Position numbers and translations under genes: made by a program
IMG/VR virus record: IMGVR_UViG_3300042197_001846
Span: 1 to 58,579 of that record
Origin: a virus
Lineage: Duplodnaviria; Caudoviricetes
Length of the DNA: 58,579 bases
Reading direction: 5' to 3' (one strand)
Notes under the pieces: generated by a model
Seen by the model: the letters and a program-made list of their open reading frames with translations, nothing else
Told to the model about the DNA's origin: nothing
The model's database searches: none
Part shown: in pieces, positions 1 to 58,579 of the stretch
How positions within the stretch are numbered: position 1 is the first letter of the stretch
Layout of the letters: each line of letters starts with the position of its first letter

Positions 1-590
1 ACAATTAGTTCGGTTAATTCCTGATTTTCACCTATAGTGCCTCTAGCAAAAGTGTTAAAACTTAGGCTAATTCTTGTTGTAGTACCACCTACAGTAGGCA
101 CTTGATGTGTTAAGCTGCTAGGAAAAAGGATCAGCTTACCCAGCTGGGCCTCGTACCACCAGCTTTCACTATTATACTCATTCCACTCCTGTGGCGGAAA
201 TTTAATTTGTTGATAGCCACTGCGGTAGAAGTATATCTTATCATCTGGATTAGTTTGTAGATAAAATACGCCGCTGATTAAGCTGTTGGGGTGCTCATGC
301 TTGTGGTGGTACTGGCCCTGGTTGGTAAAATTTATCCAGCTTTGGGTTGTGTATAATTGAACACCGTATTTGGGATTTGCAGTTGCTCTAAAGTACTGAC
401 TAATACAACTGTCAATCCAATCGCTCAAATCTTTTAAGTGATAATCTTTAAGCACATAATTATCAACACTAGTTGTATTGCCTTGATTATTACGTTGCTC
501 TAAATTTGTTACATAGTCTAATTCACTGGCTAAACTATTTGTATACTCAAAAAATCCTATGGGTATAGGAAATAAATTATTTAATTGCAT
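1..590 (-). CDS. 2OG-Fe(II) oxygenase, TIGR02466-like (3' end runs off the window; not in the ORF track)
   Basis: Manual translation from ATG at 590: MQLNNLFPIPIGFFEY...SWINFTNQGQYHHKHEHPNSLISGVFY...GKLILFPSSLTHQV...RISLSFNTF. Has the HxH...H...RxSxSFN pattern and is open to the window edge. Confidence 0.85.
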   Translation of the reverse strand, partial: MQLNNLFPIPIGFFEYTNSLASELDYVTNLEQRNNQGNTTSVDNYVLKDYHLKDLSDWIDSCISQYFRATANPKYGVQLYTTQSWINFTNQGQYHHKHEHPNSLISGVFYLQTNPDDKIYFYRSGYQQIKFPPQEWNEYNSESWWYEAQLGKLILFPSSLTHQVPTVGGTTTRISLSFNTFARGTIGENQELTELI

Positions 591-831
591 CTGCTATCTC
601 TTGTTCACGCACGCCCATTGCTTCTAGTTGTTCTGGTAAATATATAGTATCAATACTATCTTCAAATTGTTTAATCTTTTCTATTGTAGCATAAACTTCT
701 TCTATAGTTGGGCAAGGTCTAGGATCTTCCCAGCGTGAAAAATAATTGTTGCTAATTTCCCAGCGTGCACCTGGTCTAAGCAGGTGCATTGCTGTGTCTA
801 TACCCATTAATCTATAAACCTTGGTTGTCAT
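577..831 (-). CDS. Small virion/fibre-associated protein (XkdW-like)
   Basis: 84 aa with ...LRPGARWEI...WEDPRPCPT; in operon after the Gly-rich protein. Confidence 0.45.
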   Translation of the reverse strand: MTTKVYRLMGIDTAMHLLRPGARWEISNNYFSRWEDPRPCPTIEEVYATIEKIKQFEDSIDTIYLPEQLEAMGVREQEIADAIK

Positions 832-839
832 ACTTGCTC

Positions 840-2468
840 TTATTGATTTAATTTAATAATTACTATACCACTACCGCCAGCACCACCGCTACCAGCACCA
901 GCACCACCACCACCTAAATTAGTGCCGCCAGCACCGCCAGGACCATTTCCACCACCACCTAAACCACCTACACTATTAGCATTGCCACCTCCACCCGCAT
1001 AATAAGTAGGAACTCCGGTTATAGATGAAGATAAGCCAGCTCCTCCTGGAGCACTATTGGTTGAAAGACTAACACAATCTGCTCCTACTGCGCCTGCTCC
1101 GCCGCCTCCTCCACCACCATCAATTGCTGGTAAACTTCTACCGCCGCCACCATTATTACCTTGGCTAGGGGTTGTTGCCGGTGTATTACCTGCTCCACCT
1201 GATACAGTGCCAGATCCTCCTCCGGAGAAACCAGCGCCTCCACCACCACTGCCGCCTGATGCTCCACCACCACCACTACTTCCGCCACGCCCGCCACCAG
1301 CAGATGTAATTGTTGAAAATATAGAGTTATTTCCTGGTGAGCTTGACGCTCCTCCCGCACCTACAGTAACTGTGTATTCAGTTCCTGCTGTTACTACAAG
1401 GTTTGACCCAGACCTAAAACCGCCGGCACCACCACCTCCACCATATGTAGTTCCTCCGCCTCCACCTCCAGCTACTACAAGATAATCTACACTTGCTACA
1501 CCTGCTGGACATTTCCAACTAGTAGTGCCTTTAAACGTAAATACGGTTTGGCTTGGTACGGTGTACTTTAGGATAACAATGCCGGAGCCGCCTGCGCCGC
1601 CACCTGTATATTTTTCAGCATTAGAAGGATCATAAAAGCCGCCACCACCTCCCCCACCCCCAGTATTAGCAGTTCCAGATGTTCCTAAAAAACCTGTTGC
1701 AGATGACCCGCCGTTTGATCCGTTTCCACCGCCACCTGATCCACCATTTCCTGCAGAACCAACAGCTGATGCAGCATTTTCTTGTCCAGAACCGCCACCG
1801 CCTCCACCGGCATAAATAAGAGAAGAACCGCTTATAGAAGATGTAGCTCCATTTCCTCCTGGCCCACCTTGTTCGTTTACTCCTGAGGTTCCTGCGGCAC
1901 TAGCACCTCCTCCGCCACTACCATAATACCCGCCGGCAGGACCAACATAGATTCCAGCAGCACCATTATTTCCTTGGGAAGGAGAAGTTCCTGGTGTATT
2001 CCCCGCTCCGCCAGTTGTACTTCCTGCACCGCCTGAACCACCTGAACCTCCAGTGCTACCGGCGCCAACGGCACCATATCCACCACCAGCAGAAGTTATG
2101 GTACTAAATACAGAGTTTCCTCCTGATGATCCATTGTTATTAACTGTCGCATTAGAGGCGCCGCCAGCGGCGCCACCTGCACCAACAGTTATGGTATAAG
2201 TTGTACCTTCTGTAACTAAAAATCCTGTGCCGGCGCGAAAACCTCCTGCTCCACCACCACCAGCAAAATTTGCTCCTCCGCCACCACCAGCAACAACCAA
2301 ATACTCAACCTCTGTAACACCAGCAGGACAAGTCCAAGTAGACGTGGCAGTAAAAGTTTGTAGAACAGTAAACCCCCCGTAAGGCCAATTATAGCCCATT
2401 TTAGCTAAAAATACGTCTCTAAGTTTCCAAATACCCTTGGCGTTATCAGTACTAGGAAATTGTGCCAT
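840..2468 (-). CDS. Glycine-rich virion protein with two tandem Gly-rich domains
   Basis: Two copies of TF..T..W.CPAGV..V.YLVVAGGGGG...GGSGIVI(L/I)K, a pattern common in aquatic phage structural proteins. Confidence 0.75.
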   Translation of the reverse strand: MAQFPSTDNAKGIWKLRDVFLAKMGYNWPYGGFTVLQTFTATSTWTCPAGVTEVEYLVVAGGGGGANFAGGGGAGGFRAGTGFLVTEGTTYTITVGAGGAAGGASNATVNNNGSSGGNSVFSTITSAGGGYGAVGAGSTGGSGGSGGAGSTTGGAGNTPGTSPSQGNNGAAGIYVGPAGGYYGSGGGGASAAGTSGVNEQGGPGGNGATSSISGSSLIYAGGGGGGSGQENAASAVGSAGNGGSGGGGNGSNGGSSATGFLGTSGTANTGGGGGGGGFYDPSNAEKYTGGGAGGSGIVILKYTVPSQTVFTFKGTTSWKCPAGVASVDYLVVAGGGGGGTTYGGGGGAGGFRSGSNLVVTAGTEYTVTVGAGGASSSPGNNSIFSTITSAGGGRGGSSGGGGASGGSGGGGAGFSGGGSGTVSGGAGNTPATTPSQGNNGGGGRSLPAIDGGGGGGGAGAVGADCVSLSTNSAPGGAGLSSSITGVPTYYAGGGGNANSVGGLGGGGNGPGGAGGTNLGGGGAGAGSGGAGGSGIVIIKLNQ

Positions 2469-2842
2469 TATCCAATCTCCTCATAGCTGCAAACAATATT
2501 AATATCATTTGCTGTACCAGCTATAGCTCCTATACTGCGATCTTCTTCTAGGTAAATATAAGCATTTTTTTCAATAACTACTATACTTGCATCTGCTGGT
2601 ACTGTTATAGTACTACAAATTGGTGTTGCTGTGCCACCTAAACTGGCGGCACTATAGTAATTAATGGTTAATTCTGCATTTGTAACACCATTAACATTTA
2701 CTGCGTATAATGCATTTATTTTTAATACCTTGTTACTACTAGCACTGTTATTTACAATGCTAGTAGCTGAGGTTGTTGTTAACTTAACCGTAGCGGTTTT
2801 ACCATATATCGCAGTTGGCGATATTAAATTTGGTGCTGCCAT
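2468..2842 (-). CDS. Putative virion structural protein
   Basis: 124 aa, beta-rich, tightly coupled to both neighbours in the late operon. Confidence 0.55.
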   Translation of the reverse strand: MAAPNLISPTAIYGKTATVKLTTTSATSIVNNSASSNKVLKINALYAVNVNGVTNAELTINYYSAASLGGTATPICSTITVPADASIVVIEKNAYIYLEEDRSIGAIAGTANDINIVCSYEEIG

Positions 2843-2845
2843 CTA

Positions 2846-5800
2846 TTATCCCCAAATCATTGCTGTTATAATTGAGCTGCCGCCCGTTGCTCCACTGCCT
2901 GCTGGGCCTTGAATACCAATACCACTTATGCCCTGCACGCCTTGTATACCTATTGTACCTATTGTACCTTGTATACCTATTGTACCTTGTGGGCCTTGAA
3001 TACCAATACCACTTATACCCTGCACGCCTTGTACACCTTGCGGACCTATTAAACCGCCTAGTACTCTTATTTGAATTAAATCACCACTATCAGGTGCTAC
3101 TGCAAATACTATGTTGCTACCACTTATTGTATAGCTTGTAGTTGGAGTTTGCGTTACGCCGTTAATAGTTACTAATACGCTGTGAACTGTTAAGCCGCTA
3201 ATAGCTGCAAAACTAGTGTCAGTGCCATTTGCTGTGTAAGTATATGTTGTATACTCTGTTACAGCTAGTCCAGCTCCTACACCTTGTATACCTTGTACGC
3301 CTTGTGCACCACTGCCAGTAACACCCTGTACACCTTGTGGTCCTATTAAACCACCAAGTACTCTGATTTGCACAAGTACTTGATCATCAGGAGCAGTAGT
3401 AAATACTACATTACTGCCACTAATCGTATAGTCTACAGTTGGTGTTTGTGTTACGCCATTTTCTAGTACAAGTACATTGTGTACACTAATACCTGCTACA
3501 GCTGCAAAACTTGTTGTACTACCATTTGCTGTATAAGTATATGTTGTATACTCTGTTACAGCTAGTCCAGCTCCTACACCTTGCAGACCTTGTATACCAG
3601 TTAAACCTTGTATACCTTGAGTACCGCTGCCAGTTGAACCTTGTAGACCTTGCAGACCCTGAGCACCATCAGCACCTATATAACCACTAATACCTTGTAT
3701 ACCTGCTGTACCGCTAAGGTCATTGATATACTGATAGCTAGTGCCATTCCACAGGTAGAGTTTACTATTATCAGCGTCGCCAACATTACCAGTGTCTATT
3801 AGTGCAAATTGACCACTAACAATACCAGTTGGGCTAGTATCAGCTGTTAATGCTGCTACTGAGTTATAAACTTTAGCTACTGTAAATGCTAGTCCAGTAT
3901 CACCTTGTATACCACGTAATCCTTGTATACCTTGTACACTCTGTGGTCCTTGTATACCCTGAGTACCCTGAGCACCTATTAAACCACCAAGTACTCTAAT
4001 TTGAATATTGGTTCCAGTTGCTGGCGCAGCTAAAAATACTACATTATTGCCACTAATAGTATAATTCGCTGTTGGGGTTTGTACTACACCATTTATAGTT
4101 ACGATTACAGTATGTACTGTTATACCAGATACTGCAGCAAAACTTGTAGTAGTACCATTACCTGTATAAGTATAAGTTGTATACTCTGTTACAGCTAATC
4201 CGGCTCCTATACCTTGTGCACCTGTTATACCTTGTATACCTTGTATACTTTGTGGACCTTGTATACCTTGTACACCAAAACTACCTTGTATACCTGTTGT
4301 ACCTTGGGGTCCCTGAATACCTTGTATGCCTTGTAATCCAAAAGCTCCTAGTACTCTTATCTGTACTTTTACGCCTATTGCCGGTGCTGTTACTAAAGTA
4401 ACATATGGTCCGGTTACAGTATAATCAGTAGTAGGTGTTTGTGCAACTCCATTTTCAAAAACTAGTATATTATTTACATTGATACCACTAGTTACTAAAA
4501 ATGCGCTTGTTGCTCCATCGCCGGTAAAGTTATAGGTTACATAGCTTGCTTCTACTACAGCACCTGGGGCACCTTGTATACCTTGTATACCAGTAGCACC
4601 TTGTATACCAGTACCAGTTGTACCTTGGATGCCTTGCGTACCCTGAGCACCATCACCGCTGCCACCGCCACCACCACTACCTGCAGGACCTTGTATACCT
4701 TGTATACCTATACCAGCAGCACCTTGTATACCAGCACCTGTAGCACCTTGAGTACCTTGCGCACCTTGTAGGCCATCACTACCTATGTATCCACTAGTAC
4801 CTTGTATACCTTGATTACCAGTTGCACCTTGTATACCAGTACCAGTTGTACCTTGCACACCCTGTGCTCCATCACTGCCTATATAGCCACTAATACCTTG
4901 TATACCTTGTACACCAGTATTTGTAACCGCAAAAGTTCCAGTCATAGAACCATGCAATTCACAAATGTAGTATAATGTATCTGGCGCGTCAAAAGGAACA
5001 ACAAATACTATTTGACCATTTTGAGTACCATTATTAGTTATACCACTAGTGTAAGCACTACTTGTACCAGTTACTTGACTAGTTTTAATCCAGAATGGAT
5101 GCCCTGGAGAGTTAACATTAAAGTAGTAGGTAAATCCTCTTATTAATCCAATGCTAGCATTTGCAACACCGTTAATTAAGAAAGAACTAGCACCACTGTT
5201 AGTAACAGTATGTGTAACTCCACCTACTTGTCCTGTTATACCCTGAGATCCAGTTATACCCTGTGTGCCTTGTGTACCACTACTACCACTACTTCCTGCA
5301 ATACCCTGTATACCTGCTGTACCACTAAGGTCATTAATATACTGATAGCTAGTACCATTCCACAAGTAGAGTTTACTGTTATCGGCATCTTGTACATTTC
5401 CAGTATCTATTAGTGCAAATTGTCCACTAACAATGCCAGTTGGACTAGTATCAGCTGTTAATGCTGCTACTGAATTGTAAACTTTAGCTACCGTAAATCC
5501 AAGACCTGTTGCACCTTGAGTACCCTGAGCACCTTGTGTACCTTGAGTACCTTGCGTACCTTGTAGTCCTTGAGCACCTTGTGTACCCTGCAAGCCAAGT
5601 AAACCTTGTATGCCCTGTGTACCTTGAATACCTTGTAGTCCTTGTGTACCTTGATTACCCTGTAGTCCTTGAGCACCTTGTGTACCTTGTAGTCCTAATA
5701 GGCCTTGTGTACCTTGTACACCTTGTAGACCTTGAGCACCCTGTATACCCTGTGTGCCTTGTATACCTAGGTCACCTTGTATGCCCTGTGTACCCTGAAC

Positions 5801-8800
5801 ACCTTGTGTACCTTGTGTACCTTGTGTACCTTGTAAACCTAGCAAGCCTTGAGTGCCCTGTGTACCTTGTGGTCCCTGAACACCTTGTGTACCTTGTAAA
5901 CCTACAGGACCTTGTTCACCTAAGATACCTTGTACGCCGTTTCTACCCTGTATGCCACGATCACCACGCTCGCCTTGTATGCCCTGAATGCCTAGGTCAC
6001 CTTGAACACCTTGAACACCTTGTACACCTTGTCCGGCAAACTGTCCATGTAAACCTTGAACACCTTGAACACCTTGTATACCTAAGTCACCTTGTATACC
6101 TTGTATACCTTGCGCAGCATACTCACCACGTAAACCTTGAGTACCCTGCGAACCAAAGTCTCCTTGTACGCCTTGCTGACCTTGAATACCTTGTGCAGCA
6201 TAAAGTCCGTCTAAGCCTTGAACACCTTGTGGACCTGGTAAGCCTTGTAATCCTAGGTTACCTTGTATACCTTGACCACCTGTTAATCCTATTGGTCCTG
6301 GTGGGCCACTAGTACCTTGTACACCGCGATCGCCTTGTGGTCCTTGCGGTCCTGTAGGGCCTATAGAACCTGTGCTGCCACTGTCACCTGCTGGACCTAT
6401 TGGGCCTTGCACACCTTGTATACCCTGTGCAGCATAAGCACCGTCTAAGCCTTGACTACCTTGTGTGCCTTGTATGCCGGTGCCTGGTATACCTTGAGTA
6501 CCCTGTATACCCTGTGCGGCAAACTCACCACGTAAACCTTGTGTACCTTGTAAACCTAGATCACCTTGTATACCCTGCAGGCCTTGTACGCCTTGTGCAG
6601 CATAGGCACCATCTAAACCTTGCACGCCTTGTATGCCGGTACCTGGAGTGCCTTGAACACCACCTGGACCTTGTATACCCTGCAGGCCCTTAATACCCTG
6701 CGGACCTTCAATCTTGCCTACATTAACCCAGTTAGTGCTAGACCATACCCATAAGTAACCTTGTACAATCCAACTATCACCTGGTGTAACATTTGTAGTT
6801 GGCAACTGTGCTGGACTATCTTTACTACCTTTAATAGTAAGTGTACCAGGATTAATACCACCAATTGTTGTGCCACTTGGTAGTGCAAGTCCAGTATCTG
6901 GATCATTGCTGATTGTAGCTCCACCTAGATCAATAGTAGTGCCGCTTAAGTACAAGTCTTTCCAGCGACGTGTAGGACTGCCTAGGTTAAATGCTTCATT
7001 AATACTAGGTACAATACTTTGAGCAACGTTAGCTAAGTCTACACCTGGTATACCTTGACTGCCTTTAGTACCTTGTGCACCTTGTGCACCTATTACACCG
7101 GCCGTACCTTGAATAGCTTGGCCTTGTACGCCTTGTATACCTTGACCAGCAAATAGTCCATGTAAACCTTGCGTACCTTGCACACCCTGCGTGCCCTGTG
7201 TGCCTTGTATACCCTGTGCAGCATATTGGCCTGCTAAGCCTTGTGTGCCTTGACCGCCTTGTACTCCTTGTAAACCCTGTGTAGCTTGTACTAATAGCTG
7301 CCAATATATTGTATTAGTTGCTCCACCAGAAAACTGTGGTGCTTCATTTTGGAACTCACCTTCATAGATCGATATGTAGCTGCCGCCATTATAGTAAACT
7401 GCATCGCCTGCAACATAAATTCTATTAGGATTAAATGTACCTGTCCAAATTAGTCCACGACCTACAGTACCTTGAGTACCTTGTATACCGCCAGGACCTT
7501 GAGCACCTTGAAATACTGCTGCTCCACTAGCACCTTGTGCACCAAATCCTGGTGGTCCTTGTAAGCCTTGCAAGCCTTGAACACCTTGTGCAGCATATTG
7601 ACCTGCAATACCTTGAGTACCACTTCCTGGAGGTCCTTGTACACCTTGTGGACCTTGTACACCTTGTGCAACAAATGCACCACTTAAACCTTGAGTACCT
7701 TGACTGCCTCGTGGTCCTGTTAAGCCAGCTTCTCCTGCTAAACCTTGTGTACCTTGTACACCTTGTCCAGCAAACTGACCTGCAATACCTTGAGTACCTT
7801 GTGCACCTGGACTACCTGGCTCACCTGGAGCACCTGCTTGACCGGCTGGTCCTGCTGGGCCTTGTGCACCTAAATAGGCACTACTACCACTTAGACCTTG
7901 TATACCTTGTACGCCACTGCCTTGTACACCTTGAAAACCTCTAGTACCTTGTATGCCTTGATTACCTGGACCACCTTGTACGCCTTGATAACCACGTATA
8001 CCTTGTGCAGCATAAGCACCGTCTAAGCCTTGTGGTCCTAGTCCTCCTTGTAGTCCAAATACACCTTGTATACCAGTTTGTCCTTGTGGACCTAGTCTAC
8101 CTTGAGTACCCTGAAAACCTTGTATACCACGCTCGCCTTGTATACCACGTTGACCTTGTATACCTTGACCAGCAAATTGTCCATGTAAACCTTGTGGACC
8201 AGGAGCTCCTTGAATACCGCGACCTTGTACGCCTTGTATACCTTGTGTACCTTGTAAGCCTTGACGACCTAGTAAGCCTTGTACACCTTGGCGTCCTTGT
8301 ACACCTTGATTACCTTGCACGCCTTGACCAGCAAACATACCGTGCAAGCCTTGGCTACCAGTTGTACCTTGTATACTACGGCCTTGAACGCCTTGAACGC
8401 CTTGAACACCCTGTAAACCTTGGAATCCACGTATACCTTGTATGCTAGTACCCTGCATACCTTGTGGTCCTTGACGTCCTTGCACACCTTGTCCGGCAAA
8501 CTGTCCGTGTAATCCCTGCGGACCTTGGCGACCTTGAATTCCTTGCATACCTTGTATGCCTGGCAATCCTTGTATGCCTTGTATACCCTGAAAACCTCTA
8601 GTGCCTTGTATGCCTTGAAAGCCTACAAAACCTTGTACACCTACGCCACCTTGTACACTAGCACCTTGTAAACCTTGTAAACCTTGAATACCTTGTGTGC
8701 CTTGTGCAACAGCACGATCCCAGCGACGATAATCTACATCAATATCATAGTTTTTATCATGGTGTACGCCAGGAACCCATGTAGGTGCAGTAAACGTAAT

Positions 8801-11800
8801 AGGACCATCTGCAGTTCCTGGAATACGTTGCACTCCTGGTACGTTTAGTAAGCCACTACCTGTTGGTGTGCCTGGTAAACTAATAACACCTATTGTTCTA
8901 GCAGTATTTTTAGCTAGTACAATTGCGCTACGACCTGTATGATAAGTTATGTTTTCACCAAGGTTATTTATATAGGTAGCATATATCTTATTATAAGAAA
9001 CTACATAGTATACATTACCTAATCCGGTGTATTCGTCTAGTAGTCCGCTGCCAGTATTAATACCAATAACATAGATTGGATCACCTGGAACGATATTTTC
9101 ATTTACAGGAGTATCAAACTCAATTTTACCAGTAGTATTTACAATGACAACATTATTAAGCGTATTAGAAATAAAAGTACTATTACTTACATACCAGCCA
9201 CCTTTATAACTGACTACGTCATAGCGTTTATACTGATTTTGTGGCAGCCACTCAGCACGCCATTCAAAACCAATACCCACTATACCTTGTACGCCTTGTA
9301 GTCCTTGTAGCCCCTGTAGTCCTTGTAGTCCCTGTGGTCCTTGTGTACCTTGTACACCTTGACCGGCATACATACCATGTAAACCTTGAGCACCTTGTAA
9401 ACCCTGAGTACCTTGTCTACCAGTAATACCTTGTAAACCTTGGTTATGACTAATACCATCTACACCTTGGAAGCCACGTAAGCCCTGCACGCCTTGCATG
9501 GTCATGCGCTGCCAATATAAGCCGTTTACAAATCCACCTGGATACTCTGGTATCTGTCCAAAGAATACGCCATAAGGCGGTACATTACTATTAGGCCAAA
9601 TTGCTATAAAGCTGCTGCCATTATAGTAAACTACGTCGTTTGCTTTGTAGTTAGCAGTAGTGTTATAATCACCACGCCATACAATGCTAAATCCCTGTAT
9701 ACCTTGTATGCCTTGTACACCTTGAATACCTTGTTCGCCCCGTGGCCCAGGAATACCTTGTATGCCTTGGACTCCACGATCTACTATTAGTTGCCAAAAT
9801 GCTGTATTAACTACGCCATCACTAATTTCAGGCGCTTCTTCTTGGAATGGAGTTGTATTTACACAAACAAATGCTTTTCCGCGATAGTATACTACGTCAT
9901 CTTTAACGTAACCAATATAAGTGTCACTATATGTACCACGGAATACAAAACCTTCACCTTTGAAACCTTGTAATCCTTCAAAACCTTGTGTGCCCTGTAT
10001 ACCCTGTATACCTTGTATACCCTGAGCATCAAATGCACCGCGTAACCCTTGTACACCTTGTACGCCCTGTACACCTTGGCTACTAATAACATTCCACATG
10101 CTATCAGTGAGCTCGCTGGGTACATTGTTCATGTTATTATCTATAACACTTACCCAGCTAGTACCGTTATATTGTACAGCATGATTTTTACTGTAGTTGG
10201 TAAACGGATCAAATTGACCACGCCAAACAAAACCAATACCTTGTACGCCTTGCAAGCCTATAGCAGCATAAGCACCGTCTAGACCTTGTACACCTTGTAA
10301 GCCTTGATCACCCTTTTCGCCAGTGTCACCTTTTTCGCCTACAAAGCCTTGTATACCTGTAAAACCTTGAATACTTTCGCCTTGTATACCTTGATTACCC
10401 TGTATACCTAAATCACCTTGTATACCAGTAAAACCTTGTAGGCCTTGGCTTGTTAGTCTGTTCCAGTAACCACTATTTACAACACCAGGACTAAATTCTG
10501 GCCCTTGTTCAAAAAACGCACCATTATAAACAGCAATAAAACTATCACCATCGTAGAAGACTACGTCATTTTTATAGTAAGTAACATCACTACTATAATC
10601 ACCACGCCATACAATACTATAGCCTTGAATACCTTGTAAACCCTGAGTACCTTGTATACCTTGTATACCTTGTAAGCCCTGGTTATGACTAATACCATCT
10701 AGACCTTGTAGACCTTGTAATCCTTGTAGGCCTTGTTCACCTTGTAAACCTTGTATGCCCTGTAAGCCTTGTAGTCCTTGCTCGCCTTGTATGCCTTGTA
10801 TTCCTACGTCGCCTTGAATACCTTGTAGGCCTTGAATACCTTGGATACCTTGCAGTCCTTGATCACCTTGTAGGCCTTGAATACCTTGAATACCCTGGGT
10901 GCCCTGCATGCCTTGTGCAGTTAGGCGATTCCAGTATGTGCTGTTTAATACACCTGGGCTAAACTCTGGTGCTTCTTCTTGAAATACGCCTGGATATACA
11001 CAAACAAAGCTATTACCATTAAAGTATACTACATCATTTAGTTTGTAGTATTTGGTAAAATCATAGTCGCCTTGCCAGTAAATACCACTACCTTGTGCAC
11101 CTTGAAGACCTTGCTGACCCTGGATACCTTGCATACCCTGAATACCTTGGTCGCCCTTATCACCAGTTCTAGCAAAGGTAATAATTATATCATCATTATT
11201 TACAAATGCAGCACCTGTAGCTGATAAATAGCTACACTCTACAGTATAGTAAGATCCAGTATCAACGATACTATTAATACTATACATAATAAAGGCTGTA
11301 CTAGTAGCCTTGTAACTAATTCTAAAATGGCCTTTAATTGTGCTAGTACTTTGTGCAATTGTAAATAAAAATTGCGCTATATTAAAAGGACCATCCTGCT
11401 CTTTGCTAATGTACATGCGTGTAGCATTAGCAAATGTGGTATTATTTAGGCGTAGTCGACCACTACCAGGATTGTCATCTGTGGTAGCATTATCAAACGT
11501 ATAATCAAAACTAGCACCGCCAAAACCACCAGTTAAACCTTGTGTGCCTTGTAGCCCTTGTACACCTTGTAATCCCTGTGTGCCTTGTGTACCCTGGCTA
11601 CCAGTATTAGCATAAAATAAGCTACAAATAGAACCATTGGTGCTACCACCAATCATATTTTGTGCTTTACCAGCTAAATATGTAACTGATAGCTTGTAGT
11701 AGATAATAGTAGGATCTATAGCATCTACTTCTTGCGTTAAACCAGTAACATTAAATATTAGATAATCGTTGTTTAATAGTACAGGATTTGTAGCGGCTGC

Positions 11801-13288
11801 ACTAAATACGTTATAGTCTGGCTGTATTACAAGTTGACCAGCAACTGGATGTGCAGGATTCTGTGTAAAATTACCAATCCAACCAGTAACATCAATACCT
11901 TCTAGTGAATTAGGATTGATTGTAATCTGTGTAATATTTTGTGGCGTAGAGGTTGGCAGTGAATTAAACTTAAAGCGTCCTGCTTCAGGTGCTTCGGTAA
12001 TATCCGTGCCTGTTTGGAATCTATAAAGAATACCAGCGCGAAAACCGCGGTTGCCTTGTATGCCTTGTACACCTTGTGTACCTTGTGGGCCTTGCGTACC
12101 TTGAACGCCTTGTAAGCCCTGTAGTCCCTGCACGCCTTGCGTACCCTGTGCCGAACTTAGGGTCCAGTAGCTGCTATTTAATACACCTAAATTAAGTTCA
12201 GGAGCTTCGCCTTGTGGTACACTTTGTATAGCTACAAAAGTGCTACCATTATAGCTAACGCTATCATTAAGTCCATAACTACCTGTGGACAAATAGCTGC
12301 CACGCCATGTAAGATTGCGACCTTGTATACCTTGTATACCTTGTATGCCGCCAACACCTTGATCACCAGCAGGAACAAATAGTACAGAAGTTATATCATT
12401 AAGGTCAATAACTCCACCGTGCCAAGTACCACTTAGGTAGTTGACATCTACTTTGTACCAATCGCCTTGATCTTCGGTGGCAACTACACTAAATACTGCT
12501 ATAGCTCCGCCAATACTTTCAGCAGCTTGAAATACTAGATGACCTTTTACGGGATTTTGAGTTTGATTCCAGCTCTCTATCCAACTTTCTTGATTGAGTC
12601 CAGTATGATCTACAATATCTAAATATACTTCGGTTACCAGTAAAAGATTATCGCTATTAAATCGTACACGACCAGTTCCTGGATCACTGGTACTTGTACT
12701 AGTAGACCACTGGTAGGGGACTCCGCCACGATAACCTATAGGACCACGTATACCTTGCGGTCCAGCAGGACCATAACCACCAACTCCTTGTGGGCCAAGT
12801 CCTCCAGGTAATCCTTGAGCTCCTTGTATACCTTGTGTACCTTGAACCATACGGTTCCAGTACAATACATTAGTTAGTATTGTTCCAGGATATTCAGGAC
12901 TTTCATTTTGTGTAGGATTTTCATTTATATAAATAAAGCTACTACCATTGTAGTAAACTACATCATTTTTATAATAAATAAAAGTGCTATTATAAGGACC
13001 GCGCCAAGTTACAGCTAGGCCTTGAGCTCCTTGAGCTCCTTGTAGTCCTTGTAGTCCTTGTAGTCCTTGTAGTCCTTGACGACCTTGTAACCCCTGAACT
13101 CCTTGCAATCCTTGTGGGCCTTGATAACCTTGAACACCTTGTCCGGCAAAGTCACCTGGAATACCTGGGTAACCTTGTACACCTTGTACGCCTTGGGGTC
13201 CTAGATAACCACCAACAATTACTTGTTGCTGAAGATCTTCAACAATTACTGTATTACCAGTAGATGTAACTACTGTTGTTGTAGTCAT
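2846..13288 (-). CDS. Giant collagen-like (Gly-X-Gln) fibre protein, 3480 aa
   Basis: Long G-X-Q triplet runs interrupted by repeated W(R/Q)G.Y...Y..ND.V.YNG.SF modules, a cupredoxin-like module and C-terminal YTYT.NG..TSF repeats. Confidence 0.85.
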
Positions 13289-13884
13289 CGTGTAACCTCC
13301 CTAACTAGTGAAAGATTACCTGTTAAAAATGTAGTTACCTTATTACTAAGCGTATCAGTTAATTCCAAGCTATATATAGCTGTACTAAAACTAAATGCTG
13401 TAGTTTGTGTACTGGTCATTTTAACGGCAATAGTATGTACTGCGGTATCTATTACTATACCGCCATTTGTCGTAGTTAATTCTAATATTAGAGCACCGTC
13501 TAAATTTTCTCTAATTTGCATTTTTGCTGTTAAGTTTACTAGTGGTACTGGGGCGTTCCATGTAAGTATACCGCCACTAGTATAGGTACCGTAATTGGCG
13601 CTGTTTATTTCATTAATGGTAATTTGATCGCTAGCAATAGTAGTAGATAAATAATAGCTATCTTCTGTGGCTAGATTAATTTCCTTCATACCACTAACGC
13701 CAGTAATACGCACACGCCAATGTGGTGGAGGTGTTAATTCGCCTGTATTAACTGTAACAACACATGGGGCACTATTAGTAATCGTATTAATAGTAGCATA
13801 GGCTTTTGTAGCTGACTCCCAGCGAAATACTTCTTCAAAGCTACTGCCTTGATATATCTTATAATTAATTCTTGCTGGATTCAT
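13285..13884 (-). CDS. Putative tail/baseplate adaptor structural protein
   Basis: IYQGSSFEEVFRW...AKMQIR...YSLEL...[11 protein letters not shown]; this type of protein commonly precedes phage fibre genes. Confidence 0.55.
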   Translation of the reverse strand: MNPARINYKIYQGSSFEEVFRWESATKAYATINTITNSAPCVVTVNTGELTPPPHWRVRITGVSGMKEINLATEDSYYLSTTIASDQITINEINSANYGTYTSGGILTWNAPVPLVNLTAKMQIRENLDGALILELTTTNGGIVIDTAVHTIAVKMTSTQTTAFSFSTAIYSLELTDTLSNKVTTFLTGNLSLVREVTR

Positions 13885-13885
13885 A

Positions 13886-14212
13886 TTAGCCTCTGCTCAT
13901 TTGTTTAAAACGTGTTAACTCTAGTGTTAACTGGGCAATTTCTTCTTGCAGTTTACTATTTTCTATATTAAGCTTTGACAGCTCTTGATTAAGCCTAATA
14001 ACTTCTTCTTGTAGCTTACCAAGTTCAGTGCTTAATTTTGAATTTTGTTCACCCATACGCTCTATTTCTGTATGCATTAATTGAATGATATTGGTTTCGG
14101 CTTCTGTAGAACGCCAATCCTTTAACAGTTTTTGAACTCCTACTACTAAGCCAATTGCGGCTAGGGCTACCAAGGAGACTGTTTGAACTAAATCTTGACT
14201 CTGACTCTCCAC
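13886..14212 (-). CDS. Holin-like protein (N-terminal TM helix plus coiled coil)
   Basis: Hydrophobic LVALAAIGLVVGV followed by a heptad-rich region; GTG start with GGAG RBS; has its own promoter. Confidence 0.5.
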   Translation of the reverse strand: MESQSQDLVQTVSLVALAAIGLVVGVQKLLKDWRSTEAETNIIQLMHTEIERMGEQNSKLSTELGKLQEEVIRLNQELSKLNIENSKLQEEIAQLTLELTRFKQMSRG

Positions 14213-14308
14213 TGTACAATCTCCTAAATTCTATATTCTACTGAAAAAATGCCGTATAATCAGGTTTAACCTGGTCAAATTTGTACCGGTTTTTTACAAT
14301 TTAAACCT

Positions 14309-14337
14309 ATTATACCACAAGGGCTAAATAAAGTCAA
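14309..14337 (-). promoter_or_regulatory. sigma70-type promoter TTGACT-N17-TATAAT with extended -10 TG
   Basis: + strand ATTATA 14309-14314 and AGTCAA 14332-14337. Confidence 0.8.
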
Positions 14338-14340
14338 TGC

Positions 14341-14380
14341 AAAAAATATCCCTGCACTAGCTATAGCCGGTGCAGGGATG
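14341..14380 (-). terminator. Rho-independent terminator
   Basis: ATCCCTGCAC...GTGCAGGGAT stem followed by a T-tract on the minus strand. Confidence 0.75.
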
Positions 14381-14396
14381 TATACAATTCTACAGG

Positions 14397-14612
14397 TTAT
14401 TCTTCTGGATAGATTGTTATTCCATTGTCCTGTAGTTTTTGATAAATCGCTTCAAGTAAGAAATCATTAACAAACTCATATCGTTGCGGCAATTCAAAAG
14501 TATATGTATCTTTTAATCTTGATAAATTATTAACTGTTTCATATATTTGAATTGTTACTTCTGTAGTATTTGTTAAATTATCTACTGATAGTTTAATTAC
14601 TTTAACAGACAT
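14397..14612 (-). CDS. Hypothetical protein (tail fibre region)
   Basis: 71-aa ORF co-oriented in the late operon. Confidence 0.55.
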   Translation of the reverse strand: MSVKVIKLSVDNLTNTTEVTIQIYETVNNLSRLKDTYTFELPQRYEFVNDFLLEAIYQKLQDNGITIYPEE

Positions 14613-14633
14613 TGTTTTATAAACCTTATAAAT

Positions 14634-15260
14634 TTAGGGTCCACTAGTATCCTCCGGAGGAGGTGGTGGAGGTGTTGGAGTTGGTACAACTGGAGGTGGA
14701 GGAGGTCCTGCTGGTGGAGCTGATGGTGGTGGTAATATAGGTGTTTCGCCACTCATAGGCCATCTACAATAGTACAAAGTATAACTTACGTCAATTGGTT
14801 GTGGAAATGTTAATGTTCCGCCACCATTATAGACTTCTATATCATCTTTATCTTTTAAAATATTTGCTGTTGTGATACCAACAGTTTGACGTATTACTAA
14901 TGATAAATCAGATAGAACAAATACGTCAAATATAATAGATCCTGCGTAGCTTCCATCAGACTGTCTATAAGATGCTAATTGTACTGTACCTAACCCACTC
15001 AATGACAGTCCTCCAGACTGTGCATCGCTATTACTTATTCTAAAACTTGGAAGTATAAAGTAGCCATAATTTTGTATTCCGGGTGTACCTGCAGGTAATA
15101 TAATATAGTCAGTAGTATTATAACCTAGCAATACACTACTTATTGTAAAGGTTCCGGAAATTGTGCGAAGAATACTTGGCATTTTTCGCAAAGTTGTAAA
15201 TCTTGCTTCGCCAGCAGTATTAGTCATTAATATGTCATTGTTTTGTATTAATAATGGCAT
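14634..15260 (-). CDS. Tail-associated protein with Pro-rich C-terminus
   Basis: 208 aa, ends ...PPPSAPPAGPPPPPVVPTPTPPPPPPEDTSGP. Confidence 0.6.
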   Translation of the reverse strand: MPLLIQNNDILMTNTAGEARFTTLRKMPSILRTISGTFTISSVLLGYNTTDYIILPAGTPGIQNYGYFILPSFRISNSDAQSGGLSLSGLGTVQLASYRQSDGSYAGSIIFDVFVLSDLSLVIRQTVGITTANILKDKDDIEVYNGGGTLTFPQPIDVSYTLYYCRWPMSGETPILPPPSAPPAGPPPPPVVPTPTPPPPPPEDTSGP

Positions 15261-15272
15261 ATTGTATCCTAT

Positions 15273-15953
15273 CTAAAAATATACGGACGAAGAAACTGAC
15301 TCATTGTTACTGTCATAAGCAGTAAGTTTTGCTTCGTAAGTATTATATGCGGATAAACTAGGTATAGTAATACCTATAGTTGGATTGTCCGGACTTAACC
15401 CAGTGTATGAATCATACAAATTATTATTCTCATATATTTCTATATATACCCCTATAGCTCCGGTCGTTTCCCATAATAACTTAACATTAAATGTAGTTGC
15501 ATCTATATTTGTTACAGTATAATTATAAGAATCTATCGTAATTCCTGTACTAGGAGGAGGGCTAGGAGGAGGGCTAGGAGGAGGGCTAGGAGGAGTACTC
15601 GGAGGAGGGCTAGGAGGAGTACTCGGAGGAGGGCTAGGAGGAGTACTCGGAGGAGTACTTGGAGGAGGACTTGGAGGAGGACTGCTTCCACCACTTAACC
15701 AACTAGTTGTAGGAAACCTTAAATATAATAAGGCTGGAAATGCCCCACTGGCCCCATCTCCAATGGATATAGTAGTTCCATCAAAATAATATGTAGTACC
15801 AGTTGCACTAACATATATTGTTGGGTTTAGTGGTATTTTTACAGCATCTGAACTACTAACAGTATCTATATTAATATAATCTTTAGTTATATTAAATACG
15901 GACCCTACATATAATTCGTCATTATCAGCATATAATATATTAGTAGTAGACAT
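15273..15953 (-). CDS. Tail-associated protein with Ser/Pro linker and FN3-like C-terminal domain
   Basis: (SPPPSTPP)n linker, then a beta-sandwich-like region (W...Y...LSAYNTYEAKLTAY). Confidence 0.6.
   Translation of the reverse strand: MSTTNILYADNDELYVGSVFNITKDYINIDTVSSSDAVKIPLNPTIYVSATGTTYYFDGTTISIGDGASGAFPALLYLRFPTTSWLSGGSSPPPSPPPSTPPSTPPSPPPSTPPSPPPSTPPSPPPSPPPSPPPSTGITIDSYNYTVTNIDATTFNVKLLWETTGAIGVYIEIYENNNLYDSYTGLSPDNPTIGITIPSLSAYNTYEAKLTAYDSNNESVSSSVYF
15551..15682. repeat. 12/24-bp tandem coding repeat encoding SPPP/STPP
   Basis: Tandem aggaggagggct and aggaggagtact(c/t) units visible directly. Confidence 0.85.
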
Positions 15954-15957
15954 AATA

Positions 15958-18900
15958 TTAGTTCTTTAAGGTACTATTGTGTGCTAAAATGCCATTGGCA
16001 AAATATGTATCTTCGTCTTCAACTGCTAAATTTACAACTTGAATTGGTTGATTTATAAATTCGATAGAAGTTACTTCTATCCAGCCTTGAATACTAAAAA
16101 TACTGATTCCTACTTTTATGTCTCGTACTTGCATAAATTTTATGGTATCTTCCGCTTTGGTTAATATTGGATGCTCATAAGTAACTGTTAGTAGATTATT
16201 ATTAATATTATAATAACTACTATAGCTATCAAACATTACCGCTGTAACAGTTGCATTAGCATTTGAATAACTAAAGTTTGTAGTACTCCATGTTTTCCAA
16301 TTATCTTCTTCCAATCCTAAACCTACTATACTAATAGTCTTTAAAACTTGTCCGACCTGTATATGCTCAATATTAATTGTAGAATTATCTATTAACGTTA
16401 TTTGTGTTCCATAAGCAAAACATCCTCCTCCTCCTCCTCCGTCTGGTGGTGGCGGTGGTGGTGGCGGAGTTAAGCTAGTATCACTAACTGTAACTGTATC
16501 TGCTGTTACCGGTGTTCCTGGTGTTGGAGGTGTTAATACAATAACTATTGTTTTATCCCCTTCTGTTGTTTGATCTGCGCTTACAGATGCACTAAATGAA
16601 GCCGTTCCTTGTGGTGTACCAATAGGCCATGCAGTTGCTGCTGGACCACTAATTGTAACGCTACCACTACTAACTTCGTTTTCGCTGCCTGTATTTGCCC
16701 AATTAACAGAAGTTCCATTAATAACACTTTTAGTAGTAATATTAAAGGTTACACTACCACCTTCACTAATACTTGTACTACTTGGGGTAATAGTGTATTC
16801 TGGTTTTGTTCCTCCAATCCTTAAATAGTCTTGTGGGGGACCGTCAGCAGTCGTTTCGTCGGATACAATTTCATTTGCATCGGTAGTTTCGCATGAAACT
16901 CTAAAGCCTACTTTGGCCTCTTCCCATTTATATGTTAATTCATCGGAATGTATTTCTGTTTGACCGGTTGGTGGATCTACACGCTGAATTACATTTGCGG
17001 CTGGTAAAGAGTCTCCACTACCACTATCATGCCCATAAATTTGAACAGCACTAGAAGTCAGTTCGTCGTATTTAGTTGCACTTGCTGGTCCTACTTTACA
17101 CTCAATTTTAAGTTTCTTAACCTTAGTAGGATCACTTATTTTAAATCTTACTCCTCTAATAGTCGGTTGGCCAAACTCTCCTAGTTCTAGTACAAATGGC
17201 GGAGGAGGTGGGGGTGGGGGTGGTGGAGCATCAACACTACCTCCGGTAGCATCTGCGGCTTTATTAAAATAAACAATCTTATAAGACTGTGAAAAAGCCG
17301 GTAGTTCATTTTGACGAACATACCATCTCTCTCTTAGATACAATTTTGAGGTATCAGCCATTAGCCAAACTTGTCGCCAAGTAGTATTACCTACAGTTTG
17401 TATAAAACTAGTGCCTCCTATACCTGCTCCTGTAACTGCATCACTTAATACTACAGTTGGTGTGTAACCTAAATTATGTGTATCTAATTCATGCAATACT
17501 GTGCCAAATCGTAAAACATTTCCTCTACTACCTCTTTTTTTCCTGCGACGAGACGTATTGACCGCTTCAGCTGCATAATTTATTGTAACAGTACTTGTTA
17601 TTTTAACTATATTTAAATAATCAAATCTACTATCAAAATAAATATGCTCAAACCAGTTCCAAGGTTTTCTAACAGGATCGTCTCCATCTGGTCCCTGTGA
17701 ATTATAAATAGATATAACTTGCTCGCCGCTAGTTAATCTTACATCGTCCCACCATATATATTCACCGTTGTTTCCGTATACTCCAGTACCACTATTATCT
17801 GATCCATATAGCTTTAATTGAATATATTTTGTATTTGTATTTGTTAAAGTATATTTGAATCTAAATTTTTGCCACCAACCATTAACAGGAAAAGTGGCAC
17901 TAGTTGTTGTTGGAACAGTAGGCGCATCTCTAAGTTCAGTGGCCCCATAAGTAGTATAATGTAATGTTTGAAATTCTTCTGGAGTTTTTCCTTGATTATC
18001 TAATTCGTAATTATAAGCAACATCTGGATACTTTCCAAAATAAGGTAAACACACAGTATTTTGTAATCTTCTAAACCAGTTAACATGTGATGAATTAATT
18101 CCACCTACAGTAATTGGTGTGGCGCAAGCCATGTTTAATATATTAGAAGTTGTACCTGTAGTTTTTGGAGCCCAATTTATACCATCAATACTAATATAAC
18201 ATATGCCTCCGTCGCCAACAATTACGAAATTTGTACCAGTCCAAACCACAGAGTTTAAACTATTAGTTATACCATTAGATTGGTATACAAGGGGATACCA
18301 ATTGTGCCCGTCTGGAGAAAATATTATCTTGCCTTGAGTGCCGCAGGCAACCCAATAAACTCCATTATAAGTAACAGAGTTCCATATAATTCCACTTAAA
18401 GAAGAATCAAGGTTTACTGAAGTAAAATGAATGTTACTAACAGCGTTTGTAGTATCTTCTATGTTGGTTGATAGTGTAGAGACTAATATATGAGTACCTA
18501 CAACAACAACTAGGCCATTTGCAAAATAACTACCCCTAAAAGTTGCATCTTTATAACCATCTGATACTTTTTCAAAATATCCTCGTTGCGGCATTGTAGA
18601 ACTATCTAAATTACTTAATTCTGTTGCCCATATATAGCTAAATACGGGTATTTTTGCTGCCGCAGTATTTACATCTCCAGCTACTATTAAATATTTAGTA
18701 CCAGCACTATTTGTCCCTATTACTGAAGTTCGTAAATTACCGGTAAAACCTGCATAAGTTGCTACTTCGGTTGTAAGTTTTCTAAACTCAAAAGAAGTAC
18801 TTGATTGAGTATTATAATAATAAATATCTTGATCACTAGCTAAATAATATTTGCTTTGATTACTATTAAAAGTTCCATCTGCTACTATGGTGCCGGCACT

Positions 18901-19536
18901 ATTACATGTATTATCTAATAGTAACAGGCTACCCCAGCTGCTTAAATCAGCAGTTAAACCTATATAACTACTTACAGAGCCACTATGTCGTATTAAACCA
19001 AAAGCTGATATTCCATTTACCCAGCAAATAGCTCTAGTAGTCCAATTACCACTACTAGGCGTATCTGGAAATGCTTTAGTTGTCCAGGTTAATCCCCCAT
19101 CATTAGAAGTTAGAACATTATTACTATTTTGTAATGTTGCAACTATAATACCTGTTAATGTATGACTAGGAATATCAGTATTGGTTTCTGTGCTAATAAC
19201 TGTTCCAGTGTCGTCGGCTTCAAGTATGCTTACCTTTGCTTTTGTTGGTACATTAGAACGTATCCATCCAGTTACTCGCCAAGTTTGTCCAACACGTGCT
19301 GGATAAAGATTATTAGCCAAAGTACCTATTGTATTTGTAGAAGAACCTGGTCCGGTTACATACATTTGTAAAGGATTACCTGTAGAACCGCTTACACCTA
19401 CTGCAGGGCTTGGTGGAATTTGTCCAGAAGTATCCCTGGACAAACTACAGTTAGTTCCAGTAGTTGTAGTCCATTCTATTAAGTCTCTAGGATAGGGTAC
19501 TACATTTAATGTTCCGCCCCAAAATGTTTTAGCCAT
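15958..19536 (-). CDS. Tail fibre/receptor-binding protein with beta-propeller-like repeats and C-terminal Hint domain
   Basis: SxDGxxW BNR-like motifs, poly-Pro linkers, and C-terminal CFAYGT...TVTYEHPIL...YFANGILAHNS. Confidence 0.75.
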   Translation of the reverse strand: MAKTFWGGTLNVVPYPRDLIEWTTTTGTNCSLSRDTSGQIPPSPAVGVSGSTGNPLQMYVTGPGSSTNTIGTLANNLYPARVGQTWRVTGWIRSNVPTKAKVSILEADDTGTVISTETNTDIPSHTLTGIIVATLQNSNNVLTSNDGGLTWTTKAFPDTPSSGNWTTRAICWVNGISAFGLIRHSGSVSSYIGLTADLSSWGSLLLLDNTCNSAGTIVADGTFNSNQSKYYLASDQDIYYYNTQSSTSFEFRKLTTEVATYAGFTGNLRTSVIGTNSAGTKYLIVAGDVNTAAAKIPVFSYIWATELSNLDSSTMPQRGYFEKVSDGYKDATFRGSYFANGLVVVVGTHILVSTLSTNIEDTTNAVSNIHFTSVNLDSSLSGIIWNSVTYNGVYWVACGTQGKIIFSPDGHNWYPLVYQSNGITNSLNSVVWTGTNFVIVGDGGICYISIDGINWAPKTTGTTSNILNMACATPITVGGINSSHVNWFRRLQNTVCLPYFGKYPDVAYNYELDNQGKTPEEFQTLHYTTYGATELRDAPTVPTTTSATFPVNGWWQKFRFKYTLTNTNTKYIQLKLYGSDNSGTGVYGNNGEYIWWDDVRLTSGEQVISIYNSQGPDGDDPVRKPWNWFEHIYFDSRFDYLNIVKITSTVTINYAAEAVNTSRRRKKRGSRGNVLRFGTVLHELDTHNLGYTPTVVLSDAVTGAGIGGTSFIQTVGNTTWRQVWLMADTSKLYLRERWYVRQNELPAFSQSYKIVYFNKAADATGGSVDAPPPPPPPPPPFVLELGEFGQPTIRGVRFKISDPTKVKKLKIECKVGPASATKYDELTSSAVQIYGHDSGSGDSLPAANVIQRVDPPTGQTEIHSDELTYKWEEAKVGFRVSCETTDANEIVSDETTADGPPQDYLRIGGTKPEYTITPSSTSISEGGSVTFNITTKSVINGTSVNWANTGSENEVSSGSVTISGPAATAWPIGTPQGTASFSASVSADQTTEGDKTIVIVLTPPTPGTPVTADTVTVSDTSLTPPPPPPPPDGGGGGGCFAYGTQITLIDNSTINIEHIQVGQVLKTISIVGLGLEEDNWKTWSTTNFSYSNANATVTAVMFDSYSSYYNINNNLLTVTYEHPILTKAEDTIKFMQVRDIKVGISIFSIQGWIEVTSIEFINQPIQVVNLAVEDEDTYFANGILAHNSTLKN

Positions 19537-20212
19537 TTTCGCCTTCTATAAACTTATCACCGTATTTAGATACTAACTCATCTATGTTTTTAATCCTATA
19601 TACTGCATATATGGAATTTTTTAGTGTAGTATTTAGTATTTCAACGCAAGAAAATCTACCACCTAAGTGATGTAAAATTTTATTATTTCCCAATGCAATA
19701 GCTGCATGATTTGCTACTGGGCCTAATTTAAATAAAACAGTATCATGTCGCTTAATGGTAGTTACTTGTTCCACATAGTCTGGTTTATGCTGAAAATATA
19801 AATCTTCTCCTTCGTCCCACCAGCCATAGGTTTTTTGCATAGAAGCCGGTATCCAAAGATCAAACTGGCGACTATAATAGTCATGCAGTAGAGTATGGCA
19901 ATCAAAAATTCCATGAATAAAAATTCTATTTATAAAAGGATGATTTTCAATATACCTGTCTGGAAGAAATGTTTTATACATATCTTTGTTAGAGCCTACT
20001 AAACCAGTAGGCTTTTTCAACTTATTCATTTCTTCTCTTTCTCGTTCACTGATTGCATGTACATTATTATACTCTTTATAAAAGAGTATAGCAACAGTAT
20101 TCCTTCCAGGCTCATACTCTACTACAGGTTTACCTTTATCATTAGCAATATATAATTTTCCTACTTGCTGTAATTTTTCATATATTACTGTAGGTAACTC
20201 ATGACCAAACAT
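19529..20212 (-). CDS. Tail assembly protein K-like with NlpC/P60 domain
   Basis: FIHGIFDCHTLLHDYY...NHAAIALGNNKILHH; the N-terminal JAB motif is degenerate. Confidence 0.75.
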   Translation of the reverse strand: MFGHELPTVIYEKLQQVGKLYIANDKGKPVVEYEPGRNTVAILFYKEYNNVHAISEREREEMNKLKKPTGLVGSNKDMYKTFLPDRYIENHPFINRIFIHGIFDCHTLLHDYYSRQFDLWIPASMQKTYGWWDEGEDLYFQHKPDYVEQVTTIKRHDTVLFKLGPVANHAAIALGNNKILHHLGGRFSCVEILNTTLKNSIYAVYRIKNIDELVSKYGDKFIEGENG

Positions 20213-20213
20213 T

Positions 20214-23200
20214 TTAAACCTCTATTTTTATAAATTTATTTCCAAAATCAATTACAAATTTACCGTCTGTAGATTGTATTATTAAACCTACTTGTAGTTT
20301 ATCTGCAGTTATTGTTCCTGCTTGAATTCTTGCTGCATCTATAAATCCCGCAGTAATTTTTGTAGCATTTAAATCACTAATTTTAGCATTACCTACAGCT
20401 AAATCTTTAATTTTTGCTGTTTCTATAGCAGCGTTAGCGATTTTGGCTGTAGTAATTGTGGCATTAGCAATATACGCTTGATCGATATAAACACCGGCCG
20501 GTACAGTAACACCATCAATAACTTCAGAAGTAGTTTTTACTATAAAAGGGTATGTTATTAAGTTCGAATTTGTTACCCAGCTACCTCCTCCTCCAGTAGT
20601 TGCTTTCCAATATTTAACAGTGGCTTTTGTATTATTTATAATAGGATTACCGCCAGCCGACTTACTTAATTGAAAAGGACTTCCTCCAGAAATTACATAA
20701 TAAAATGTACCATTAGAATTATAACTAGGACCAATACGTGGAGTACCAGTTTCTACCCCGTTTACGTATATAGTCTCATTTATAGCTGGGCTAATCCCTG
20801 TAAAAAATCCTACTTTTGTTGAATCTGTTGAAAAATCTGGGTGTAGTTTTGTGCTCAGTGTAAATGTAACTGGAGAATAGGCTATTTTACAAATGTAGTA
20901 ATCTCTATGATTTTGCGAATCCTGTGTATCAAGTGTTACATAATCATTTACTGCATAAGATGCTGTAACTGACCAAATACCTCTATTTACAGGAGTAATT
21001 CCTAAGCCTAATGGAGCAGGTGCTGGCATTCTGCTTATTTCTTCATCTGTTTTCAACTCCCATACTTGTAACTGGCTAACATTCGGCCATACTTTTGCAT
21101 TATGTATATCTGGTTTATATACTTTGTGCCACGCACTTACACCACTAACAATACCTTCTATTGGAGTACTTGTATCTACCCAAATACGACCCATAAAATT
21201 ATCACCAGTTGGCGCAGTTGCGCTAACTTCGGCTGGTGGTGCTATAAAAAATGTGTCTGCTCTAATGCCAAACTCACTTTGTGGTGTGGCTCCTGGATAA
21301 GGTCTCGTACTAGATAGGCCAAAACCGCTTATGTGACCACCATTATCAATTCTTACAGACCACTGGTCTTTTAGCTGTTCAACTTCTACAGCTACTGGGG
21401 CCTCTCCGCGATCTACTTTATCTATTCGCTTGCCTAAACTTTGGTATAACTGTCCTTCAGATATTTTACCAGATAGAATATGTAATAACTTTTTAACGTC
21501 TTGCCCAGTTTCTATTACTACAGAATTACTAGGATTTATACTTAATACGTCTGCTTTTGTTTGATATTTGAACCACAGTTTATATCTAGTGCCAGGCTCT
21601 GCTGGAAATGAACCAACTAATCCTTCAAAAAAGCCTAGTGGTTTTCCGGCCACACTTGAAAATGTTACAGTAGTAGCATCTTCTGTATCTCCAAGTGCAC
21701 GACCAAATATAACTGTTTGTTTATGCGTAGTACTTATTTGTGTTGTATATAGTTTACTAGTGCTTCCATCAGCATATGTTGGGTTATTATAAGTAATTTC
21801 GTTAGGATCCTCAATAGAAACTAAAACATTACTTATTACTGGGCTAACAACTATTTTTCCACTATTATCAGGAGTAACTGTAACTGTGCCAGGAGTCGGT
21901 GGGGGAGTAGTATCTACACCATCCAAACTCCACTTAGGTAAAACTGGTATTTGATTACTAAGTGTTATAGACCCGTCACTAGGATCATTAGGATCTATAG
22001 TACTAACTATTGCGTACTTTAAATAATGTACTACTTCGACTGGCAGATCTGTTATAGTAGCCTGTAAACCTTGTGAATTTACACGAAGAGTACTAGAATT
22101 AGGTGTAAATCCGTTTGTGGTACTTAACCATAATTTTATACCTGCTACATCATCTCGTAATTGTCCATTTACTATTGGTTGATCTACGTTTATGCTAAAA
22201 GACCCTACTCCTGGTGTTAATTTATAGTTAGCTTGAGGTGGAACACCTGCTACTGGAGCATGCGGTTGTATATTCTGAATTAATATGTAACCTAGTGCAC
22301 TATTATCAGTATAGTTTCCGGCACGATCTATAGCCCTACATGCTATTCTATATTGTACACCCGCTTGGCTAATTCTAGGTCTATCAAACGTTGTAAGATC
22401 TACAGTTGTGGGTCCTGTTGTTCTTATAACTTTAACTACGCCAGACGTAAGATCTGTTCCGGTTGGAGTAGTTGCTGGAATAGTATTCCAAAAATCTCCG
22501 TATCCAGAATCTTTATAGACTCTAATTTCAAACTCTCTAAAATCATTTGGCATAGGAGTCATAACCGGTGTTAATTCCAGCAACTTGCCAACTCGTTTTA
22601 CAAGTATTGCATCAACTTCGCCGTAATTACTATCTTTACCAGTTACAGTATGATTTTGGTACGCTGTCCACGGACCTTGAGATCCATTCGAAGAAATATA
22701 TCTTAATCGTATTCTATAAGTTTTTCCAACCTCTGCATCATTTATATAAATACTATTAGCATCATATTTAACACGAATACTTTTTTCGTTGCCTGTAGGA
22801 GCACTGGCTAAATCATATTGACACTCTACTTCTGCAACATTATTAGGTAATCCTGTAATAGCTGTTTGTGCTGTATTAAAGGCTTCCCCAGTAATAGAAA
22901 AGTTAGCATAATTAACCTGTATCCGATAACTATAAATACCCTCTGATAAGAGTAAGGCTACTGTATCATCGCTTACTATACTGGTAATAACCGGTTTATC
23001 GGTTAATTTAAACCCTGTTAGTGATCCTGGTAAAGTTATATTTGTTTCAAATGTATTTACACTAGTTAAAGTTAAATAATCTGTAAAAATATTGTAGCTA
23101 TTAGTAACGCCATAATCTACTAAACTTATTCTAGCTGTTTTACTACTATTTGGCTCGATACTAATTACTACTAAATCATTAGATACTTTATTTAGCTCTC

Positions 23201-26200
23201 CAAAAAGAAATAAGTCCCCTGCATCTGCTAAATTTACACTTGTTCCTGATTTAACTCCAATTCCAGCACCAGTTAATGCAAATTTTTGGTATAGTCCGTT
23301 TGTTAAAGTTATATTTCCTGCACTACTAGTAGCATCAGCCCCTACATTTTTGTATTTAAACCAGTTACTACCAATTTCTGTAACTACAGCATTAGTAGTA
23401 TTTAAACTACTGTCGCTGACACCACTAATTACTAGTACATCATTTATACTAAAAGGATGTAAAGTATCTGTTGTCGTTATTGTTACTATGTTATTGTTTC
23501 TGCTAATGTTAGATAGCGTAAAATTTGTTTTAATATTTGCTATAGTATTTTCTAGTGGATAACTGTTGCTTCTTACTCTTACTTGATATTGTTTTGCTGG
23601 ATTAATTAGTAATGCTTCATCTGCTACATAAGTATTTGCATCTAGTCTAGCTTTTATTCTGCCGCTGCCTGTTCCCCACATAGGTACTTCATGGGTAACT
23701 GTTACTCTATCTCCTCTATTACATATAATGTACTCAATATCGGTATTAATAGTATAGGCTTCTCTACGTAGTATAGCTTGAGCCATATGCCATTTAGCAT
23801 GGTCTATTACCAGCGATTTTTTTGTTACTCCAGGTAATTCTATAGCTTCAAATATTTCACTATTATTTTCAGTTTTTCCTGCATTATATACAATAATTTC
23901 GGACTGCTTATAATCCTCGTCTTCATCAAAATATGTAACACGTAATCCATCAGGTAATTTTGCTAAAGCTCTGGTGCTTTCAAATCCCCAACTGTTATGT
24001 TGACTAAAATGTTGAACAATATTTGTTTTTGGTTCATCAATAACAATTGTCCATTTTCCATCCATTAACGTAGGGCTAGCTCTACCAGCAGCACATATAT
24101 CTCTTAATATATCTAAAAGGCTACGCTGGCCCGCAATAACTGCGTTATAAGTAAATCCTTTGTTAGCGCAATAATAATGCCAGTACTGTAATCTTACTAA
24201 ATCTACTCTATTTTCAATCTCGGACCATAATATTCTGCGAGGATTAGCGGCACTTAATAAAACGTGTATAAATAAACTTGCAGGGTTATTTATACTTGCT
24301 AACTGCCATGCTGGTTTATTAATTGTACCCCAGGTAGCTCCTCCAGTCCAATCATATCCATATGCTTGGACTACAGCATTTATACCCTCTAATTGACCGT
24401 TTAATTCTTGACTAGATTTTAACCTAAGTGCAGTTTTTGTTAATTGTGAATTTGCAGGATCTTTTATGGGTGCAGCAACTCGTCTTGCTGTTAAAGAAAG
24501 TAAATTTACTTGATGAGAAAATCTCCAATCTTTTGCCCTTTTAATATTGCTAGAGTCTGATTGGATCCATTTGCCACCAAGTGTAGCTTCACATGCTGCT
24601 CTAGTAGTTTTTGACGTATCTAAAATGTCTTCATAATAAGATCCGCCGCTATATGAATCTGTTGCTAGAGTGCTTACGTAGCAAGCACCGGATCCAGCTA
24701 CAAAAGAATTCCATTCAGTTGTGCCTTCTGAAGGAGCATCGCTCCAGGCACCAGTAAGTCTAGTTAGTCCAATTTGAATACTATTTCTACCTGTTCCAGC
24801 AGGAAGCTGTAATTCAAAAGTTTTAGTAAAAGCATCCTTTTTTTGTTCACTACCGAATGCTACTACACCGTTAGCGTCTGCTCCTGGAATAGTTGTAATA
24901 GGTTGCCATCCACTACCAGTATTCCATTCAAACTTAACTTGTACTGGATAACTACCGCCGTTGGTATCTGTTACAGCAAAACTTTTACCTGCATCTTTGC
25001 CACTAGCTAATATTTTTCTTAGTCCTTGTGGAAAGTGAACAGCTATTTGGATACTTGTGTATGGTTCTTGTGTGCTGCCTAAATTGGGTACACTGGCTTC
25101 AATACGAGATGGACTAGCCACACTTCCTGCAAAAGGATGTGTGTCATTTGGTAGTTCTTGGTTTTTATATACTTGCGCTATATCCTGGCCATATATATCA
25201 TTAAGGTTGGATAAATTATTAGCTATTCCATTAAAATTATGATGTTGTATTTTATCTACAACATAATTACTAATATCTATTTCGCCTATTCTAAGTGTAT
25301 TAGGTATTAATGATAACGGTCCATAGCCCCAAACTAATAATGAAGATAAATAAGTATCGCGATCATTTTGAAAAGATACAAAGTTTACAGCGCCAATAGG
25401 AGGCGTTATGCGCATTTTTCCTAAAACTATAGGTATGGCTTCATAAGGCGTGGCTCTATTTTGATTGCCTGTAGCCATTAATTGTGCTTCGGCACTTCCA
25501 GGATCAGTTTGATTAGATGTTGGCGGTCTAATAGGGGCTATTGCATTAACAAGAGCTGCACCTGCTATACTAACACCTGCAGTCATTATTGCTCCGACAA
25601 CAGTTTTGGAAAAAGCTGATGCTGCAGCTACATTACCAAATGCTGCAAAAGATCCTTGAGAAATAGCATAAGCTATTTGAGGAGCGTATATACTAATTAC
25701 AATTATAGCAATAAATGCAAAAATTCTTTTTGCACTTCCACCTCTAGCAAGTGCTCTATACTCTACTTTGTCGGTATCTTGTAGAACAAAAGTTGTCCAT
25801 CGATCTTGTTCTACTACTTGCCCATTAACAATAATTATAATTTTTTCTACAAGTTTTGTACTTACCTTCCATTTATCAAATAGCCAAGTAGAGACTTCTT
25901 GTAAAGTAGTTCCCGCAGGAATTGGTAAATTATAACTTTGTGTTCGTAAGGGGTGAGGAACAGCGTTAAGTATTGCATACTTTTCTGCACTATAATTATA
26001 AAAACCTAATATTCGATCTTTCCATCTGTGGCTAGAAATACTTTCTATAGTACTTGTACTGTCTTCATTTACATGTAAGAATTGAGTAGTATTAACTAAT
26101 ACTCCTACATGAGTACCTCGACCCATCATTCTAAATAATACTATTGATCCTTCCTTAGGCTCCTTTGTTTCCGTCCAGCCTTCACGATATTGATTAATTA

Positions 26201-26372
26201 ATTCTTCTAATCGTTCTATATCACTGGTAGTATAGTATTCGGTTGAAAAGCTTGGTAAATTTATATTAAATTCATTTTTATAAACAAGACGAACTAACCC
26301 CCAGCAATCTACGCCATTGCTATCTCTACCGCCATCTTTAAAAGGTATACCAATATATTTATTTGACCACAT
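20214..26372 (-). CDS. Tail tip/host specificity protein J-like with N-terminal NlpC/P60 and lambda-I-like domains
   Basis: YIGIPF..GGRD..GVDCWGLV...THVG at the N-terminus; J-like core (PYEAIPIVLG, RGDRVTVTH); C-terminal YIDQAYIANATITTAKI repeats. Confidence 0.85.
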   Translation of the reverse strand: MWSNKYIGIPFKDGGRDSNGVDCWGLVRLVYKNEFNINLPSFSTEYYTTSDIERLEELINQYREGWTETKEPKEGSIVLFRMMGRGTHVGVLVNTTQFLHVNEDSTSTIESISSHRWKDRILGFYNYSAEKYAILNAVPHPLRTQSYNLPIPAGTTLQEVSTWLFDKWKVSTKLVEKIIIIVNGQVVEQDRWTTFVLQDTDKVEYRALARGGSAKRIFAFIAIIVISIYAPQIAYAISQGSFAAFGNVAAASAFSKTVVGAIMTAGVSIAGAALVNAIAPIRPPTSNQTDPGSAEAQLMATGNQNRATPYEAIPIVLGKMRITPPIGAVNFVSFQNDRDTYLSSLLVWGYGPLSLIPNTLRIGEIDISNYVVDKIQHHNFNGIANNLSNLNDIYGQDIAQVYKNQELPNDTHPFAGSVASPSRIEASVPNLGSTQEPYTSIQIAVHFPQGLRKILASGKDAGKSFAVTDTNGGSYPVQVKFEWNTGSGWQPITTIPGADANGVVAFGSEQKKDAFTKTFELQLPAGTGRNSIQIGLTRLTGAWSDAPSEGTTEWNSFVAGSGACYVSTLATDSYSGGSYYEDILDTSKTTRAACEATLGGKWIQSDSSNIKRAKDWRFSHQVNLLSLTARRVAAPIKDPANSQLTKTALRLKSSQELNGQLEGINAVVQAYGYDWTGGATWGTINKPAWQLASINNPASLFIHVLLSAANPRRILWSEIENRVDLVRLQYWHYYCANKGFTYNAVIAGQRSLLDILRDICAAGRASPTLMDGKWTIVIDEPKTNIVQHFSQHNSWGFESTRALAKLPDGLRVTYFDEDEDYKQSEIIVYNAGKTENNSEIFEAIELPGVTKKSLVIDHAKWHMAQAILRREAYTINTDIEYIICNRGDRVTVTHEVPMWGTGSGRIKARLDANTYVADEALLINPAKQYQVRVRSNSYPLENTIANIKTNFTLSNISRNNNIVTITTTDTLHPFSINDVLVISGVSDSSLNTTNAVVTEIGSNWFKYKNVGADATSSAGNITLTNGLYQKFALTGAGIGVKSGTSVNLADAGDLFLFGELNKVSNDLVVISIEPNSSKTARISLVDYGVTNSYNIFTDYLTLTSVNTFETNITLPGSLTGFKLTDKPVITSIVSDDTVALLLSEGIYSYRIQVNYANFSITGEAFNTAQTAITGLPNNVAEVECQYDLASAPTGNEKSIRVKYDANSIYINDAEVGKTYRIRLRYISSNGSQGPWTAYQNHTVTGKDSNYGEVDAILVKRVGKLLELTPVMTPMPNDFREFEIRVYKDSGYGDFWNTIPATTPTGTDLTSGVVKVIRTTGPTTVDLTTFDRPRISQAGVQYRIACRAIDRAGNYTDNSALGYILIQNIQPHAPVAGVPPQANYKLTPGVGSFSINVDQPIVNGQLRDDVAGIKLWLSTTNGFTPNSSTLRVNSQGLQATITDLPVEVVHYLKYAIVSTIDPNDPSDGSITLSNQIPVLPKWSLDGVDTTPPPTPGTVTVTPDNSGKIVVSPVISNVLVSIEDPNEITYNNPTYADGSTSKLYTTQISTTHKQTVIFGRALGDTEDATTVTFSSVAGKPLGFFEGLVGSFPAEPGTRYKLWFKYQTKADVLSINPSNSVVIETGQDVKKLLHILSGKISEGQLYQSLGKRIDKVDRGEAPVAVEVEQLKDQWSVRIDNGGHISGFGLSSTRPYPGATPQSEFGIRADTFFIAPPAEVSATAPTGDNFMGRIWVDTSTPIEGIVSGVSAWHKVYKPDIHNAKVWPNVSQLQVWELKTDEEISRMPAPAPLGLGITPVNRGIWSVTASYAVNDYVTLDTQDSQNHRDYYICKIAYSPVTFTLSTKLHPDFSTDSTKVGFFTGISPAINETIYVNGVETGTPRIGPSYNSNGTFYYVISGGSPFQLSKSAGGNPIINNTKATVKYWKATTGGGGSWVTNSNLITYPFIVKTTSEVIDGVTVPAGVYIDQAYIANATITTAKIANAAIETAKIKDLAVGNAKISDLNATKITAGFIDAARIQAGTITADKLQVGLIIQSTDGKFVIDFGNKFIKIEV

Positions 26373-26953
26373 TAGAATAACCCTGGAAAATATGCTGGAG
26401 TAAATGTATGTTGAGGAAATGGCTCTCTATCATAATTTATCATTGATAAATCAGCAGTAACCGTGTCCTTATTATACGTTATATTATAAATATAAAAATC
26501 AGTAAATACTACCTCTGGTATGTTTGGAGTACTACTAAGAATAATTTCTAATTTTACTTTTGGTGGACCATTGATGGATCTTATAAGGGGAGTAAGATAT
26601 TGTGTAACATCATATATTACAATACTGGCTCTTGAAGACCTACCATCTGTTTCATCAGGTAAAGTTATTTCTAGAGGTAAGTATAAGTAATTTTCGCCTC
26701 TACTAACAACTCCATATATAATATCGTCATCGTCTGTACTATAAGTAGCTGCTCCTCCAGTACTAGCATCACCGATTACTACGGAAGATGAAAGTCTTTG
26801 TATAAATCCATCAGCTAATCTAGCTACTATTTGAGTTTCATCGTCAGGATCATAAATAGTTAATAAAATAATTAAATCATCACCACTTTCAGGAGCTAAT
26901 ACTGCTCTAATAGCGGCTGGTGTCATAGGCGTTGCGGACTCTAACCTACTCAT
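26372..26953 (-). CDS. Minor tail protein (DUF1833-like)
   Basis: LLTI...SRGENYLYLPLEITLPD...EPFP..TFTPAYFPGLF; lies between the distal tail gene and the NlpC/J gene. Confidence 0.75.
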   Translation of the reverse strand: MSRLESATPMTPAAIRAVLAPESGDDLIILLTIYDPDDETQIVARLADGFIQRLSSSVVIGDASTGGAATYSTDDDDIIYGVVSRGENYLYLPLEITLPDETDGRSSRASIVIYDVTQYLTPLIRSINGPPKVKLEIILSSTPNIPEVVFTDFYIYNITYNKDTVTADLSMINYDREPFPQHTFTPAYFPGLF

Positions 26954-27318
26954 GGTAGTACTTCCATTTGCATATCTACGTTATAGTAGCCTGGTGCTAA
27001 ATAAGTTAAAGTAAATAACTGGCCTTCGCCAGTAGGAAGTATTCGAACATCTTCATTGACGCCGGTTCTAGGATGTAGAAAATTAAATCTAAATATCCCT
27101 TTAATAGTATTATATATAAAATTTTCTAATATTTGTACTTGGTCATTTGTCATCAAGAAGGTCATATTAATAACTTTGGGAATTTGTCCAATTCTACGCA
27201 TCTTTGGCAGACCTTTTTCGGTAGGAGTTCTACTAAGTAGAACTCCTCCTGTTTCTGTAAAACCTTTTAAGGGTGTCTGTGGTAGGTCTGTTGGCCAAGT
27301 ATAACTAGATGTAGCCAT
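26950..27318 (-). CDS. Distal tail/minor tail protein
   Basis: WP..LPQ.P...G.PK.RR...F.F.HP; immediately downstream of the tape measure gene. Confidence 0.7.
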   Translation of the reverse strand: MATSSYTWPTDLPQTPLKGFTETGGVLLSRTPTEKGLPKMRRIGQIPKVINMTFLMTNDQVQILENFIYNTIKGIFRFNFLHPRTGVNEDVRILPTGEGQLFTLTYLAPGYYNVDMQMEVLP

Positions 27319-27320
27319 TA

Positions 27321-30300
27321 TTATCTCCTAATTAATGTTGGCTGTATACCAAACGTACTAGATATAGCTTGTCTCGTAGATCCACCGCTTCTAGTAATTT
27401 CTGAGCTTGCCATCTCGCCGATTATTAGCTCAACTCTTCTATTACCTTGACTATCTGTAGTTTCTTTTTGCTGTACTTGTTGTCCACTGTAGTTATGTAT
27501 ATCTATTTTAACATTCCCTCTACTTGATTTTTCGTGTTCTGGATCTCTATAATCGTTTCTCATTTTTACACCAAGAGCACCATCTTTCATACGACTTAAA
27601 GGCATTATTGCTTCTGGACCTGCTTCTCCCATTAAACCTAATCCATCAGCAGCTTTAAATAAGGTAGGTTTATTTACAATTTTATTTGTAAACATTCCCC
27701 CTTTAGCGTATCCTGGTATACTATATTCTCTAGTATAATCCATGGCTCCGCCCATGGCATATTTACGTATTCCTGCATCAAATGCTCCGCCCATTGCCAT
27801 AGCTCCACCACCCTGAGCAGCTATAGGTGTACCAAATAAATTACTAAATAAATTACCTAATAATGGTTTTAGTGCATTTACATATAATGCGTGCATTTGT
27901 AAGCGCATTTCATAACGTAATATATCTTGCAAGAAGCTGTTAATTACATCTTTAAAAGCACCTTTACCAGTAGTTGCCCAATTAACAATTGCATCTGCCA
28001 TACCATCAAACATTTTTTCAAACTCATTAGCAAAATTTTTGAACCTATCTGGAACCATAACACTACGTTCTACTAATTCCTTAGCATTTTCAGCGCGTCG
28101 TACTACCATATTACGTCTAGCATCTAGGTTTGCCAAATCTTGCTCAGCCTTAATTACAGAAGGATCAGTTTTGGGATCTACCTTTTCAACCCCTTCAGCA
28201 GCTCTTTTAGCGGCAGCTAATGCTAATTCTAGTCGTACCTTTTCAGCAGCTATATCGCGCAATTCACGTTCGACATTAAGGTCTATTTGTTTAATTTGTA
28301 AGTTAGCACTAAGCCTATTTTTCTCATCTTGAGTATACATACCTAAACTATCAAGAATATCAAATCGTTGTTGGTCTATGGCAAGCTCATGTGACTTTAG
28401 TTCCGCTATACTTTCGTAAATTAATTTCTCGGCCTCTAACTGACTTAATCGTAATGCATCTTGCTCAGCAATTTGTTTAGTAGTTAAATTGGAATCTTCT
28501 ACTGATCTAGTAATAGCTTCTACTGCTTTTCTAACGGCTTCATTTGCCTGTATTTGTTCTCTTGTTTTATCAACTATTTGACTTAGCGAAGCTAATCTGG
28601 CCTGATCACCTGCACTTATTTGCCCATCTACTCCATACTGTTTTACAAGGTCTTCTCTGAAAACGTTCAATCGACCTTCTTCTTCTGCTAGAGTTTTTGC
28701 TTCGCCGGCCCTTTCTCTGCCCATTTGCAGTCCACGCAACCTTCTATCTTGGTCTTGCCTCATGCGTTCTGATTCAGAAGTAGTACCTGTTATAGCACTT
28801 TTTCTTGCGTTAGCTAATTTTATTTCTCTGTCAAGCGTACGTTCTGTAATTTGCAAATTATAGGCAGCTTGTTTGCCTTGTTCTTCTAAGGCTGTTTTTT
28901 GAGCTAACAGTTCTTTTTTACGACTACGCTCTAGTTCAATTTGACCGGTTTTTTCTGCAAACTGTGTTCCTACTTGTGTGGGATCTTGGCCGGCTTTAAG
29001 TGCCATATCTCTAGCAGTTTGTGCTCGCTGTAAAGCCGCATCTGCTGCTTGATCTATTAACTTATATTGCTCTTGTAGTACAGTTTGAACTAAATCTAAT
29101 TGAGCCCCAAGTCTTTCAGGAGTATCACTGCCTATAGCCCCGATAATATTACTTAACTTATCAAATTCAAATTGTATTTTATCTGTTTGACGTTTGGCTT
29201 CAATGTCTAGTATTTTTATTGCAGCGTCAAAATCAATAGATAATTTTTTAGCTGCAGCATTTGCTACACCTAAAGCAGTTTTAGTTCTTCTTTCCTGTAT
29301 AGCTAGCAAATCAGTATTTTCTGGTATTTGTTTTTGTAGTTCTTGAAGTTGTGCATCAAAACTTTTTTGTGTTGTGCCAGAAGTAAATTTACCACCAGTT
29401 TCTAAAAATTGTTTCTTTAGCTCTCTGGCACGCATGCCTTGCTGTATTTTTTCACCAGCATCACTAACAATTCCTTCTCCTGATGTTACTTTGCGCAGCG
29501 CTTCTCTATCTTTAGCATCTTGAATTTCAAGACGTAATAATTCTATTCTATCAGCTAATCTATCTTGACTGGTAATTAACTCTAGTTCTACATCAACCTG
29601 TCTTTTTGATATATCTGCTACAGCTTTAGTACCGCTAACTGTATCTGCAAAACCTTTACTAACAATGTCTTTTTGTGACTGTAATTGTACTTGTGCTAAT
29701 TTAAGTTTAAATTGTTCTATACTAGCAGCTACTTGTTCTGCTATGCTTCGTTTAATAAAGGTTTCAGCTTCTTTGCCTAGTGCTTGAATTTCGTTTCGTA
29801 TTTTTTCAACGCCTTGTTCTTGTGCAGATACTATTCGTTGTTGTGCTGCTATTTGTTCATCTAGCTCTCTTTTACCAGCATTAGTTAAATTTTTACTTTG
29901 TCTGCGTTTCTCTAAATCAGCTAATTTATCCCTAAAACCTTCTAATTGTTTTGCTGCACTTTCATACGCTGGTTTTAGTTCGTTAAATTGAAATATTAAA
30001 CTTTGAATATCTAGCGCGGCTGTGCCAAATAATGATAGGTCTGTATTACTTAATTTATCAAGTCCGGCGGCTACAGTAGTAAATGACTCGTCTGTTAGAG
30101 CTTTGTTTAATTCACCACTATATTTAATAGCACTAGAAAAGAAAGTAGTCATTGGGCTACTATCTTTCATGCTATTCATAAAACTAGCCATAGATTTTTC
30201 AGCTAAATCTCCGCTGTCTTTTAAGCCTTTTAAATATACGCTACTTTCTTGTACGCGTTTATTTACTTGACTAAGAGCAGACTCTACCTCGGCCATTTTA

Positions 30301-32540
30301 TCAGGGCCACCAGCCCCTACTGCTTCAGCAACATTTGTTGCTGTTAATCTTGAAGTAGGTATGTCTAATATTTGGGCGTATTGCTGTTTAAAAGCTTCTC
30401 TAGCCGGGCCAGCGGGTAAGGCCTCTATACTAGCCATTACTGCCTTTCCTAGTTGATTAGATAATTTTTCTCCCATACTATCAATGCCAGGAAGAAATCT
30501 TAAGAATCCTTCAACAAAATTGTCAAACCAACTACTTTCTGCTTTAAACTCATTAAATGCTTTTATAGAGTTTCTTACACTAGTAGTTAGTGAGTCTAAA
30601 CTATTTGCATACGCAATTGCTGCTTCTAAACTTAATGAACCTTCCCATTTTTTATTTGTATCTATTGCAGTTTTAGTAACATCTTCTAGTTGTTCTATGC
30701 TATCTTTTAACTTACTAGCACTTTTACTATTAGTACTAAATAAGCTATCTAGTACCTCAAATATTGAATAAGCTACGCCTAAATAACCAAAAAACCTACT
30801 TACAGCATTAAATAGTATGCCAAAGCCTTGAGCTAATGCTTGTATACTTCCTGTAACAATAGTAGTAGCTTTACCTAGGCCTGTCATGCTTTTATCAGCG
30901 CCAACAGTTTTTACGAGATTACCTATAGCTCCGCCTACACCTTCACTATATACATCCTTACTAACTTGTTCGCGAGCTTTTGCACCAGCATACTGTGCTT
31001 GAGCTTTTCTTACATTTTGTTCAATTTGCCAAGTTCTGGATAGTATAGTTGCTTCTTTATCCATTGCATTTTGAGTTAAATCATGAGCAATATTAATTTT
31101 AGTTTGAATATCAAGTATACGCTTTTCAATGTCTAGTACCGCTTGGGCTTTCATGGCTTTTTGTTTTTGCAAATCATTGCCACGAGTTAGTTGATTGTTT
31201 ATTTTAGCTTCTTCTGTTTGAATTTCTTTAGCTGTACGTATTCGCTGATTATCAGGATCATACCCACTACTTCTAAAACCTTTACCGCCCATACCAGCTA
31301 ATTCACGCTTAGCAGTTTCAAGCTGTTTTTCTAGTTCTGGTAAGCCGGCTTTTTGTTGCGCTTTAGTAACTAAATTTTCTTGAAAAGCGGTACCTATATC
31401 TTCTAAGTTAGCTTTTGCACGTTGAGCACTTGCTGTAAGACTTTTTTGCCAATTACCTAGTGCAGGTATGGCTTGTTGTGTAATTTTTACAGCGGCCAGC
31501 GCTATAGCTGCACCTATTAGGCCTGTGTTATCTGCCAGTACTTTAGCTATAGGGCCTACTACAGTATTTACTACTTTTAATATATCTTGTGCGGTATTTT
31601 TAAGTTCAGCTAACAATTTATCATAGGGATTGCCTTCTTGTGCAATTTCACCAAACTTTTTACGACCTTCCTCTAGCACTGCATTGGCAAATGCTTGGCG
31701 ACGTTCAAAATCTGTTAGTTGGCTTTCTGTTTTACCAACTTTACGTGCATAATCTTCAGCTGCTTTACCGGTTTTAGTAAATAAACCTAGTTCGTCCAAT
31801 AGTTCTGGTTCTAGTTTAACAATACCGCGACTAAGCCTGCTAACGGCATCACTCATGTTAACACCAAGTGCCTGACTAGCACCTTTTGCTACTTCAGCAA
31901 CAGCTAAAATTTGGTCGCGACCTAATCCAGCAGAACTAGCTTTTGTTACTGCTTCGGCTGCTTCGCGAAAACTAACCATGCCATCAGTAGCAGCTACAAA
32001 GCTTTTACTCATGCTTACTAAACTTTGACCTGTAGCGGCTCCTAGCTGTTCCATGCCACGTACCATAATTTCAGTACTCATAGCTTCACGTAGTGCAGTA
32101 AATGCGGCACTTACGGCAAATACGTTTGCAGCATAGGTAGCATATAGTCTAACTAGCCCGCCTAAGCCTTGAGCTTCAGCGGCAAAGTCACGTGCACCAG
32201 CTCCTCCACGACCACTGACTCCGCCAGCAGTTGTATAATCATCCATGGAAGTAGTGCCATATGCAGCACGTCTAGGAGTTGGACGTGTTTGATCACGTGT
32301 ACTATCCTGCATACCTGTACTAACAACAGTGCGCTGTAGTCTAACGGTTGAATCTGGTGCTTCTGTAGCGCGCAAGGCTTGTGCTCCGGTTTTGGTTCCG
32401 GTAGCAGGGATTCCTCCACTAGCTAATTTTTGTGTTTTATCTAGCTTGTTATTTAAATTTTCTACTTCAGCAGTTCGTTTTTTAATAGTACCTTGCTGAT
32501 CTAACAAACTAAGATTAATATTTACTTGATTTTCTGCCAT
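27321..32540 (-). CDS. Tape measure protein (T5 pb2-like N-terminus, lambda-H-like C-terminus)
   Basis: 1739 aa, helical; ARDFAA.AQGLGGLV..YA..AANVFA, KLEPELLDELG; C-terminal GEAGPEAIMPL. Confidence 0.9.
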   Translation of the reverse strand: MAENQVNINLSLLDQQGTIKKRTAEVENLNNKLDKTQKLASGGIPATGTKTGAQALRATEAPDSTVRLQRTVVSTGMQDSTRDQTRPTPRRAAYGTTSMDDYTTAGGVSGRGGAGARDFAAEAQGLGGLVRLYATYAANVFAVSAAFTALREAMSTEIMVRGMEQLGAATGQSLVSMSKSFVAATDGMVSFREAAEAVTKASSAGLGRDQILAVAEVAKGASQALGVNMSDAVSRLSRGIVKLEPELLDELGLFTKTGKAAEDYARKVGKTESQLTDFERRQAFANAVLEEGRKKFGEIAQEGNPYDKLLAELKNTAQDILKVVNTVVGPIAKVLADNTGLIGAAIALAAVKITQQAIPALGNWQKSLTASAQRAKANLEDIGTAFQENLVTKAQQKAGLPELEKQLETAKRELAGMGGKGFRSSGYDPDNQRIRTAKEIQTEEAKINNQLTRGNDLQKQKAMKAQAVLDIEKRILDIQTKINIAHDLTQNAMDKEATILSRTWQIEQNVRKAQAQYAGAKAREQVSKDVYSEGVGGAIGNLVKTVGADKSMTGLGKATTIVTGSIQALAQGFGILFNAVSRFFGYLGVAYSIFEVLDSLFSTNSKSASKLKDSIEQLEDVTKTAIDTNKKWEGSLSLEAAIAYANSLDSLTTSVRNSIKAFNEFKAESSWFDNFVEGFLRFLPGIDSMGEKLSNQLGKAVMASIEALPAGPAREAFKQQYAQILDIPTSRLTATNVAEAVGAGGPDKMAEVESALSQVNKRVQESSVYLKGLKDSGDLAEKSMASFMNSMKDSSPMTTFFSSAIKYSGELNKALTDESFTTVAAGLDKLSNTDLSLFGTAALDIQSLIFQFNELKPAYESAAKQLEGFRDKLADLEKRRQSKNLTNAGKRELDEQIAAQQRIVSAQEQGVEKIRNEIQALGKEAETFIKRSIAEQVAASIEQFKLKLAQVQLQSQKDIVSKGFADTVSGTKAVADISKRQVDVELELITSQDRLADRIELLRLEIQDAKDREALRKVTSGEGIVSDAGEKIQQGMRARELKKQFLETGGKFTSGTTQKSFDAQLQELQKQIPENTDLLAIQERRTKTALGVANAAAKKLSIDFDAAIKILDIEAKRQTDKIQFEFDKLSNIIGAIGSDTPERLGAQLDLVQTVLQEQYKLIDQAADAALQRAQTARDMALKAGQDPTQVGTQFAEKTGQIELERSRKKELLAQKTALEEQGKQAAYNLQITERTLDREIKLANARKSAITGTTSESERMRQDQDRRLRGLQMGRERAGEAKTLAEEEGRLNVFREDLVKQYGVDGQISAGDQARLASLSQIVDKTREQIQANEAVRKAVEAITRSVEDSNLTTKQIAEQDALRLSQLEAEKLIYESIAELKSHELAIDQQRFDILDSLGMYTQDEKNRLSANLQIKQIDLNVERELRDIAAEKVRLELALAAAKRAAEGVEKVDPKTDPSVIKAEQDLANLDARRNMVVRRAENAKELVERSVMVPDRFKNFANEFEKMFDGMADAIVNWATTGKGAFKDVINSFLQDILRYEMRLQMHALYVNALKPLLGNLFSNLFGTPIAAQGGGAMAMGGAFDAGIRKYAMGGAMDYTREYSIPGYAKGGMFTNKIVNKPTLFKAADGLGLMGEAGPEAIMPLSRMKDGALGVKMRNDYRDPEHEKSSRGNVKIDIHNYSGQQVQQKETTDSQGNRRVELIIGEMASSEITRSGGSTRQAISSTFGIQPTLIRR

Positions 32541-32595
32541 AGCTACTCCACAGCACTTTGTTCTAGACTACACAACTTTGTGTAAGATTAAACCA

Positions 32596-32624
32596 ATTAT
32601 ATCACAAGGGGTTTGAAATGTCAA
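32596..32624 (-). promoter_or_regulatory. Perfect consensus sigma70 promoter TTGACA-N17-TATAAT upstream of the tape measure gene
   Basis: + strand ATTATA 32596-32601 and TGTCAA 32619-32624. Confidence 0.85.
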
Positions 32625-32659
32625 ACACAAAAATTTTTAGTAATAAAAAAGCCCACTAA

Positions 32660-33049
32660 CTACTGTTTAGCGGGCTTTTTCTGTTTTTCATTTAATATAT
32701 TGCTACGTATACCATCAATTATTCTAATAAGCGTTAGTATAATTTTATGTTCCTGTGGCTCAACTTCTGTATAGTGTAAAATTTCTGTTAGGCCAATATA
32801 ACTTTTACCTAAGTATATGCCATTAAATCCTTCCCAGTCATCTTTTAGCATACGGTAGACTAGTAATGCTTGTTGCACTTCTAGTGGTAAGTCGTCCAAT
32901 TCTACGGGTATTTCACTTTCAATTGGCTCTGTACCTAAGTGTTCACACATAGTGAAATAATCTTCTTTAGTCATACCAATTTCACTATTTGAAAAGTATC
33001 CTTTTAGCTGCTTTTCAACTACAGTTATTTGTTCTTCGAAAAGTTTCCC
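32660..33049 (-). CDS. Tail assembly chaperone, frameshifted (GT-type) C-terminal part
   Basis: The -1 frame from G GGA AAC (33043-33049) reads KLFEEQITVVEKQLKGYFSNSEIG into MTKEDY... with no stop. Confidence 0.8.
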   Translation of the reverse strand, partial: GKLFEEQITVVEKQLKGYFSNSEIGMTKEDYFTMCEHLGTEPIESEIPVELDDLPLEVQQALLVYRMLKDDWEGFNGIYLGKSYIGLTEILHYTEVEPQEHKIILTLIRIIDGIRSNILNEKQKKPAKQ

Positions 33050-33435
33050 AGGTCACTTACCTGTTCACTGACAAAACTATCAAAGTTAGTACTATTTTTC
33101 ATTAAATATAGCGCATTTTCTGCTGTATAATTAAGCTCACTTTCTGGATCTAAAGCACTGACGTCTACTGGAGCTAGCTGTTCTAAGTAACTAATTTTTA
33201 ATCCGCGCCAATTTTTAACAGCATTATCTACATATAATTTTAAAAATAGCTCATCGTCAAGTTCTTCTTGTGGCTGACGATTTTTAAATGTAGTTTTAGT
33301 TGCTTTTTTTCGAATATTAATAAGTGTTTCACGACTTAAAAAAGCTACATTAATAATAAATCCTGGCATACCAGGAAATTCTACTTCAACAGCTTTTGAT
33401 GGTACTAGTAAAGATTTTAAACTGAGTTCAGACAT
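33025..33435 (-). CDS. Tail assembly chaperone (G-type)
   Basis: T5-like sequence between tail tube and tape measure genes; ends at the slippery site (LGNF). Confidence 0.8.
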   Translation of the reverse strand: MSELSLKSLLVPSKAVEVEFPGMPGFIINVAFLSRETLINIRKKATKTTFKNRQPQEELDDELFLKLYVDNAVKNWRGLKISYLEQLAPVDVSALDPESELNYTAENALYLMKNSTNFDSFVSEQVSDLGNFSKNK

Positions 33436-33481
33436 ATTTATATTATTTGGTTAGTAGGGCTAGCTAATCTAGCCCTGTTGG

Positions 33482-35137
33482 TTAAGCAAAATACTTAATA
33501 ACGATTTCGTTATCTTTGATAATGTCAAATTTACCGTTATCATGCCCTTGAGCAGTAAAATTAACAGTAGTTGTAATTACAGACTCAGCATTAACTGTAG
33601 GTATAGTTAATACAGCAGCAGGCATTTGTAGTAAAACTTTTGTAGCATTATTAATACCGCCAATTTCTATTTGTAAAAAGAATTCAGGGTCACTATCACT
33701 ATTTACTTGTGAAATTAAATCACTAAATAGATTAGCACTATATCTATTAGTATTATTAGTTGCATCACCAGTACGTAAATAAGCTGTCAAACTACCAGTT
33801 ATGCTTCTACTACCAGTAAAATATGCAATTGGTTGATTAATAGCACCCATATAAGCCGGTGTTAGATAAGTAATATTATTTGTTAGTGTAATACTACCAC
33901 CAGTTAATGGCATTGTATATTGTTTTACGTCTGAATCTGCGTTAATTGTGCCGAGATAATTAGGGCTGCTACCTTCTGTACCAATTTTAGTAGCTAATGT
34001 AATTGTGCTTAATTTATTAGCAATAAATGGTGAATCAAATAGTTTTCCTCTGAAGGTGCCTTGTAATTGATTAGTAACGACACCAGTTGTACCTATAGTA
34101 CCTGTTCCACCACTAGTAGCTGCGGCAGCAAATCCACTAGGTGTATCTATACGTACAACGCGCCTAGCTTGACCACTCCACTGAATTGTAGCAATAGCGT
34201 CTATTCCAAAATCAATAGTGGCAGTATTCAGTGAACAATCGTGTAATAAAAATGTATTTTGATCAAATACTACAATTAATCCAAAACGCTGTAATTGATG
34301 ACTATTAGAGTTTGTTAATATTAAAGTGGCTGGATCTGATCCGCCTGCCGTACTGTCTTTCCAAGCACCTACTCCAGTTGGCCTTGTATTTATCATATTT
34401 GACGATGGAGTACCTGCTTGATCAGGACTAAACATTGCGTTCCAAAGTACATTTTCTTCGCAAGTAATTGCTGTAGGTGTACCAGTAGAAGCGAGAGTAA
34501 TATCAAAAGTAATAGCTGTGGCTGCTTCAGCACCACTATCAGGATCAAATACAGTAGCTGTAAGCGTATCTCCTGTTGAATAACCTTTGCCGCCATCAGC
34601 AATACCAAATCCAACTAATTTATTATAAGTCGCTGTAAGTAAAGGATCTGTACCAAATACAGGATATAAAACTGCTGCACGTGTATTTGCACCTGCTGGA
34701 GCTGCACAAATTACTTGAGTATTAGGACCATAATCGCTGGCAATTGCAGCGGTAGTCGTGTTTAAAGCGGTTTGACTTGGTGGTGATGCAACGTTCCATG
34801 CAATCATAGCAGTACCACCGTAACTTGGAGTTAGCACCGTTATAGCTCCAGCAGTACCAACTTGAGCTGGACGCATGTATGTACTAAAGCTAAAATCTAC
34901 CGGATTAAGTGAAGTATTAAATGTGCGCTGACCACGTACAGGAGCGTTACCTGTTTCATTAACACCAATAGTTTCTACGGCAGTTGTTTGGCTAAAACTA
35001 AGATCGTCTAATACTTGAATTTCAAAAGTATTACTAGGAAGGTGTCCTGTTGTTTTAATTACACCACGGTTTGGGTCTTCTACCTGTATATTAGTAGTAA
35101 AAAATACTTTACTATTACGTAATAAATTAACTGACAT
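33482..35137 (-). CDS. Major tail tube protein (T5 pb6-like)
   Basis: NLLRNSKVF...FSQTT...RG...FN.SLNPVDFSFSTYMRP motif; synteny. Confidence 0.85.
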   Translation of the reverse strand: MSVNLLRNSKVFFTTNIQVEDPNRGVIKTTGHLPSNTFEIQVLDDLSFSQTTAVETIGVNETGNAPVRGQRTFNTSLNPVDFSFSTYMRPAQVGTAGAITVLTPSYGGTAMIAWNVASPPSQTALNTTTAAIASDYGPNTQVICAAPAGANTRAAVLYPVFGTDPLLTATYNKLVGFGIADGGKGYSTGDTLTATVFDPDSGAEAATAITFDITLASTGTPTAITCEENVLWNAMFSPDQAGTPSSNMINTRPTGVGAWKDSTAGGSDPATLILTNSNSHQLQRFGLIVVFDQNTFLLHDCSLNTATIDFGIDAIATIQWSGQARRVVRIDTPSGFAAAATSGGTGTIGTTGVVTNQLQGTFRGKLFDSPFIANKLSTITLATKIGTEGSSPNYLGTINADSDVKQYTMPLTGGSITLTNNITYLTPAYMGAINQPIAYFTGSRSITGSLTAYLRTGDATNNTNRYSANLFSDLISQVNSDSDPEFFLQIEIGGINNATKVLLQMPAAVLTIPTVNAESVITTTVNFTAQGHDNGKFDIIKDNEIVIKYFA

Positions 35138-35218
35138 ATTTATTTCCCTTTAATTAAAGGTATTTGTCCAGCTGTTACGAGATGTTTATCTGTATTTGGC
35201 TGTTCAAAATACGGTTGC

Positions 35219-35659
35219 TTACATGACCTGATAACGGACTTGTAAGTTAATCTCGCCAACTGCATAGGGAGCTAATAGGCCCTCATCCGTAGTTATTGAG
35301 TCTATTAAAATTTCTGTGGTTTCATGGTTATTGTCTGTATCGTATACTAGTCGTCTGTTTAAGTCTATGCAAGTTTCTAAGTCTGCAAGCAATTGTTCTA
35401 GTTGCTCTTGTGCATCTTCTTCGCTTTTACAGTAGACTTTAACACATACTCGTAGTAATCCCCAGGTAAAATCACTAGGAAGATAGTCGCGAGTTTCTGT
35501 GCCAGGACTTAAATAAACGCTGGGAAAATCTTGTATCTCATCCCAAAACTTTAGTTTGGCAAAACTGTTACTGCTTAGGTTAGTTATATATGGTGGATAA
35601 CCATCTATAACCTTAAACTTTTCGGCAAGGGCCGCTACAATCTTTGCTCGTTTGCTCAT
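35219..35659 (-). CDS. Tail terminator (T5 p142-like)
   Basis: KFWDEIQDFPSVY..PG.ETR...SITTDEGLLAPYAVGEI. Confidence 0.8.
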   Translation of the reverse strand: MSKRAKIVAALAEKFKVIDGYPPYITNLSSNSFAKLKFWDEIQDFPSVYLSPGTETRDYLPSDFTWGLLRVCVKVYCKSEEDAQEQLEQLLADLETCIDLNRRLVYDTDNNHETTEILIDSITTDEGLLAPYAVGEINLQVRYQVM

Positions 35660-37431
35660 ACTAGTACGGCCCTTAATCTTGAAATCTTTAGTTGTTGTGC
35701 TACTTCGCGTATTGACTTGGAGATCAATGTTTTAGGATCTCTGCTACGAGGATATTGCTGCTTGCCACCTTGGCTAAACGTAGCATATGGATTACGCATG
35801 TAATTATAGAATGCAGTTACAGTACCTTCACGACTTTGCGTTAGTCGCTCTACTTGTACACTTTCTGCAAATCTGCCACTCCGTAGGTTGAGTACATCCT
35901 TGCGAGTTCCAGTACCCATATTTTGTTTCACAGTTTGAGCAAGATTGATATTCAATAAATTTTGCAAACTTAACAAGTCTACTTCTTGCTGCAACTTTTG
36001 TTCTTGTACTGTTTTGCTCTTGGGTATTCTAGTAGCTTTTGATTTTAAGGTTGTAGTAGGTAATTTTACCTTTTTAACCGCACCTTTATTAAGGTTTAAT
36101 TTAACTATATTCTCTGCTGTAACAGAAGCTTCTGCTTTCTTACTAGTAGCTTTACTACTAGTTTTAAACTTACCTGTTTTTAATAATTCTACAAAACCTA
36201 CCTCTAGCGATTGAATAAGTGTTGGTGAAAACTTTAAGCCAGTTACTAGTCTACGTAAGTTGTCTGCACTTAGCACACGATCTATTAAACTACTTCGTAA
36301 TTTTCTGTAAGTAGTACCAAATAAATTTTGTATAATTTGATCAGCTGCTTGTGTTTCACCTTGTAGTATAGTTTTATTAGTCTTAACTGTCATTGGCACA
36401 ACTACTGCTAGTTGAGCTTGCATAAGAGTTTTTATTTGCGGTGAAACTTGTTTAGAAAATTGTACGCTGTAGTTTATTTGTCCACTAGTATTAACAAAAC
36501 CCTTTATAATATCTGTGCCATTTTGTGGCTCGCTAGATTGAGCTGCTAACAACATTATCTGTTGTATCCACGGACTTATAAAACCAACTATTTCAACTGC
36601 TCCAGTTTCTGGATCTGTACTTTTAGCACCAGTATGACCAAATACAACAATTTCACCTATTGTAAATGCGCGATTAATATCAGCAGCAGGTGTATTTTTA
36701 TTGATCTTTGATTTATCTGTGCTTTTTTCTGCTAAAAATATACCACTACTACTAAAACTTTCTCTAATGATTGGTGTAAGTACGCTGTTTACTGCGCTAC
36801 GCAGTGTGGCAAAAGTAGCACCAAGAAATATTTCTTGTGTAGATTCGTTAAAGTTTTCTACTATGCTACCAGCATTTTTTAATTTGCAGGGAGTTTTTCT
36901 TGCAAATTCTGTTCTAATAGCTCTGCCTGCAGCTGTAACTCTATATCTTGCTTTGCCAGTAGCTGCTGCATCACCCGCTTGTATGCCTGGCATAAATGCG
37001 GCTAGACCACTATTAAGACTATTAAAAGCTCTGCTAACAATATCACTAAACTCTTCTAGTGTATGTTGTTTTGTGGCTATTTTACTAGTTATCTGCTTAA
37101 TATCTATTTGTGGTGGTCTATATGAATTTAGTAGTGATTGTAGCTCACTTTCAAAATCCAGATCATCACGGCGTATGCCACCAGCTAAACTTTCTATAAA
37201 TTGTCTAGTGCTGCTCTCTGGATTACGTAGTTCTTGTACGAAATCTTGACATGCTTGCTGATATACTTGTGTATCTAATACTATTAGTGCAGGGGTTGCA
37301 TTTTCTATCACATCGCGTAAATCATCGTTGGCTTTACGCAAAAATTCATTTATTTTAGCCTGCGATGTTTTTGGCAGTTTAGTAGCTTTTCTATAACCAC
37401 TTATAAAGGATAGGAATTGTCCTGCATCCAT
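35656..37431 (-). CDS. Tail completion protein (T5 p143-like C-terminus) with long N-terminal extension
   Basis: LNLRSGRFAES...YNYMRNPYATF...RDPKTLISKSIREVA at the C-terminus; synteny. Confidence 0.65.
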   Translation of the reverse strand: MDAGQFLSFISGYRKATKLPKTSQAKINEFLRKANDDLRDVIENATPALIVLDTQVYQQACQDFVQELRNPESSTRQFIESLAGGIRRDDLDFESELQSLLNSYRPPQIDIKQITSKIATKQHTLEEFSDIVSRAFNSLNSGLAAFMPGIQAGDAAATGKARYRVTAAGRAIRTEFARKTPCKLKNAGSIVENFNESTQEIFLGATFATLRSAVNSVLTPIIRESFSSSGIFLAEKSTDKSKINKNTPAADINRAFTIGEIVVFGHTGAKSTDPETGAVEIVGFISPWIQQIMLLAAQSSEPQNGTDIIKGFVNTSGQINYSVQFSKQVSPQIKTLMQAQLAVVVPMTVKTNKTILQGETQAADQIIQNLFGTTYRKLRSSLIDRVLSADNLRRLVTGLKFSPTLIQSLEVGFVELLKTGKFKTSSKATSKKAEASVTAENIVKLNLNKGAVKKVKLPTTTLKSKATRIPKSKTVQEQKLQQEVDLLSLQNLLNINLAQTVKQNMGTGTRKDVLNLRSGRFAESVQVERLTQSREGTVTAFYNYMRNPYATFSQGGKQQYPRSRDPKTLISKSIREVAQQLKISRLRAVLV

Positions 37432-37994
37432 TACGCATAGTCCGCCATATATTGATCTAGTACGCGTTTAATATGTGCTGGAAAGTTTGTAGTAGATACA
37501 TACTGTATTTGTGTTACGTTAGGCGTAACATCGCGATTTACATGCACAGCACTATTATTCTTACTATAGTATTCTACAAGATCCATGGCAGCAAGTTTTA
37601 AATCTTCTGGTGTTTCTTCGTAACCACCTAAATAGGTAACTTGATAGCCTCGTATATATGGTTTAAACACTGCATCTTTAATACTGCGAATATTATTGCC
37701 GTCTAGTACCCAGTCTACATATTGACTGATTACAGTATAACTTTGTCCAAAGTCTATGCTACGTTCTACATATAAGACTTCTCTAACTGGTGTTTCATTT
37801 AATATAAAGGTGTTAAATCCACCCTCAAACGTCTCTACTTTAGGATCGTCATAGTTGTCTATAAAACTTCTACGGCAATAAGTTTTTATAAGACTACTAA
37901 CCTTAGGAATAAGTAAATCAATCTCTTGATCCTTATTACTACTAGTAATTCCTAAGTAATTCTTATACTCATTTCTAGTAATTAAGTCAGCCAT
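37431..37994 (-). CDS. Head completion/head-tail adaptor protein
   Basis: LITRNEYK.YLG...VTY.GGYE..PEDLKLA; follows the capsid gene. Confidence 0.8.
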   Translation of the reverse strand: MADLITRNEYKNYLGITSSNKDQEIDLLIPKVSSLIKTYCRRSFIDNYDDPKVETFEGGFNTFILNETPVREVLYVERSIDFGQSYTVISQYVDWVLDGNNIRSIKDAVFKPYIRGYQVTYLGGYEETPEDLKLAAMDLVEYYSKNNSAVHVNRDVTPNVTQIQYVSTTNFPAHIKRVLDQYMADYA

Positions 37995-38075
37995 ATAAAA
38001 ACTCCATGTGTCTCTAAAACCCGACTATATCGGGCTTTAGAGACAGGACTCTTGCGAATCCTGCCTTAAGCTTAA

Positions 38076-40112
38076 TTAAGCGTAACGAACTGCTACTACG
38101 CCACTACCTTCATTGCTTGTTAGGCGGGTCATACCAACACGTAAGCTAGCTACTAGAACACGACGCTGATTTACTACTTCATCATCTGTGTCCATGCGCA
38201 TTGCACGATGGTTACCAACAATAAAGTTACGTGGATTTACTAAGACCATTAGTGGGTCATTAGCAGATGCACCAGTTAACTGTGCTGTAACGATAACAGG
38301 TGTATTACCAATGCTACCGATTTGACCAGTTAATAGTGTAGCACGATCGCCTACTTTATCAATTGTTTGGAAGGTGCTGTCTGCTAGTAGATCATAATAA
38401 GCTGTTGTACTTACAAATGCTACTAGTTCTGCTGGATCAAGACCCCAAGCACCTAGACTTTTACGAGCTGCAATAACATTAGCTACTGTTAGTGCACCAC
38501 CTACAGCAACTGTTGGTGAGCTTGTGCCGCTACCGTCATAATAAGCAAGACCATTAATGCCTGCAGCATATGTTGTTGATCCAACATCATTACCGATAAG
38601 CATAGCTTTGTCTAGTGTCTTAGCCATACGACGTACAATAGCGTCACGGATAATAGGTACTAGTGCAATAAGTCCATCTTCCTCTTCTTCAAACGCAACA
38701 TACTCTTTGGTTGCTAGTTTGTTGCTGCTTAGGTCGATTTCTTTTAGCGCATGTGTACGAACATCACCGCTGCTAACGCCTGTGTCAGTAGCAAACTGTG
38801 CATTTGTTACCCAAGTTGCGTTTGCATCTGTGTCTGGGTTAATAGGAATCTTCATAAATGGCTGGCTCATAGCGATTTGACGGATTGTACCGGCAACCAC
38901 TAGTCTACGGCGCATTTCTTCTTCCATGTTTAAGCTAACTTCAGTTTCCCAGTTAGCACCTGGTAGGCGAATCTTGCCACCTGCACCACTGCTGCCTACA
39001 GCACCAGCTGTACCACCGCTAGCATACTTTTGTAGGATTTCGCGACCATACTGTGTTTCTTCTAATGGTCTGCCGGTGATCTTGCTGATAAATACAGCCT
39101 TTTCTTTCTCGGCAAAAGGAACGTCGCCATCTTTTGGCTCGATAAACTGCATACGACTACGCTGTAGTGCATCTAACTCAGCACTCTTGTTTTGTAGTTG
39201 CTCTAGCTCTTTGGCTTTTTCACGAATAGCACTCTCTAAGCCCTCAATCGCACTCTTGTGCTCGTTGGCTTGATCTTCTAGGCGCTTTTCAATGTCGCTT
39301 AGTAGACGCTCTGCACCTGTGTCAACTGTTTGTACAACAGCTGGAGCAGCTGGAGCTACTGCACTAACTGCAGCTTTAATTTTTGCTTGTAGGGCTTCTT
39401 CTTCAGCAACCTTACGCTTAGCTTCTTCAGCAGCCTTTGTTTGTGCTTCTAGCACGGCTTTAGCAGTTTGCTCAGCAGCTTTAGCAGCAGCATCTGCTAG
39501 TAATTTCTCTAATTCCTTTGGATCCATATCCCATTCCTCATTTGTTGTGCTTTTTGCTGCTTTTGGGGTATCTAGCTTTTTAGCTGATTCCTTTGGTGCT
39601 GGTGCAAATTGCTGTTTAAATAACTCAAAATCTGCGGCAGTGTCAAATGCCTTGGCTAAACTAAAAAGTGTGTTTTGGTTTGCAGGTACTGAAACTACAC
39701 TGATTTCATGTAGCTCTAGTTCTTTAACTAAAAACGTTTCGGTAGCATTGTCATAGTCCGCATCACGAACTCTAAATCCTACGCTAAATGCACTTAATAT
39801 TCCCTTTTTAATCAGTTTGTATACATCACCCACTTCTCCAGGAATCTGCGCTCGAATCCACAAACCCTGATCTGTTACCTTGTGCTCAATCATTTTACCG
39901 ATTGGCATCTGATGATTGTGATAGGCTAGTATAATTGGATTTTTAAGGTAATTTTTTAATCCACTATTCCATGCTGCCATAGGGATTACGTCACCTTGCC
40001 GATCACGGTCTACTGTGCTAGCATATCCTTCAATAAAAATGCTATCATCAGACTCTGTACTAGCTGTAAACTTACTGCTTAAATAGAGTAATTTATCTAG
40101 CTTTGTATTCAT
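38076..40112 (-). CDS. Fused HK97-type prohead protease, scaffold and major capsid protein
   Basis: IEGYAST..RDRQGD...NPIILAYHNH..PIG...FSVGF...EISVVSVPAN, then a coiled coil, then an HK97-fold capsid; ATG at 40112 preceded by GGAG. Confidence 0.9.
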   Translation of the reverse strand: MNTKLDKLLYLSSKFTASTESDDSIFIEGYASTVDRDRQGDVIPMAAWNSGLKNYLKNPIILAYHNHQMPIGKMIEHKVTDQGLWIRAQIPGEVGDVYKLIKKGILSAFSVGFRVRDADYDNATETFLVKELELHEISVVSVPANQNTLFSLAKAFDTAADFELFKQQFAPAPKESAKKLDTPKAAKSTTNEEWDMDPKELEKLLADAAAKAAEQTAKAVLEAQTKAAEEAKRKVAEEEALQAKIKAAVSAVAPAAPAVVQTVDTGAERLLSDIEKRLEDQANEHKSAIEGLESAIREKAKELEQLQNKSAELDALQRSRMQFIEPKDGDVPFAEKEKAVFISKITGRPLEETQYGREILQKYASGGTAGAVGSSGAGGKIRLPGANWETEVSLNMEEEMRRRLVVAGTIRQIAMSQPFMKIPINPDTDANATWVTNAQFATDTGVSSGDVRTHALKEIDLSSNKLATKEYVAFEEEEDGLIALVPIIRDAIVRRMAKTLDKAMLIGNDVGSTTYAAGINGLAYYDGSGTSSPTVAVGGALTVANVIAARKSLGAWGLDPAELVAFVSTTAYYDLLADSTFQTIDKVGDRATLLTGQIGSIGNTPVIVTAQLTGASANDPLMVLVNPRNFIVGNHRAMRMDTDDEVVNQRRVLVASLRVGMTRLTSNEGSGVVAVRYA

Positions 40113-40113
40113 A

Positions 40114-41301
40114 TTACTCCTTTGTCGTACTAGGCCTACCACCTATCGATGGATTGGCTGCTGAACCTGCTATATTAGCAGGTATTCTTATAGTATCGCC
40201 ACCTTCTAGTTTGGCGTACCTTAATTCTTCACGGGCCTCATTAGGCGTTATAATTCCACCATTTACCAGTGTGCTGTGGTAGCTGGCCACATCTTTAAGC
40301 TCTGGCTGCAGTGCACTAATTGTACTAATTACAGGACTTAGGTCATAGCCAAAATATCGCTCTAGTGCACTGTTGTAGAGTCTAACTAGTGGTAATACGG
40401 TTTCTAGGTAGAATAGCCGCAAATTAGGCGAAATGTTTGCATTATTGCCACCTTGCAATAATATAGGCGGAATGCCTATAGCACTCATTATACGCTCACT
40501 GTGCGTGCGCATGGCTACGTCAAAATCTAGGTCACTGAAGTTTTGATCTGACAATTTATGCGGCTTCAGTCCACTATCAAGGATAATAGGTCGCTTTCCA
40601 CCCGACTTACTATTATAGCGCTGCTGCCAGTACTGTAATGTTTTCTCTTTAGCAGCTTGCGACAGTGTATTTTCTGATGTAAGCACTAGTCCAAATATAG
40701 TGCCATTGTCAAAGAACTTTTGCTGAAACTCCTGCATGCTGTAGAGTATGCTAATATTTTCCATGCAAGCTTCTAGCCTGCTAGCACCGCGATAGATGCT
40801 ATCAGCTGATAGGTCTTTAAAGTAAAATACCTCAGCTTCAGGAAAGTTTACCACTCCATTATAGCGATAGCCGCGTATGTATGTTTTACTATCAGTAATA
40901 ATTTCCACATTATTAGCTGGCAGGTGGTACATAAATACACCATCAAAGTGTATGAACGCATTGCCGTCTAACAATATATCCTTAAACAGCGCACTGCGAA
41001 AATCAACAGCTGACTGATAAGGATTAGGTCTAAAATTAAGTAGTGTTGTTAATGTCTTTTGACGTATGCCATTAACAACACCTTCGTGTACTTTATCTTT
41101 TACATCATAGTCTAAGCTAGCACAAGCATTGACCAGCATGTTAACAGATCTGTTAACACTGTCTATGGTCTTATAAGCTGTGCGAAAATTAACTATGCGG
41201 GCCTCACTGCCTATGTGAGTGCCTTCATCTAAGTGTATGCTTGTTTGGGCTGGATTTAGTTTTTCAACCACCCAACCACGTAATCTGTCCATTATTGCCA
41301 C
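40114..41301 (-). CDS. Portal protein (HK97 family, T5-like)
   Basis: LLN.RPNPYQS...DGNAF...GIITPNEARE. Confidence 0.92.
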   Translation of the reverse strand: MAIMDRLRGWVVEKLNPAQTSIHLDEGTHIGSEARIVNFRTAYKTIDSVNRSVNMLVNACASLDYDVKDKVHEGVVNGIRQKTLTTLLNFRPNPYQSAVDFRSALFKDILLDGNAFIHFDGVFMYHLPANNVEIITDSKTYIRGYRYNGVVNFPEAEVFYFKDLSADSIYRGASRLEACMENISILYSMQEFQQKFFDNGTIFGLVLTSENTLSQAAKEKTLQYWQQRYNSKSGGKRPIILDSGLKPHKLSDQNFSDLDFDVAMRTHSERIMSAIGIPPILLQGGNNANISPNLRLFYLETVLPLVRLYNSALERYFGYDLSPVISTISALQPELKDVASYHSTLVNGGIITPNEAREELRYAKLEGGDTIRIPANIAGSAANPSIGGRPSTTKE

Positions 41302-41310
41302 TATAATCCC

Positions 41311-41730
41311 CTAGGTAAATTTGGTGAAAAATCCACTGGACTTTTCAACCACACCACCAACAAGTTTGGCACGCTGAGTTTCAATCCAAGACTTTTGCTT
41401 GGGCACACTAGCTACACTAGGGATTTTACCATAAACACTGTGCAGCATTACATGGTGTCGGTTGCACAGTGTGTACACCAGCTCATATAATTCTACATAA
41501 TGCTCACTAATAAACTCATCTCGAACTGCTAGAATACCACTATCAGTACTAATATCATAACCTAGGCTATCTGCCCACGCATATAACAGGTTAGTTATAC
41601 TGTGCAGGTGGTGTAACTCAAGATCACCCGTACCACCGCAAATATAGCAACTGCCTTGTTTGACATAGGCTGCTTTAGCCTTGTCGCGTACCCATTTTAC
41701 TGCAATACGATTATTTGTATTTTTTGCCAT
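41311..41730 (-). CDS. HNH nicking endonuclease (T5-like, between terminase and portal)
   Basis: CYICG...LELHH...TLCNRHH..LH; T5-like synteny. Confidence 0.8.
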   Translation of the reverse strand: MAKNTNNRIAVKWVRDKAKAAYVKQGSCYICGGTGDLELHHLHSITNLLYAWADSLGYDISTDSGILAVRDEFISEHYVELYELVYTLCNRHHVMLHSVYGKIPSVASVPKQKSWIETQRAKLVGGVVEKSSGFFTKFT

Positions 41731-41742
41731 CTTTTAAACACA

Positions 41743-41771
41743 ATTATACCACTAGTGCTACTAAAAGTCAA
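41743..41771 (-). promoter_or_regulatory. sigma70-type promoter TTGACT-N17-TATAAT
   Basis: + strand ATTATA 41743-41748 and AGTCAA 41766-41771. Confidence 0.8.
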
Positions 41772-41790
41772 GTAGCAAAATTTTTTAGGG

Positions 41791-43080
41791 TTAGATTACA
41801 TAACTGTAAAGTGCATAACGCACTGCATCAGCCATGTGACTAAAACGATTATGCTTTGGGCGCTCACGAGTTAATCCCTCACGATCATCCCACTGATATT
41901 GATCTAGCATTGCCAGAACATGTTGACAACTGTGATGAACCTTAAATCTACCTTGCTGCACTAAGGTTTGCACATAGGCAATGCCTGGTAGTACATCTTT
42001 TTTAGCGCGTGTAGTACTTAACTCATAGTTGTAGGCTAGGTCCGCTGCAAATTGTGCAGCTGCACTATCAATAAATATAGTTTCTACCGAATATTGTTCA
42101 ACAAAACGGGTAAAGTGCTCGGCGTGCTCACGTGTAGTGCGCTCCGATTCTAGGTAGTCCTGTATACAATAAAAACAGTCAGTTGCATAATCATAGGTAA
42201 TAGTTACCCAGGCTGTTTCGTCCTTGTAACCTGGATCTAGTCCAGCTATAGTTTCGCCACGTAGATCTGGCAACTCTTCTAGCACATACTCCTGGCGGAA
42301 ACCTTCATAAATCTGACCCAAGTAGCTGGTAAAGCTGGCCATATACTCCTGCTCAAACTCTGCTTTAGGCATGCTGCGGCGTGCTTCCTCCACATCCGAC
42401 TCAGCCATCCTGGTATTTTCAGTATAATCTGCTTGTATACTCACCCACTCGGGAAAGTTGGTATCAAAGCCACGACTAAAAAACTTTGAAAACCAGTTGT
42501 TTTTACCACGCGGTGTACTAATAAATATTGCCTTGCTATTCGGCTTGTCTAGTGTAGGACGTAGCTGTACATTAAATGCTTCCTCACCACGCTCGCTCAG
42601 GGCAGCCTCATCAAATATTATAAGGTCATAACTACGCCCAACTGTACTATCCACTGTACTAATAGATCCCATGCGAATAGTTGAACCATTCGACAATTCG
42701 ATTACTTTGTCCTTAAGATTATCACGTGTTACTTCCAGGTCAAAGTGCTTGATCAATTTACGCTGTAGCTCAAACGAGATTGAACTGAGATTATAGTTTG
42801 GCGATATAATTAACACATTACAGTTGGGCACTAGGGTTACCAGCTGACCTATAACATTGGCTATGTAGGTTTTGCCTAATCGCCTGGCAAGTGCTGCACA
42901 AATAAAACGATATTGTGGGCTGTTGATAGCATTGATCAATGCAATCTGCGGACGATTGATTGTATCGTAGATCCCAAGCAAACGCAGGTAGTTGTCAATA
43001 GGCAGTTTAATAAATCGACGGTCGGCTGGAAACTCGTATATATAATCACACTCTACATCTGTTCTGCTTACTGTTAACAC
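41791..43080 (-). CDS. terL: Terminase large subunit (T5-like)
   Basis: Walker A ARRLGKT, Walker B LIIFDEAA, ISTPRGKN, nuclease motifs GLDPG and HMADAVRY. Confidence 0.95.
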   Translation of the reverse strand: MLTVSRTDVECDYIYEFPADRRFIKLPIDNYLRLLGIYDTINRPQIALINAINSPQYRFICAALARRLGKTYIANVIGQLVTLVPNCNVLIISPNYNLSSISFELQRKLIKHFDLEVTRDNLKDKVIELSNGSTIRMGSISTVDSTVGRSYDLIIFDEAALSERGEEAFNVQLRPTLDKPNSKAIFISTPRGKNNWFSKFFSRGFDTNFPEWVSIQADYTENTRMAESDVEEARRSMPKAEFEQEYMASFTSYLGQIYEGFRQEYVLEELPDLRGETIAGLDPGYKDETAWVTITYDYATDCFYCIQDYLESERTTREHAEHFTRFVEQYSVETIFIDSAAAQFAADLAYNYELSTTRAKKDVLPGIAYVQTLVQQGRFKVHHSCQHVLAMLDQYQWDDREGLTRERPKHNRFSHMADAVRYALYSYVI

Positions 43081-43556
43081 TACACACCTTCACCACTAAT
43101 TAATTTATGTATAAGCTGGCCGTACTTGGTACCATCACCACCTTCATTGATCTGCACGTTAACCTGCTTGCTGGGGCCTGGGCTACCCTGTCGGATCTTC
43201 TCCAGCTGTATTTCACGGTCTAACAAGTCCATGCTCATTTTATGTGATAAGGCTAGTAGTTCGGCAATGTCTTTTGAACTACCTACTCCCGCCTCATCTA
43301 GTTCTTGAAACTTTTGCTTGATTATGGCATCCATGGCTTGACGCATAAGAAAACGGTTGTTGTAGCCGGTGTCAAAGAATACCTGATCAATATAACCACG
43401 TACTTCACGACGAGCTAGTGTGGTTGTTACCAGTTCGGGATCAATGCTTAGTTCATGGGCAACCGCTCTGGCGTCTTGCAGTTGAAGATAGCAGTTGGCA
43501 ATTTCTAGTGCTTCTGGACTTATTTTGATGGTTTCTGCGGGCAGGTGAGTGGTCAT
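43080..43556 (-). CDS. terS: Terminase small subunit (T5-like)
   Basis: ISPE.LEIA.CYLQ...FFDTGYNNR...SSKDI; immediately upstream of terL. Confidence 0.85.
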   Translation of the reverse strand: MTTHLPAETIKISPEALEIANCYLQLQDARAVAHELSIDPELVTTTLARREVRGYIDQVFFDTGYNNRFLMRQAMDAIIKQKFQELDEAGVGSSKDIAELLALSHKMSMDLLDREIQLEKIRQGSPGPSKQVNVQINEGGDGTKYGQLIHKLISGEGV

Positions 43557-43576
43557 GGTTTACTCCAATTTTTATG

Positions 43577-43606
43577 ATTGTAACACTAGTGGTGGTTTAG
43601 GGTCAA
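43577..43606 (-). promoter_or_regulatory. Putative terminase promoter TTGACC-N18-TACAAT overlapping a TGACCCTAAACC motif
   Basis: + strand ATTGTA 43577-43582 and GGTCAA 43601-43606. Confidence 0.55.
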
Positions 43607-43775
43607 GCATAGATTTTGGCACCTTAGCTTGTTTGGAAAAATTTCTTGAAGTACGCGTGTGGGAGGGCCCACCGCTATAGATTATATAATAGTCTGATAA
43701 CCGCCCCTGTCCACCTAAGTATAGCAGTAATCTTTCGGTTTTGTCAACTGCCACTCGTCGGCTGACAAACGGTAC

Positions 43776-43804
43776 TTGCTACTGCTGCTCGATAGACCTA
43801 TAAT
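43776..43804 (+). promoter_or_regulatory. Pre-early promoter TTGCTA-N17-TATAAT
   Basis: Directly upstream of the AGGAG RBS and the ATG at 43837. Confidence 0.7.
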
Positions 43805-43836
43805 AAAAACTCGATAAACAAACAGGAGTAGCTGAA

Positions 43837-44163
43837 ATGGCAACAGCCAAAGCCCCTAATTATAGCCCTGAGCAAACTGCTCAGATTGTAGAACAATACC
43901 AAGCCGGTGTTACGGTTGAGCAGATTGCCCAGACTATGGGCAGGACTGTTCGCTCAATTGTAGCGAAGCTCAGTCGTGAAAAGGTTTATATCGCTAAAGA
44001 ATATAAAACCAAGAACGGTGAAGCTCCCGTGAAAAAGGATGTTCACGCCGACTTCATCGGTGCTGCTCTCAAGCTCAGCGAGAACGATATAGAATCGTTA
44101 ACGAAGGCTAACAAGAGCGCACTTCGCGCAATCTCGGATTTTATCCGTAACTCTGCCAACTAG
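43837..44163 (+). CDS. T5 A2-like DNA-binding protein, copy 1
   Basis: NY.PEQT...Y.AG..VEQIA..MG.TVRSIVAKLSREKVY...SLTKANK; resembles T5 A2 (from memory); first gene after terS. Confidence 0.7.
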   Translation: MATAKAPNYSPEQTAQIVEQYQAGVTVEQIAQTMGRTVRSIVAKLSREKVYIAKEYKTKNGEAPVKKDVHADFIGAALKLSENDIESLTKANKSALRAISDFIRNSAN

Positions 44164-44196
44164 GGTATAGGGGGCGCAAGCCCCTATATAAATGTT

Positions 44197-44409
44197 ATGA
44201 AAAATGTAGCACTTGCCACTGATCCAAAAATTATAGCGTTCAATCGTCGAGCTGAAGTTGCCGTTGAGGAACCGTTACAGTTTTTTATTGTTCCCACTGA
44301 TTACAAAGGTTTCATGTGGCTTATAAAAAATAGAATCTTGGGCCGCAAGCTCACTGGGCCTAGCTATAATAAGCATTACAATACACTTACTGGATCAATG
44401 CAAGAATGA
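44197..44409 (+). CDS. Hypothetical protein
   Basis: 70-aa ORF after the hairpin at about 44169-44188. Confidence 0.45.
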   Translation: MKNVALATDPKIIAFNRRAEVAVEEPLQFFIVPTDYKGFMWLIKNRILGRKLTGPSYNKHYNTLTGSMQE

Positions 44410-44483
44410 GAACACTCACCCTAGCCCTGTGGCTGTACGTTATGTTTATGATAACATTCCTTGCACGCTACTGTTTCACGTGA
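44406..44483 (+). CDS. 25-aa hydrophobic peptide MRTLTLALWLYVMFMITFLARYCFT
   Basis: ATGA overlap with the upstream stop codon; one TM-like stretch; stop codon lies within parS1. Confidence 0.45.
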   Translation: MRTLTLALWLYVMFMITFLARYCFT

Positions 44484-44487
44484 AACA
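44472..44487. promoter_or_regulatory. parS: parS site 1, perfect TGTTTCACGTGAAACA
   Basis: Exact match to the canonical bacterial chromosomal parS palindrome, inside a 26-bp perfect palindrome (44467-44492). Confidence 0.8.
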
Positions 44488-44820
44488 GTAGCAGCTTATA
44501 AAAAATATACCGCTATATTTTTTATAGCGCAGGCGCCAAATTATAGCATATAATTTGCAACCGTGTCAAGCCCCAGAGCCGCCGTTTGTCGGGTAGGATC
44601 GACCGCTGGTCGGCTGATGTGTGGTAGACTGTGGGGGTATGGGTGGTAGGCAATTGTCGCTTGGGCGACATTTGACCTCAAAAATTCAGGTATACTTGTT
44701 TCTGTTGTAAGGCATGACTCTAGGCGGCCAGTAACCCCGCCTACCCTCGGATAGGGCCGATAGGGCAAGGGCAGACAAGTTAAACCTTACAACATTCTAG
44801 ACTTTATAAGGATATAGGTT

Positions 44821-45297
44821 ATGAAAAGGATAGCGATCTATGATATGGATGGCACAATCGTTTGCAGTATGCACAGGTATCGTACCATTGTTGATAACGG
44901 TATTGAGCGCATTGACCTCGACTACTGGCGTGCTAATGAATATCGCGCACTTGATGACAGTTTGTTACCACTTGCAGAACAATATAAAAACGATCTCGAT
45001 GATCCCCACTGTATTGTTGTTATTGCTACTGCCCGCATTTTGCGGAACGCTGATCGTGCATTTATTTATAGCAAACTAGGCACTCCCGATCATATCGTTA
45101 GCCGTAATGAAAATGATAACCGTTCTGGCGGTACTCTCAAGATTGAGGGACTAAAACGGATTTTCAAATTGTATAGCAATTTAGGTTATCATTTTAATGA
45201 CGCTGTATTTTATGAGGATAATGTAGCATATCTTAAAGCGGTTTGTGATTACTTTAACATTAGGGGCGTTTATGTTCCAAGCAAACAAGGACATTGA
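44821..45297 (+). CDS. HAD-superfamily phosphatase (PNK 3'-phosphatase/nucleotidase-like)
   Basis: IYDMDGTI (motif I), ATAR (II), K (III), YEDN (IV). Confidence 0.85.
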   Translation: MKRIAIYDMDGTIVCSMHRYRTIVDNGIERIDLDYWRANEYRALDDSLLPLAEQYKNDLDDPHCIVVIATARILRNADRAFIYSKLGTPDHIVSRNENDNRSGGTLKIEGLKRIFKLYSNLGYHFNDAVFYEDNVAYLKAVCDYFNIRGVYVPSKQGH

Positions 45298-45298
45298 T

Positions 45299-45469
45299 AT
45301 GGAAAATGTAGCAACCATTCGTGATAAGTTTATTGATCTTTATTATAACATTTATGGCTTTTATCCTAGCTTTGGCAGTTATAGGGATTGGAACGATCCT
45401 CAATGGCTAAATCGCATGTATGATAGCCTTTATAAAGAATATAACAGTTTACCAGAGGAATTAGTATGA
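45299..45469 (+). CDS. Hypothetical protein
   Basis: MENVATIRDKFIDLYY..., with AAGGA upstream. Confidence 0.55.
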   Translation: MENVATIRDKFIDLYYNIYGFYPSFGSYRDWNDPQWLNRMYDSLYKEYNSLPEELV

Positions 45470-45669
45470 GCGAGCAATATTGGAAAGACCTAGCCAACCG
45501 TTCTACGTTTTGGCATAAACTTGCTAGTCGCATGTTGTTAAAAAATGCAGAACGATATTTACAATGTTCTAGAAACGATATTAGTCGCGGCCACTTGGTA
45601 GGCGCTGAATTGTACCAAAAAATGGCACAGCGTAATCTTGCAATTTGGGATAGCTTGCACAAAGTTTAG
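45466..45669 (+). CDS. Hypothetical protein
   Basis: GAGG RBS and ATGA overlap with the upstream gene. Confidence 0.55.
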   Translation: MSEQYWKDLANRSTFWHKLASRMLLKNAERYLQCSRNDISRGHLVGAELYQKMAQRNLAIWDSLHKV

Positions 45670-45684
45670 GTTTCACGTGGAACA
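45669..45684. promoter_or_regulatory. parS: parS site 2, GGTTTCACGTGGAACA (reverse complement TGTTCCACGTGAAACC), plus adjacent half-site
   Basis: One mismatch to TGTTNCACGTGAAACA; GGTTCCACGT half-site at 45686-45695. Confidence 0.7.
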
Positions 45685-45917
45685 TGGTTCCACGTTATAA
45701 AAACCACACCGATATAAATTTTATATCGGTGGCGCCAAAAATTATACCATAATTTTTGCGGCCGTGTCAAGGCCTGCGGCGACCGTTCGTCGGCTGGTAG
45801 CTGCCGCTGGTCGGTCGGATGTGCGGCGGCCCCTAGCCGATGGACGGCGGCGAATTGTGGCACTATCTGGCATTTTATGGTATACTAGGGGTTGCTCAAC
45901 TTTTAAGGTTATAAATT

Positions 45918-46610
45918 ATGAAACGACAATACTTCGCTGTTCTAGATACTGAAACGACCATTAACGATACCGTTATGGATTTTGCCATTGTGGTTTGTGA
46001 CCGTCACGGCAAGATTTACAATAGTTGTAGCGTTCTAGTTCGTGAGTTCTATGATCCTGCTACACTGTTCCATGATAAAAATGCTAACGGTTTTTGGTCT
46101 AATGCTAACTTAGAGCGTCGTCGTGCTAATTATCAGAACATGCTAGATTCTGGTACACGTATGCTTGCGTCTGTAACTGCTATAAATAATTGGATCAATA
46201 AATGTATCGGTACTTATGATCCGATCCTTACTGCATACAATCTAGCTTTCGACTCTAGCAAATGCGCTAATTCTGGTATCGTTCTAGATTCTTTCACTAG
46301 CCGCTTTTGCCTTTGGCAAGCCGCTGTTGGCAATATCTGCCGTTCCAAAAAGTATAAGCGTTTTGTGCTCGACAATCATCGTTTCAATAATGCGACCGAT
46401 AAAGGTAATATGACGTTCAAGACTGATGCCGAGACTGTTGCAGGTTTTGTAACTGGTAATCTTATTACTGAGCCGCATACTGCGCTTGAAGATGCTAGAG
46501 ATTTCGAGATTCCAATCCTACAAAAAATTGTACGTTCTAAAGGTTGGCGCGATCGCATCGAACCCTATGACTGGAAAAAGTTTCAGGTAAAGGATCATTA
46601 CAATGTTTGA
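45918..46610 (+). CDS. DEDDh 3'-5' exonuclease
   Basis: VLDTETT (ExoI), AYNLAFD (ExoII), HTALEDA (ExoIII). Confidence 0.88.
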   Translation: MKRQYFAVLDTETTINDTVMDFAIVVCDRHGKIYNSCSVLVREFYDPATLFHDKNANGFWSNANLERRRANYQNMLDSGTRMLASVTAINNWINKCIGTYDPILTAYNLAFDSSKCANSGIVLDSFTSRFCLWQAAVGNICRSKKYKRFVLDNHRFNNATDKGNMTFKTDAETVAGFVTGNLITEPHTALEDARDFEIPILQKIVRSKGWRDRIEPYDWKKFQVKDHYNV

Positions 46611-46854
46611 AGCATTCGGCGTTCTAGGTTCTATACTGCTTGGGGCTTCGGCCCTGCCCCAAGCTGTCGAATCCTATCGTTCTAAAAATTCAGACGGGCT
46701 TACCTTAGGTTTTATAGCGATGTGGTGGATTGGTATGGTTTCCATGACAATCTATATCGTACCCAAGGGTGATATGATTCTTATAGCAAACTATATTGCC
46801 AATCTATTTCTTGTAACAATTATTGCGAGGTATAAATTATGGCCGATTCGTTGA
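46603..46854 (+). CDS. PQ-loop/SemiSWEET-like 3-TM protein
   Basis: G.LGS.LL...ALPQ...SYR.K.SDGLT.......W..G; three hydrophobic helices in 83 aa. Confidence 0.8.
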   Translation: MFEAFGVLGSILLGASALPQAVESYRSKNSDGLTLGFIAMWWIGMVSMTIYIVPKGDMILIANYIANLFLVTIIARYKLWPIR

Positions 46855-47228
46855 TAAAAGTTGTAACAGCCGCTGTTACCCTACACTGGACTGCTATGCA
46901 AGAATTATGGCCAGAACTAAAAAGGCATAGCGTTCCAAAAGTTAGAATTAGCAATCGCATGTATCGCACTGCGGGTTTAGCCCATTGCGAGGTGCATGAG
47001 GTAGAATTTGCTAGCAAATTCTTTAACCGTTATAAAGCTGAGATGCTTTGCGTTATTGTACCGCATGAGCTAATCCATGTTGCAGATTATATAATTAACG
47101 GCGAAGACCCTACCGACTTTTGGCATGGGCCTGATTGGCGTCGCATGATGCTAGAATATGGCTTGCCACCAAGTGCAACCCACGAATATTATATAAATAA
47201 AAACGAACCAATTGTGAGGACGTTATAG
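46839..47228 (+). CDS. SprT-like zinc metalloprotease
   Basis: SNRM.RTAG.A...VPHELIH...WHGPDWRRMM. Confidence 0.8.
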   Translation: MADSLIKVVTAAVTLHWTAMQELWPELKRHSVPKVRISNRMYRTAGLAHCEVHEVEFASKFFNRYKAEMLCVIVPHELIHVADYIINGEDPTDFWHGPDWRRMMLEYGLPPSATHEYYINKNEPIVRTL

Positions 47229-47529
47229 AAACAATAGCGGCGCAAGCCGCTATATTTTTTGCTATATCGCTCTAAGTTATAGAATTTATAGCGATGGCGC
47301 CAAAATTATGATATAATTATATCATAATTATTGTGCCCGTGTCAACCCCTTGGGGGTGCCGCTGGTCGGATGGTGTCTGCCGTTGGTCGGGTTGGGTTGC
47401 CGCTGATCCACCTGATGAATGGTAGGCCAATTGTCGCCGTGACGACAATCTACCAGGCAAACCCGTGTATAATAGATTCTGTTGCAGGGGACATGGGGTC
47501 GAATCTGCAACGGTTCTAGGAGTTATAGC

Positions 47530-47856
47530 ATGGCAGAAAAAGCCGTTAACTATACGCCTGAGCAAACTGCTAAGATTATAGCAGATTATCAGGCAGGGGT
47601 TGCCGTCGAGCAAATCGCTCAGGCAATGGGTAAAACCGTTCGTTCGATTGTAGCGAAACTTTCTCGTGAGAAAGTTTACGTTGCAAAACAGTACGTTACA
47701 AAAACTGGCGAAAAGCCTGTTAAAAAAGATGTAACGGCCGATGCGATCGGTGCGATCCTTCGCTTGTCAGAGAATGATATAGATTCTCTAACTAAGGCAA
47801 ACAAAAGCGCTCTCAAGGCGATTTTCGATGCCTTAGCAAACAGCAAACCGCTGTAA
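47530..47856 (+). CDS. T5 A2-like DNA-binding protein, copy 2
   Basis: AGGAG RBS and ATG at 47530; closely similar to 43837-44163 over its full 108 aa. Confidence 0.75.
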   Translation: MAEKAVNYTPEQTAKIIADYQAGVAVEQIAQAMGKTVRSIVAKLSREKVYVAKQYVTKTGEKPVKKDVTADAIGAILRLSENDIDSLTKANKSALKAIFDALANSKPL

Positions 47857-47909
47857 AAATCAGAGCGGCCTAAAAAGCCGCTCGTTCTAAACTCTAGAAA
47901 GGAACTGTT

Positions 47910-48224
47910 ATGGAAAAGATGACTAAAAATCAAAAGATTATCCGCAAAGATATATTGGCTTATGTGCGCGAGTGTGGCGGAATTGTTCACAGTCGCCCGC
48001 CCGTAGGCGATGAAAACGGGTTTTGCCTTGTTGCTATGCCTTGTGTGCTCAATCCACGTCATGCTAAATTTTATGACGTTGCATTTAGCTGGTGTGCTGA
48101 TAACGATAAGTTTGATCGCAAGATCGGAGAGTTCTTAGCCCTAGAGCGTTGGGTAAATCGTGAAACTACCAAGATGCCAGGTTATATAATTGATAACATG
48201 CTTGAAATGGATTTGGTAGACTAG
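47910..48224 (+). CDS. Hypothetical protein
   Basis: AAGGA RBS; followed by a terminator hairpin at about 48240-48267. Confidence 0.6.
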   Translation: MEKMTKNQKIIRKDILAYVRECGGIVHSRPPVGDENGFCLVAMPCVLNPRHAKFYDVAFSWCADNDKFDRKIGEFLALERWVNRETTKMPGYIIDNMLEMDLVD

Positions 48225-48658
48225 GGTTCTAGAAACTATAACGGCCCCCAAGCGGGCCGTTATTTTTCTGATAACGGTTATAAATTATAGAATTTGCACC
48301 GCTATAATTTTTATAGCGGCCGCGCCATTATACTAGTATAATGGCAGGCGTGTCAAGCGATTTTGCCGCCATTCATCGGCCCCTAACTGCCGCTTGTCGG
48401 GTCGGTTTTGGGTGTAATTGGGTATAGTTATGGTTATTATATTGTTATAAAAAACATAACAATCTTGCGCCAAAATTTTACCACAAAATTTTGGCCGCTG
48501 TCAAGCGATTTTGCCGCCGTTTATCGACCCTAAGCCGCCGCCTGTCGGGTAGTTTTCATAACGGTATAAAAAGCATAATCGTGCTAAATTCTATAAACCA
48601 TAACGATATAGACCCCATAACGATATAGGTTCTATAAACCAGCACACCCCTAGGTGTG

Positions 48659-48950
48659 CTGCGCCAGTGCAAAAACTCAAGTGCAAAACTTTGAGCTGGT
48701 CTGCGCCAACATTATAGTGGAAATCCTTGGGCCAAGTCAAGTAAGTTTTTCTGACCCTAAACCAGAGCAGGTTGCAAGCAGTCCCAAAAAAATTTGCCGC
48801 GGTTTAGGGTCAGGTTGCCACGACCACAAAAAATATTTACTTGCGCCAGTGCCTAATCTAGTGCAAAATCAAAATTTCTGTGGTCCTGCGCCAACATTAT
48901 AGTGCAAATCCTTGACACAAGTCAAGAGAATTTTTCTGACCCTAAACCGT
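48659..48950. repeat. 185-bp-period imperfect direct repeat (two copies)
   Basis: GCGCCAGTGC...CTGCGCCAACATTATAGTG.AAATCCTTG...AAGTCAAG...TTTTTCTGACCCTAAACC; ATTATA at 48711 and 48896. Confidence 0.85.
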
Positions 48951-49010
48951 AATAACCCACGGTCACGGGCAATAAAAAACCCTGCACAGGGCAGGGCTAT
49001 TTGTGTAGGA

Positions 49011-49331
49011 TTAAATCGATTTATCCAGTTTAGGGTCAAGTAATCGCCTGTTAAGTAAGATTAACACCGATTTATTCACCTTTTCTAGGCTTTCTAACTG
49101 ATCGCTGGGAACCCCCAATGTTTGGGCAAGTTGTTCGATATACTCCCACTTCTTTACCGGCACCTCGCCACGTTTGTTGAGGTACGTCTTTTTTTGGTAG
49201 ACACCCAAACTGGAGAGCTTGGCAATTATGCTACGGTCAGGGACGCCAAGAGTATTAGCAATCTCCAACGTAGTTGCTCCGCCTTTATATTGTTCAACAA
49301 TCTTATCTGTAATTTCTTTGGTATATTTCAT
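49011..49331 (-). CDS. A2-like DNA-binding protein, divergent copy 3
   Basis: KYT.E.T..IVEQY..G....EIA..LG...RSIIAKLS..GVY...GE.PVKK...SLEK.NKS.L. Confidence 0.7.
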   Translation of the reverse strand: MKYTKEITDKIVEQYKGGATTLEIANTLGVPDRSIIAKLSSLGVYQKKTYLNKRGEVPVKKWEYIEQLAQTLGVPSDQLESLEKVNKSVLILLNRRLLDPKLDKSI

Positions 49332-49345
49332 GGTAGTTTTTGACC

Positions 49346-50116
49346 CTAAACTGCAGCAATTTTACCAGTATTAATCTGCCAAGGCAGCAGCTCACTAATT
49401 GGTGTTTTAGCTGGTTCAACTTTTTGTCCATTAAACAATTCGCTGTCTACTAGTGGTGGTGGCATACTATCCCAGTTGTGGGGGTCTAGGATCATAGTCG
49501 ATCTGCGGTTTTTAGGATGTGCTAGCCAAATTTGACACATCATGCTCTGTAATAAGATAGTCTGGTCACCTAATTGTGTGTCCCCCACCCCATACAATTT
49601 CCAAGTACTTTCAGCTGGCCTGGTTGTACCAGCTTTGGGTCCGCTGCGATAGGCTAAACCTTGCTGTCTAATAGCTAGCAATTCTTCGTTAGTAATGTTA
49701 GGTATGTTTTGTGTTAAACTTTCATAGAGCAGTGGTTCTAGGATCCATTTAAGCTCGTGATGATCCTGCCAGTGGCTGTAGGGCTGGTTGTAGCTTTGGC
49801 GTAGTCCTAGTAAGACTAGTGGGGTAAGTTGTCCGTACTCAGGCTGTTGTGTTTGATTTTTTATTAGCAGGCTGCGGCGAACTCTGGTTAATCTGTAGAG
49901 TGTTTTGTCTAGGTCACTACTAGTATTCTTTTGCACAGTTTCTAGTGGATTGTTATAGAGTCGCCAACGACCAAAGTGTGCTACTAGTTGTGGTAGCAGC
50001 CAACTACTGTAGTTTTGCAGTGGACTATTTTCCAGGTGTTCTAAAAATTGATCGTTGCTGTAGTTAGCCCAAGTTTCTAGGCCTAGTGTGTAAATGTCTT
50101 GTTTCTTGATGTACAT
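49346..50116 (-). CDS. Conserved T5-like phage hypothetical protein
   Basis: SWLLPQL..., TPLVL..., QIW.A.P..R...MI motifs recall (from memory) a conserved T5-family early protein encoded next to the terminal repeat. Confidence 0.55.
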   Translation of the reverse strand: MYIKKQDIYTLGLETWANYSNDQFLEHLENSPLQNYSSWLLPQLVAHFGRWRLYNNPLETVQKNTSSDLDKTLYRLTRVRRSLLIKNQTQQPEYGQLTPLVLLGLRQSYNQPYSHWQDHHELKWILEPLLYESLTQNIPNITNEELLAIRQQGLAYRSGPKAGTTRPAESTWKLYGVGDTQLGDQTILLQSMMCQIWLAHPKNRRSTMILDPHNWDSMPPPLVDSELFNGQKVEPAKTPISELLPWQINTGKIAAV

Positions 50117-50513
50117 ATGTTGTAGTCGGGTTAAACCCTAGTTAGGGCTGGTTATGGGGTGGACAATTAATTAAATTAGTTTCGATTTTTAGTTTTTTAA
50201 AATTTTTTAACCGGATTTTTACTACTTAAACTCTTGTGTTGTTGACTTGACCCTAAGCTGCGTCATTCTCACTCAACTTGTAGCTACCGTCTGGCGGGAC
50301 CCCAACCCCCCCGACTGCTACAAGTTGATCCTTGCTTTAGTCAGTCAACACACATACATTAATTTTTATAATTATATATGATTATAACATGCGTCTGGTA
50401 GTGATTTCAAGTGAATTTTTTCTGTGGAGGTTTGCTATGGTTTAGGGTCAGAGGTGTTAGAAAAACAAGGAAAAACTTTTTTAGAAGGGGTAGTCTGTTT
50501 TTCTAGCGGGTTT

Positions 50514-50720
50514 TTAAAGATAGCGGTTAGTTTCTATGGTGTAGACTAAGAGTTGTGCAAATTCTGGTGTGCTCAATTCACTCTTGTAAAGTCTTAGTCC
50601 CCACTGTGTAAGGGCGGCTGCAATGGCTAGGGTGTCGTCTTGGTAGTGTATGCGTAGCTTGTCGATAAACTCACTTACGTCATCGTTTAATTCTTTTAGC
50701 TGCTTGTCGGTTAATTCCAT
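50514..50720 (-). CDS. Hypothetical protein
   Basis: 68 aa with upstream AGGA. Confidence 0.55.
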   Translation of the reverse strand: MELTDKQLKELNDDVSEFIDKLRIHYQDDTLAIAAALTQWGLRLYKSELSTPEFAQLLVYTIETNRYL

Positions 50721-50732
50721 GTTTTTCCTAGT

Positions 50733-50762
50733 AAAACAAAAGCCCGCACAAGGCGGGCTTTT
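50733..50762 (-). terminator. Rho-independent (likely bidirectional) terminator
   Basis: AAAAGCCCGC-ACAAG-GCGGGCTTTT. Confidence 0.8.
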
Positions 50763-51700
50763 GAACTGTACATGTTTTTAGTTTAATGGCGGTGGATTGC
50801 TTTTATGTAGCGCTACTACGACCACCATACATCTTTGTCTACACTCTAGCTAGTTGCGAATTAGCGTAAGTCGGTGTAGGCGATGCCACGAACATCGGCT
50901 GTTCTTAGTTGCTGTTCGGTCTTGGGTTCCAGCCAAGATATGGGCAACTAGCGCGGGTAGGGTTTTCACCTACATTCCCCACTTAAGGGATGTTTGCTTA
51001 CAAAACCGCGACTAACCCAGGCTCTGGGGTCAGGCCTTGCCATTTATTGTTGGCGCACTGCCCTGTTAGGGCATAATCAGTATTTTATACTAGCTGCGGT
51101 ATTATCTGACTATACATAATACGCTAGACCCTAAACCGGATCGGTTGCCAGGCTAGAGGGCTTATTTCTAGCACACCTTTGCTCTGAGCACGTTTGAGCT
51201 ACTGGCATATTTGTTAACGACTGTCTACCCCACAGCTCCAGTTAACTACGGCTTGTGGCATGTAACCCTGAGTTCATTATCCAACTGGGTTGGCAAGAGG
51301 AATAGCTCAAGGACTGTAGTGGGTGGCCGCCATGCACTGTGGCAGAATCGGCTCCACTGGTTTCTAACTCTCGTGTTAGATAACGCATAACTACGTATAT
51401 GCTACGGTAACAGGTCTTTTGGTTAACCCCTATAACTGTTAACAAACTAGGGGGCTGGTTCCTTTAGGGTGGTTAGCAGCTTCCACCATAATGTATATCC
51501 GTTCCGCAGCAGGTCAGCTACGCAAGCTCGTTGGCCGCAGATTTCAACACATTTGTATAACCACCAAAAGGCATGGGGTCAAATCAGCAGTTATACAAAT
51601 AGGTTGAGGTGGGTCTGTGTTAAGGGTAAATTCAACACAGATTAAGAACTTATCCAACAGATTAGTGTTGGCCCTGGTTCGCCCTAAACTGTCACTCAAT
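50763..51700 (-). ncRNA. Candidate large structured ncRNA A (~940 nt)
   Basis: Bounded by promoter 51707-51735 and terminator 50733-50762; no credible ORF; many stems. Confidence 0.6.
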
Positions 51701-51714
51701 AATAATATTATACA

Positions 51715-51909
51715 CTACGGGGACTCTTGTTTCAAGTGAATATTTTTAATTGCCCCTAGGTCTAGCAGTGTTTCGATTACAGTTTGTGGTAGCCCGCTAA
51801 TTGGGCCCACATAGTCTGGCAGTCCATAGCCCTGCCAATATTTACAGTTACTGCCAGTTAATTCTACCAAACCCTTGCCAACTTCAACTTCTAGCGTCAT
51901 CATTGACAT
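51715..51909 (-). CDS. Hypothetical protein
   Basis: GGAGG RBS before ATG at 51909; has its own promoter. Confidence 0.55.
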   Translation of the reverse strand: MSMMTLEVEVGKGLVELTGSNCKYWQGYGLPDYVGPISGLPQTVIETLLDLGAIKNIHLKQESP

Positions 51910-51982
51910 GTGTTGTTCCTCCAGATCAATAATAATATTATACACTGTTGGGCTGGCCGTTTCAAGTAAAAATTTTTAGTGT

Positions 51983-52102
51983 TTATAAGAACCACAGCTT
52001 AATGTGGTAAATGGCTAGCATAACCGTGGTAAATATAGCAGCTAAGGCTACTAGTAGTAAGTAGGTAATAGCCCAGCGTTTATAGTATTCGCTAGCGTTC
52101 AT
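51983..52102 (-). CDS. Small membrane protein (39 aa)
   Basis: MNASEYYKRWAITYLLLVALAAIFTTVMLAIYHIKLWFL; ATGA overlap with the upstream gene. Confidence 0.45.
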   Translation of the reverse strand: MNASEYYKRWAITYLLLVALAAIFTTVMLAIYHIKLWFL

Positions 52103-52377
52103 GTTTCGATAAAGTTATAGAAGTTAATGATACTGTCCACACTATTAGCCCAACGATCAAATTCATTGAGAGGACAGCTAATATCTACAAGGAAGTCTGG
52201 ATATGCCCAGTAACGAAAACGGTACAGCCTATTACCACGCTTAGCCATTGCACCTAACTTGAAGAAGTCACGGTCAACCTTAAAACCCTTACGCTTTAGC
52301 ATAGTCTTAAATTGGCTAGCACTCATGCCACTGAGTTGATCTCGGCTAGGCTTCTTTGCAGTATACTTGAATCTCAT
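52099..52377 (-). CDS. Hypothetical basic protein
   Basis: TAAGGAG RBS; 92 aa. Confidence 0.6.
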   Translation of the reverse strand: MRFKYTAKKPSRDQLSGMSASQFKTMLKRKGFKVDRDFFKLGAMAKRGNRLYRFRYWAYPDFLVDISCPLNEFDRWANSVDSIINFYNFIET

Positions 52378-52674
52378 AGGTACTCCTTATAATTTGCTAT
52401 TTGTTTAGTGCTATCGTGCAAATTTAGACATATGGTAGCTAACCAGTCATAGCCGATGCAGTTATTTCAGGATTCGTCTCCGGCCGATTGAACCCGAATA
52501 GCTATAGCGTCCTATAGCGATACCTTGATAACACTAAACAAATAGGGTTAGAGGGAGTACCGCGGCTAAGTCATAGCTTAGCCTAATAACAGTTGGTTGT
52601 ACTCTCTGGCGATTGTTCTCTAACACAATAATAATATTATACAGACTTCTGTCTGACAAATCAAGTGAATATTT

Positions 52675-53274
52675 CTAGTCTTTATAGTTTACCAAAACTT
52701 GAAGGCAATCCCACTGGCCATATGTGAATTGCAGGGTACGGTTGTTGATAGTAACATCAAACCCCTCACCATTATGCCACTCACACACTTCCATAAAATC
52801 CGTAGGACTAGCATGATGGCAGTATGCCTTAAGTTCAGCAAATTTAGCCTTACGTGTATACACTTCAATGGTCATTGTAGACTCCAAAGTGTTGTTTGAT
52901 GTAGTCAATGCCTTCTATGTGCGGCGCTACCGCAATAACTTCTAGTACCGTAAGCTGTACCAGCCTGTTGATAAATTGTACCTGTGTTTGCCAACTATTG
53001 CTATTACCGCTAGGAAATGCTGCTGTTAGTTCTGCTGCCTTATTCCACAACTGTTCAACATTTTTATTCATAGGTAATTCTCAACACTGTAGTATTCATC
53101 AAAGGCTAGGTCTATACTATGTCCACAGTACGCCCAAACAATCTCAGCAGATTCATCATAGCTCATCATCTGCTCTTCTGCGTGAGCTGTATCTTCTGCC
53201 TTACATACAAATGGCAGTGGCTCGTCTAGGAAATTTTGACCGTCGAACCTATATAACACAACGTAATCTTTCAT
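52675..53274 (-). CDS. Three small overlapping hypothetical early genes (53068-53274, 52865-53071, 52675-~52878)
   Basis: Downstream of the promoter at 53299, with GAGGAG RBS and coupled start/stop overlaps. Confidence 0.55.
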
Positions 53275-53442
53275 TGCCGCTCCTCACATTATATAAATAT
53301 TATACGCGGGTTAGGCACGCAGTTCAAGAGAATATTTTCTATTTAGCCGAATAGGATGGCCAATATGAGTGCAAGTACTAGTAGGACAAAAACTATGGTA
53401 CGCTTGTAGCCGTGGTTGTCGTGATCCATATTTAATTACCCG

Positions 53443-53652
53443 TTAAAAATAAAATATTAGGTATATGAGTAGGACTAGCGTTGGTATGGCTAGGAGCAGT
53501 AATCCCCAGATTTGTCTGTGGATCATTTCCTGCTCGTAGAGCTCAATCTCTTGGGGGTTAAGCGTTTGCCTAACCTGTTTAGGCAGTTCACTAAAGCCTG
53601 TGAAGAATAGTACCAGACCCAAAACCGTAATAATCGCTAGTAGTATACTCAT
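53443..53652 (-). CDS. Small 2-TM membrane protein
   Basis: Two hydrophobic segments in 69 aa. Confidence 0.55.
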   Translation of the reverse strand: MSILLAIITVLGLVLFFTGFSELPKQVRQTLNPQEIELYEQEMIHRQIWGLLLLAIPTLVLLIYLIFYF

Positions 53653-54064
53653 ATGCGCTCAAGCTGCCAATTATTGCAAGTACCACGAATGCCGTCATCA
53701 TACTCTACTAGTACATTGCCCCAAAAGCTCTCCGGTCCGTCATAGTGTAACCATTGCTTGATAACTGTAGCCACCATACCATTTGGACCTACTAAGACCT
53801 TAGTACCACTAGTAAACTTTGCAGTTTGACCACTACTATCTATCTTACAAGTGCAAGCACTAAACTCCTCACACTCGTCGTCTATTTGTAAGAAGTCCCA
53901 GTCAGGGCATAAGTGTTTATACAGTGCCATAGACACGCTCCAACAAAACCTGTTCAGCTGCTTTAAGTGCAGCGTTCCAACTAGGTGTGTCGTATGGATC
54001 GCCGTCTGCGCCAACGCCCGAATATCCGCGTAGATCATCTAGTACGTCAAGCACAGCCTTGAGT

Positions 54065-54307
54065 TCAACAATCTGGGTCATAGCTCATCCACTCATCGTA
54101 TTCACTAGGCTCATAAACACTACTATCAATATCGCTAGTAAAGTCGATGGCATCACCAAACTCGTCGTAGACATGGCAATCGTATTGTGTTGGATCTGCA
54201 TCTGCATGCCACCTAGCGAACTCCAATCTAGCCTCGTAAAGGTAATCAACCTCAAACTCATCAACAACGGCACTAGTCAAGCTGTTAACAACTTTACACT
54301 TATACAT
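54065..54307 (-). CDS. Acidic hypothetical protein
   Basis: GGAG RBS before ATG at 54307 (MYKCKVVN...YDPDC). Confidence 0.55.
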   Translation of the reverse strand: MYKCKVVNSLTSAVVDEFEVDYLYEARLEFARWHADADPTQYDCHVYDEFGDAIDFTSDIDSSVYEPSEYDEWMSYDPDC

Positions 54308-54320
54308 TTGTTCTCCAGAC

Positions 54321-54353
54321 AAAAATGGCAGCCAAGTGGCTGCCAAAGAAAAA
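54321..54353 (-). terminator. Rho-independent terminator
   Basis: TGGCAGCC-ACTT-GGCTGCCA followed by TTTTT on the minus strand. Confidence 0.7.
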
Positions 54354-55253
54354 CCATACAAAAGCTGATTACTATTCCTCACCTTTTGGGCGCTACACTA
54401 CATGGCTAGCTATGCTTGTATCGAACCCTAATCAGCTTTTGTATGGCTACCGGTTACAAAATCCGGCGTTACACTTTCGGAGTAACTGTTCTACCTATCC
54501 CGCTACCCTACTTCGTTTAAGACTCGCCGCCTTTATACACGCTGATAGCCACGTGTTATGATATTGCTATCATATTCAAACACATTTGAACCTTTCTTCT
54601 GTGCTCAGACACAATCTCCCATCTAGAGTGGGCGTGGGGTATGTGCTTGAATATGATACCAGTCCCTAAACTGGATCATATTGTCTTTTTACTCTAGGAC
54701 GACAGTCCGCAAGTCTCAAATAGCCCTATGCGTAGTCCACCATCACTCGCATATTTTAGTTGACGGGACTTTCACCCGCCTCGACATTGGCCGCCTAGCC
54801 ACTAGGGAAATGTGACAGCAAGCTTATCGGGCCTTATTATCCTTACCCTAAACCGCGGCAGGTGATAGTATTGAGGCTATCAGCGTCAACCTTGTGGGTT
54901 TTGGGTTTCGCTGGAGTTGCACCAGCTCATCAGAGGATTTAGTTAGCTACCACTCCCACATGGCCCTAACTTGAGCAGTTACTCTGTCCATACCTTAGTC
55001 GGGGTAAGGTACGCCCCGTTACCGTTTTACCCTAAACCTGGATGAATGGCCCAGTGGGAGGTCTGGCAACTAACCTAAAGCCTCTAACGCTAGCTTTATC
55101 GCGCTCGGCCATTGGGTATGGCCGAGATTAGTTAGTACAGTCAGTGGTCGCTACAATGCACATTTTGTGTAATATATAAATATTTATTTAGTGTGGCAAA
55201 ATGTCATTTAAAGCTGTGGGCCTTGTCAGGCTTTACTTTCCTCACTGACTATA
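54354..55253 (-). ncRNA. Candidate large structured ncRNA B (~900 nt)
   Basis: Bounded by promoter 55260-55288 and terminator 54321-54353; no credible minus-strand ORF; 12-20-bp long-range inverted repeats. Confidence 0.65.
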
Positions 55254-55298
55254 AATAATATTATACAGGGTTTGGGCTACTAGTTCAAGATAAAATTT

Positions 55299-56434
55299 TT
55301 AGTCTTGAACTACTATGTGCTCATAGGTTCGCCTAGCAGCACCAAAAAGGTAGTCGCGTACAATTTCTTGACGCATAAGTTCACAAGTCCAGGTTACAAG
55401 CTCGCGGCTATAGTGTTCAAATTCACTGGTATAATCACAACTCCAGTCAATGTTACCAGGCCCAGGGCCGTGTGGTTCGTCACCCCAAAATACAAAGCCA
55501 CATTCATGTGCCAAACTCTTAAATCTTGGCGACAATTTTATGGGTGTTTGTGGTTGCAGATTTGGTTTAAGCGCACTATTGATTGTGTTAATAATTTCCT
55601 GATCCATTTTAGTCCTTTACTTCCCAAGCCCAGTTGGTGATAACCCAATCGTCGAGGCAATCTTCCCAGGTAAACTTACTATCAACCTCACTTTTACCAA
55701 ACTTCTTACACATACGTTCATACCAATATGGCCAGTATTCTACGCGTATTTCTTGCTCGGTAATTAAACGTGGTTCAGTATCTTCAAACTCATTATACTT
55801 GAATACTCTCGTCTTCGCCATCTTGATTAACTCTAGTAAAGTTTAAGCAGGTTACCCTGTAATCGTCTATTACATATTCTAAGGTACGTGTAGTTGGCTG
55901 GCTGCCAAAGTCTCGACTGTAGACTAGGTTACCATCACGCTCATAGATCTTTATCTGTGTGCTCATCTTGTGCCCTTTCTGGTGGAGACTCAAGTCCAAA
56001 GTACAGCTTAATAGCCATAGTAAGTTGTGTTTTACTGGGTTTACTAGCCTGTACAATTTGTAACACATCATCAACGACTAGGTTAACCAGTTTATTATAA
56101 TCAGTATTATTATCTGCCCAGCGACTATAGCTTTGCTGTTTATATCGTTTAATTAGTTCCTGTTTCAATGTGGTGCTCCAAGATAGTGTCGGCCAATAAG
56201 GTTTAGTATTACAAATACGCTAAACCAAAGCATGCCGTAAAGAAAATAGCGTTCATAGCGATTTTTAATTGCATACCAGGGAATCTGCTTAAAGGTGTAC
56301 ACATCTTGTATCCACAGCTGATCGTTATCAATATAATTTAGCTGTGGTGGCTGATAGTAGCGGCCAATCTTAACACGTTGATTTAGTTGTATAGGTATTG
56401 GTACAATCTCGCCATCACGAATTATGTGTGCCAC
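55299..56434 (-). CDS. Run of small hypothetical early genes (55299-55607, 55609-55821, ~55793-55966, 55941-56168, 56165-56434)
   Basis: Tightly packed or overlapping co-oriented ORFs. Confidence 0.55.
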
Positions 56435-56569
56435 GTTTTAGTTCCTCTATGTGTTCTTCTATGATTTTTGCAGCCATTTGATTGAAAGTAATGTCCAATT
56501 CATGCGCACGCTTAGCAATGTGCAAGAACTCTTCATCAGTTAGCTCAACTTGTACAGTTTCCATTTCCA

Positions 56570-57133
56570 TTACATGGCCCTTTCGCCGTGTTCGTGAAAG
56601 CCCACATGACCGCCACGAAATTTAATTATACGCTTACATTCTTCAAAACTGATTGGTGTGTAGTTGACACGCTCTACACTTACGTTAAAGTATCTAGGGT
56701 CAACTTTATCCCCAGGCAGTACAACCTCGCGGTAGTGCAGGTGACCATGTATATTACAGCCAAATCTAGCCAGACTATCTGGGTGTACTGGTATATGACT
56801 CAACAGCATACCATCAAGTACATGATAGCCACGAACATCGTCTACATAACTGAGGTATTCTTCAGCAGGAAAAATATCGTGATTGCCTTTGATCAACACT
56901 TTACGTCCACGTAGTCTGTCTAGGGTATGTATACTCTTGCGATTGATAACCACATCACCTAGCATGTATACACGGTCTTTAACCCCAACAACACGATTCC
57001 AGTTCTCAATCATGTGCTCGTCCATCTCCTCAACACTACTAAAGGGGCGCAGCCAAGTGCCGTCGTGTCGGGTAAACTTTATAATGTTTGCATGACCAAA
57101 GTGCATGTCACTGATAAGCCAACAATTACTCAT
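56570..57133 (-). CDS. Calcineurin-like metallophosphoesterase
   Basis: SDMHFGH, LGDV, GNHD, SHIP, HGHLH motifs. Confidence 0.9.
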   Translation of the reverse strand: MSNCWLISDMHFGHANIIKFTRHDGTWLRPFSSVEEMDEHMIENWNRVVGVKDRVYMLGDVVINRKSIHTLDRLRGRKVLIKGNHDIFPAEEYLSYVDDVRGYHVLDGMLLSHIPVHPDSLARFGCNIHGHLHYREVVLPGDKVDPRYFNVSVERVNYTPISFEECKRIIKFRGGHVGFHEHGERAM

Positions 57134-57265
57134 CTTTATCCTTCCTACTATGTAACCTATTCCCTAACCATACTGCTAGGGCTAAGGTAGTTACAAGTAC
57201 AATAACCTTAAATTCTATTACATCCCATATAGTATGTGTTAGGTCTAGTGTTAACATATATTCCT

Positions 57266-58490
57266 TTAGTCGTATTGACTCTTAGCCTTGTCATCCCAGG
57301 TATCGTGGTCTAATACATCACTTATACCCTTATTATACACTAACTGTAGTAGTTGTGCAAGTTCATAATCCCTGAGGTTAAAAACACTAATTGCCAGGAC
57401 GTCGCTTGGCTCTCTGCGGAGAATCCTAGCAATGTCCTGGCTATATAGCTCAATAACACCTCTTGTTACATGCGGCAGTGGTTGTTTCATTGCCAAGTCC
57501 TGTGCCGTTCTGCTATCCACTCGATACCGTCATATTCACAAATCATCCAATCAACGTCACTGGGTATTTCAACAATTTTAAGCTCGCTGTGGTTGCCATT
57601 AGCAGCTTCGCCTAGGGTTTCTAAGCACTGAATGAGGTCTGGATCATCGCGGTTAAGATCGCAAGCATACATATAATTATTATTGCTCACAATAAAATAG
57701 CTGTGATCATAGTCGTCGCAAGCATGTTGCCAGCCCTTACGTTTAGCAATAAAACTGTATGCTTCATCGCTAAGATCAAACCCACCATAATCACTGTTAA
57801 TTGCAATTTTAGTTACATCCATTGATCTTTCCTAAATTTGTTAAACACCTGTTTAACCTCTTCTGGGCGATCTGGCATGCTTTCTACCACCTTAGCTTCT
57901 AATTTATCTATTAGATGGCCTAGTCGCTCACCGTCCCAGATAGCATTGTGTATGGCTAAGAAACCACTAACCTGTGCCTGCACATAACTTTCAGGCCCAA
58001 AACCGAATACGTCGTAGAGAGTGTGGCGATAGCTACTGCGTTGTTCAATTTCAGCATTATACAAGCGGCGCATAACACTGCAAAATGCTTTTAGCTGATC
58101 GTCCTTGCTAAGACCATTCCAAAACTTGTCATGATCTTCTTCAAGATCCGCTTCCCACCGCTGAAAACTATTATGTAATTCTTGGTCAAACATTTAATAC
58201 CTCTGCTGGAAAATCTATTCGTCCATCCCACTCTAGTTGCTGCGACTCAAAGTCTGTGAGAATATTATCTTCAACTACATGATAGCCCAACCAGGTTTCC
58301 CACCACATTGGTGTATTGTGCAGCTCAATAACTGCCTTGGCTAATTCTACCTTACGCTTAACATCTTCATCAGTATAGCCGCATGGTAGTTGAACTACGT
58401 AATCACCAGCACCTTTAGCTTTCCAGTATGGGTCGTTGGCTGTACCGTAATTGTTGTAAACTTGTGTGGTAATGATAATTTTCATAACTG
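57266..58490 (-). CDS. Run of hypothetical early genes (57266-~57490, 57487-57822, 57813-58193, 58186-~58488)
   Basis: Overlapping co-oriented ORFs; 57487-57822 has the common phage pattern IAIN..YGGF.LS...R.DP.L...E.LG..A...EYDG.EW. Confidence 0.55.
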
Positions 58491-58579
58491 TCCTAGAAGT
58501 AAGATGGGCCAGCATAGCTGGCCCACAATTCAAACACCAAGCTTTTGTGCAAGCTGCTCAAGAACTTCGTGGTTGGCTT

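What the first reader, a model, noticed from the sequence alone, without database searches (positions are those of the whole stretch)
44467..45701. Host-chromosome-type parS sites in the pre-early region of a lytic T5-like phage
Seen: a perfect TGTTTCACGTGAAACA at 44472-44487, extended to a 26-bp perfect palindrome. A second site, GGTTTCACGTGGAACA, lies at 45669-45684 with an adjacent half-site. Both sit at the same relative position: at a gene's stop codon, just before the repeated hairpin-promoter cassette. Known: this 16-mer is the canonical chromosomal parS bound by ParB/Spo0J, which spreads along DNA as a CTP-dependent clamp and can load SMC. Enterobacteriaceae lack this system, and no parA or parB gene is present in this window. 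Inference: the first-injected DNA may recruit host ParB (and SMC/ParA) to coat, position or pull in the incoming genome, or to titrate ParB away from the host origin. It also implies a host with ParABS.
Basis: partly seen in the sequence, partly recalled or inferred. Interest (0 to 1): 0.9.

Follow-up and report, generated by a model that had tools for sequence, protein, structure and literature searches.

The report
Host-type parS sites in a phage
A widespread group of freshwater viruses of bacteria carries short DNA sites identical to the "centromere" that bacteria use to sort their own chromosomes, yet has none of the proteins that read it, so it probably borrows the host's.

Summary
TGTTTCACGTGAAACA sits at 44472-44487 inside a 26-bp perfect palindrome. 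GGTTTCACGTGGAACA plus a half-site sits at 45669-45694. Shuffles give 0 such matches.

The window is a whole 58.6-kb IMG/VR record, about 56% complete. It is an uncultivated siphophage only distantly T5-like (TerL 48% identical to Vibrio T5-like phages).

The 14-15 bp core GTTYCACGTGRAAC(A) recurs in relatives:
- 43 of 64 loci around the dmp-like gene have it.
- 33 of 48 loci with enough DNA next to terS have it.
- It occurs in 27 unrelated flank contexts, so the bases are kept, not just a hairpin.
- It is confined to the early side next to terS, with 1-2 sites per near-complete genome.

Searches with ParB, ParA and integrase profiles gave no match, even in a 102-kb, 96%-complete relative.

My best reading (0.55) is an orphan chromosomal-type parS that nucleates host ParB. 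The effect of that binding is unknown. Binding is untested and the host is unknown; the phage is found in aquatic metagenomes.

Points against a general role:
- The site is patchy among relatives.
- It is absent from 5 cultured T5-like phages.
- It occupies a slot that holds ordinary hairpins elsewhere.

Phi29 and Nf already show host-type parS in virulent phages, so this is a new variant of a known kind.

The parts
44467..44492 (.). parS site 1. The exact 16-mer TGTTTCACGTGAAACA is at 44472-44487, inside a 26-bp perfect palindrome.
   Evidence: The same core is found at the same place in relatives.
45669..45694 (.). parS site 2. GGTTTCACGTGGAACA is at 45669-45684 (2 mismatches), with the adjacent half-site GTTCCACG at 45687-45694.
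   Evidence: Some relatives have a second full site 17 bp away instead of the half-site (L004, L025, L028).
44406..44483 (+). 25-aa hydrophobic ORF whose TGA stop lies inside site 1. Its ATG overlaps the stop of the 70-aa ORF 44197-44409.
   Evidence: No family match. Hypothetical.
45466..45669 (+). 67-aa ORF whose TAG stop abuts site 2.
   Evidence: 97% identical in G002 and G003. No PHROG or Pfam match.
44496..44530 (-). AT-rich hairpin plus T-run. It reads as terminator-like on the minus strand and lies directly right of site 1.
44540..44569 (-). Perfect-consensus sigma-70-type promoter (TTGACA, 18-nt spacer, TG-TATAAT). It points leftward toward the hairpin and site 1, with the site centre about 53 nt downstream of the inferred start.
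   Evidence: 12 of 12 matches. Function not shown.
45703..45731 (-). AT-rich hairpin plus T-run (terminator-like on the minus strand), right of site 2.
45741..45770 (-). Second perfect-consensus promoter, pointing toward site 2.
   Evidence: 12 of 12 matches.
44821..45297 (+). dmp-like HAD phosphatase (158 aa), flanked by the two sites.
   Evidence: tblastn to deoxynucleoside-5'-monophosphatase genes of T5-like phages: 33-36% identity over 52-61% of the query. T5 Dmp against the window gives E 4e-7. PHROG 415.
45918..46610 (+). 230-aa predicted RNase-H-fold, DEDDh-type exonuclease. It is the gene downstream of site 2.
   Evidence: Invariant DTETT and HTALED motifs. AF2 pLDDT 91.5. Weak Foldseek matches (best E 1.1e-3) to RuvC, the Pol II exonuclease domain and Pop2. 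No Pfam match.
43837..44163 (+). 108-aa HTH protein, the first gene of the operon that ends at site 1. A paralog lies at 47482-47856.
   Evidence: PHROG 323. No ParB-like chain among the 50 Foldseek matches listed, all at E >= 0.34. Also present in the parS-less relatives G004 and G005.
43080..43556 (-). Small terminase subunit. It marks the start of the leftward structural module, and the parS region begins on its other side.
   Evidence: PHROG 3802, E 1e-34.
47234..47253 (.). Comparator. In cassette 3 the slot taken by parS in cassettes 1 and 2 holds an ordinary GC hairpin plus T-run. Cassette 4 has the same at 48238-48263.

Best explanation
The two palindromes are genuine chromosomal-type parS sites with the core GTTYCACGTGRAAC(A). 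Selection keeps them in an abundant aquatic clade of virulent siphophages that are distantly T5-like. No ParB, ParA or integrase gene was found in these phages.

The sites sit at the ends of small early transcription units around the dmp-like and exonuclease-like genes, beside the terminase end of the genome.

The most likely mechanism is that the host's own chromosomal ParB nucleates on them as soon as this DNA is in the cell. From there ParB could do two things:
- Tie the phage DNA to the host ParABS/SMC positioning machinery, as phi29 is reported to use Spo0J.
- Act as a protein roadblock or insulator about 50 nt downstream of the strong leftward promoters.

What is shown: the sequence identity, the conservation across contexts, the confinement to one region, and the lack of any match to the ParB, ParA and integrase profiles searched.

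What is inferred: that a ParB-family protein binds, that it is the host's, and every downstream effect.
For: - There is an exact 16/16 match, with 0 such matches in 100 shuffles.
- The core is present in 43 of 64 dmp-anchored relatives' loci.
- It is present in 33 of 48 terS-anchored loci that have at least 1500 nt on the early side. Every site lies on that side, 718-4824 nt from terS. The two locus sets share contigs.
- There are 65 unique 46-nt contexts falling into 27 flank clusters. Flank information is mostly 0.1-0.6 bit, except the base after the core, which is A in 26 of 27 clusters. That base is position 16 of parS.
- In many relatives the palindrome is only the 14-bp core. So the bases are kept, not hairpin strength.
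- The one variable half-site position (T/C, with A/G opposite) is the N of the bacterial consensus TGTTNCACGTGAAACA. GTTCCACGTGGAAC is the Pseudomonas and Myxococcus form. GTTCCAC and GTTTCAC half-sites are reported to be ParB-bound (PMC7022226, passages).
- Near-complete relatives hold 1 site (G001, 102 kb, 96% complete, ends adjoining) or 2 sites (G002, G003), and none elsewhere in the genome.
- ParB profiles PF02195, PF17762 and TIGR00180 gave 0 hits in G000-G003, and PF02195 also none in G004 and G005. An unrelated virus record, G058, does match PF02195 and TIGR00180, so those two searches work on such records.
- There is no AAA_31 ParA and no tyrosine integrase.
- Leaving out the study of the best holder, 12 DNA runs of 7 studies hold 0.42-0.48 of the sampled words. 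They are labelled freshwater, aquatic, lagoon or aquaculture metagenomes, or simply metagenome.
- There is a precedent: phi29 and Nf carry Spo0J-type parS (PMC2731898).
Against: - Binding was not tested, and these tools cannot test it.
- The host is unknown. Relatives' contigs sit in MAGs labelled with at least 7 different taxa, which says nothing consistent about the host.
- The site is patchy. It is missing from 21 of 64 and 15 of 48 relatives' loci, from the 86-90% complete relatives G004 and G005, and from 6 of 8 loci in GTDB MAGs.
- All 5 cultured T5-like phages checked have no site. Four of these infect Vibrio, which has ParAB1.
- The slot it occupies holds plain GC hairpin terminators in cassettes 3 and 4. 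More distant relatives have unrelated perfect palindromes there.
- Five of 65 contexts carry CACATG, which breaks the palindrome.
- At site 2 the RNA fold prefers a hairpin made with the half-site. In some relatives that hairpin is followed by a T-run.
- The flank comparison selects on the core, so only the flanks are informative.
- A look-elsewhere correction lowers the significance of the exact match. This is my own rough estimate: many famous palindromes could have been matched, and the phage has several conserved palindromes.
Confidence: 0.55

Rival explanations
1. The palindromes are structural RNA or DNA hairpins. They would act as 3'-end or terminator elements, or as buffers between convergent transcription. 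They belong to a repeated regulatory cassette that spreads by recombination. On this view the identity to parS is coincidental and no ParB-family protein is involved.
For: - The slot holds ordinary GC hairpin plus T-run terminators in cassettes 3 and 4.
- More distant relatives have unrelated perfect palindromes there.
- Folds of both strands are much more stable than shuffles, z = -4.6 to -6.1.
- Site 2 with its half-site forms a 9-bp hairpin, followed in some relatives by TTATGTTTTTT.
- Contigs from RNA libraries join one cassette to another at 45771>44578, 48295>45738 and 47294>45738. This shows the cassettes are shuffled.
Against: - In many relatives the palindrome is only 14 bp, a 5-bp stem, yet the bases stay fixed across 27 flank contexts.
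- No T-run follows site 1 on either strand.
- A hairpin constraint would allow any compensated sequence. What is seen is parS and its natural variants only.
- Chance identity of a 14-bp palindrome to parS is about 1 in 10^4 per palindrome, by my own arithmetic.
Confidence: 0.2
2. A phage-encoded DNA-binding protein with no recognisable ParB domain reads the sites as operators or boundary elements. Candidates are the 108-aa or 124-aa HTH paralogs, or an unannotated small protein.
For: - Two HTH paralogs are encoded in the same region, and the first operon ends at site 1.
- Tandem full sites 17 bp apart, and extra half-sites, resemble operator arrays.
Against: - The HTH protein is also present, at 48-53% identity, in G004 and G005, which have no site.
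- Its model resembles bipartite transposase or LuxR-type HTH domains only weakly (E >= 0.34). None of the 50 matches listed is described as a ParB.
- It has no match in deposited phages.
- This view would require convergence on the exact host centromere sequence, including its natural variants.
- The genes upstream of the sites differ among relatives.
Confidence: 0.12
3. The core is chiefly a crossover point, by short homology or as the target of a site-specific enzyme. Gene modules are exchanged there among related phages.
For: - Sequence on both sides of the core changes abruptly and independently among relatives.
- Cassette-to-cassette joints are seen in other samples.
- G004 and G005 lack both the intergenic cassette and the site between the dmp-like and exonuclease-like genes, with a gap of 60-66 nt by the coordinates.
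Against: - It does not explain why the sequence is the bacterial centromere.
- 14 bp is short for homologous exchange.
- No integrase was found, and no other recombinase was identified next to the sites.
- It is compatible with the best explanation rather than exclusive of it.
Confidence: 0.08

Closest known systems
parS sites of the virulent Bacillus phages phi29 and Nf, read by host Spo0J (ParB)
   Same: [quoted passage not shown] It is reported to use the host segregation protein on its own genome (PMC2731898, passages; PMC9437464, passages). In my scan, a small contig with a phi29-like collar connector (L152) holds 5 core sites.
   Different: The phage family differs: phi29 is a 19-kb podovirus, whereas these are siphophages of about 100 kb or more with T5-like packaging and head genes. 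The known role in phi29, trapping the genome in the spore, needs a sporulating host. That is not expected for a relative of phages of Gammaproteobacteria from fresh water, though the host is unknown. There are only 1-2 sites per near-complete genome here (up to 5 within one relative's 8.5-kb locus), and they sit at the ends of transcription units.
Chromosomal ParABS centromere (TGTTNCACGTGAAACA)
   Same: There is a 16/16 match. The natural variants are the same (N at position 5, the GTTCCACGTGGAAC form, and half-sites) (PMC7022226).
   Different: The site is an orphan. The replicon has no ParB or ParA match and no origin context. Binding is untested.
DnaA boxes in the first-step-transfer DNA of T5 (Davison's hypothesis)
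   Same: Binding sites for a host origin-region protein are placed in the first DNA of a T5-type phage to enter, in a repeat-rich untranslated stretch (bioRxiv 10.1101/866236, outline and section 3.3).
   Different: That is a proposal, not a demonstrated mechanism. It involves a different protein and site. DnaA boxes are not enriched here, 18 found against 18.3 expected. T5 A1 and A2 were not detectable in this clade.
Host CtrA-binding sites in phages of Alphaproteobacteria ('lytic deferment')
   Same: Virulent phages keep binding sites for a host cell-cycle protein (PMC9437464, abstract and passages).
   Different: CtrA is a transcription factor acting at promoters. ParB is a centromere-binding clamp. 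No regulatory effect is shown here.
Partition cassettes of plasmid prophages (P1, N15)
   Same: They are centromere sites on a phage genome.
   Different: By my recollection, those phages encode their own ParA and ParB and use their own site sequences. Here none is encoded, and the site is the chromosomal consensus. The P1 control did not match PF02195, so that control was uninformative.

Membership tests
Chromosomal-type parS (ParB/Spo0J binding site) | 16-bp palindrome matching TGTTNCACGTGAAACA | tested here: met
   Site 1 matches 16/16 and site 2 matches 14/16. The consensus is taken from PMC7022226.
Chromosomal-type parS (ParB/Spo0J binding site) | Sequence, not merely pairing, is conserved among relatives | tested here: met
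   Present in 43 of 64 and 33 of 48 loci, in 27 flank contexts. In many loci the palindrome is limited to the 14-bp core.
Chromosomal-type parS (ParB/Spo0J binding site) | Specific binding and CTP-dependent loading of ParB | not testable with these tools
   No protein-DNA tool is available, and the host is unknown.
Self-contained ParABS partition module | Cognate parA and parB on the same replicon | tested here: not met
   PF02195, PF17762, TIGR00180 and PF13614 gave 0 hits in G000-G003, and PF02195 also none in G004 and G005. The positive control G058 matched PF02195 and TIGR00180.
phi29-type exploitation of host ParB by a virulent phage | Virulent phage without parB that carries host-type parS | tested here: met
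   No match to the integrase, ParB or ParA profiles searched. Sites are present.
phi29-type exploitation of host ParB by a virulent phage | Host ParB-dependent segregation of the phage genome (into spores in phi29) | not testable with these tools
   Needs the host and an experiment.
T5-like (Demerecviridae) pre-early / first-step-transfer region | dmp homolog | tested here: met
   The match is weak: 33-36% identity over 52-61% of the query, and T5 Dmp against the window gives E 4e-7.
T5-like (Demerecviridae) pre-early / first-step-transfer region | A1 and A2 transfer genes | tested here: not met
   A1 gave no hit in G000-G003 and G005. Neither A1 nor A2 gave a hit at E <= 1 in G000-G005. Very divergent homologs cannot be excluded.
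T5-like (Demerecviridae) pre-early / first-step-transfer region | Location in a long terminal repeat that enters first | not testable with these tools
   Only contigs were available. Synteny with T5 (terS ... small ORFs ... right repeat starting with dmp) is suggestive only.
T5-like (Demerecviridae) pre-early / first-step-transfer region | Injection-stop region with paired DnaA boxes | tested here: not met
   18 matches against 18.3 expected, with no cluster.
Intrinsic (Rho-independent) terminator | GC-rich hairpin directly followed by a U-run | tested here: not met
   Neither site is listed by the terminator scan, whereas the neighbouring AT hairpins (minus strand) and the hairpins of cassettes 3 and 4 are. 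Site 1 is followed by AGCTTATAAAAAA. Site 2 is borderline in some relatives.

The most novel reading that the evidence does not exclude
An abundant clade of virulent, T5-related phages of non-sporulating aquatic bacteria uses orphan host centromere sites at the terminase-proximal (possibly first-entering) end of its genome. These sites would load host ParB-CTP clamps. ParB, perhaps with ParA or SMC, would then hold, position, silence or carry along the phage DNA. For example, it could keep an arrested genome segregating with a slow-growing host until conditions allow lysis. This would extend the phi29-Spo0J principle to a wholly different phage type and to hosts without spores. It would also make host ParB a phage dependency factor.
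Probability: 0.3. Interest if true: 0.8.

Novelty: new variant of a known kind. Interest (0 to 1): 0.6.

Why it matters
If host ParB really loads on these sites, a very common group of aquatic lytic phages depends on, or manipulates, the host chromosome-segregation system. The exonuclease-like gene next to the site has 1576 homolog clusters in metagenomes. So far that link is documented only for spore entrapment by phi29-type phages.

It would give a concrete and easily testable handle on how large linear phage genomes are held or positioned early in infection. Tests could use EMSA, ChIP, and phage or plasmids with scrambled sites.

It would also supply a natural "orphan parS" for studying ParB loading near a free DNA end.

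If it is only a hairpin that happens to spell parS, it is a curiosity.

Tried and rejected
- **DNA similarity to deposited phages.** Megablast and blastn found nothing.
- **Host identification.**
  - A genome-contig scan with the GC-rich 542-aa tail protein found no relative.
  - A scan with the exonuclease alignment found 8 loci in MAGs labelled Saccharibacteria, 'bacterium', Flavobacteriaceae, Nanopelagicaceae, Gammaproteobacteria, Bdellovibrionales, Thiobacillus and Caulobacteraceae. I read this as mis-binning of phage contigs, not as host evidence.
- **Gene-content correlation.** I compared parS-plus genomes (G000-G003) with parS-minus genomes (G004, G005). This gave dozens of candidates and no discrimination.
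- **P1 as a positive control for the ParB_N search.** It did not match. G058 served instead.
- **ParB_N in other IMG/VR records that hold the exact 16-mer.** I searched 50 of the 119 and got 0 matches. Most are small fragments, so this says little.
- **The 119 parS-bearing viral stretches.** None is related to the window by tblastx.
- **HTH protein against PDB sequences.** There were only weak generic matches.
- **RNA evidence.**
  - Contigs of 4 metatranscriptome runs (X15, X16, X17, X20) cover relatives of most of 43.7-48.3 kb.
  - Two contigs bridge site 1 and one stops at 44492.
  - Contigs show neither strand, ends nor level, and DNA may be present in such libraries. I draw no conclusion on transcription or termination.
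- **Supplementary files** of papers were not requested. Davison's preprint refers to supplemental descriptions of repeats that I did not see.
- **Literature.** Four full-text searches turned up no paper on chromosomal-type parS in T5-like phages or other lytic phages of Gram-negative bacteria. They cover only the held PMC-CC and bioRxiv library. Meijer et al. 2005 is known to me only through citing passages.
- **Correction.** My note gave the small ORF as 44405-44482. The correct range is 44406-44483.
Full report
**1. The observation**

The sequence is as described. TGTTTCACGTGAAACA lies at 44472-44487, inside the 26-bp perfect palindrome 44467-44492. GGTTTCACGTGGAACA lies at 45669-45684, and the half-site GTTCCACG follows at 45687-45694.

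At up to 2 mismatches these are the only two matches in the window. None of 100 dinucleotide-preserving shuffles gave any match. The octamer GTTYCACG occurs 7 times against 1.6 expected, and 5 of the 7 lie in the two sites.

Site 1 overlaps the stop codon of a 25-aa hydrophobic ORF, 44406-44483. Site 2 abuts the TAG stop of the ORF 45466-45669.

**2. What the window is**

The window is a complete IMG/VR virus record of 58,579 bp. It is classed as linear, and CheckV estimates it as 56% complete.

- The minus strand from 3 to 43556 carries a siphovirus structural module. It includes terS, terL, portal, a 688-aa ORF matching both prohead protease and major head protein, tail tube, a 1739-aa tape measure, a 2052-aa J-like protein and a 3480-aa collagen-like fibre.
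- TerL is 48% identical to TerL of Vibrio T5-like phages. The head ORF is 33-37% identical to that of Demerecviridae.
- There is no nucleotide match to any deposited phage.

So the phage is T5-like only at a distance.

From 43837 rightward lie small plus-strand genes:
- An HTH protein, with a paralog at 47482-47856.
- A 158-aa HAD phosphatase, distantly homologous to the Dmp deoxynucleoside-5'-monophosphatase of T5-like phages. T5 Dmp against the window gives E 4e-7.
- A 230-aa protein with invariant DTETT and HTALED motifs and a confident RNase-H-like model. I read it as a DEDDh-type exonuclease.
- A PQ-loop protein and a SprT-like protein.

In T5, dmp is the first gene of the terminal repeat. 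The right repeat lies 3 kb beyond terS, after pb5, llp and four small membrane ORFs. The layout here is terS, divergent promoters, small ORFs, then dmp. That resembles the T5 junction.

Against this, dmp is on the opposite strand. T5 A1 and A2 are not detectable in this clade. DnaA boxes are not enriched. The physical ends are unmapped. 'Pre-early, first-injected' is therefore a reasonable guess, not a finding.

**3. The cassettes**

The region holds a repeated regulatory cassette at about 44496, 45695, 47278 and 48285, with further partial copies. Read on the plus strand, each cassette contains:
- An AT-rich hairpin.
- A GCGCCAA motif.
- A sigma-70-type promoter pointing leftward. Four are perfect, with 12 of 12 matches, an 18-nt spacer and mostly TG-extended; four more match 11 of 12.
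- About 100 nt of GC-rich repeats.
- A palindrome and a rightward promoter-like element.

On the minus strand the AT hairpin with its T-run looks like a terminator only a few nucleotides after the inferred start. The parS sites lie just beyond it, about 53-57 nt from that start.

In cassettes 3 and 4 the same slot holds an ordinary GC hairpin plus T-run. This is the strongest point for the rival reading that the slot merely needs a hairpin.

**4. Relatives**

The clade is large. The dmp-like protein found 64 distinct loci in IMG/VR. The terS protein found 410 relatives, of which the best 80 were kept. The two locus sets share contigs.

- The core GTT[TC]CAC[GA]TG[AG]AAC is present in 43 of the 64 dmp loci, at the same two places flanking dmp.
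- Of the 80 terS loci, 48 have at least 1500 nt on the early side. Of these, 33 have at least one strict core. Every site lies on that side, 718-4824 nt from terS.
- Across all these loci there are 65 unique 46-nt contexts in 27 flank clusters.
- Outside the core the information content is mostly 0.1-0.6 bit. The exception is the next base, which is A in 26 of 27 clusters. That base is position 16 of parS. The core itself was the selection criterion, so only the flanks are informative.
- In many relatives the perfect palindrome is just the 14-bp core. The 26-28-bp extension seen in the window belongs to one context only.
- Variants are GTTTCACGTGAAAC (24 contexts), GTTTCACGTGGAAC (20), GTTCCACGTGGAAC (11), GTTCCACGTGAAAC (5) and the broken GTTTCACATGAAAC (5).
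- The position that varies is the N of the bacterial consensus TGTTNCACGTGAAACA. The C/G form is the Pseudomonas and Myxococcus parS. GTTCCAC and GTTTCAC half-sites are reported as ParB-bound in several species (PMC7022226, passages).
- Some relatives have two full sites 17 bp apart where the window has a site plus a half-site (L004, L025, L028).

This pattern is what a protein-binding site looks like. It is not what a hairpin under pairing constraint looks like.

**5. Distribution within genomes, and the missing reader**

I checked five large relatives at up to 1 mismatch:

| Record | Size | CheckV completeness | Core sites |
|---|---|---|---|
| G001 | 102,184 bp | 96% | 1 |
| G002 | 82 kb | 78% | 2 |
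| G003 | 78 kb | 74% | 2 |
| G004 | 90 kb | 86% | 0 |
| G005 | 96 kb | 90% | 0 |

- All sites found had 0 mismatches. The reversed-pattern control gave 1 hit each in G002 and G003.
- The ends of G001 adjoin: a PQ-loop gene at its end continues into SprT and HTH genes at its start. It is effectively a whole collapsed genome.
- In G001 the single site lies between the dmp-like and exonuclease-like genes.
- In G004 and G005 those two genes are directly adjacent, 60-66 nt apart by the coordinates, with neither cassette nor site.

ParB_N (PF02195) gave no match in G000-G005. HTH_ParB (PF17762) and parB_part (TIGR00180) gave none in G000-G003. An unrelated virus record, G058, matches a 312-aa ORF with PF02195 and TIGR00180, so those two searches work on such records. 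The P1 control did not match.

There is no AAA_31 ParA and no tyrosine integrase in G000-G003. The HTH protein gave no ParB-like match by sequence or by fold. It is also present in the site-less G004 and G005.

**6. Wider context**

- All 5 cultured T5-like phages checked have no site. They are four Vibrio phages and Pectobacterium phage DU_PP_V.
None is related to the window.
- Thirteen of the 119 hold three or more cores. One of them, L152, encodes a phi29-like upper collar connector, a head protein and a packaging ATPase.
- This fits the published precedent. The genomes of the virulent Bacillus phages phi29 and Nf contain parS sites for host Spo0J (five in phi29), implicated in segregating the phage genome into the prespore (PMC2731898, passages; also PMC9437464).
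- Davison has proposed that DnaA boxes in T5 first-step-transfer DNA bind host DnaA to stop injection (10.1101/866236). That is a hypothesis of the same flavour.
- The window's region is held at 0.42-0.48 of sampled words by 12 DNA runs of 7 studies, leaving out the best holder's study. They are labelled freshwater, aquatic, lagoon or aquaculture metagenomes, or simply metagenome.
- Par genes are reported missing only from Enterobacteriaceae, Pasteurellaceae and Mycoplasmataceae. An aquatic host with ParABS is therefore likely, but it has not been identified.

**7. Mechanism**

*Shown:* an exact, conserved, position-restricted host-centromere sequence in a phage clade in which no ParB or ParA gene was found.

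*Inferred (0.55):* host ParB nucleates there.

*Further inferred, each weaker:*
- ParB-CTP clamps spread over the dmp-like and exonuclease-like early module.
- They link the DNA to the host positioning machinery, in a phi29-like hitch-hiking that might let an arrested genome persist in slow-growing cells.
- Alternatively, the ParB complex is a roadblock about 50 nt downstream of the perfect leftward promoters. It would insulate the upstream operon, doing the job that GC terminators do in cassettes 3 and 4.

I cannot separate these.

*Rivals:*
- Hairpin or terminator, with coincidental identity to parS (0.2).
- A phage-encoded binder that is not a ParB (0.12).
- A recombination junction (0.08).

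The patchy distribution (21 of 64 and 15 of 48 loci lack the site, as do G004 and G005 and 6 of 8 MAG loci) says the element is accessory, not essential.

**8. Verdict**

The T5 'pre-early' framing is only partly supported, and the host and the binding remain open. Because phi29-family phages already show host-type parS in virulent phages, this is a new variant of a known kind, in a very different and environmentally abundant phage group. Interest 0.6.

Noticed in passing
window 44540-44569, 45741-45770, 47316-47345, 48327-48356 (also 43718-43747, 48475-48504, 48711-48740, 48896-48925), minus strand: There are four perfect 12/12 sigma-70 consensus promoters (TTGACA, 18-nt spacer, TATAAT) and four at 11/12. 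All are on the minus strand, opposite to the genes. Each fires into an AT hairpin plus T-run only a few nt downstream. They would make very short RNAs (about 35-75 nt by my reading of the sequence) or trap RNA polymerase.
   Followed up: partly
window 44531-44539, 45732-45740, 47297-47305, 48320-48327, 48468-48476, 48703-48711, 48888-48896: A conserved GCGCCAA motif lies between the AT hairpin and the leftward -10 box of every cassette copy. Its function is unknown.
   Followed up: no
window 44570-44650, 45771-45830, 47346-47410, 48357-48410, 48505-48556: GC-rich direct repeats of the form CCGC-N5/6-TCGG occur two or three times per cassette, between the back-to-back promoters (families D3, D4 and D16). 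They are candidate operators for the HTH paralogs.
   Followed up: no
window 43595-58005 (e.g. 48753, 48938, 49342, 51127, 53616, 57992; inverse at 43595, 48802, 49028, 50440): The dispersed motif GACCCTAAACC / GTTTAGGGTC appears on both strands through the early region (families D9, D11, D13, D14 and D17).
   Followed up: no
window 45918-46610 (+): This 230-aa protein has no Pfam family but has 1576 homolog clusters in metagenomes. It carries invariant DTETT and HTALED motifs and a confident RNase-H-fold model. It is probably a DEDDh exonuclease paired with the dmp-like gene.
   Followed up: partly
window 38076-40142 (-): A single 688-aa ORF matches both prohead protease (N-terminal part) and major head protein. 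Cultured T5-like phages annotate these as two genes.
   Followed up: no
window 840-2468 (-), GC profile 1001-2000: The 542-aa tail protein lies in a stretch of 51.5% GC, against roughly 40% for most of the window. This suggests recent acquisition. It has no relative in GTDB genomes.
   Followed up: partly
L208 / G058 (IMG/VR record of 110,897 bp with direct terminal repeats): This unrelated large virus has an exact parS 16-mer 27 nt from the start of its locus, probably the contig start. It also encodes its own 312-aa ParB_N protein at 19.5-19.8 kb.
   Followed up: partly
L152, L166, L192, L210, L216, L251 and others (IMG/VR contigs of 8-17 kb, GC 0.37-0.39): These small viral contigs carry 3-5 parS cores spread along them. 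L152 encodes a phi29-like collar connector, so they are probably uncultivated phi29-type phages showing the published parS feature.
   Followed up: partly
window 44578/45771, 45738/47294, 45738/48295: Contigs from two metatranscriptome runs join one cassette to another. Related genomes therefore carry these modules in other orders, which points to cassette-mediated shuffling.
   Followed up: no
L300-L307 (GTDB MAG contigs): Contigs of this phage clade, one of them 103 kb, are binned into MAGs labelled as 8 unrelated lineages. This is likely mis-binning that contaminates those MAGs.
   Followed up: no

Follow-up and report, generated by a model that had tools for sequence, protein, structure and literature searches.

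Leftward sigma-70-type promoter sequences that face hairpins in the pre-early-like block of a T5-related phage

Results

Features of the locus

The window, the whole 58,579-nucleotide stretch that was analysed, contains between 44495 and 48740 five sites that carry TTGACA-18 bp-TATAAT on the minus strand, with TAAAAT as the -10 in the fifth (48475-48504). The -10 of each lies inside a perfect inverted repeat and is followed by (G)GCGC(C) and a hairpin (Table 1). These units run against the small plus-strand cassettes of a pre-early-like block and towards the packaging and structural genes, and each is placed immediately 5' (plus strand) of a cassette's head gene, back to back with the weaker rightward promoter of that cassette. 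The block encodes a homologue of the T5 pre-early protein Dmp, and the TerL proteins of this phage and of a Demerecviridae phage share 48% identity; because of these two matches, kinship with T5, as a distant relative, is supported.

An earlier note on this DNA had placed the leftward -10 elements inside inverted repeats, followed on the minus strand by a GC-rich TGGCGC and a hairpin, in two cases with a T-tract. All five palindromes were recovered where it had put them, TGGCGC and a hairpin lie downstream of 5/5 -10 boxes, and the T tracts belong to the hairpins at 45731-45707 and 44529-44511, both of which score as terminator-like on the minus strand. Its description of a GC-rich discriminator holds only in part: GGCGCC is present at about -3 to +3, and the discriminator proper is mostly T-rich (TTT/TTTT). 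Two further units (48711-48740 and 48896-48925) have the promoter without the palindrome. A CACGTGGAAC hairpin related to the palindrome IR0 was located at 45675-45695, and also after varied stop codons in 19 close relatives.

The pattern TTGACA-N16-19-TAWAAT gave six matches in the window against 0.19 expected, a number reached in 0/100 shuffles, and five of the six are the five sites, all on the minus strand. TTGAC-N19-TANAAT, with its 18-bp spacer, gave eight window matches where 0.22 were expected; every one is on the minus strand and within 43577-48925, and the best 11 sigma-70-like sites in 43.4-52.5 kb (11-12 of 12 positions) likewise occupy that strand without exception. Perfect inverted repeats, counted from an arm of 9 upwards and with loops of up to 7, numbered 14 in the 5.45 kb at 43557-49010, compared with nine in the remaining 53.1 kb and a mean of 0.19 when the 5.45 kb were shuffled. 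The promoter-hairpin pattern in the window is real and far above chance.

Table 1. Positions of the leftward units and neighbouring features in the window
Feature	Position	Strand	Details
IR0, perfect palindrome, 13-bp arms, GTTTCACGTGAAAC core	44467..44492		directly 3' of the stop of a 70-aa plus-strand ORF
Unit 1 hairpin (IR1), CGCTATA-N5-TATAGCG	44511..44529	-	terminator-like, 7 pairs, T-rich tail GTATATTTTT on minus strand
Unit 1	44532..44569	-	GGCGCC 44532-44537; inverted repeat over -10 44537-44557 (AAATTATA-GCA-TATAATTT, 44538-44556); TTGACA-18-TATAAT 44540-44569
GC-rich boxes CCGTTTGTCGG and CCGCTGGTCGG, 21 bp apart	44582..44613		between leftward -35 and rightward -10 of Dmp-like cassette
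Rightward -10 of Dmp-like cassette, TATACT	44691-44696	+	
Unit 2 hairpin (IR1), 12-bp arms	45707..45731	-	then TGGTTTTTAT on minus strand
Unit 2	45731..45770	-	GGCGCC 45731-45736; inverted repeat 45736-45758 (AAAAATTAT-ACC-ATAATTTTT, 45737-45757); TTGACA-18-TGgTATAAT 45741-45770
GC boxes CCGTTCGTCGG and CCGCTGGTCGG, 21 bp apart	45783..45814		upstream of rightward promoter of 230-aa gene
Rightward promoter of 230-aa gene, TGgTATACT	45857-45886	+	
Bidirectional terminator-like hairpin	47234..47253		after SprT-like gene; scored on both strands; likely 3' end of unit 3 leftward RNA
Unit 3	47296..47345	-	GGCGCC 47296-47301, 14 nt past the -10; 26-nt perfect palindrome 47304-47329; TTGACA-18-TATAAT 47316-47345
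GC boxes CCGCTGGTCGG and CCGTTGGTCGG, 21 bp apart	47359..47390		upstream of rightward -10 of HTH gene
Rightward -10 of HTH gene, TATAAT	47467-47472	+	
Unit 4 hairpin (IR1), CCGCTATAA-N3-TTATAGCGG	48299..48319	-	
Unit 4	48322..48356	-	GCGCCA 48322-48327; 22-nt perfect palindrome GCCATTATACTAGTATAATGGC 48324-48345; TTGACA-18-TATAAT 48327-48356; no gene on either side up to unit 5
Unit 5 hairpin (IR1), ATTGTTAT-N7-ATAACAAT	48441..48463	-	read from sequence
Unit 5	48467..48504	-	GCGCCA 48467-48472; inverted repeat GCCAAAATTTT-ACCAC-AAAATTTTGGC 48469-48495; TTGACA-18-TGgTAAAAT 48475-48504
Type-2 unit, no palindrome	48703..48740	-	GCGCCA and TTGACT-18-TATAAT; GTGGAAATCC in spacer
Second type-2 unit, beyond the range of the earlier note	48888..48925	-	TTGACT-18-TATAAT, spacer GTGCAAATCC, then G/GCGCAGG

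Conservation of the element among relatives

The window was compared with 76 related loci, and orientation was scored against local genes (the 230-aa gene). Promoters with an 18-bp spacer in this set were antisense to the 230-aa gene in 361 cases and sense in 21. The consensus of 304 unique copies, C-TTGACA-CGGCC-CAAAATTATA-TGG-TATAAT-TTTG-GCGCC, is also conserved at positions outside the selection pattern, namely the C before the -35, the CGGCC after it, the extended -10 TG and TTTGGCGCC; GGCGC follows the -10 in 269/302 copies. In a more distant lineage (L157) the spacer is 17 bp long and of different sequence, yet the -35 and -10 still match the consensus and both TTTGGCGC and the hairpin are kept, which points to selection on promoter function itself, and some relatives retain promoter, GGCGCC and hairpin with the palindrome over the -10 absent. 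The five sites and the two without a palindrome at 48.7-48.9 kb all represent one composite intergenic element of ~40 bp, which is common to a whole clade of uncultured, T5-related phages of about 100 kb. The comparison supports the view that the sigma-70-type promoter sequences of the units are real and under selection, and that they face leftward into hairpins and lack a gene.

The palindrome over the -10 and the downstream hairpin

Perfect arms of at least 8 bp were present in 199/281 unique cores, with an arm covering the -10 in 187 of these 199. When halves were swapped between copies, arms of this length were obtained in a mean of 61.5 (maximum 76); for arms of at least 10 bp, 130 were observed and a mean of 24.5 (maximum 36) was obtained in this control. 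Since the arms covary, these counts support a palindrome that is selected or actively maintained.

The region from +5 to +65 has a mean folding energy of -17.7 kcal/mol, compared with -8.5 for shuffles and -9.9 for an upstream control. A strong hairpin, a near-perfect and fast-changing palindrome, was found in 205/273 units, with 168 of the 205 stems perfect, and in 165 units it begins 0-5 nt past GGCGC. The stems contain 10 G-U pairs as leftward RNA and 20 as rightward RNA among 2423 pairs, and such near absence points to a DNA-level constraint or mechanism rather than to RNA structure. A common run of at least 9 nt was shared by 22% of 625 hairpin pairs within loci, against 4% of 344 pairs between loci, so that the hairpin families (CGCTATA..TATAGCG in the window, TGTTGC..GCAACA in L190, TGCCTA..TAGGCA in L181) are lineage-specific and common to the units of one genome; the loops are A5-6 or T5-6 in either orientation.

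Leftward terminator-like sites within 200 nt accompany 134/273 units, compared with 84/300 random windows. The hairpin RNA of ~40 nt that had been proposed suits a part of the units, two of those in the window among them, and not the whole set, a U-rich tail following the first hairpin in only 70/278; short hairpin RNAs from the units are plausible. In the plus sense the hairpin by GGCGCC has no U tract whatever, and it therefore cannot by itself end the mRNA of the upstream cassette.

The claim that no credible leftward gene follows was borne out: none was found downstream of the five window units. The 302 unique copies face opposite-strand ORFs (110), non-coding or mixed sequence (115), ambiguous sequence (63) or same-strand ORFs (14). 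In just seven units does an ORF of 60 aa or more, preceded by a ribosome-binding-like site, start within 155 nt; in our judgement the translations of these resemble non-coding read-outs, and no copy has a credible gene downstream.

Confinement to one block and reshuffling of cassettes

All 30 copies in the five near-complete relatives (5/5) lie within one block of 6-7 kb and in one orientation, and a control pattern gave 0 matches in these genomes. In 32 gene-order maps the gene next after a unit was an HTH gene (19), a Dmp-like gene (18), a SprT-like gene (18) or the 230-aa gene (15), and never the PQ-loop gene. Cassette order varies widely among relatives, with the cassettes always on the plus strand and the units always leftward. 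The 19 close relatives, with 90% or more identity in the 230-aa protein, combine two hairpin types with four promoter-palindrome variants and differing upstream genes. In contigs from a single RNA-library run, 47294 is joined to 45738 and 45771 to 44578, and the breakpoints coincide with GGCGCC and the -35 edge. Distinct gene-order junctions were about equally diverse without a unit (30/107) and with one (25/90), so dependence of the shuffling on the units is not shown.

Public RNA runs, represented by contigs that carry neither strand nor start sites, gave a depth over the units not above that of neighbouring genes. Libraries of this kind would in any case lose small RNAs. RNA-library contigs bridge units 1, 2 and 3; if RNA is their source, the units are crossed by some transcription on one of the two strands, and any insulation would be incomplete.

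Discussion

The units have a common architecture, conserved sequence and one orientation, are confined to one block, and show covariation and mosaicism. Beyond the earlier note, the analysis yielded a clade-wide element of ~40 bp, its position at the heads of shuffled cassettes and an analogue described in PMC2839356. As described there and in PMC4122927, the promoter-early stem-loop (PeSL) cassettes of T4-like phages combine strong sigma-70-like promoters with stem-loops, gather in hyperplastic regions and recombine with one another; according to PMC2839356 the stem-loop may overlap the -10 or sit just downstream. The units resemble these cassettes, except that here the promoter is reversed, away from the gene. 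The polymerase decoy, the roadblock and the cruciform signal for stepwise DNA entry that the earlier note had suggested found no support here.

The reading to which we give an even chance is that the units are genuine host sigma-70 promoters whose sole products are short hairpin RNAs and which serve both as boundaries between cassettes and as modules for recombination. A unit comprises, on the minus strand, a near-consensus promoter (C-TTGACA, 18-bp spacer, TGn-TATAAT), whose -10 and discriminator in most lineages form one arm of a 10-bp inverted repeat, then GGCGCC at about the start site and, within 0-5 nt, a near-perfect, fast-changing and lineage-typical palindrome with arms of ~11 bp. Once the DNA is in the cell, host RNA polymerase would bind these very strong promoters, start at GGCGCC, read only the palindrome and stop there or at the next terminator, and the product would be non-coding RNA some 35-100 nt long, of probably immaterial sequence. 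The hairpins, together with convergently firing or promoter-bound polymerase, may insulate a cassette from upstream read-through, and the ~40 conserved bp and the palindromes may serve as homology for cassette exchange, deletion and reordering. The model leaves both the strict reversed polarity and the covarying -10 palindrome unaccounted for.

Those palindromes could instead bind dimeric phage regulators, such as three paralogous A2/D5-like HTH proteins that match phrog_323 ('D5-like transcriptional regulator'), with the conserved -10 repeat and the lineage-specific one at +5 to +35 as candidate operators. Such promoters would fire at once on entry and shut off as the regulator accumulates, like Aca-repressed anti-CRISPR promoters; PMC6765145 describes Aca proteins that bind inverted-repeat operators of strong promoters. 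Hairpin families specific to a lineage yet common within a genome, loops in either orientation and stems without G-U bias suit such symmetric recognition of DNA. The arms over the -10, however, differ and covary among the units of one genome, which fits a structural constraint better than the half-site of one protein; usual operators are shorter and less exact than perfect arms of 11-20 bp, and the promoter controls no gene. We regard this reading as rather unlikely. It is improbable, too, that the gene-less, fast-cycling promoters capture host polymerase on new, linear, possibly nicked DNA, a constructive version of the 'decoy' of the earlier note, and feed it to the adjacent weak cassette promoter by post-termination sliding or high local concentration, or that negative supercoils behind the unit open that promoter. 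Sliding and re-initiation after termination are known, and divergent promoters can be activated by transcription-coupled supercoiling. The back-to-back arrangement with cassette promoters fits, as do a plus-strand -10-like element within 160 nt in 192/263 units, rightward window promoters with no good -35 (at best 9/12 positions), leftward promoters with every strength element, no product and an early hairpin, and a block that is likely the first-entering, pre-early-like region. Against it, the distance between promoters varies from 40 to >300 nt, there is no cassette that units 4 and 5 or the type-2 units could serve, short transcripts would give little torque, and genes of the phage itself would face competition from a pure sink.

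Two further readings seem very unlikely. A modified polymerase might run through the hairpins from a temporal promoter class, silencing the pre-early cassettes by antisense and feeding the 43-kb terminase and structural operon, much as at lambda pR'-tR' with the Q antiterminator. All units do point to the structural module, a single co-directional array starting at 43556, 139/273 have no recognisable leftward terminator within 200 nt, and sequence is conserved between -35 and -10, where the Q-binding element of lambda sits. T5 promoter classes, as described in PMC7472727, differ chiefly in the discriminator. Q-type antiterminator families were nevertheless found in 0/5 near-complete relatives, while control genomes responded (PF06530, PF03589); TerS has its own promoter (43606-43577), several units carry good leftward terminators, and a promoter with consensus -35 and -10 should act from the start of infection, not late. 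Equally doubtful is a role at the level of DNA, with GGCGCC and the perfect palindrome marking T5-type single-strand interruptions or entry cruciforms and the promoter secondary. The major nick consensus of T5 is given in PMC3517423 as R/GCGCRGG on one strand only, and all five major sites match it on the minus strand; 7/7 window units read TG/GCGC on one strand, and the unit at 48925 reads G/GCGCAGG. The T5 nick in the injection-stop region has a GGATTTGCAC repeat before it and a perfect palindrome directly after, GTG[CG][AG]AATCC is confined within the window to the two type-2 spacers and is present nine times in T5 9753-10478, and the stems form perfect palindromes of Watson-Crick pairs. 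Each of the remaining four T5 nick sites, however, lacks both promoter and palindrome, the shared R/GCGC is merely 5 nt, similarity to the T5 first-step region is not significant (best E 0.34), DnaA-box pairs, a mark of the T5 injection-stop region, are missing, and assemblies cannot reveal nicks.

A whole group of uncultured phages shares a conserved design in which repeated, near-perfect host-type promoter sequences, turned backwards and without genes, separate the likely earliest gene cassettes.

Genome context and the pre-early-like block

The window, an entire IMG/VR virus record of 58.6 kb (completeness estimate, 56%), carries a long co-directional structural module followed by a set of small plus-strand genes, after which minus-strand genes start again at 49.0 kb; the coordinates of these and the other features discussed here are collected in the table. 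Its TerL shares 48% identity with that of Salmonella phage KKP 3953 (Demerecviridae, T5-like). A 158-aa HAD protein encoded among the small genes aligned with the pre-early protein Dmp of T5 (30% identity over 81 aa, E 7e-11), and because of its gene content, including this homologue, the block resembles what a distant relative of T5 would have as its pre-early region. A weak match to T5 A2 (E 0.067) was obtained with the HTH proteins.

The first two HTH genes share 70% identity over 220 nt, and the HTH family stands at the head of a cassette in nearly all relatives, the uncultured members of this clade. The 230-aa protein was conserved in all 76 related loci and had no match in Pfam and none among cultured phages. 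Its N-terminus, FAVLDTETT, is similar to the Exo I motif known from 3'-5' exonucleases of the DnaQ type. The 3480-aa ORF is like a virion RNA polymerase in size and unlike one in its matches.

Features in and around the pre-early-like block (window positions)
Feature	Position	Strand	Remarks
Structural module, co-directional	1-43556	-	includes TerS, TerL, portal, protease-capsid fusion, major tail protein and 3480-aa collagen-like fibre
3480-aa ORF	2846-13288	-	dozens of collagen-like and tail-fibre repeat matches
Small genes	43.8-48.3 kb	+	two of three HTH paralogs, Dmp-like HAD, 230-aa, PQ-loop, SprT-like
HTH paralogs, 106-108 aa	43837-44163 (+), 47530-47856 (+), 49011-49331 (-)		match to phrog_323 'D5-like' regulator
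230-aa protein	45918-46610	+	
Units 1-5	44532-44569, 45731-45770, 47296-47345, 48322-48356, 48467-48504	-	
Type-2 units	48703-48740, 48888-48925	-	
CACGTG hairpin	44467-44492, 45675-45695		
GC-rich box pairs, CCGYYYRTCGR (mostly CCG-N5-CGG)	44582-44613, 45783-45814, 47359-47390, 48369-48400, 48517-48548		
12-mer GTTTAGGGTCA(A/G)	43595, 48755, 48802, 48940, 49028, 50440		both orientations; also at 5.8-8.1 kb in L071
Candidate structured RNA	50735-51705	-	
Candidate RNA promoter, TTGAAA-17-TATAAT	51735-51707	-	leftward; second copy at 51965-51937 in a 53-nt direct repeat
Candidate RNA intrinsic terminator	50763-50737	-	

Promoter-hairpin units in the window

Each unit consists of a minus-strand promoter (TTGACA, 18-bp spacer, TATAAT), GGCGCC and a hairpin. 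Five palindromes had been described in an earlier note as enclosing leftward -10 elements; all were present where it placed them, a minus-strand TATAAT (TAAAAT in one case) lies inside each at 18 bp past TTGACA, and TGGCGC and a hairpin follow each of the five -10 boxes, with a T tract in two of these hairpins. The promoter pattern TTGACA-N16-19-TAWAAT matched six times in the window against 0.19 expected, with five of the six matches at these sites. When the spacer was fixed at 18 bp, eight matches were obtained (0.22 expected), every one on the minus strand between 43577 and 48925, and the best 11 promoter scores in 43.4-52.5 kb fell on the minus strand without exception. Perfect inverted repeats numbered 14 in 5.45 kb and 9 in the remaining 53.1 kb, approximately a 15-fold difference in density, compared with 0.19 in shuffles. 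The units are very probably genuine sigma-70 promoters. A bidirectional promoter was also considered and was rejected, the plus-strand copy of TATAAT having neither a -35 nor a TG.

Conservation in related genomes

A motif scan of IMG/VR identified a 101.6-kb relative, L071, with five copies, and 76 related loci were gathered using the 230-aa protein (53-99% identity). Promoters with an 18-bp spacer in these loci and the window were antisense to the 230-aa gene in 361 cases and sense in 21. The consensus from 304 unique copies was C-TTGACA-CGgcC-cAAAaTTaTa-TGg-TATAAT-TTtG-GCgCc; since only the two hexamers had been used for selection, the conservation of other positions means that it reaches well past them. 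This consensus in itself forms an inverted repeat of 10 bp, with its centre at the TG of the extended -10. Five near-complete relatives (CheckV 96-100%) contained 30 copies (6, 6, 5, 7 and 6), all of which lay in a single 6-7 kb block in one orientation, and a reversed control pattern gave zero matches in the same genomes; in one near-complete record the unit block spans the contig ends. The block has constant borders, with TerS on one side and a minus-strand pair of an HTH gene and a 256-aa gene on the other. As DNA queries, the 4.6-kb region returned nothing among cultured phages and a single 47-nt unit returned chance-level matches only. No paper on backward, gene-less promoter-hairpin arrays in T5-like phages was found in the freely readable literature, supplements aside, which does not prove that there is none.

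Palindrome over the -10 element

The inverted repeat containing the TATAAT of a unit is distinct from the hairpin just after GGCGCC. Perfect arms of at least 8 bp were found in 199 of 281 unique cores, with the -10 covered in 187 of these, and arms of at least 10 bp in 130 of the 281. A half-swap control (200 permutations) gave 61.5 (maximum 76) and 24.5 (maximum 36), respectively; the observed counts exceed these controls, and the arms are therefore matched within each copy. This test was used instead of a fixed-register covariation test, which gave a modest signal only. The arms vary among the units of a single genome with their complementarity kept. In the other cores, which include the two palindrome-less (type-2) units of the window, the arms are at most 6 bp long. 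L157, from a distant lineage with a 124-kb genome, has a 17-bp spacer and no palindrome; both consensus hexamers, TTTGGCGC and the hairpin are retained. The palindrome, missing there while the rest of the unit is kept, is thus a lineage feature, and the core found throughout comprises promoter, GGCGC(C) and hairpin.

GGCGC, hairpins and predicted transcripts

Of 302 copies, 269 have the start of GGCGC 0-4 nt past the -10, 12 have it 13-14 nt past, and 21 have no GGCGC; the 0-4 nt spacing places it at about -3 to +3. The mean folding energy of the next 60 nt (+5 to +65) was -17.7 kcal/mol, whereas shuffled sequences averaged -8.5 and control sequences from upstream -9.9. A strong hairpin was found in 205 of 273 units, beginning 0-5 nt past GGCGC in 165 units, with a median stem of 11 bp that was perfect in 168 of the 205; stem mismatches were rare, with no G-U bias on either strand (10, 20 and, for other mismatches, 20 among 2423 pairs). 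Hairpin sequence is lineage-typical and common to the units of one genome (at least 9 consecutive nt are shared by 22% of the 625 pairs within a locus and by 4% of the 344 pairs between loci), and it is hypervariable even where the proteins of relatives are 97-99% identical.

A U-rich tail was present on 70 of 278 first hairpins only. Leftward terminator-like sites lay within 200 nt in 134 of 273 units, versus 84 of 300 random windows, and within about 75 nt in 83 units. Read in the plus sense, the hairpin beside GGCGCC lacks a U tract; a terminator-like site of some kind in that sense lay within 200 nt of 110 of the 273 units. Units 1-3 of the window have leftward terminator-like sites, and in our reading of the sequence a leftward RNA from unit 4 would run into the plus-strand terminator hairpin at 48238-48263. 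From the terminator-like sites and hairpins downstream of the window units, leftward RNAs of approximately 35-100 nt are predicted.

The statement in the earlier note that no credible leftward gene follows these promoters held for the clade as a whole: copies face opposite-strand ORFs in 110 of 302 cases, non-coding or mixed sequence in 115, ambiguous sequence in 63 and same-strand ORFs in 14, and seven ORF candidates with a ribosome-binding-like site were judged to be noise. An Rfam search of 43-53 kb gave no match near any gathering score. The units do not fit a trans-acting small RNA gene, which would have a conserved RNA sequence between promoter and terminator, the hairpin there being hypervariable. 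The idea that the hairpin RNAs mimic CRISPR repeats was dropped, given that hairpins differ among the units of one genome; an attC-like role, as in integrons, was also considered and had no support.

Expression data were taken from Logan contigs of RNA libraries, which do not show strand or start sites; the runs were wastewater, riverine and freshwater metagenomes with small word shares. Contigs span units 1, 2 and 3 (X13 records 2, 4 and 7), so that, if they are RNA-derived, some transcript crosses these units. Contig depth over the units was not raised, and the uncovered stretches at 43.5-43.8 kb and 48.3-50.7 kb were kept out of the evidence. The contig data are neutral on short RNAs, neither for nor against.

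Cassettes and mosaicism

Gene order was mapped in 36 cases, of which 32 were analysed after removal of three order-duplicates and one map near-identical to the window. The gene next after a unit was most often HTH (19), Dmp-like (18), SprT-like (18) or 230-aa (15), another unit followed in 15 cases, and a PQ-loop gene directly after a unit was seen in none of the 32 maps. Some genes stayed paired, for example SprT-like with a family Ag gene after it and no intervening unit (17 of 19), and 230-aa with PQ-loop next (14 of 14). Cassette order differs widely among relatives; the cassettes are always on the plus strand and the units always point leftward.

The unit ahead of the 230-aa gene is a mosaic in 19 close relatives, where two hairpin types (10 and 9 loci) pair with four promoter-palindrome variants and several upstream genes; these sub-parts were compared by direct inspection, naive clustering having proved noisy. 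Contigs from one metatranscriptome run contained the joints 47294-45738 and 45771-44578, in which the change of partner falls exactly at GGCGCC and at the -35 edge. Junction diversity did not set the units apart (30 distinct among 107 junctions without a unit versus 25 among 90 with one), and this equality counts against a special role of units in shuffling. A histogram of homology breakpoints mostly followed gene boundaries and was uninformative.

A second conserved hairpin, around CACGTG (GTTTCACGTGAAAC, CACGTGGAAC..GTTCCACGTG), was observed at two sites in the window and in 19 close relatives, right after the stop codons of different upstream genes and before the variable hairpin.

Other elements near the block

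Each leftward -35 has a pair of GC-rich boxes, spaced by exactly 21 bp, directly upstream of it. In 14 close relatives the boxes do not vary while their flanks do, and L071 lacks them. RNAalifold predicted 24 pairs in the GC-rich leader of 14 relatives, none with a compensatory change, so the boxes look like sites for a lineage-specific DNA-binding protein, not RNA structure. One copy of the 12-mer (TTTAGGGTCA / GTTTAGGGTCA(A/G)) forms the -35 (TTGACC) of a promoter at 43606-43577 just upstream of TerS. The 12-mer is abundant in L071 and is probably the operator of a conserved structural-operon regulator.

Also noted on the minus strand was a candidate large non-coding RNA (about 970 nt), structured and very abundant. 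Its stretch has no ORF longer than 67 aa and no Rfam family match, and folds at -313.6 kcal/mol (shuffles, -278.3 +/- 6.2; z = -5.7). Its depth in three metatranscriptome runs was approximately 300-10,000, versus roughly 5-30 in most bins over the 43.8-48.3 kb genes, where depth is the sum over all contigs at least 90% alike and other organisms may contribute. Relatives have it at 76-92% identity and show an indel (51207-51313, about 108 nt); RNA contigs skip the same stretch.

Comparison with known systems

In phage lambda, pR'-tR' is a strong late promoter that fires into a terminator to give a short gene-less RNA (6S RNA) and is subject to Q antitermination. The units are similar in having a gene-less promoter directed into a hairpin and conserved sequence between -35 and -10, and differ in that lambda has one copy compared with 5-7 units and that most unit hairpins are not terminators. 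The Q antiterminator families PF06530 and PF03589 were found in none of five near-complete relatives, while controls responded in E. coli, and their absence weakens control of the lambda Q type.

The early promoters of phage N4 are DNA hairpin promoters used by a virion RNA polymerase. They share with the units short perfect inverted repeats, loops of about 3 nt and a place among the early promoters of a lytic phage, and by analogy a dependence on supercoiling is plausible for the units as well. The units differ from them in carrying a full sigma-70 -35 and extended -10 consensus. A search for the T7-like polymerase domain PF00940 was negative in all five relatives, a weak result as the control genomes were silent too. 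Hairpin promoters of the N4 type were excluded on the basis of the full sigma-70 consensus, the failure to find a virion polymerase and the tail-fibre/collagen-like nature of the 3480-aa ORF. Horwitz and Loeb in 1988 reportedly obtained, as a selected laboratory construct, a promoter regulated by superhelix-induced extrusion of a cruciform at the -10. There too the -10 lies within a short, AT-rich, perfect inverted repeat whose extrusion would remove the promoter; the repeat in the units, in contrast, is natural, multi-copy and covarying, and is missing in one lineage that retains the rest of the unit.

Promoter-early stem-loop cassettes (PeSLs) are described by Arbiol et al. 2010 (PMC2839356) and Comeau et al. 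2014 (PMC4122927) as small cassettes with a strong sigma-70-like promoter and a stem-loop that cluster in the hyperplastic regions of T4-like phages and recombine with one another; the stem-loop may overlap either box, occupy the space between them or follow closely after the -10 (PMC2839356). Recombination between PeSLs reorders the genes they flank or cuts them out as mini-circles, and the stem-loop ends transcription that arrives from upstream. The units likewise combine a repeated, intergenic sigma-70-consensus promoter with a stable stem-loop over the -10 or just downstream, and form dense clusters in a plastic small-gene region where the flanked cassettes vary in order and content; crossovers, which in PeSLs map within the motif, may do so in the units too, where variant joints at unit edges and mosaic sub-parts were observed. 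The PeSL promoter drives a downstream ORFan, whereas the unit promoter points away from the cassette and towards no gene, with same-strand ORFs ahead of 14 of 302 units and seven weak ORF candidates. Further differences are that the units sit in a T5-related genome (as judged by TerL and the Dmp homologue) instead of a T4-like myovirus, have a conserved GGCGCC between two palindromes, and have beside the start site a hairpin that, read in the direction of the upstream genes, lacks a U tract. The PeSL is the closest published kind of element, with polarity as the decisive difference.

The first-step region of T5 is described in section 15 of Davison (bioRxiv 10.1101/866236) as crowded with repeats and palindromes. 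The window resembles T5 in its pre-early-type block with a Dmp homologue, many inverted repeats and palindromes and a GTGCAAATCC-type repeat, and in R/GCGC beside a palindrome on one strand. Unlike the injection-stop region of T5, which lies at the inner end of a dmp-bearing pre-early block and has DnaA-box pairs in inverted repeats, the block is without such pairs (DnaA boxes, TTWTNCACA: 4 in the window versus 8.9 expected, none in 43.5-49 kb), and the strong pre-early promoters of T5, in contrast to the units, drive genes. When the unit region was compared with T5 1-12 kb by BLAST, the best E was 0.34, thus no detectable DNA homology, and a scan of the first 12 kb of T5 found no promoter-GGCGC-hairpin units. 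The nick consensus of T5 is given in PMC3517423 as R/GCGCRGG, on one strand only. All five major T5 nick sites match it, and the injection-stop nick is located between a GGATTTGCAC repeat and a perfect palindrome. R/GCGC is present in 7 of 7 window units on the minus strand only, with the full 8-mer solely at the 48925 unit, and the clade consensus is G/GCGCC. The type-2 units read GGATTT(C/G)CAC-TATAATGTTG/GCGCAG, and the 10-mer GTG[CG][AG]AATCC is, within the window, confined to them. Promoter classes of T5 differ chiefly in the discriminator, according to PMC7472727, and by analogy the conserved TTTGGCGCC may mark a temporal class.

Interpretation

The reading adopted here is that the units give short non-coding transcripts and are modules that bound cassettes and recombine, which makes them PeSL analogues of reversed polarity. 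It has about an even chance of being right, since it infers that the units are transcribed, that they insulate and that they help to cause shuffling, and it does not explain the strict polarity, the covarying palindrome or the DNA-like perfection of the hairpins. Four alternatives share the remaining probability: operator control, a landing pad for polymerase or a pump for supercoiling, read-through at late times, and DNA signals for nicks or cruciforms.

It is also conceivable, if unlikely, that the units are cis-acting devices of the first minutes of a T5-type infection, serving polymerase capture, the supply of supercoils or polymerase, a cruciform valve and possibly nick or recombination sites. 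In that case, host polymerase would be caught by gene-less, fast-cycling consensus promoters on first-step DNA, which is linear and nicked and which gyrase is unable to supercoil. By firing away from the cassette, these would give its weak promoter, located behind them, local negative supercoils or locally recycled polymerase. The covarying -10 palindrome would serve as a safety valve by forming a cruciform, and GGCGCC with the perfect hairpin may coincide with strand interruptions of the T5 type and so create recombination hot spots.

T5-like phages are a classic system in which the transcription, protection and stopping of the first-entering DNA are still unsolved. An uncultured branch of the T5 group has 5-7 copies per genome of a gene-less promoter as good as any in E. 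coli, each amid covarying palindromes and heading a mobile gene cassette. If the units serve only as boundary and recombination modules, the PeSL idea would extend from T4-like to T5-like phages, and the promoter could point in a direction that is of no use to the gene beside it. If instead their function lies in being transcribed or in binding polymerase, the units would be a natural example of promoters that act mechanically on DNA or manage polymerase. Under both views they are very strong promoter-hairpin modules, compact and portable.

Follow-up and report, generated by a model that had tools for sequence, protein, structure and literature searches.

A noncoding RNA unit of a T5-like freshwater phage carries a hammerhead ribozyme motif among mosaic RNA cassettes

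Introduction

GOLLD and ROOL are large noncoding phage RNAs that are abundant and often lie near tRNA islands; in GOLLD, one half is variable and tRNAs are sometimes embedded (PMC12286853). The annotated record of phage T5 (AY543070) lists "stable RNAs with unknown functions", namely RNAI, RNAIII, RNAIV, RNA1, RNA2, RNA2H, RNA3, and RNAX, of which RNAX is 719 nt long and has its own promoter. According to PMC3088659 and PMC6155905, many bacterial hammerhead ribozymes have a phage setting. In the former source, hammerheads in prophage transcripts flank genes, the processing of long phage transcripts into units is proposed, and the hammerhead of haloviruses HF1/HF2 cuts 13 nt upstream of a start codon. 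Theta (HDV-like) ribozymes adjoin the tRNAs of gut phages; they have been proposed to trim tRNA 3' trailers and to process neighboring RNA without host RNases (PMC10879173).

Here we analyzed a ~900-nt noncoding region in a viral sequence of 58,579 nucleotides (Caudoviricetes; IMG/VR record IMGVR_UViG_3300042197_001846, hereafter the window). The terminase encoded in the window was 48% identical to the terminases of phages with ~113–118-kb genomes, which we take to be T5-like. The original prediction, made from the sequence alone, had described the region as a single ~900-nt RNA that long-range pairings hold together. All features of the unit are given on the minus strand.

Results

A noncoding unit between a promoter and a terminator

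The early promoter that had been proposed was found as a sigma-70-type promoter at 55288–55260 (TTGAAC, a 17-nt spacer, and TATAAT), which was kept in the related loci L002–L004. From the promoter spacing, the transcript probably starts near 55253. The anticipated terminator was also present: an intrinsic terminator with an 8-bp G+C-rich hairpin and a T-run lies at 54321–54345 (hairpin and T-run at 54345–54326) and was kept in all 13 full-length homologues. Short ORFs are present on both strands of the unit. The only sense-strand ORF of at least 25 amino acids between promoter and terminator (55032–55112, 26 aa) has its ATG within a hairpin that is swapped for other letters in L003, where the ORF lacks its ATG, in agreement with the claim that the unit contains no credible sense ORF. 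The downstream ORF begins with an ATG at 54307, 14 nt past the terminator T-run, with GGAG upstream.

The 928-nt RNA had a minimum free energy (MFE) of -331 kcal/mol, compared with -272.8 ± 7.2 kcal/mol for 20 dinucleotide shuffles (z = -8.0), as expected of the structured RNA that had been proposed. Its assignment to no known RNA class held as well, since Rfam gave no family in the whole window at the gathering score. ARAGORN found no tRNA gene in the whole window, and neither the tRNA models nor the GOLLD and ROOL models of Rfam matched the window at the gathering score or 54000–55600 at E up to 10. The GAAAGUCC stretch was also considered as RNase P-like; this idea was rejected, as no RNase P model of Rfam matched. 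A blastn "distant" search of the unit (RNA B) against 50,697 phage records gave no match at blastn sensitivity. A relationship between RNA A and RNA B was also rejected, there being no real similarity (best E, 0.14). These results indicate that the region is a real, protein-free, noncoding RNA gene of a T5-like freshwater phage.

The comparison with T5 proved apt in a way that the original prediction had not stated, as the T5 record annotates stable RNAs in the tRNA region. Both the T5 stable RNAs and the window unit are early-region noncoding RNAs of T5-type phages, located in or beside a tRNA array, and RNAX resembles the unit in size and in having its own promoter. At the sequence level, T5 showed no similarity to RNA A, RNA B, or cassette M2 by blastn or nhmmer; the best score of the M2 model R2 against T5 with filters off was 5.7 bits, which is no detectable similarity. 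The CUGANGA heptamer did not occur in seven T5 stable RNAs (all those listed except RNA3).

Homologous loci are mosaics of cassettes

Twenty-five related loci were found, and they form a mosaic rather than one conserved 900-nt fold. The 13 distinct full-length units range from 721 to 2017 nt because whole cassettes are gained and lost; the indels comprise entire cassettes and disregard the reading frame, and single cassettes stand alone in the tRNA arrays of other phages or behind their own promoters. Searching eight related loci with Rfam gave 123 matches at the gathering score, of which 122 were tRNAs and one was tRNA-Sec. The tRNA array of the relatives lies on that flank of the phosphoesterase gene which faces away from the unit, at a distance of ~2.4–4 kb. 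ARAGORN gave no support to a candidate tRNA within the unit of L226.

The stems of the original prediction were tested on the 13 distinct full-length homologues. Two 18-bp stems, pairing at 18/18 positions in the window (the second with G-U), were kept: 98.6% of the cells were paired in 54354–54371/54429–54446, with one pair changed on both sides, and 99.1% in 54568–54585/54641–54658, with two such pairs. The long-range stems pair in the window too, but comparative support for them was absent. The 12-bp stem 54539–54550/54875–54886 (12/12 paired) lacks its partner in 6 of the 13 sequences, and four of its 12 pairs are unpaired in three of the other seven. In the 20-bp stem 54933–54952/55064–55084 (19/20 paired, one bulge), 85.8% of the cells were paired, partly via G-U changes; no pair was changed on both sides, seven pairs depart by unpaired cells only, and the stem clashes with two covarying local M2 helices. 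The stem 54953–54959/55054–55060 pairs at 7/7 positions in the window and the helix closing the 5' domain, AGTCAGTG/CACTGACT, at 8/8; the latter is uninformative because it never varies. Since whole cassettes are gained and lost and the long-range stems are not conserved, one ~900-nt fold is unsupported.

Cassettes of the unit

M2 (54942–55126) is a structured RNA of ~185 nt and belongs to a widespread family located in phage tRNA arrays. In an alignment of 11 sequences, 18 of the 31 pairs were changed on both sides, and the covariation score was 0.494, compared with 0.221 for shuffles, none of 500 shuffles scoring as high. Model R2 gave 104 matches in 100 loci, and 25 of the 31 pairs covaried over 94 distinct sequences. 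Family members are ~175–185 nt long and have seven helices and an invariant 3' domain (GGACAG..CUCA..GGGC with a terminal hairpin). The 3'-domain pattern occurred in at least 120 IMG/VR stretches, with a tRNA within 300 nt in 109 of 120. M2 was always co-oriented with tRNA genes and nearly always inside tRNA arrays, where it stands alone in distant phages, and it was almost absent from 185,579 prokaryote genomes. The window copy (E = 1.4e-44 against an HMM whose source alignment includes this copy) departs from this location, as no tRNA is present in the window. Rfam at E up to 1 returned nothing on M2 in eight small loci with M2 relatives, and a blastn "distant" search with an M2 relative against the 50,697 phage records gave no match at blastn sensitivity. 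M2 is a family found outside Rfam 15 and is defined here. The T4 RNAs rnaC and rnaD were considered as kin of M2 and rejected, with no similarity by eye, nhmmer, or model R2.

M4 (54659–54843) is a nearly invariant structured RNA of ~185 nt, and its 5' end coincides with the predicted hammerhead cut described below. Within it lie the hairpin GCGGG-UGAAAGU-CCCGU and a set of two mutually complementary, invariant loops (UCCCUA and UAGGGA), which may pair with each other. In L211, M4 follows a promoter of its own, whereas an ORF immediately precedes it in L214 and L221; its model, R1, found it nowhere else in the 575 kb searched. A hairpin of T5 RNAX has the same UGAAAGU loop, which was treated as a chance likeness because R1 with default filters gave no match in T5.

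The 5' domain, D1 (55139–55250), is closed by AGUCAGUG/CACUGACU (8/8 paired; invariant in 13/13 sequences) and contains a small inner hairpin in which compensatory changes were seen by eye (GCCU/AGGC, GUCU/AGAC, and GCGA/UCGC). A 46-nt insertion directly follows D1 in 5 of the 13 homologues. H6 (54568–54658) is a long hairpin consisting of an 18-bp stem, with additional compensatory changes in L214, and a variable apical part that differs wholly between homologues; H6-like hairpins lie between tRNAs in L008. M5 (54447–54567) is an optional module present in 7 of the 13 full-length homologues. The overlapping segment 54442–54584 matches parts of the L008 and L063 tRNA arrays with 90.9% identity over 143 nt; the phosphoesterases of these phages are only 58–59% identical. 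The 3' domain, M6 (54354–54446), is closed by an 18-bp perfect stem and was present in 12 of the 13 homologues, being missing from L003.

A hammerhead ribozyme motif between M2 and M4

Core and fold revealed a hammerhead ribozyme motif of type-I topology at 54839–54938, with cleavage predicted. It comprises stem I (54938–54934 with 54843–54839, five pairs), CUGAUGA (54933–54927), stem II (54926–54910, five pairs), GAAA (54909–54906), and a long stem III with an apical hairpin (54906–54898 with 54853–54845, four contiguous pairs), and the predicted cut falls between A 54844 and A 54843. We take the hammerhead consensus to be C3 U4 G5 A6 N7 G8 A9, G12 A13 A14, A15.1-U16.1, and H17, which the window fits: all consensus positions were read at 54933–54927, 54909–54906, 54845, and 54844. 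The innermost pairs in the window are A-U (N1.1-N2.1), G-C (N10.1-N11.1), and A-U (A15.1-U16.1). Criteria for the innermost pairs of hammerhead helices are given in PMC3088659, in which candidates with U-U at the innermost stem II pair were rejected; U-U occurred at this pair (10.1-11.1) in 5 of 18 distinct homologues. Across both strands of the 58.6-kb window, our own descriptor matched once; of 300 shuffles, only 1 gave any match (chance expectation, 0.003 per window). A hammerhead pattern scan of IMG/VR yielded seven stretches, comprising three known relatives and four chance matches in coding DNA.

The motif was present in 23 of 26 loci with an invariant core (CTGATGA, GAAA, GTTTAGGGT, replaced by GCTTAGGGT in L220, and A). 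The three loci without it have their own promoter, an ORF upstream, or the contig end. When the segment was folded in isolation, the hammerhead three-way junction was the MFE fold in 18/18 distinct sequences. In the full-length 928-nt RNA, the MFE fold contains the alternative pairings of the original prediction and sequesters stem I and part of stem III. Stem II exists in three helix versions, with both-sided changes at four of five positions among the 18 distinct sequences. Stem III shows wobble and mismatch changes across homologues, and its apical hairpin changes in a compensatory manner; stem I, with only 5 bp, gives no covariation support because it is invariant. Loop II is conserved (UGCAACU, UGCAAU, or UGCGAU), as would suit a tertiary contact of this loop with stem I.

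Two hairpins that had been called T-arm-like do exist as hairpins but do not resemble tRNA: GCUGG-UGCAACU-CCAGC forms stem II of the hammerhead, and the other is the invariant M4 hairpin. The hammerhead motif itself had been overlooked.

The best Rfam model, Hammerhead_3, scored 16.3 bits against a gathering score of 48.5 (E = 4.3), probably because stem III contains a structured insertion of ~45 nt. The window motif has the full core of the type I hammerhead (Rfam clan CL00010; RF00163) and likewise has three helices, with stems II and III closed and stem I open. It differs in the stem III insertion, in a stem I of 5 bp, and in matching no Rfam model at the gathering score. Moreover, it lies inside a noncoding array beside non-tRNA structured RNAs instead of flanking protein genes. 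An independent, compact hammerhead motif was found in the tRNA array of L128, between tRNA-Leu and a ~110-nt stretch (Rfam Hammerhead_1, 27.8 bits against a gathering score of 34; E = 5.4e-05).

Three of the 13 homologues carry an inserted 223-aa ORF immediately following the predicted cut; the ORF start is 15 nt past the cut in L221, L226, and L229. The 3' strand of stem I, AGGAU, lies 7–11 nt upstream of the ATG of the inserted ORF and could act as a ribosome-binding site. This layout resembles the HF1/HF2 cut, whereas the window's own downstream unit is noncoding. The idea that the inserted ORF of L221 encodes a homing endonuclease was rejected; its only match, to TOD1/MUCI70, was weak and fell slightly short of the cut-off.

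Signal in RNA libraries

Two riverine metatranscriptome runs, each from a separate study, had a summed contig depth of 77–15613 over the bins of 54513–55253 versus 0–59 in flanking coding bins; contig depth is no measure of gene parts, and the low depth at 54342–54512 and the ranking of the cassettes are unusable. In a run that is probably DNA, contig depth was comparatively flat over the region. The metatranscriptome contigs hint that the RNA of the unit is abundant, and M2 appears to be abundant in river metatranscriptomes. RNA libraries also contained contigs spanning the unit, as the proposal of a transcribed RNA had implied. The predicted cut site was bridged by RNA-library contigs (X1 record 5, X2 record 12, and X4 record 20), and therefore uncleaved molecules or DNA exist.

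Discussion

We consider it likely, with a probability of roughly 0.7, that this region of a distant T5-like phage forms a noncoding "stable-RNA operon", whose precursor is a chain of independent cassettes with a putative self-cutting hammerhead. This reading builds on the noncoding nature, conservation, and mosaicism of the unit, the covariation of M2, a hammerhead motif with compensatory changes in stem II, and the occurrence of its contigs in RNA libraries. A strong sigma-70 promoter would give a single precursor that ends at the intrinsic terminator and in which D1, M2, the hammerhead, M4, H6, M5, and M6, in this order, would each fold independently. The hammerhead would cut itself between 54844 and 54843, parting the M2 side from M4 and leaving M4 with a defined 5'-hydroxyl end. 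RNase P would be unable to produce this end, as M4 does not resemble a tRNA. Host nucleases probably act at the remaining junctions, with plausible RNase III sites at both perfect 18-bp hairpins. Because the M2 family normally lies among tRNA genes, the released RNAs would most likely serve the early programme of the tRNA array; their targets may be host translation or RNA processing, or they may serve as decoys.

Like the theta ribozymes, the window hammerhead belongs to a small self-cleaving ribozyme class and lies in a phage stable-RNA cluster, although the classes differ. The window hammerhead would generate the 5' end of an RNA that is not a tRNA and that of L128 would cut the junction between a tRNA and an unassigned RNA, whereas theta ribozymes are proposed to trim tRNA 3' trailers. 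Apart from the supplementary catalogues of PMC10690425 and PMC3088659, literature searches found neither M2 nor M4 described, nor a hammerhead within a noncoding array of a T5-like phage; PMC10690425 has 8,495 unnamed IMG/VR candidates in its supplements.

Other explanations were weighed against this reading. GOLLD, ROOL, and the window unit are all large noncoding phage RNAs, and the unit could be a single ornate ~900-nt RNA of that kind, with the cassettes as its domains and the long-range helices real. The long-range pairings are indeed present in the window and dominate its MFE fold, 85.8% of the cells of the 20-bp helix are paired, partly by G-U, and PMC12286853 places GOLLD and ROOL near tRNA islands and describes half of GOLLD as variable. 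We regard this as improbable, since GOLLD and ROOL gave no match even with E as high as 10, the gain and loss of whole cassettes makes unit length vary nearly three-fold, and M2, M5, and M4 stand alone elsewhere. The helices themselves argue for separable cassettes: the 12-bp helix is partnerless in 6/13 sequences, with four pairs unpaired in three of the other seven, and the 20-bp helix, which has no both-sided change, clashes with two covarying M2 helices. It seems equally improbable that the hammerhead-like motif arose fortuitously or has no activity, being a relic or a structural three-way junction, in a unit processed by host RNases only or not at all. An Rfam score far under gathering, a short and invariant stem I, the U-U mispair at 10.1-11.1 in 5/18 variants, contigs that span the predicted cut site, and competing pairings in the full-length RNA would fit such a motif. 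Against it stand a core without any change across 23 loci, even as stem II was rebuilt in three ways, a chance expectation of 0.003 per window, and a predicted cut that coincides with the start of M4, which elsewhere begins at a promoter.

The downstream gene (ATG at 54307) might also have the unit as its long structured leader or regulator, or the unit might encode small peptides, given a downstream ORF 14 nt past the T-run with GGAG upstream and short ORFs on both strands. This is very unlikely: a strong terminator separates the unit from that gene, the only sense ORF of at least 25 aa lacks its ATG in L003, whole-cassette indels ignore the reading frame, and the changes in helices are compensatory. 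Least probable of all, and barely credible to us, is that the region acts as DNA, as an origin or a protein-binding array with the repeated GTTTAGGG as its sites. This repeat occurs 12 times in the window versus ~1.8 expected by a rough estimate, all copies lie at 43.5–55 kb, and several are located shortly upstream of -35 boxes, with promoters at 48.3–49.0 kb. A DNA function is at odds with covariation that is strand-specific and tolerates G-U, and with high contig depth in RNA libraries only. In addition, two of the three copies in the unit lie within RNA elements (hammerhead stem III and the M4 hairpin loop), and the M4 loop copy is kept in L214 while its stem changes from CCAG/CUGG to CCAC/GUGG.

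Beyond this locus, we tentatively suggest, at somewhat less than even odds, that M2 is a new, widespread, ~180-nt RNA class of lytic phages in tRNA arrays (at least 120 viral contigs), and that hammerheads are a general device giving non-tRNA stable RNAs, here M4 as another class, their ends without RNase P. The "tRNA island" would then be a broader stable-RNA island with several undescribed classes acting on host translation or defence. PMC6155905 calls the role of bacterial and phage hammerheads an open question. Here, a hammerhead at the junction of two conserved noncoding RNAs, together with the promoter start of M4 in a relative, provides a concrete candidate role, namely the formation of the 5' end of a stable RNA other than a tRNA. 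The analysis also brings to light RNA families outside Rfam 15, with M2 in at least 120 viral contigs, and a comparative handle on such RNAs could open the question of the T5 stable RNAs (AY543070).

RNA B as a noncoding locus

RNA B, the minus-strand unit at approximately 54321-55288, had been predicted to be a single structured RNA of about 900 nt with its own promoter and terminator. Both signals are present on the minus strand, the promoter (TTGAAC-17-TATAAT) at 55288-55260 and the terminator hairpin with its T-run at 54345-54326. Between them we found a single sense ORF of at least 25 aa (26 aa), in agreement with the claim that no credible sense ORF exists; its start codon is lost in the related locus L003. 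All pairings listed in the original prediction were located at the coordinates given. The 928-nt RNA had a minimum free energy of -331 kcal/mol versus -272.8 ± 7.2 for 20 shuffles (z -8.0), as expected of a structured RNA, and a search of Rfam 15 bore out that it is not a recognised class, with no family at gathering score in the window. At E up to 10, there were four weak matches, including Hammerhead_3 at 54960-54900 (16.3 bits, E 4.3). RNA B is a real noncoding locus.

Among the sequencing runs listed, 12 recorded as RNA contain 30-46% of the sampled words. Four runs were compared with the RNA B region using contig depth summed per bin. Depth over 54513-55253 was 77-8246 in riverine metatranscriptome X1 and 191-15613 in X2, a riverine metatranscriptome from a different study, versus 0-46 and 0-59, respectively, in the flanking coding bins, while X8, probably a DNA run, gave 15-594 inside the region versus 0-163 outside; such depth cannot rank genes or gene parts, hence not cassettes, and RNA libraries may contain DNA. 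The contrast in depth is a hint, rather than proof, that RNA B is an abundant stable RNA.

Tail, head, and terminase genes are encoded in the window, a 58.6-kb IMG/VR viral contig with an estimated completeness of 56%. The large terminase shares 48% identity with its counterparts in Salmonella and Vibrio phages whose genomes measure about 113-118 kb; we take these phages to be T5-like and hence read the window as a distant T5-like phage. ARAGORN called no tRNA in the window; close relatives have their tRNA arrays on the far side of the phosphoesterase gene from RNA B, about 2.4-4 kb away from that gene, and the absence is explained by this position falling beyond the contig end.

Other features of the window were also observed. 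A single ORF of 3480 aa occupies 2846-13288 on the minus strand and is followed by ORFs of 2052, 1739, and 1192 aa, all larger than is usual in a T5-like virion module. The word GTTTAGGG occurs 12 times versus about 1.8 expected (a rough estimate), always within 43.5-55 kb. On both strands of 48300-49400, copies or near-copies at 48.3-49.0 kb accompany four tandem promoter-like units, lying about 14-23 nt upstream of the -35 box with inverted copies opposite; GTTTAGGG may be the DNA site of a regulator. A second noncoding unit of about 970 nt, RNA A (50737-51710, minus strand), runs from a promoter (51735-51707, TTGAAA-17-TATAAT) to a terminator (50763-50737) and is also kept, with block-wise indels, in the relatives of RNA B. 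RNA A contains no hammerhead, and its best match to RNA B had E 0.14, too weak to count as real similarity.

Cassette composition among relatives

With the phosphoesterase gene 1.3 kb upstream as bait, 80 IMG/VR loci were collected, of which L002-L004 carry the entire unit at 83-88% identity and others pieces only. A conserved word from the unit centre gave 22 metagenome loci, and in two of these (L215 and L222) the unit is identical to that of L003. The comparison set, window included, comprised 26 loci with 13 distinct full-length units of 721 to 2017 nt, whose alignment showed that they differ in length by whole blocks. Five of the 13 units have a 46-nt insertion 3' of the 5' domain, and three have a 670-nt insertion with a 223-aa ORF; cassette M5 (54567-54447) is present in seven, an additional module between M5 and M6 in five, and M6 (54446-54354) is missing from one. 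The top of the long H6 hairpin (54658-54568) is replaced outright among units.

Cassettes also occur in other settings. M2 (55126-54942) and M5 sit among tRNA genes of distant phages; in L063, M2 occupies the tRNA-Trp/tRNA-Ala gap and M5 is flanked by tRNA-Ile and tRNA-Asp. Over 143 nt, M5 shows 90.9% identity in phages with phosphoesterases just 58-59% identical. M4 (54843-54659) has its own promoter (TTGAAC-17-TATAAT) in L211 and lies directly 3' of a protein gene in L214. In L226, an extra block of about 250 nt before the terminator (alignment columns 1850-2105) has T-arm- and acceptor-like stretches, and ARAGORN called no tRNA in it. H6-like long hairpins with a CAUAUUGAAGCAC-type stem were observed within the tRNA array of L008 (11121-11212 and 12880-12991), the first spanning the tRNA-Asn 3' end to the tRNA-Ala 5' end; possibly they mark the borders of cassettes or recurring sites of processing.

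The proposed stems fared unequally among the 13 full-length units. The two local 18-bp stems hold, with 98.6% and 99.1% of cells paired and a few compensatory changes, and the 5' closing helix shows no variation, but the long-range helices are not conserved architecture. The 12-bp helix (54539-54550/54875-54886) lacks its partner in six of 13 sequences, and three of the other seven leave four of the 12 pairs unformed. In the 20-bp helix (54933-54952/55064-55084), which competes with two strongly covarying M2 helices, none of the pairs is changed on both sides. The full-length minimum-energy fold uses both long-range helices, and they are possibly alternative conformers in the window phage alone. 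The gains and losses of whole cassettes, together with these unconserved helices, argue against a single RNA of about 900 nt. A cassette array containing a hammerhead motif should take the place of this model; self-cleavage and host-nuclease processing of the array are predictions.

M2 and M4

RNAalifold on 11 M2 sequences gave 31 pairs, 18 of them changed on both sides, with 95.5% of cells paired and a covariation score of 0.494; shuffles scored 0.221 and slid controls no more than 0.125. A degenerate word from the invariant 3' domain was found in at least 120 IMG/VR stretches and once in 185,579 prokaryote species (one genome each). A tRNA gene is found no more than 300 nt away from 109 of the 120 matches listed, and the 1684 tRNAs of their loci all have the orientation of the match. 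With the M2 model, 100 of these loci gave 104 matches, most of them full-length. Covariation was seen at 25 of the 31 pairs across 94 distinct sequences, in an alignment that is model-fitted and gap-rich in the 5' helices. With filters off, the model had no match in the T5 and T4 tRNA regions. A permuted tmRNA (Rfam RF04321, 97.4 bits) was observed at L157:13-295, on a viral contig beside tRNAs and an M2-family RNA.

Because the 21 distinct M4 sequences have a mean identity of 92%, there is little covariation: 14 of the 59 predicted pairs, owed chiefly to L214, L218, and L221. The invariant loops UCCCUA and UAGGGA are complementary, and we propose a loop-loop contact between them; the stem below UAGGGA changes from CCAG/CUGG to CCAC/GUGG in L214. 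In the same locus, one base of the strand common to the last M4 helix and H6 is changed along with both alternative partners, a hint from this single lineage that the two helices are mutually exclusive. The M4 model did not find M4 elsewhere in 575 kb including T5 and T4.

Hammerhead motif

Directly 3' of M2, at 54938-54839, the order is AUCCU, CUGAUGA, a 5-bp hairpin, GAAA, and a long helix with GUUUAGGGU as its 3' strand, followed by an unpaired A and AGGAU, which pairs with the first AUCCU as stem I. This order was compared with what we take to be the hammerhead core consensus. By that consensus and the pair criteria quoted in PMC3088659, the motif is, at the sequence level, a complete type-I hammerhead, with the predicted cut between 54844 and 54843.

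A descriptor of the core plus stems of at least four pairs matched exactly one site in the window, and of 300 dinucleotide shuffles only one held any site. Applied to 2.3 Mb of other loci, the descriptor recovered homologues and one further compact type-I hammerhead, in a phage tRNA array (L128:518-584), and nothing else. The motif is present in 23 of the 26 loci; the others have a promoter instead (L211), an ORF upstream (L214), or a contig end (L227). All 18 distinct sequences, folded alone, formed a three-way junction with CUGAUGA unpaired. Stem II occurs in three versions (GCUGG/CCAGC, GCCAC/GUGGC, and UCAU/AUGA), with both sides changed at four of five positions, and the apical hairpin of stem III shows compensatory rebuilding. 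Against a hammerhead, however, are an Rfam score far under gathering, a short stem I that never varies, U-U as the innermost stem II pair in five of the 18 sequences, and contigs from RNA libraries that span the predicted cut site. As a member of this known class the motif would be new, and it is unusual in its stem III and setting.

Comparison with known RNAs

In kind and position, RNA B most resembles the T5 stable RNAs; the T5 record labels these 'stable RNA with unknown functions', and one of them, RNAX (719 nt), has a promoter of its own. There is no detectable homology between RNA B and these RNAs. RNAX (AY543070, 12849-13567) has a local UAGGG/CCCUA pairing and a hairpin whose 7-nt loop, UGAAAGU, is also that of the M4 hairpin; this likeness is probably chance, since the M4 model has no match in T5. 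RNA B shares a niche with GOLLD and ROOL (PMC12286853), but their Rfam models did not match it. M2, M4, M5, and M6 had no match in Rfam 15 and are possibly, though not necessarily, included in the unnamed IMG/VR candidates of PMC10690425.

Possible role of the predicted cut

The predicted cut would free M4 with a 5'-hydroxyl end. The site is 5 nt upstream of GGCCCGAUAAGC, where the paired part of the M4 model begins. In L211, the -10 box is 10 nt upstream of the aligned CCCGAUAAGC, so the start there would be only a few nt from the predicted cut position of the window. In L221 (4060-4731), L226, and L229, the 223-aa ORF is inserted exactly between the predicted cut site and M4, with the stem I AGGAU 7-11 nt upstream of its ATG; AGGAU could be its ribosome-binding site. 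The sole family match of the protein was a sub-threshold TOD1/MUCI70 glycosyltransferase-like domain (E 3.3e-4). The L128 hammerhead (Rfam Hammerhead_1, 27.8 bits, E 5.4e-05, under the gathering score) separates tRNA-Leu (438-514) from an unassigned stretch of about 110 nt preceding tRNA-Asn (695-770).

The M4, inserted-ORF, and L128 cases fit a general role in which predicted cuts would form the ends of transcripts not open to RNase P processing. Parallels to such a role are those suggested for theta ribozymes acting on the 3' trailers of tRNAs (PMC10879173) and for hammerheads of prophage transcripts (PMC3088659).
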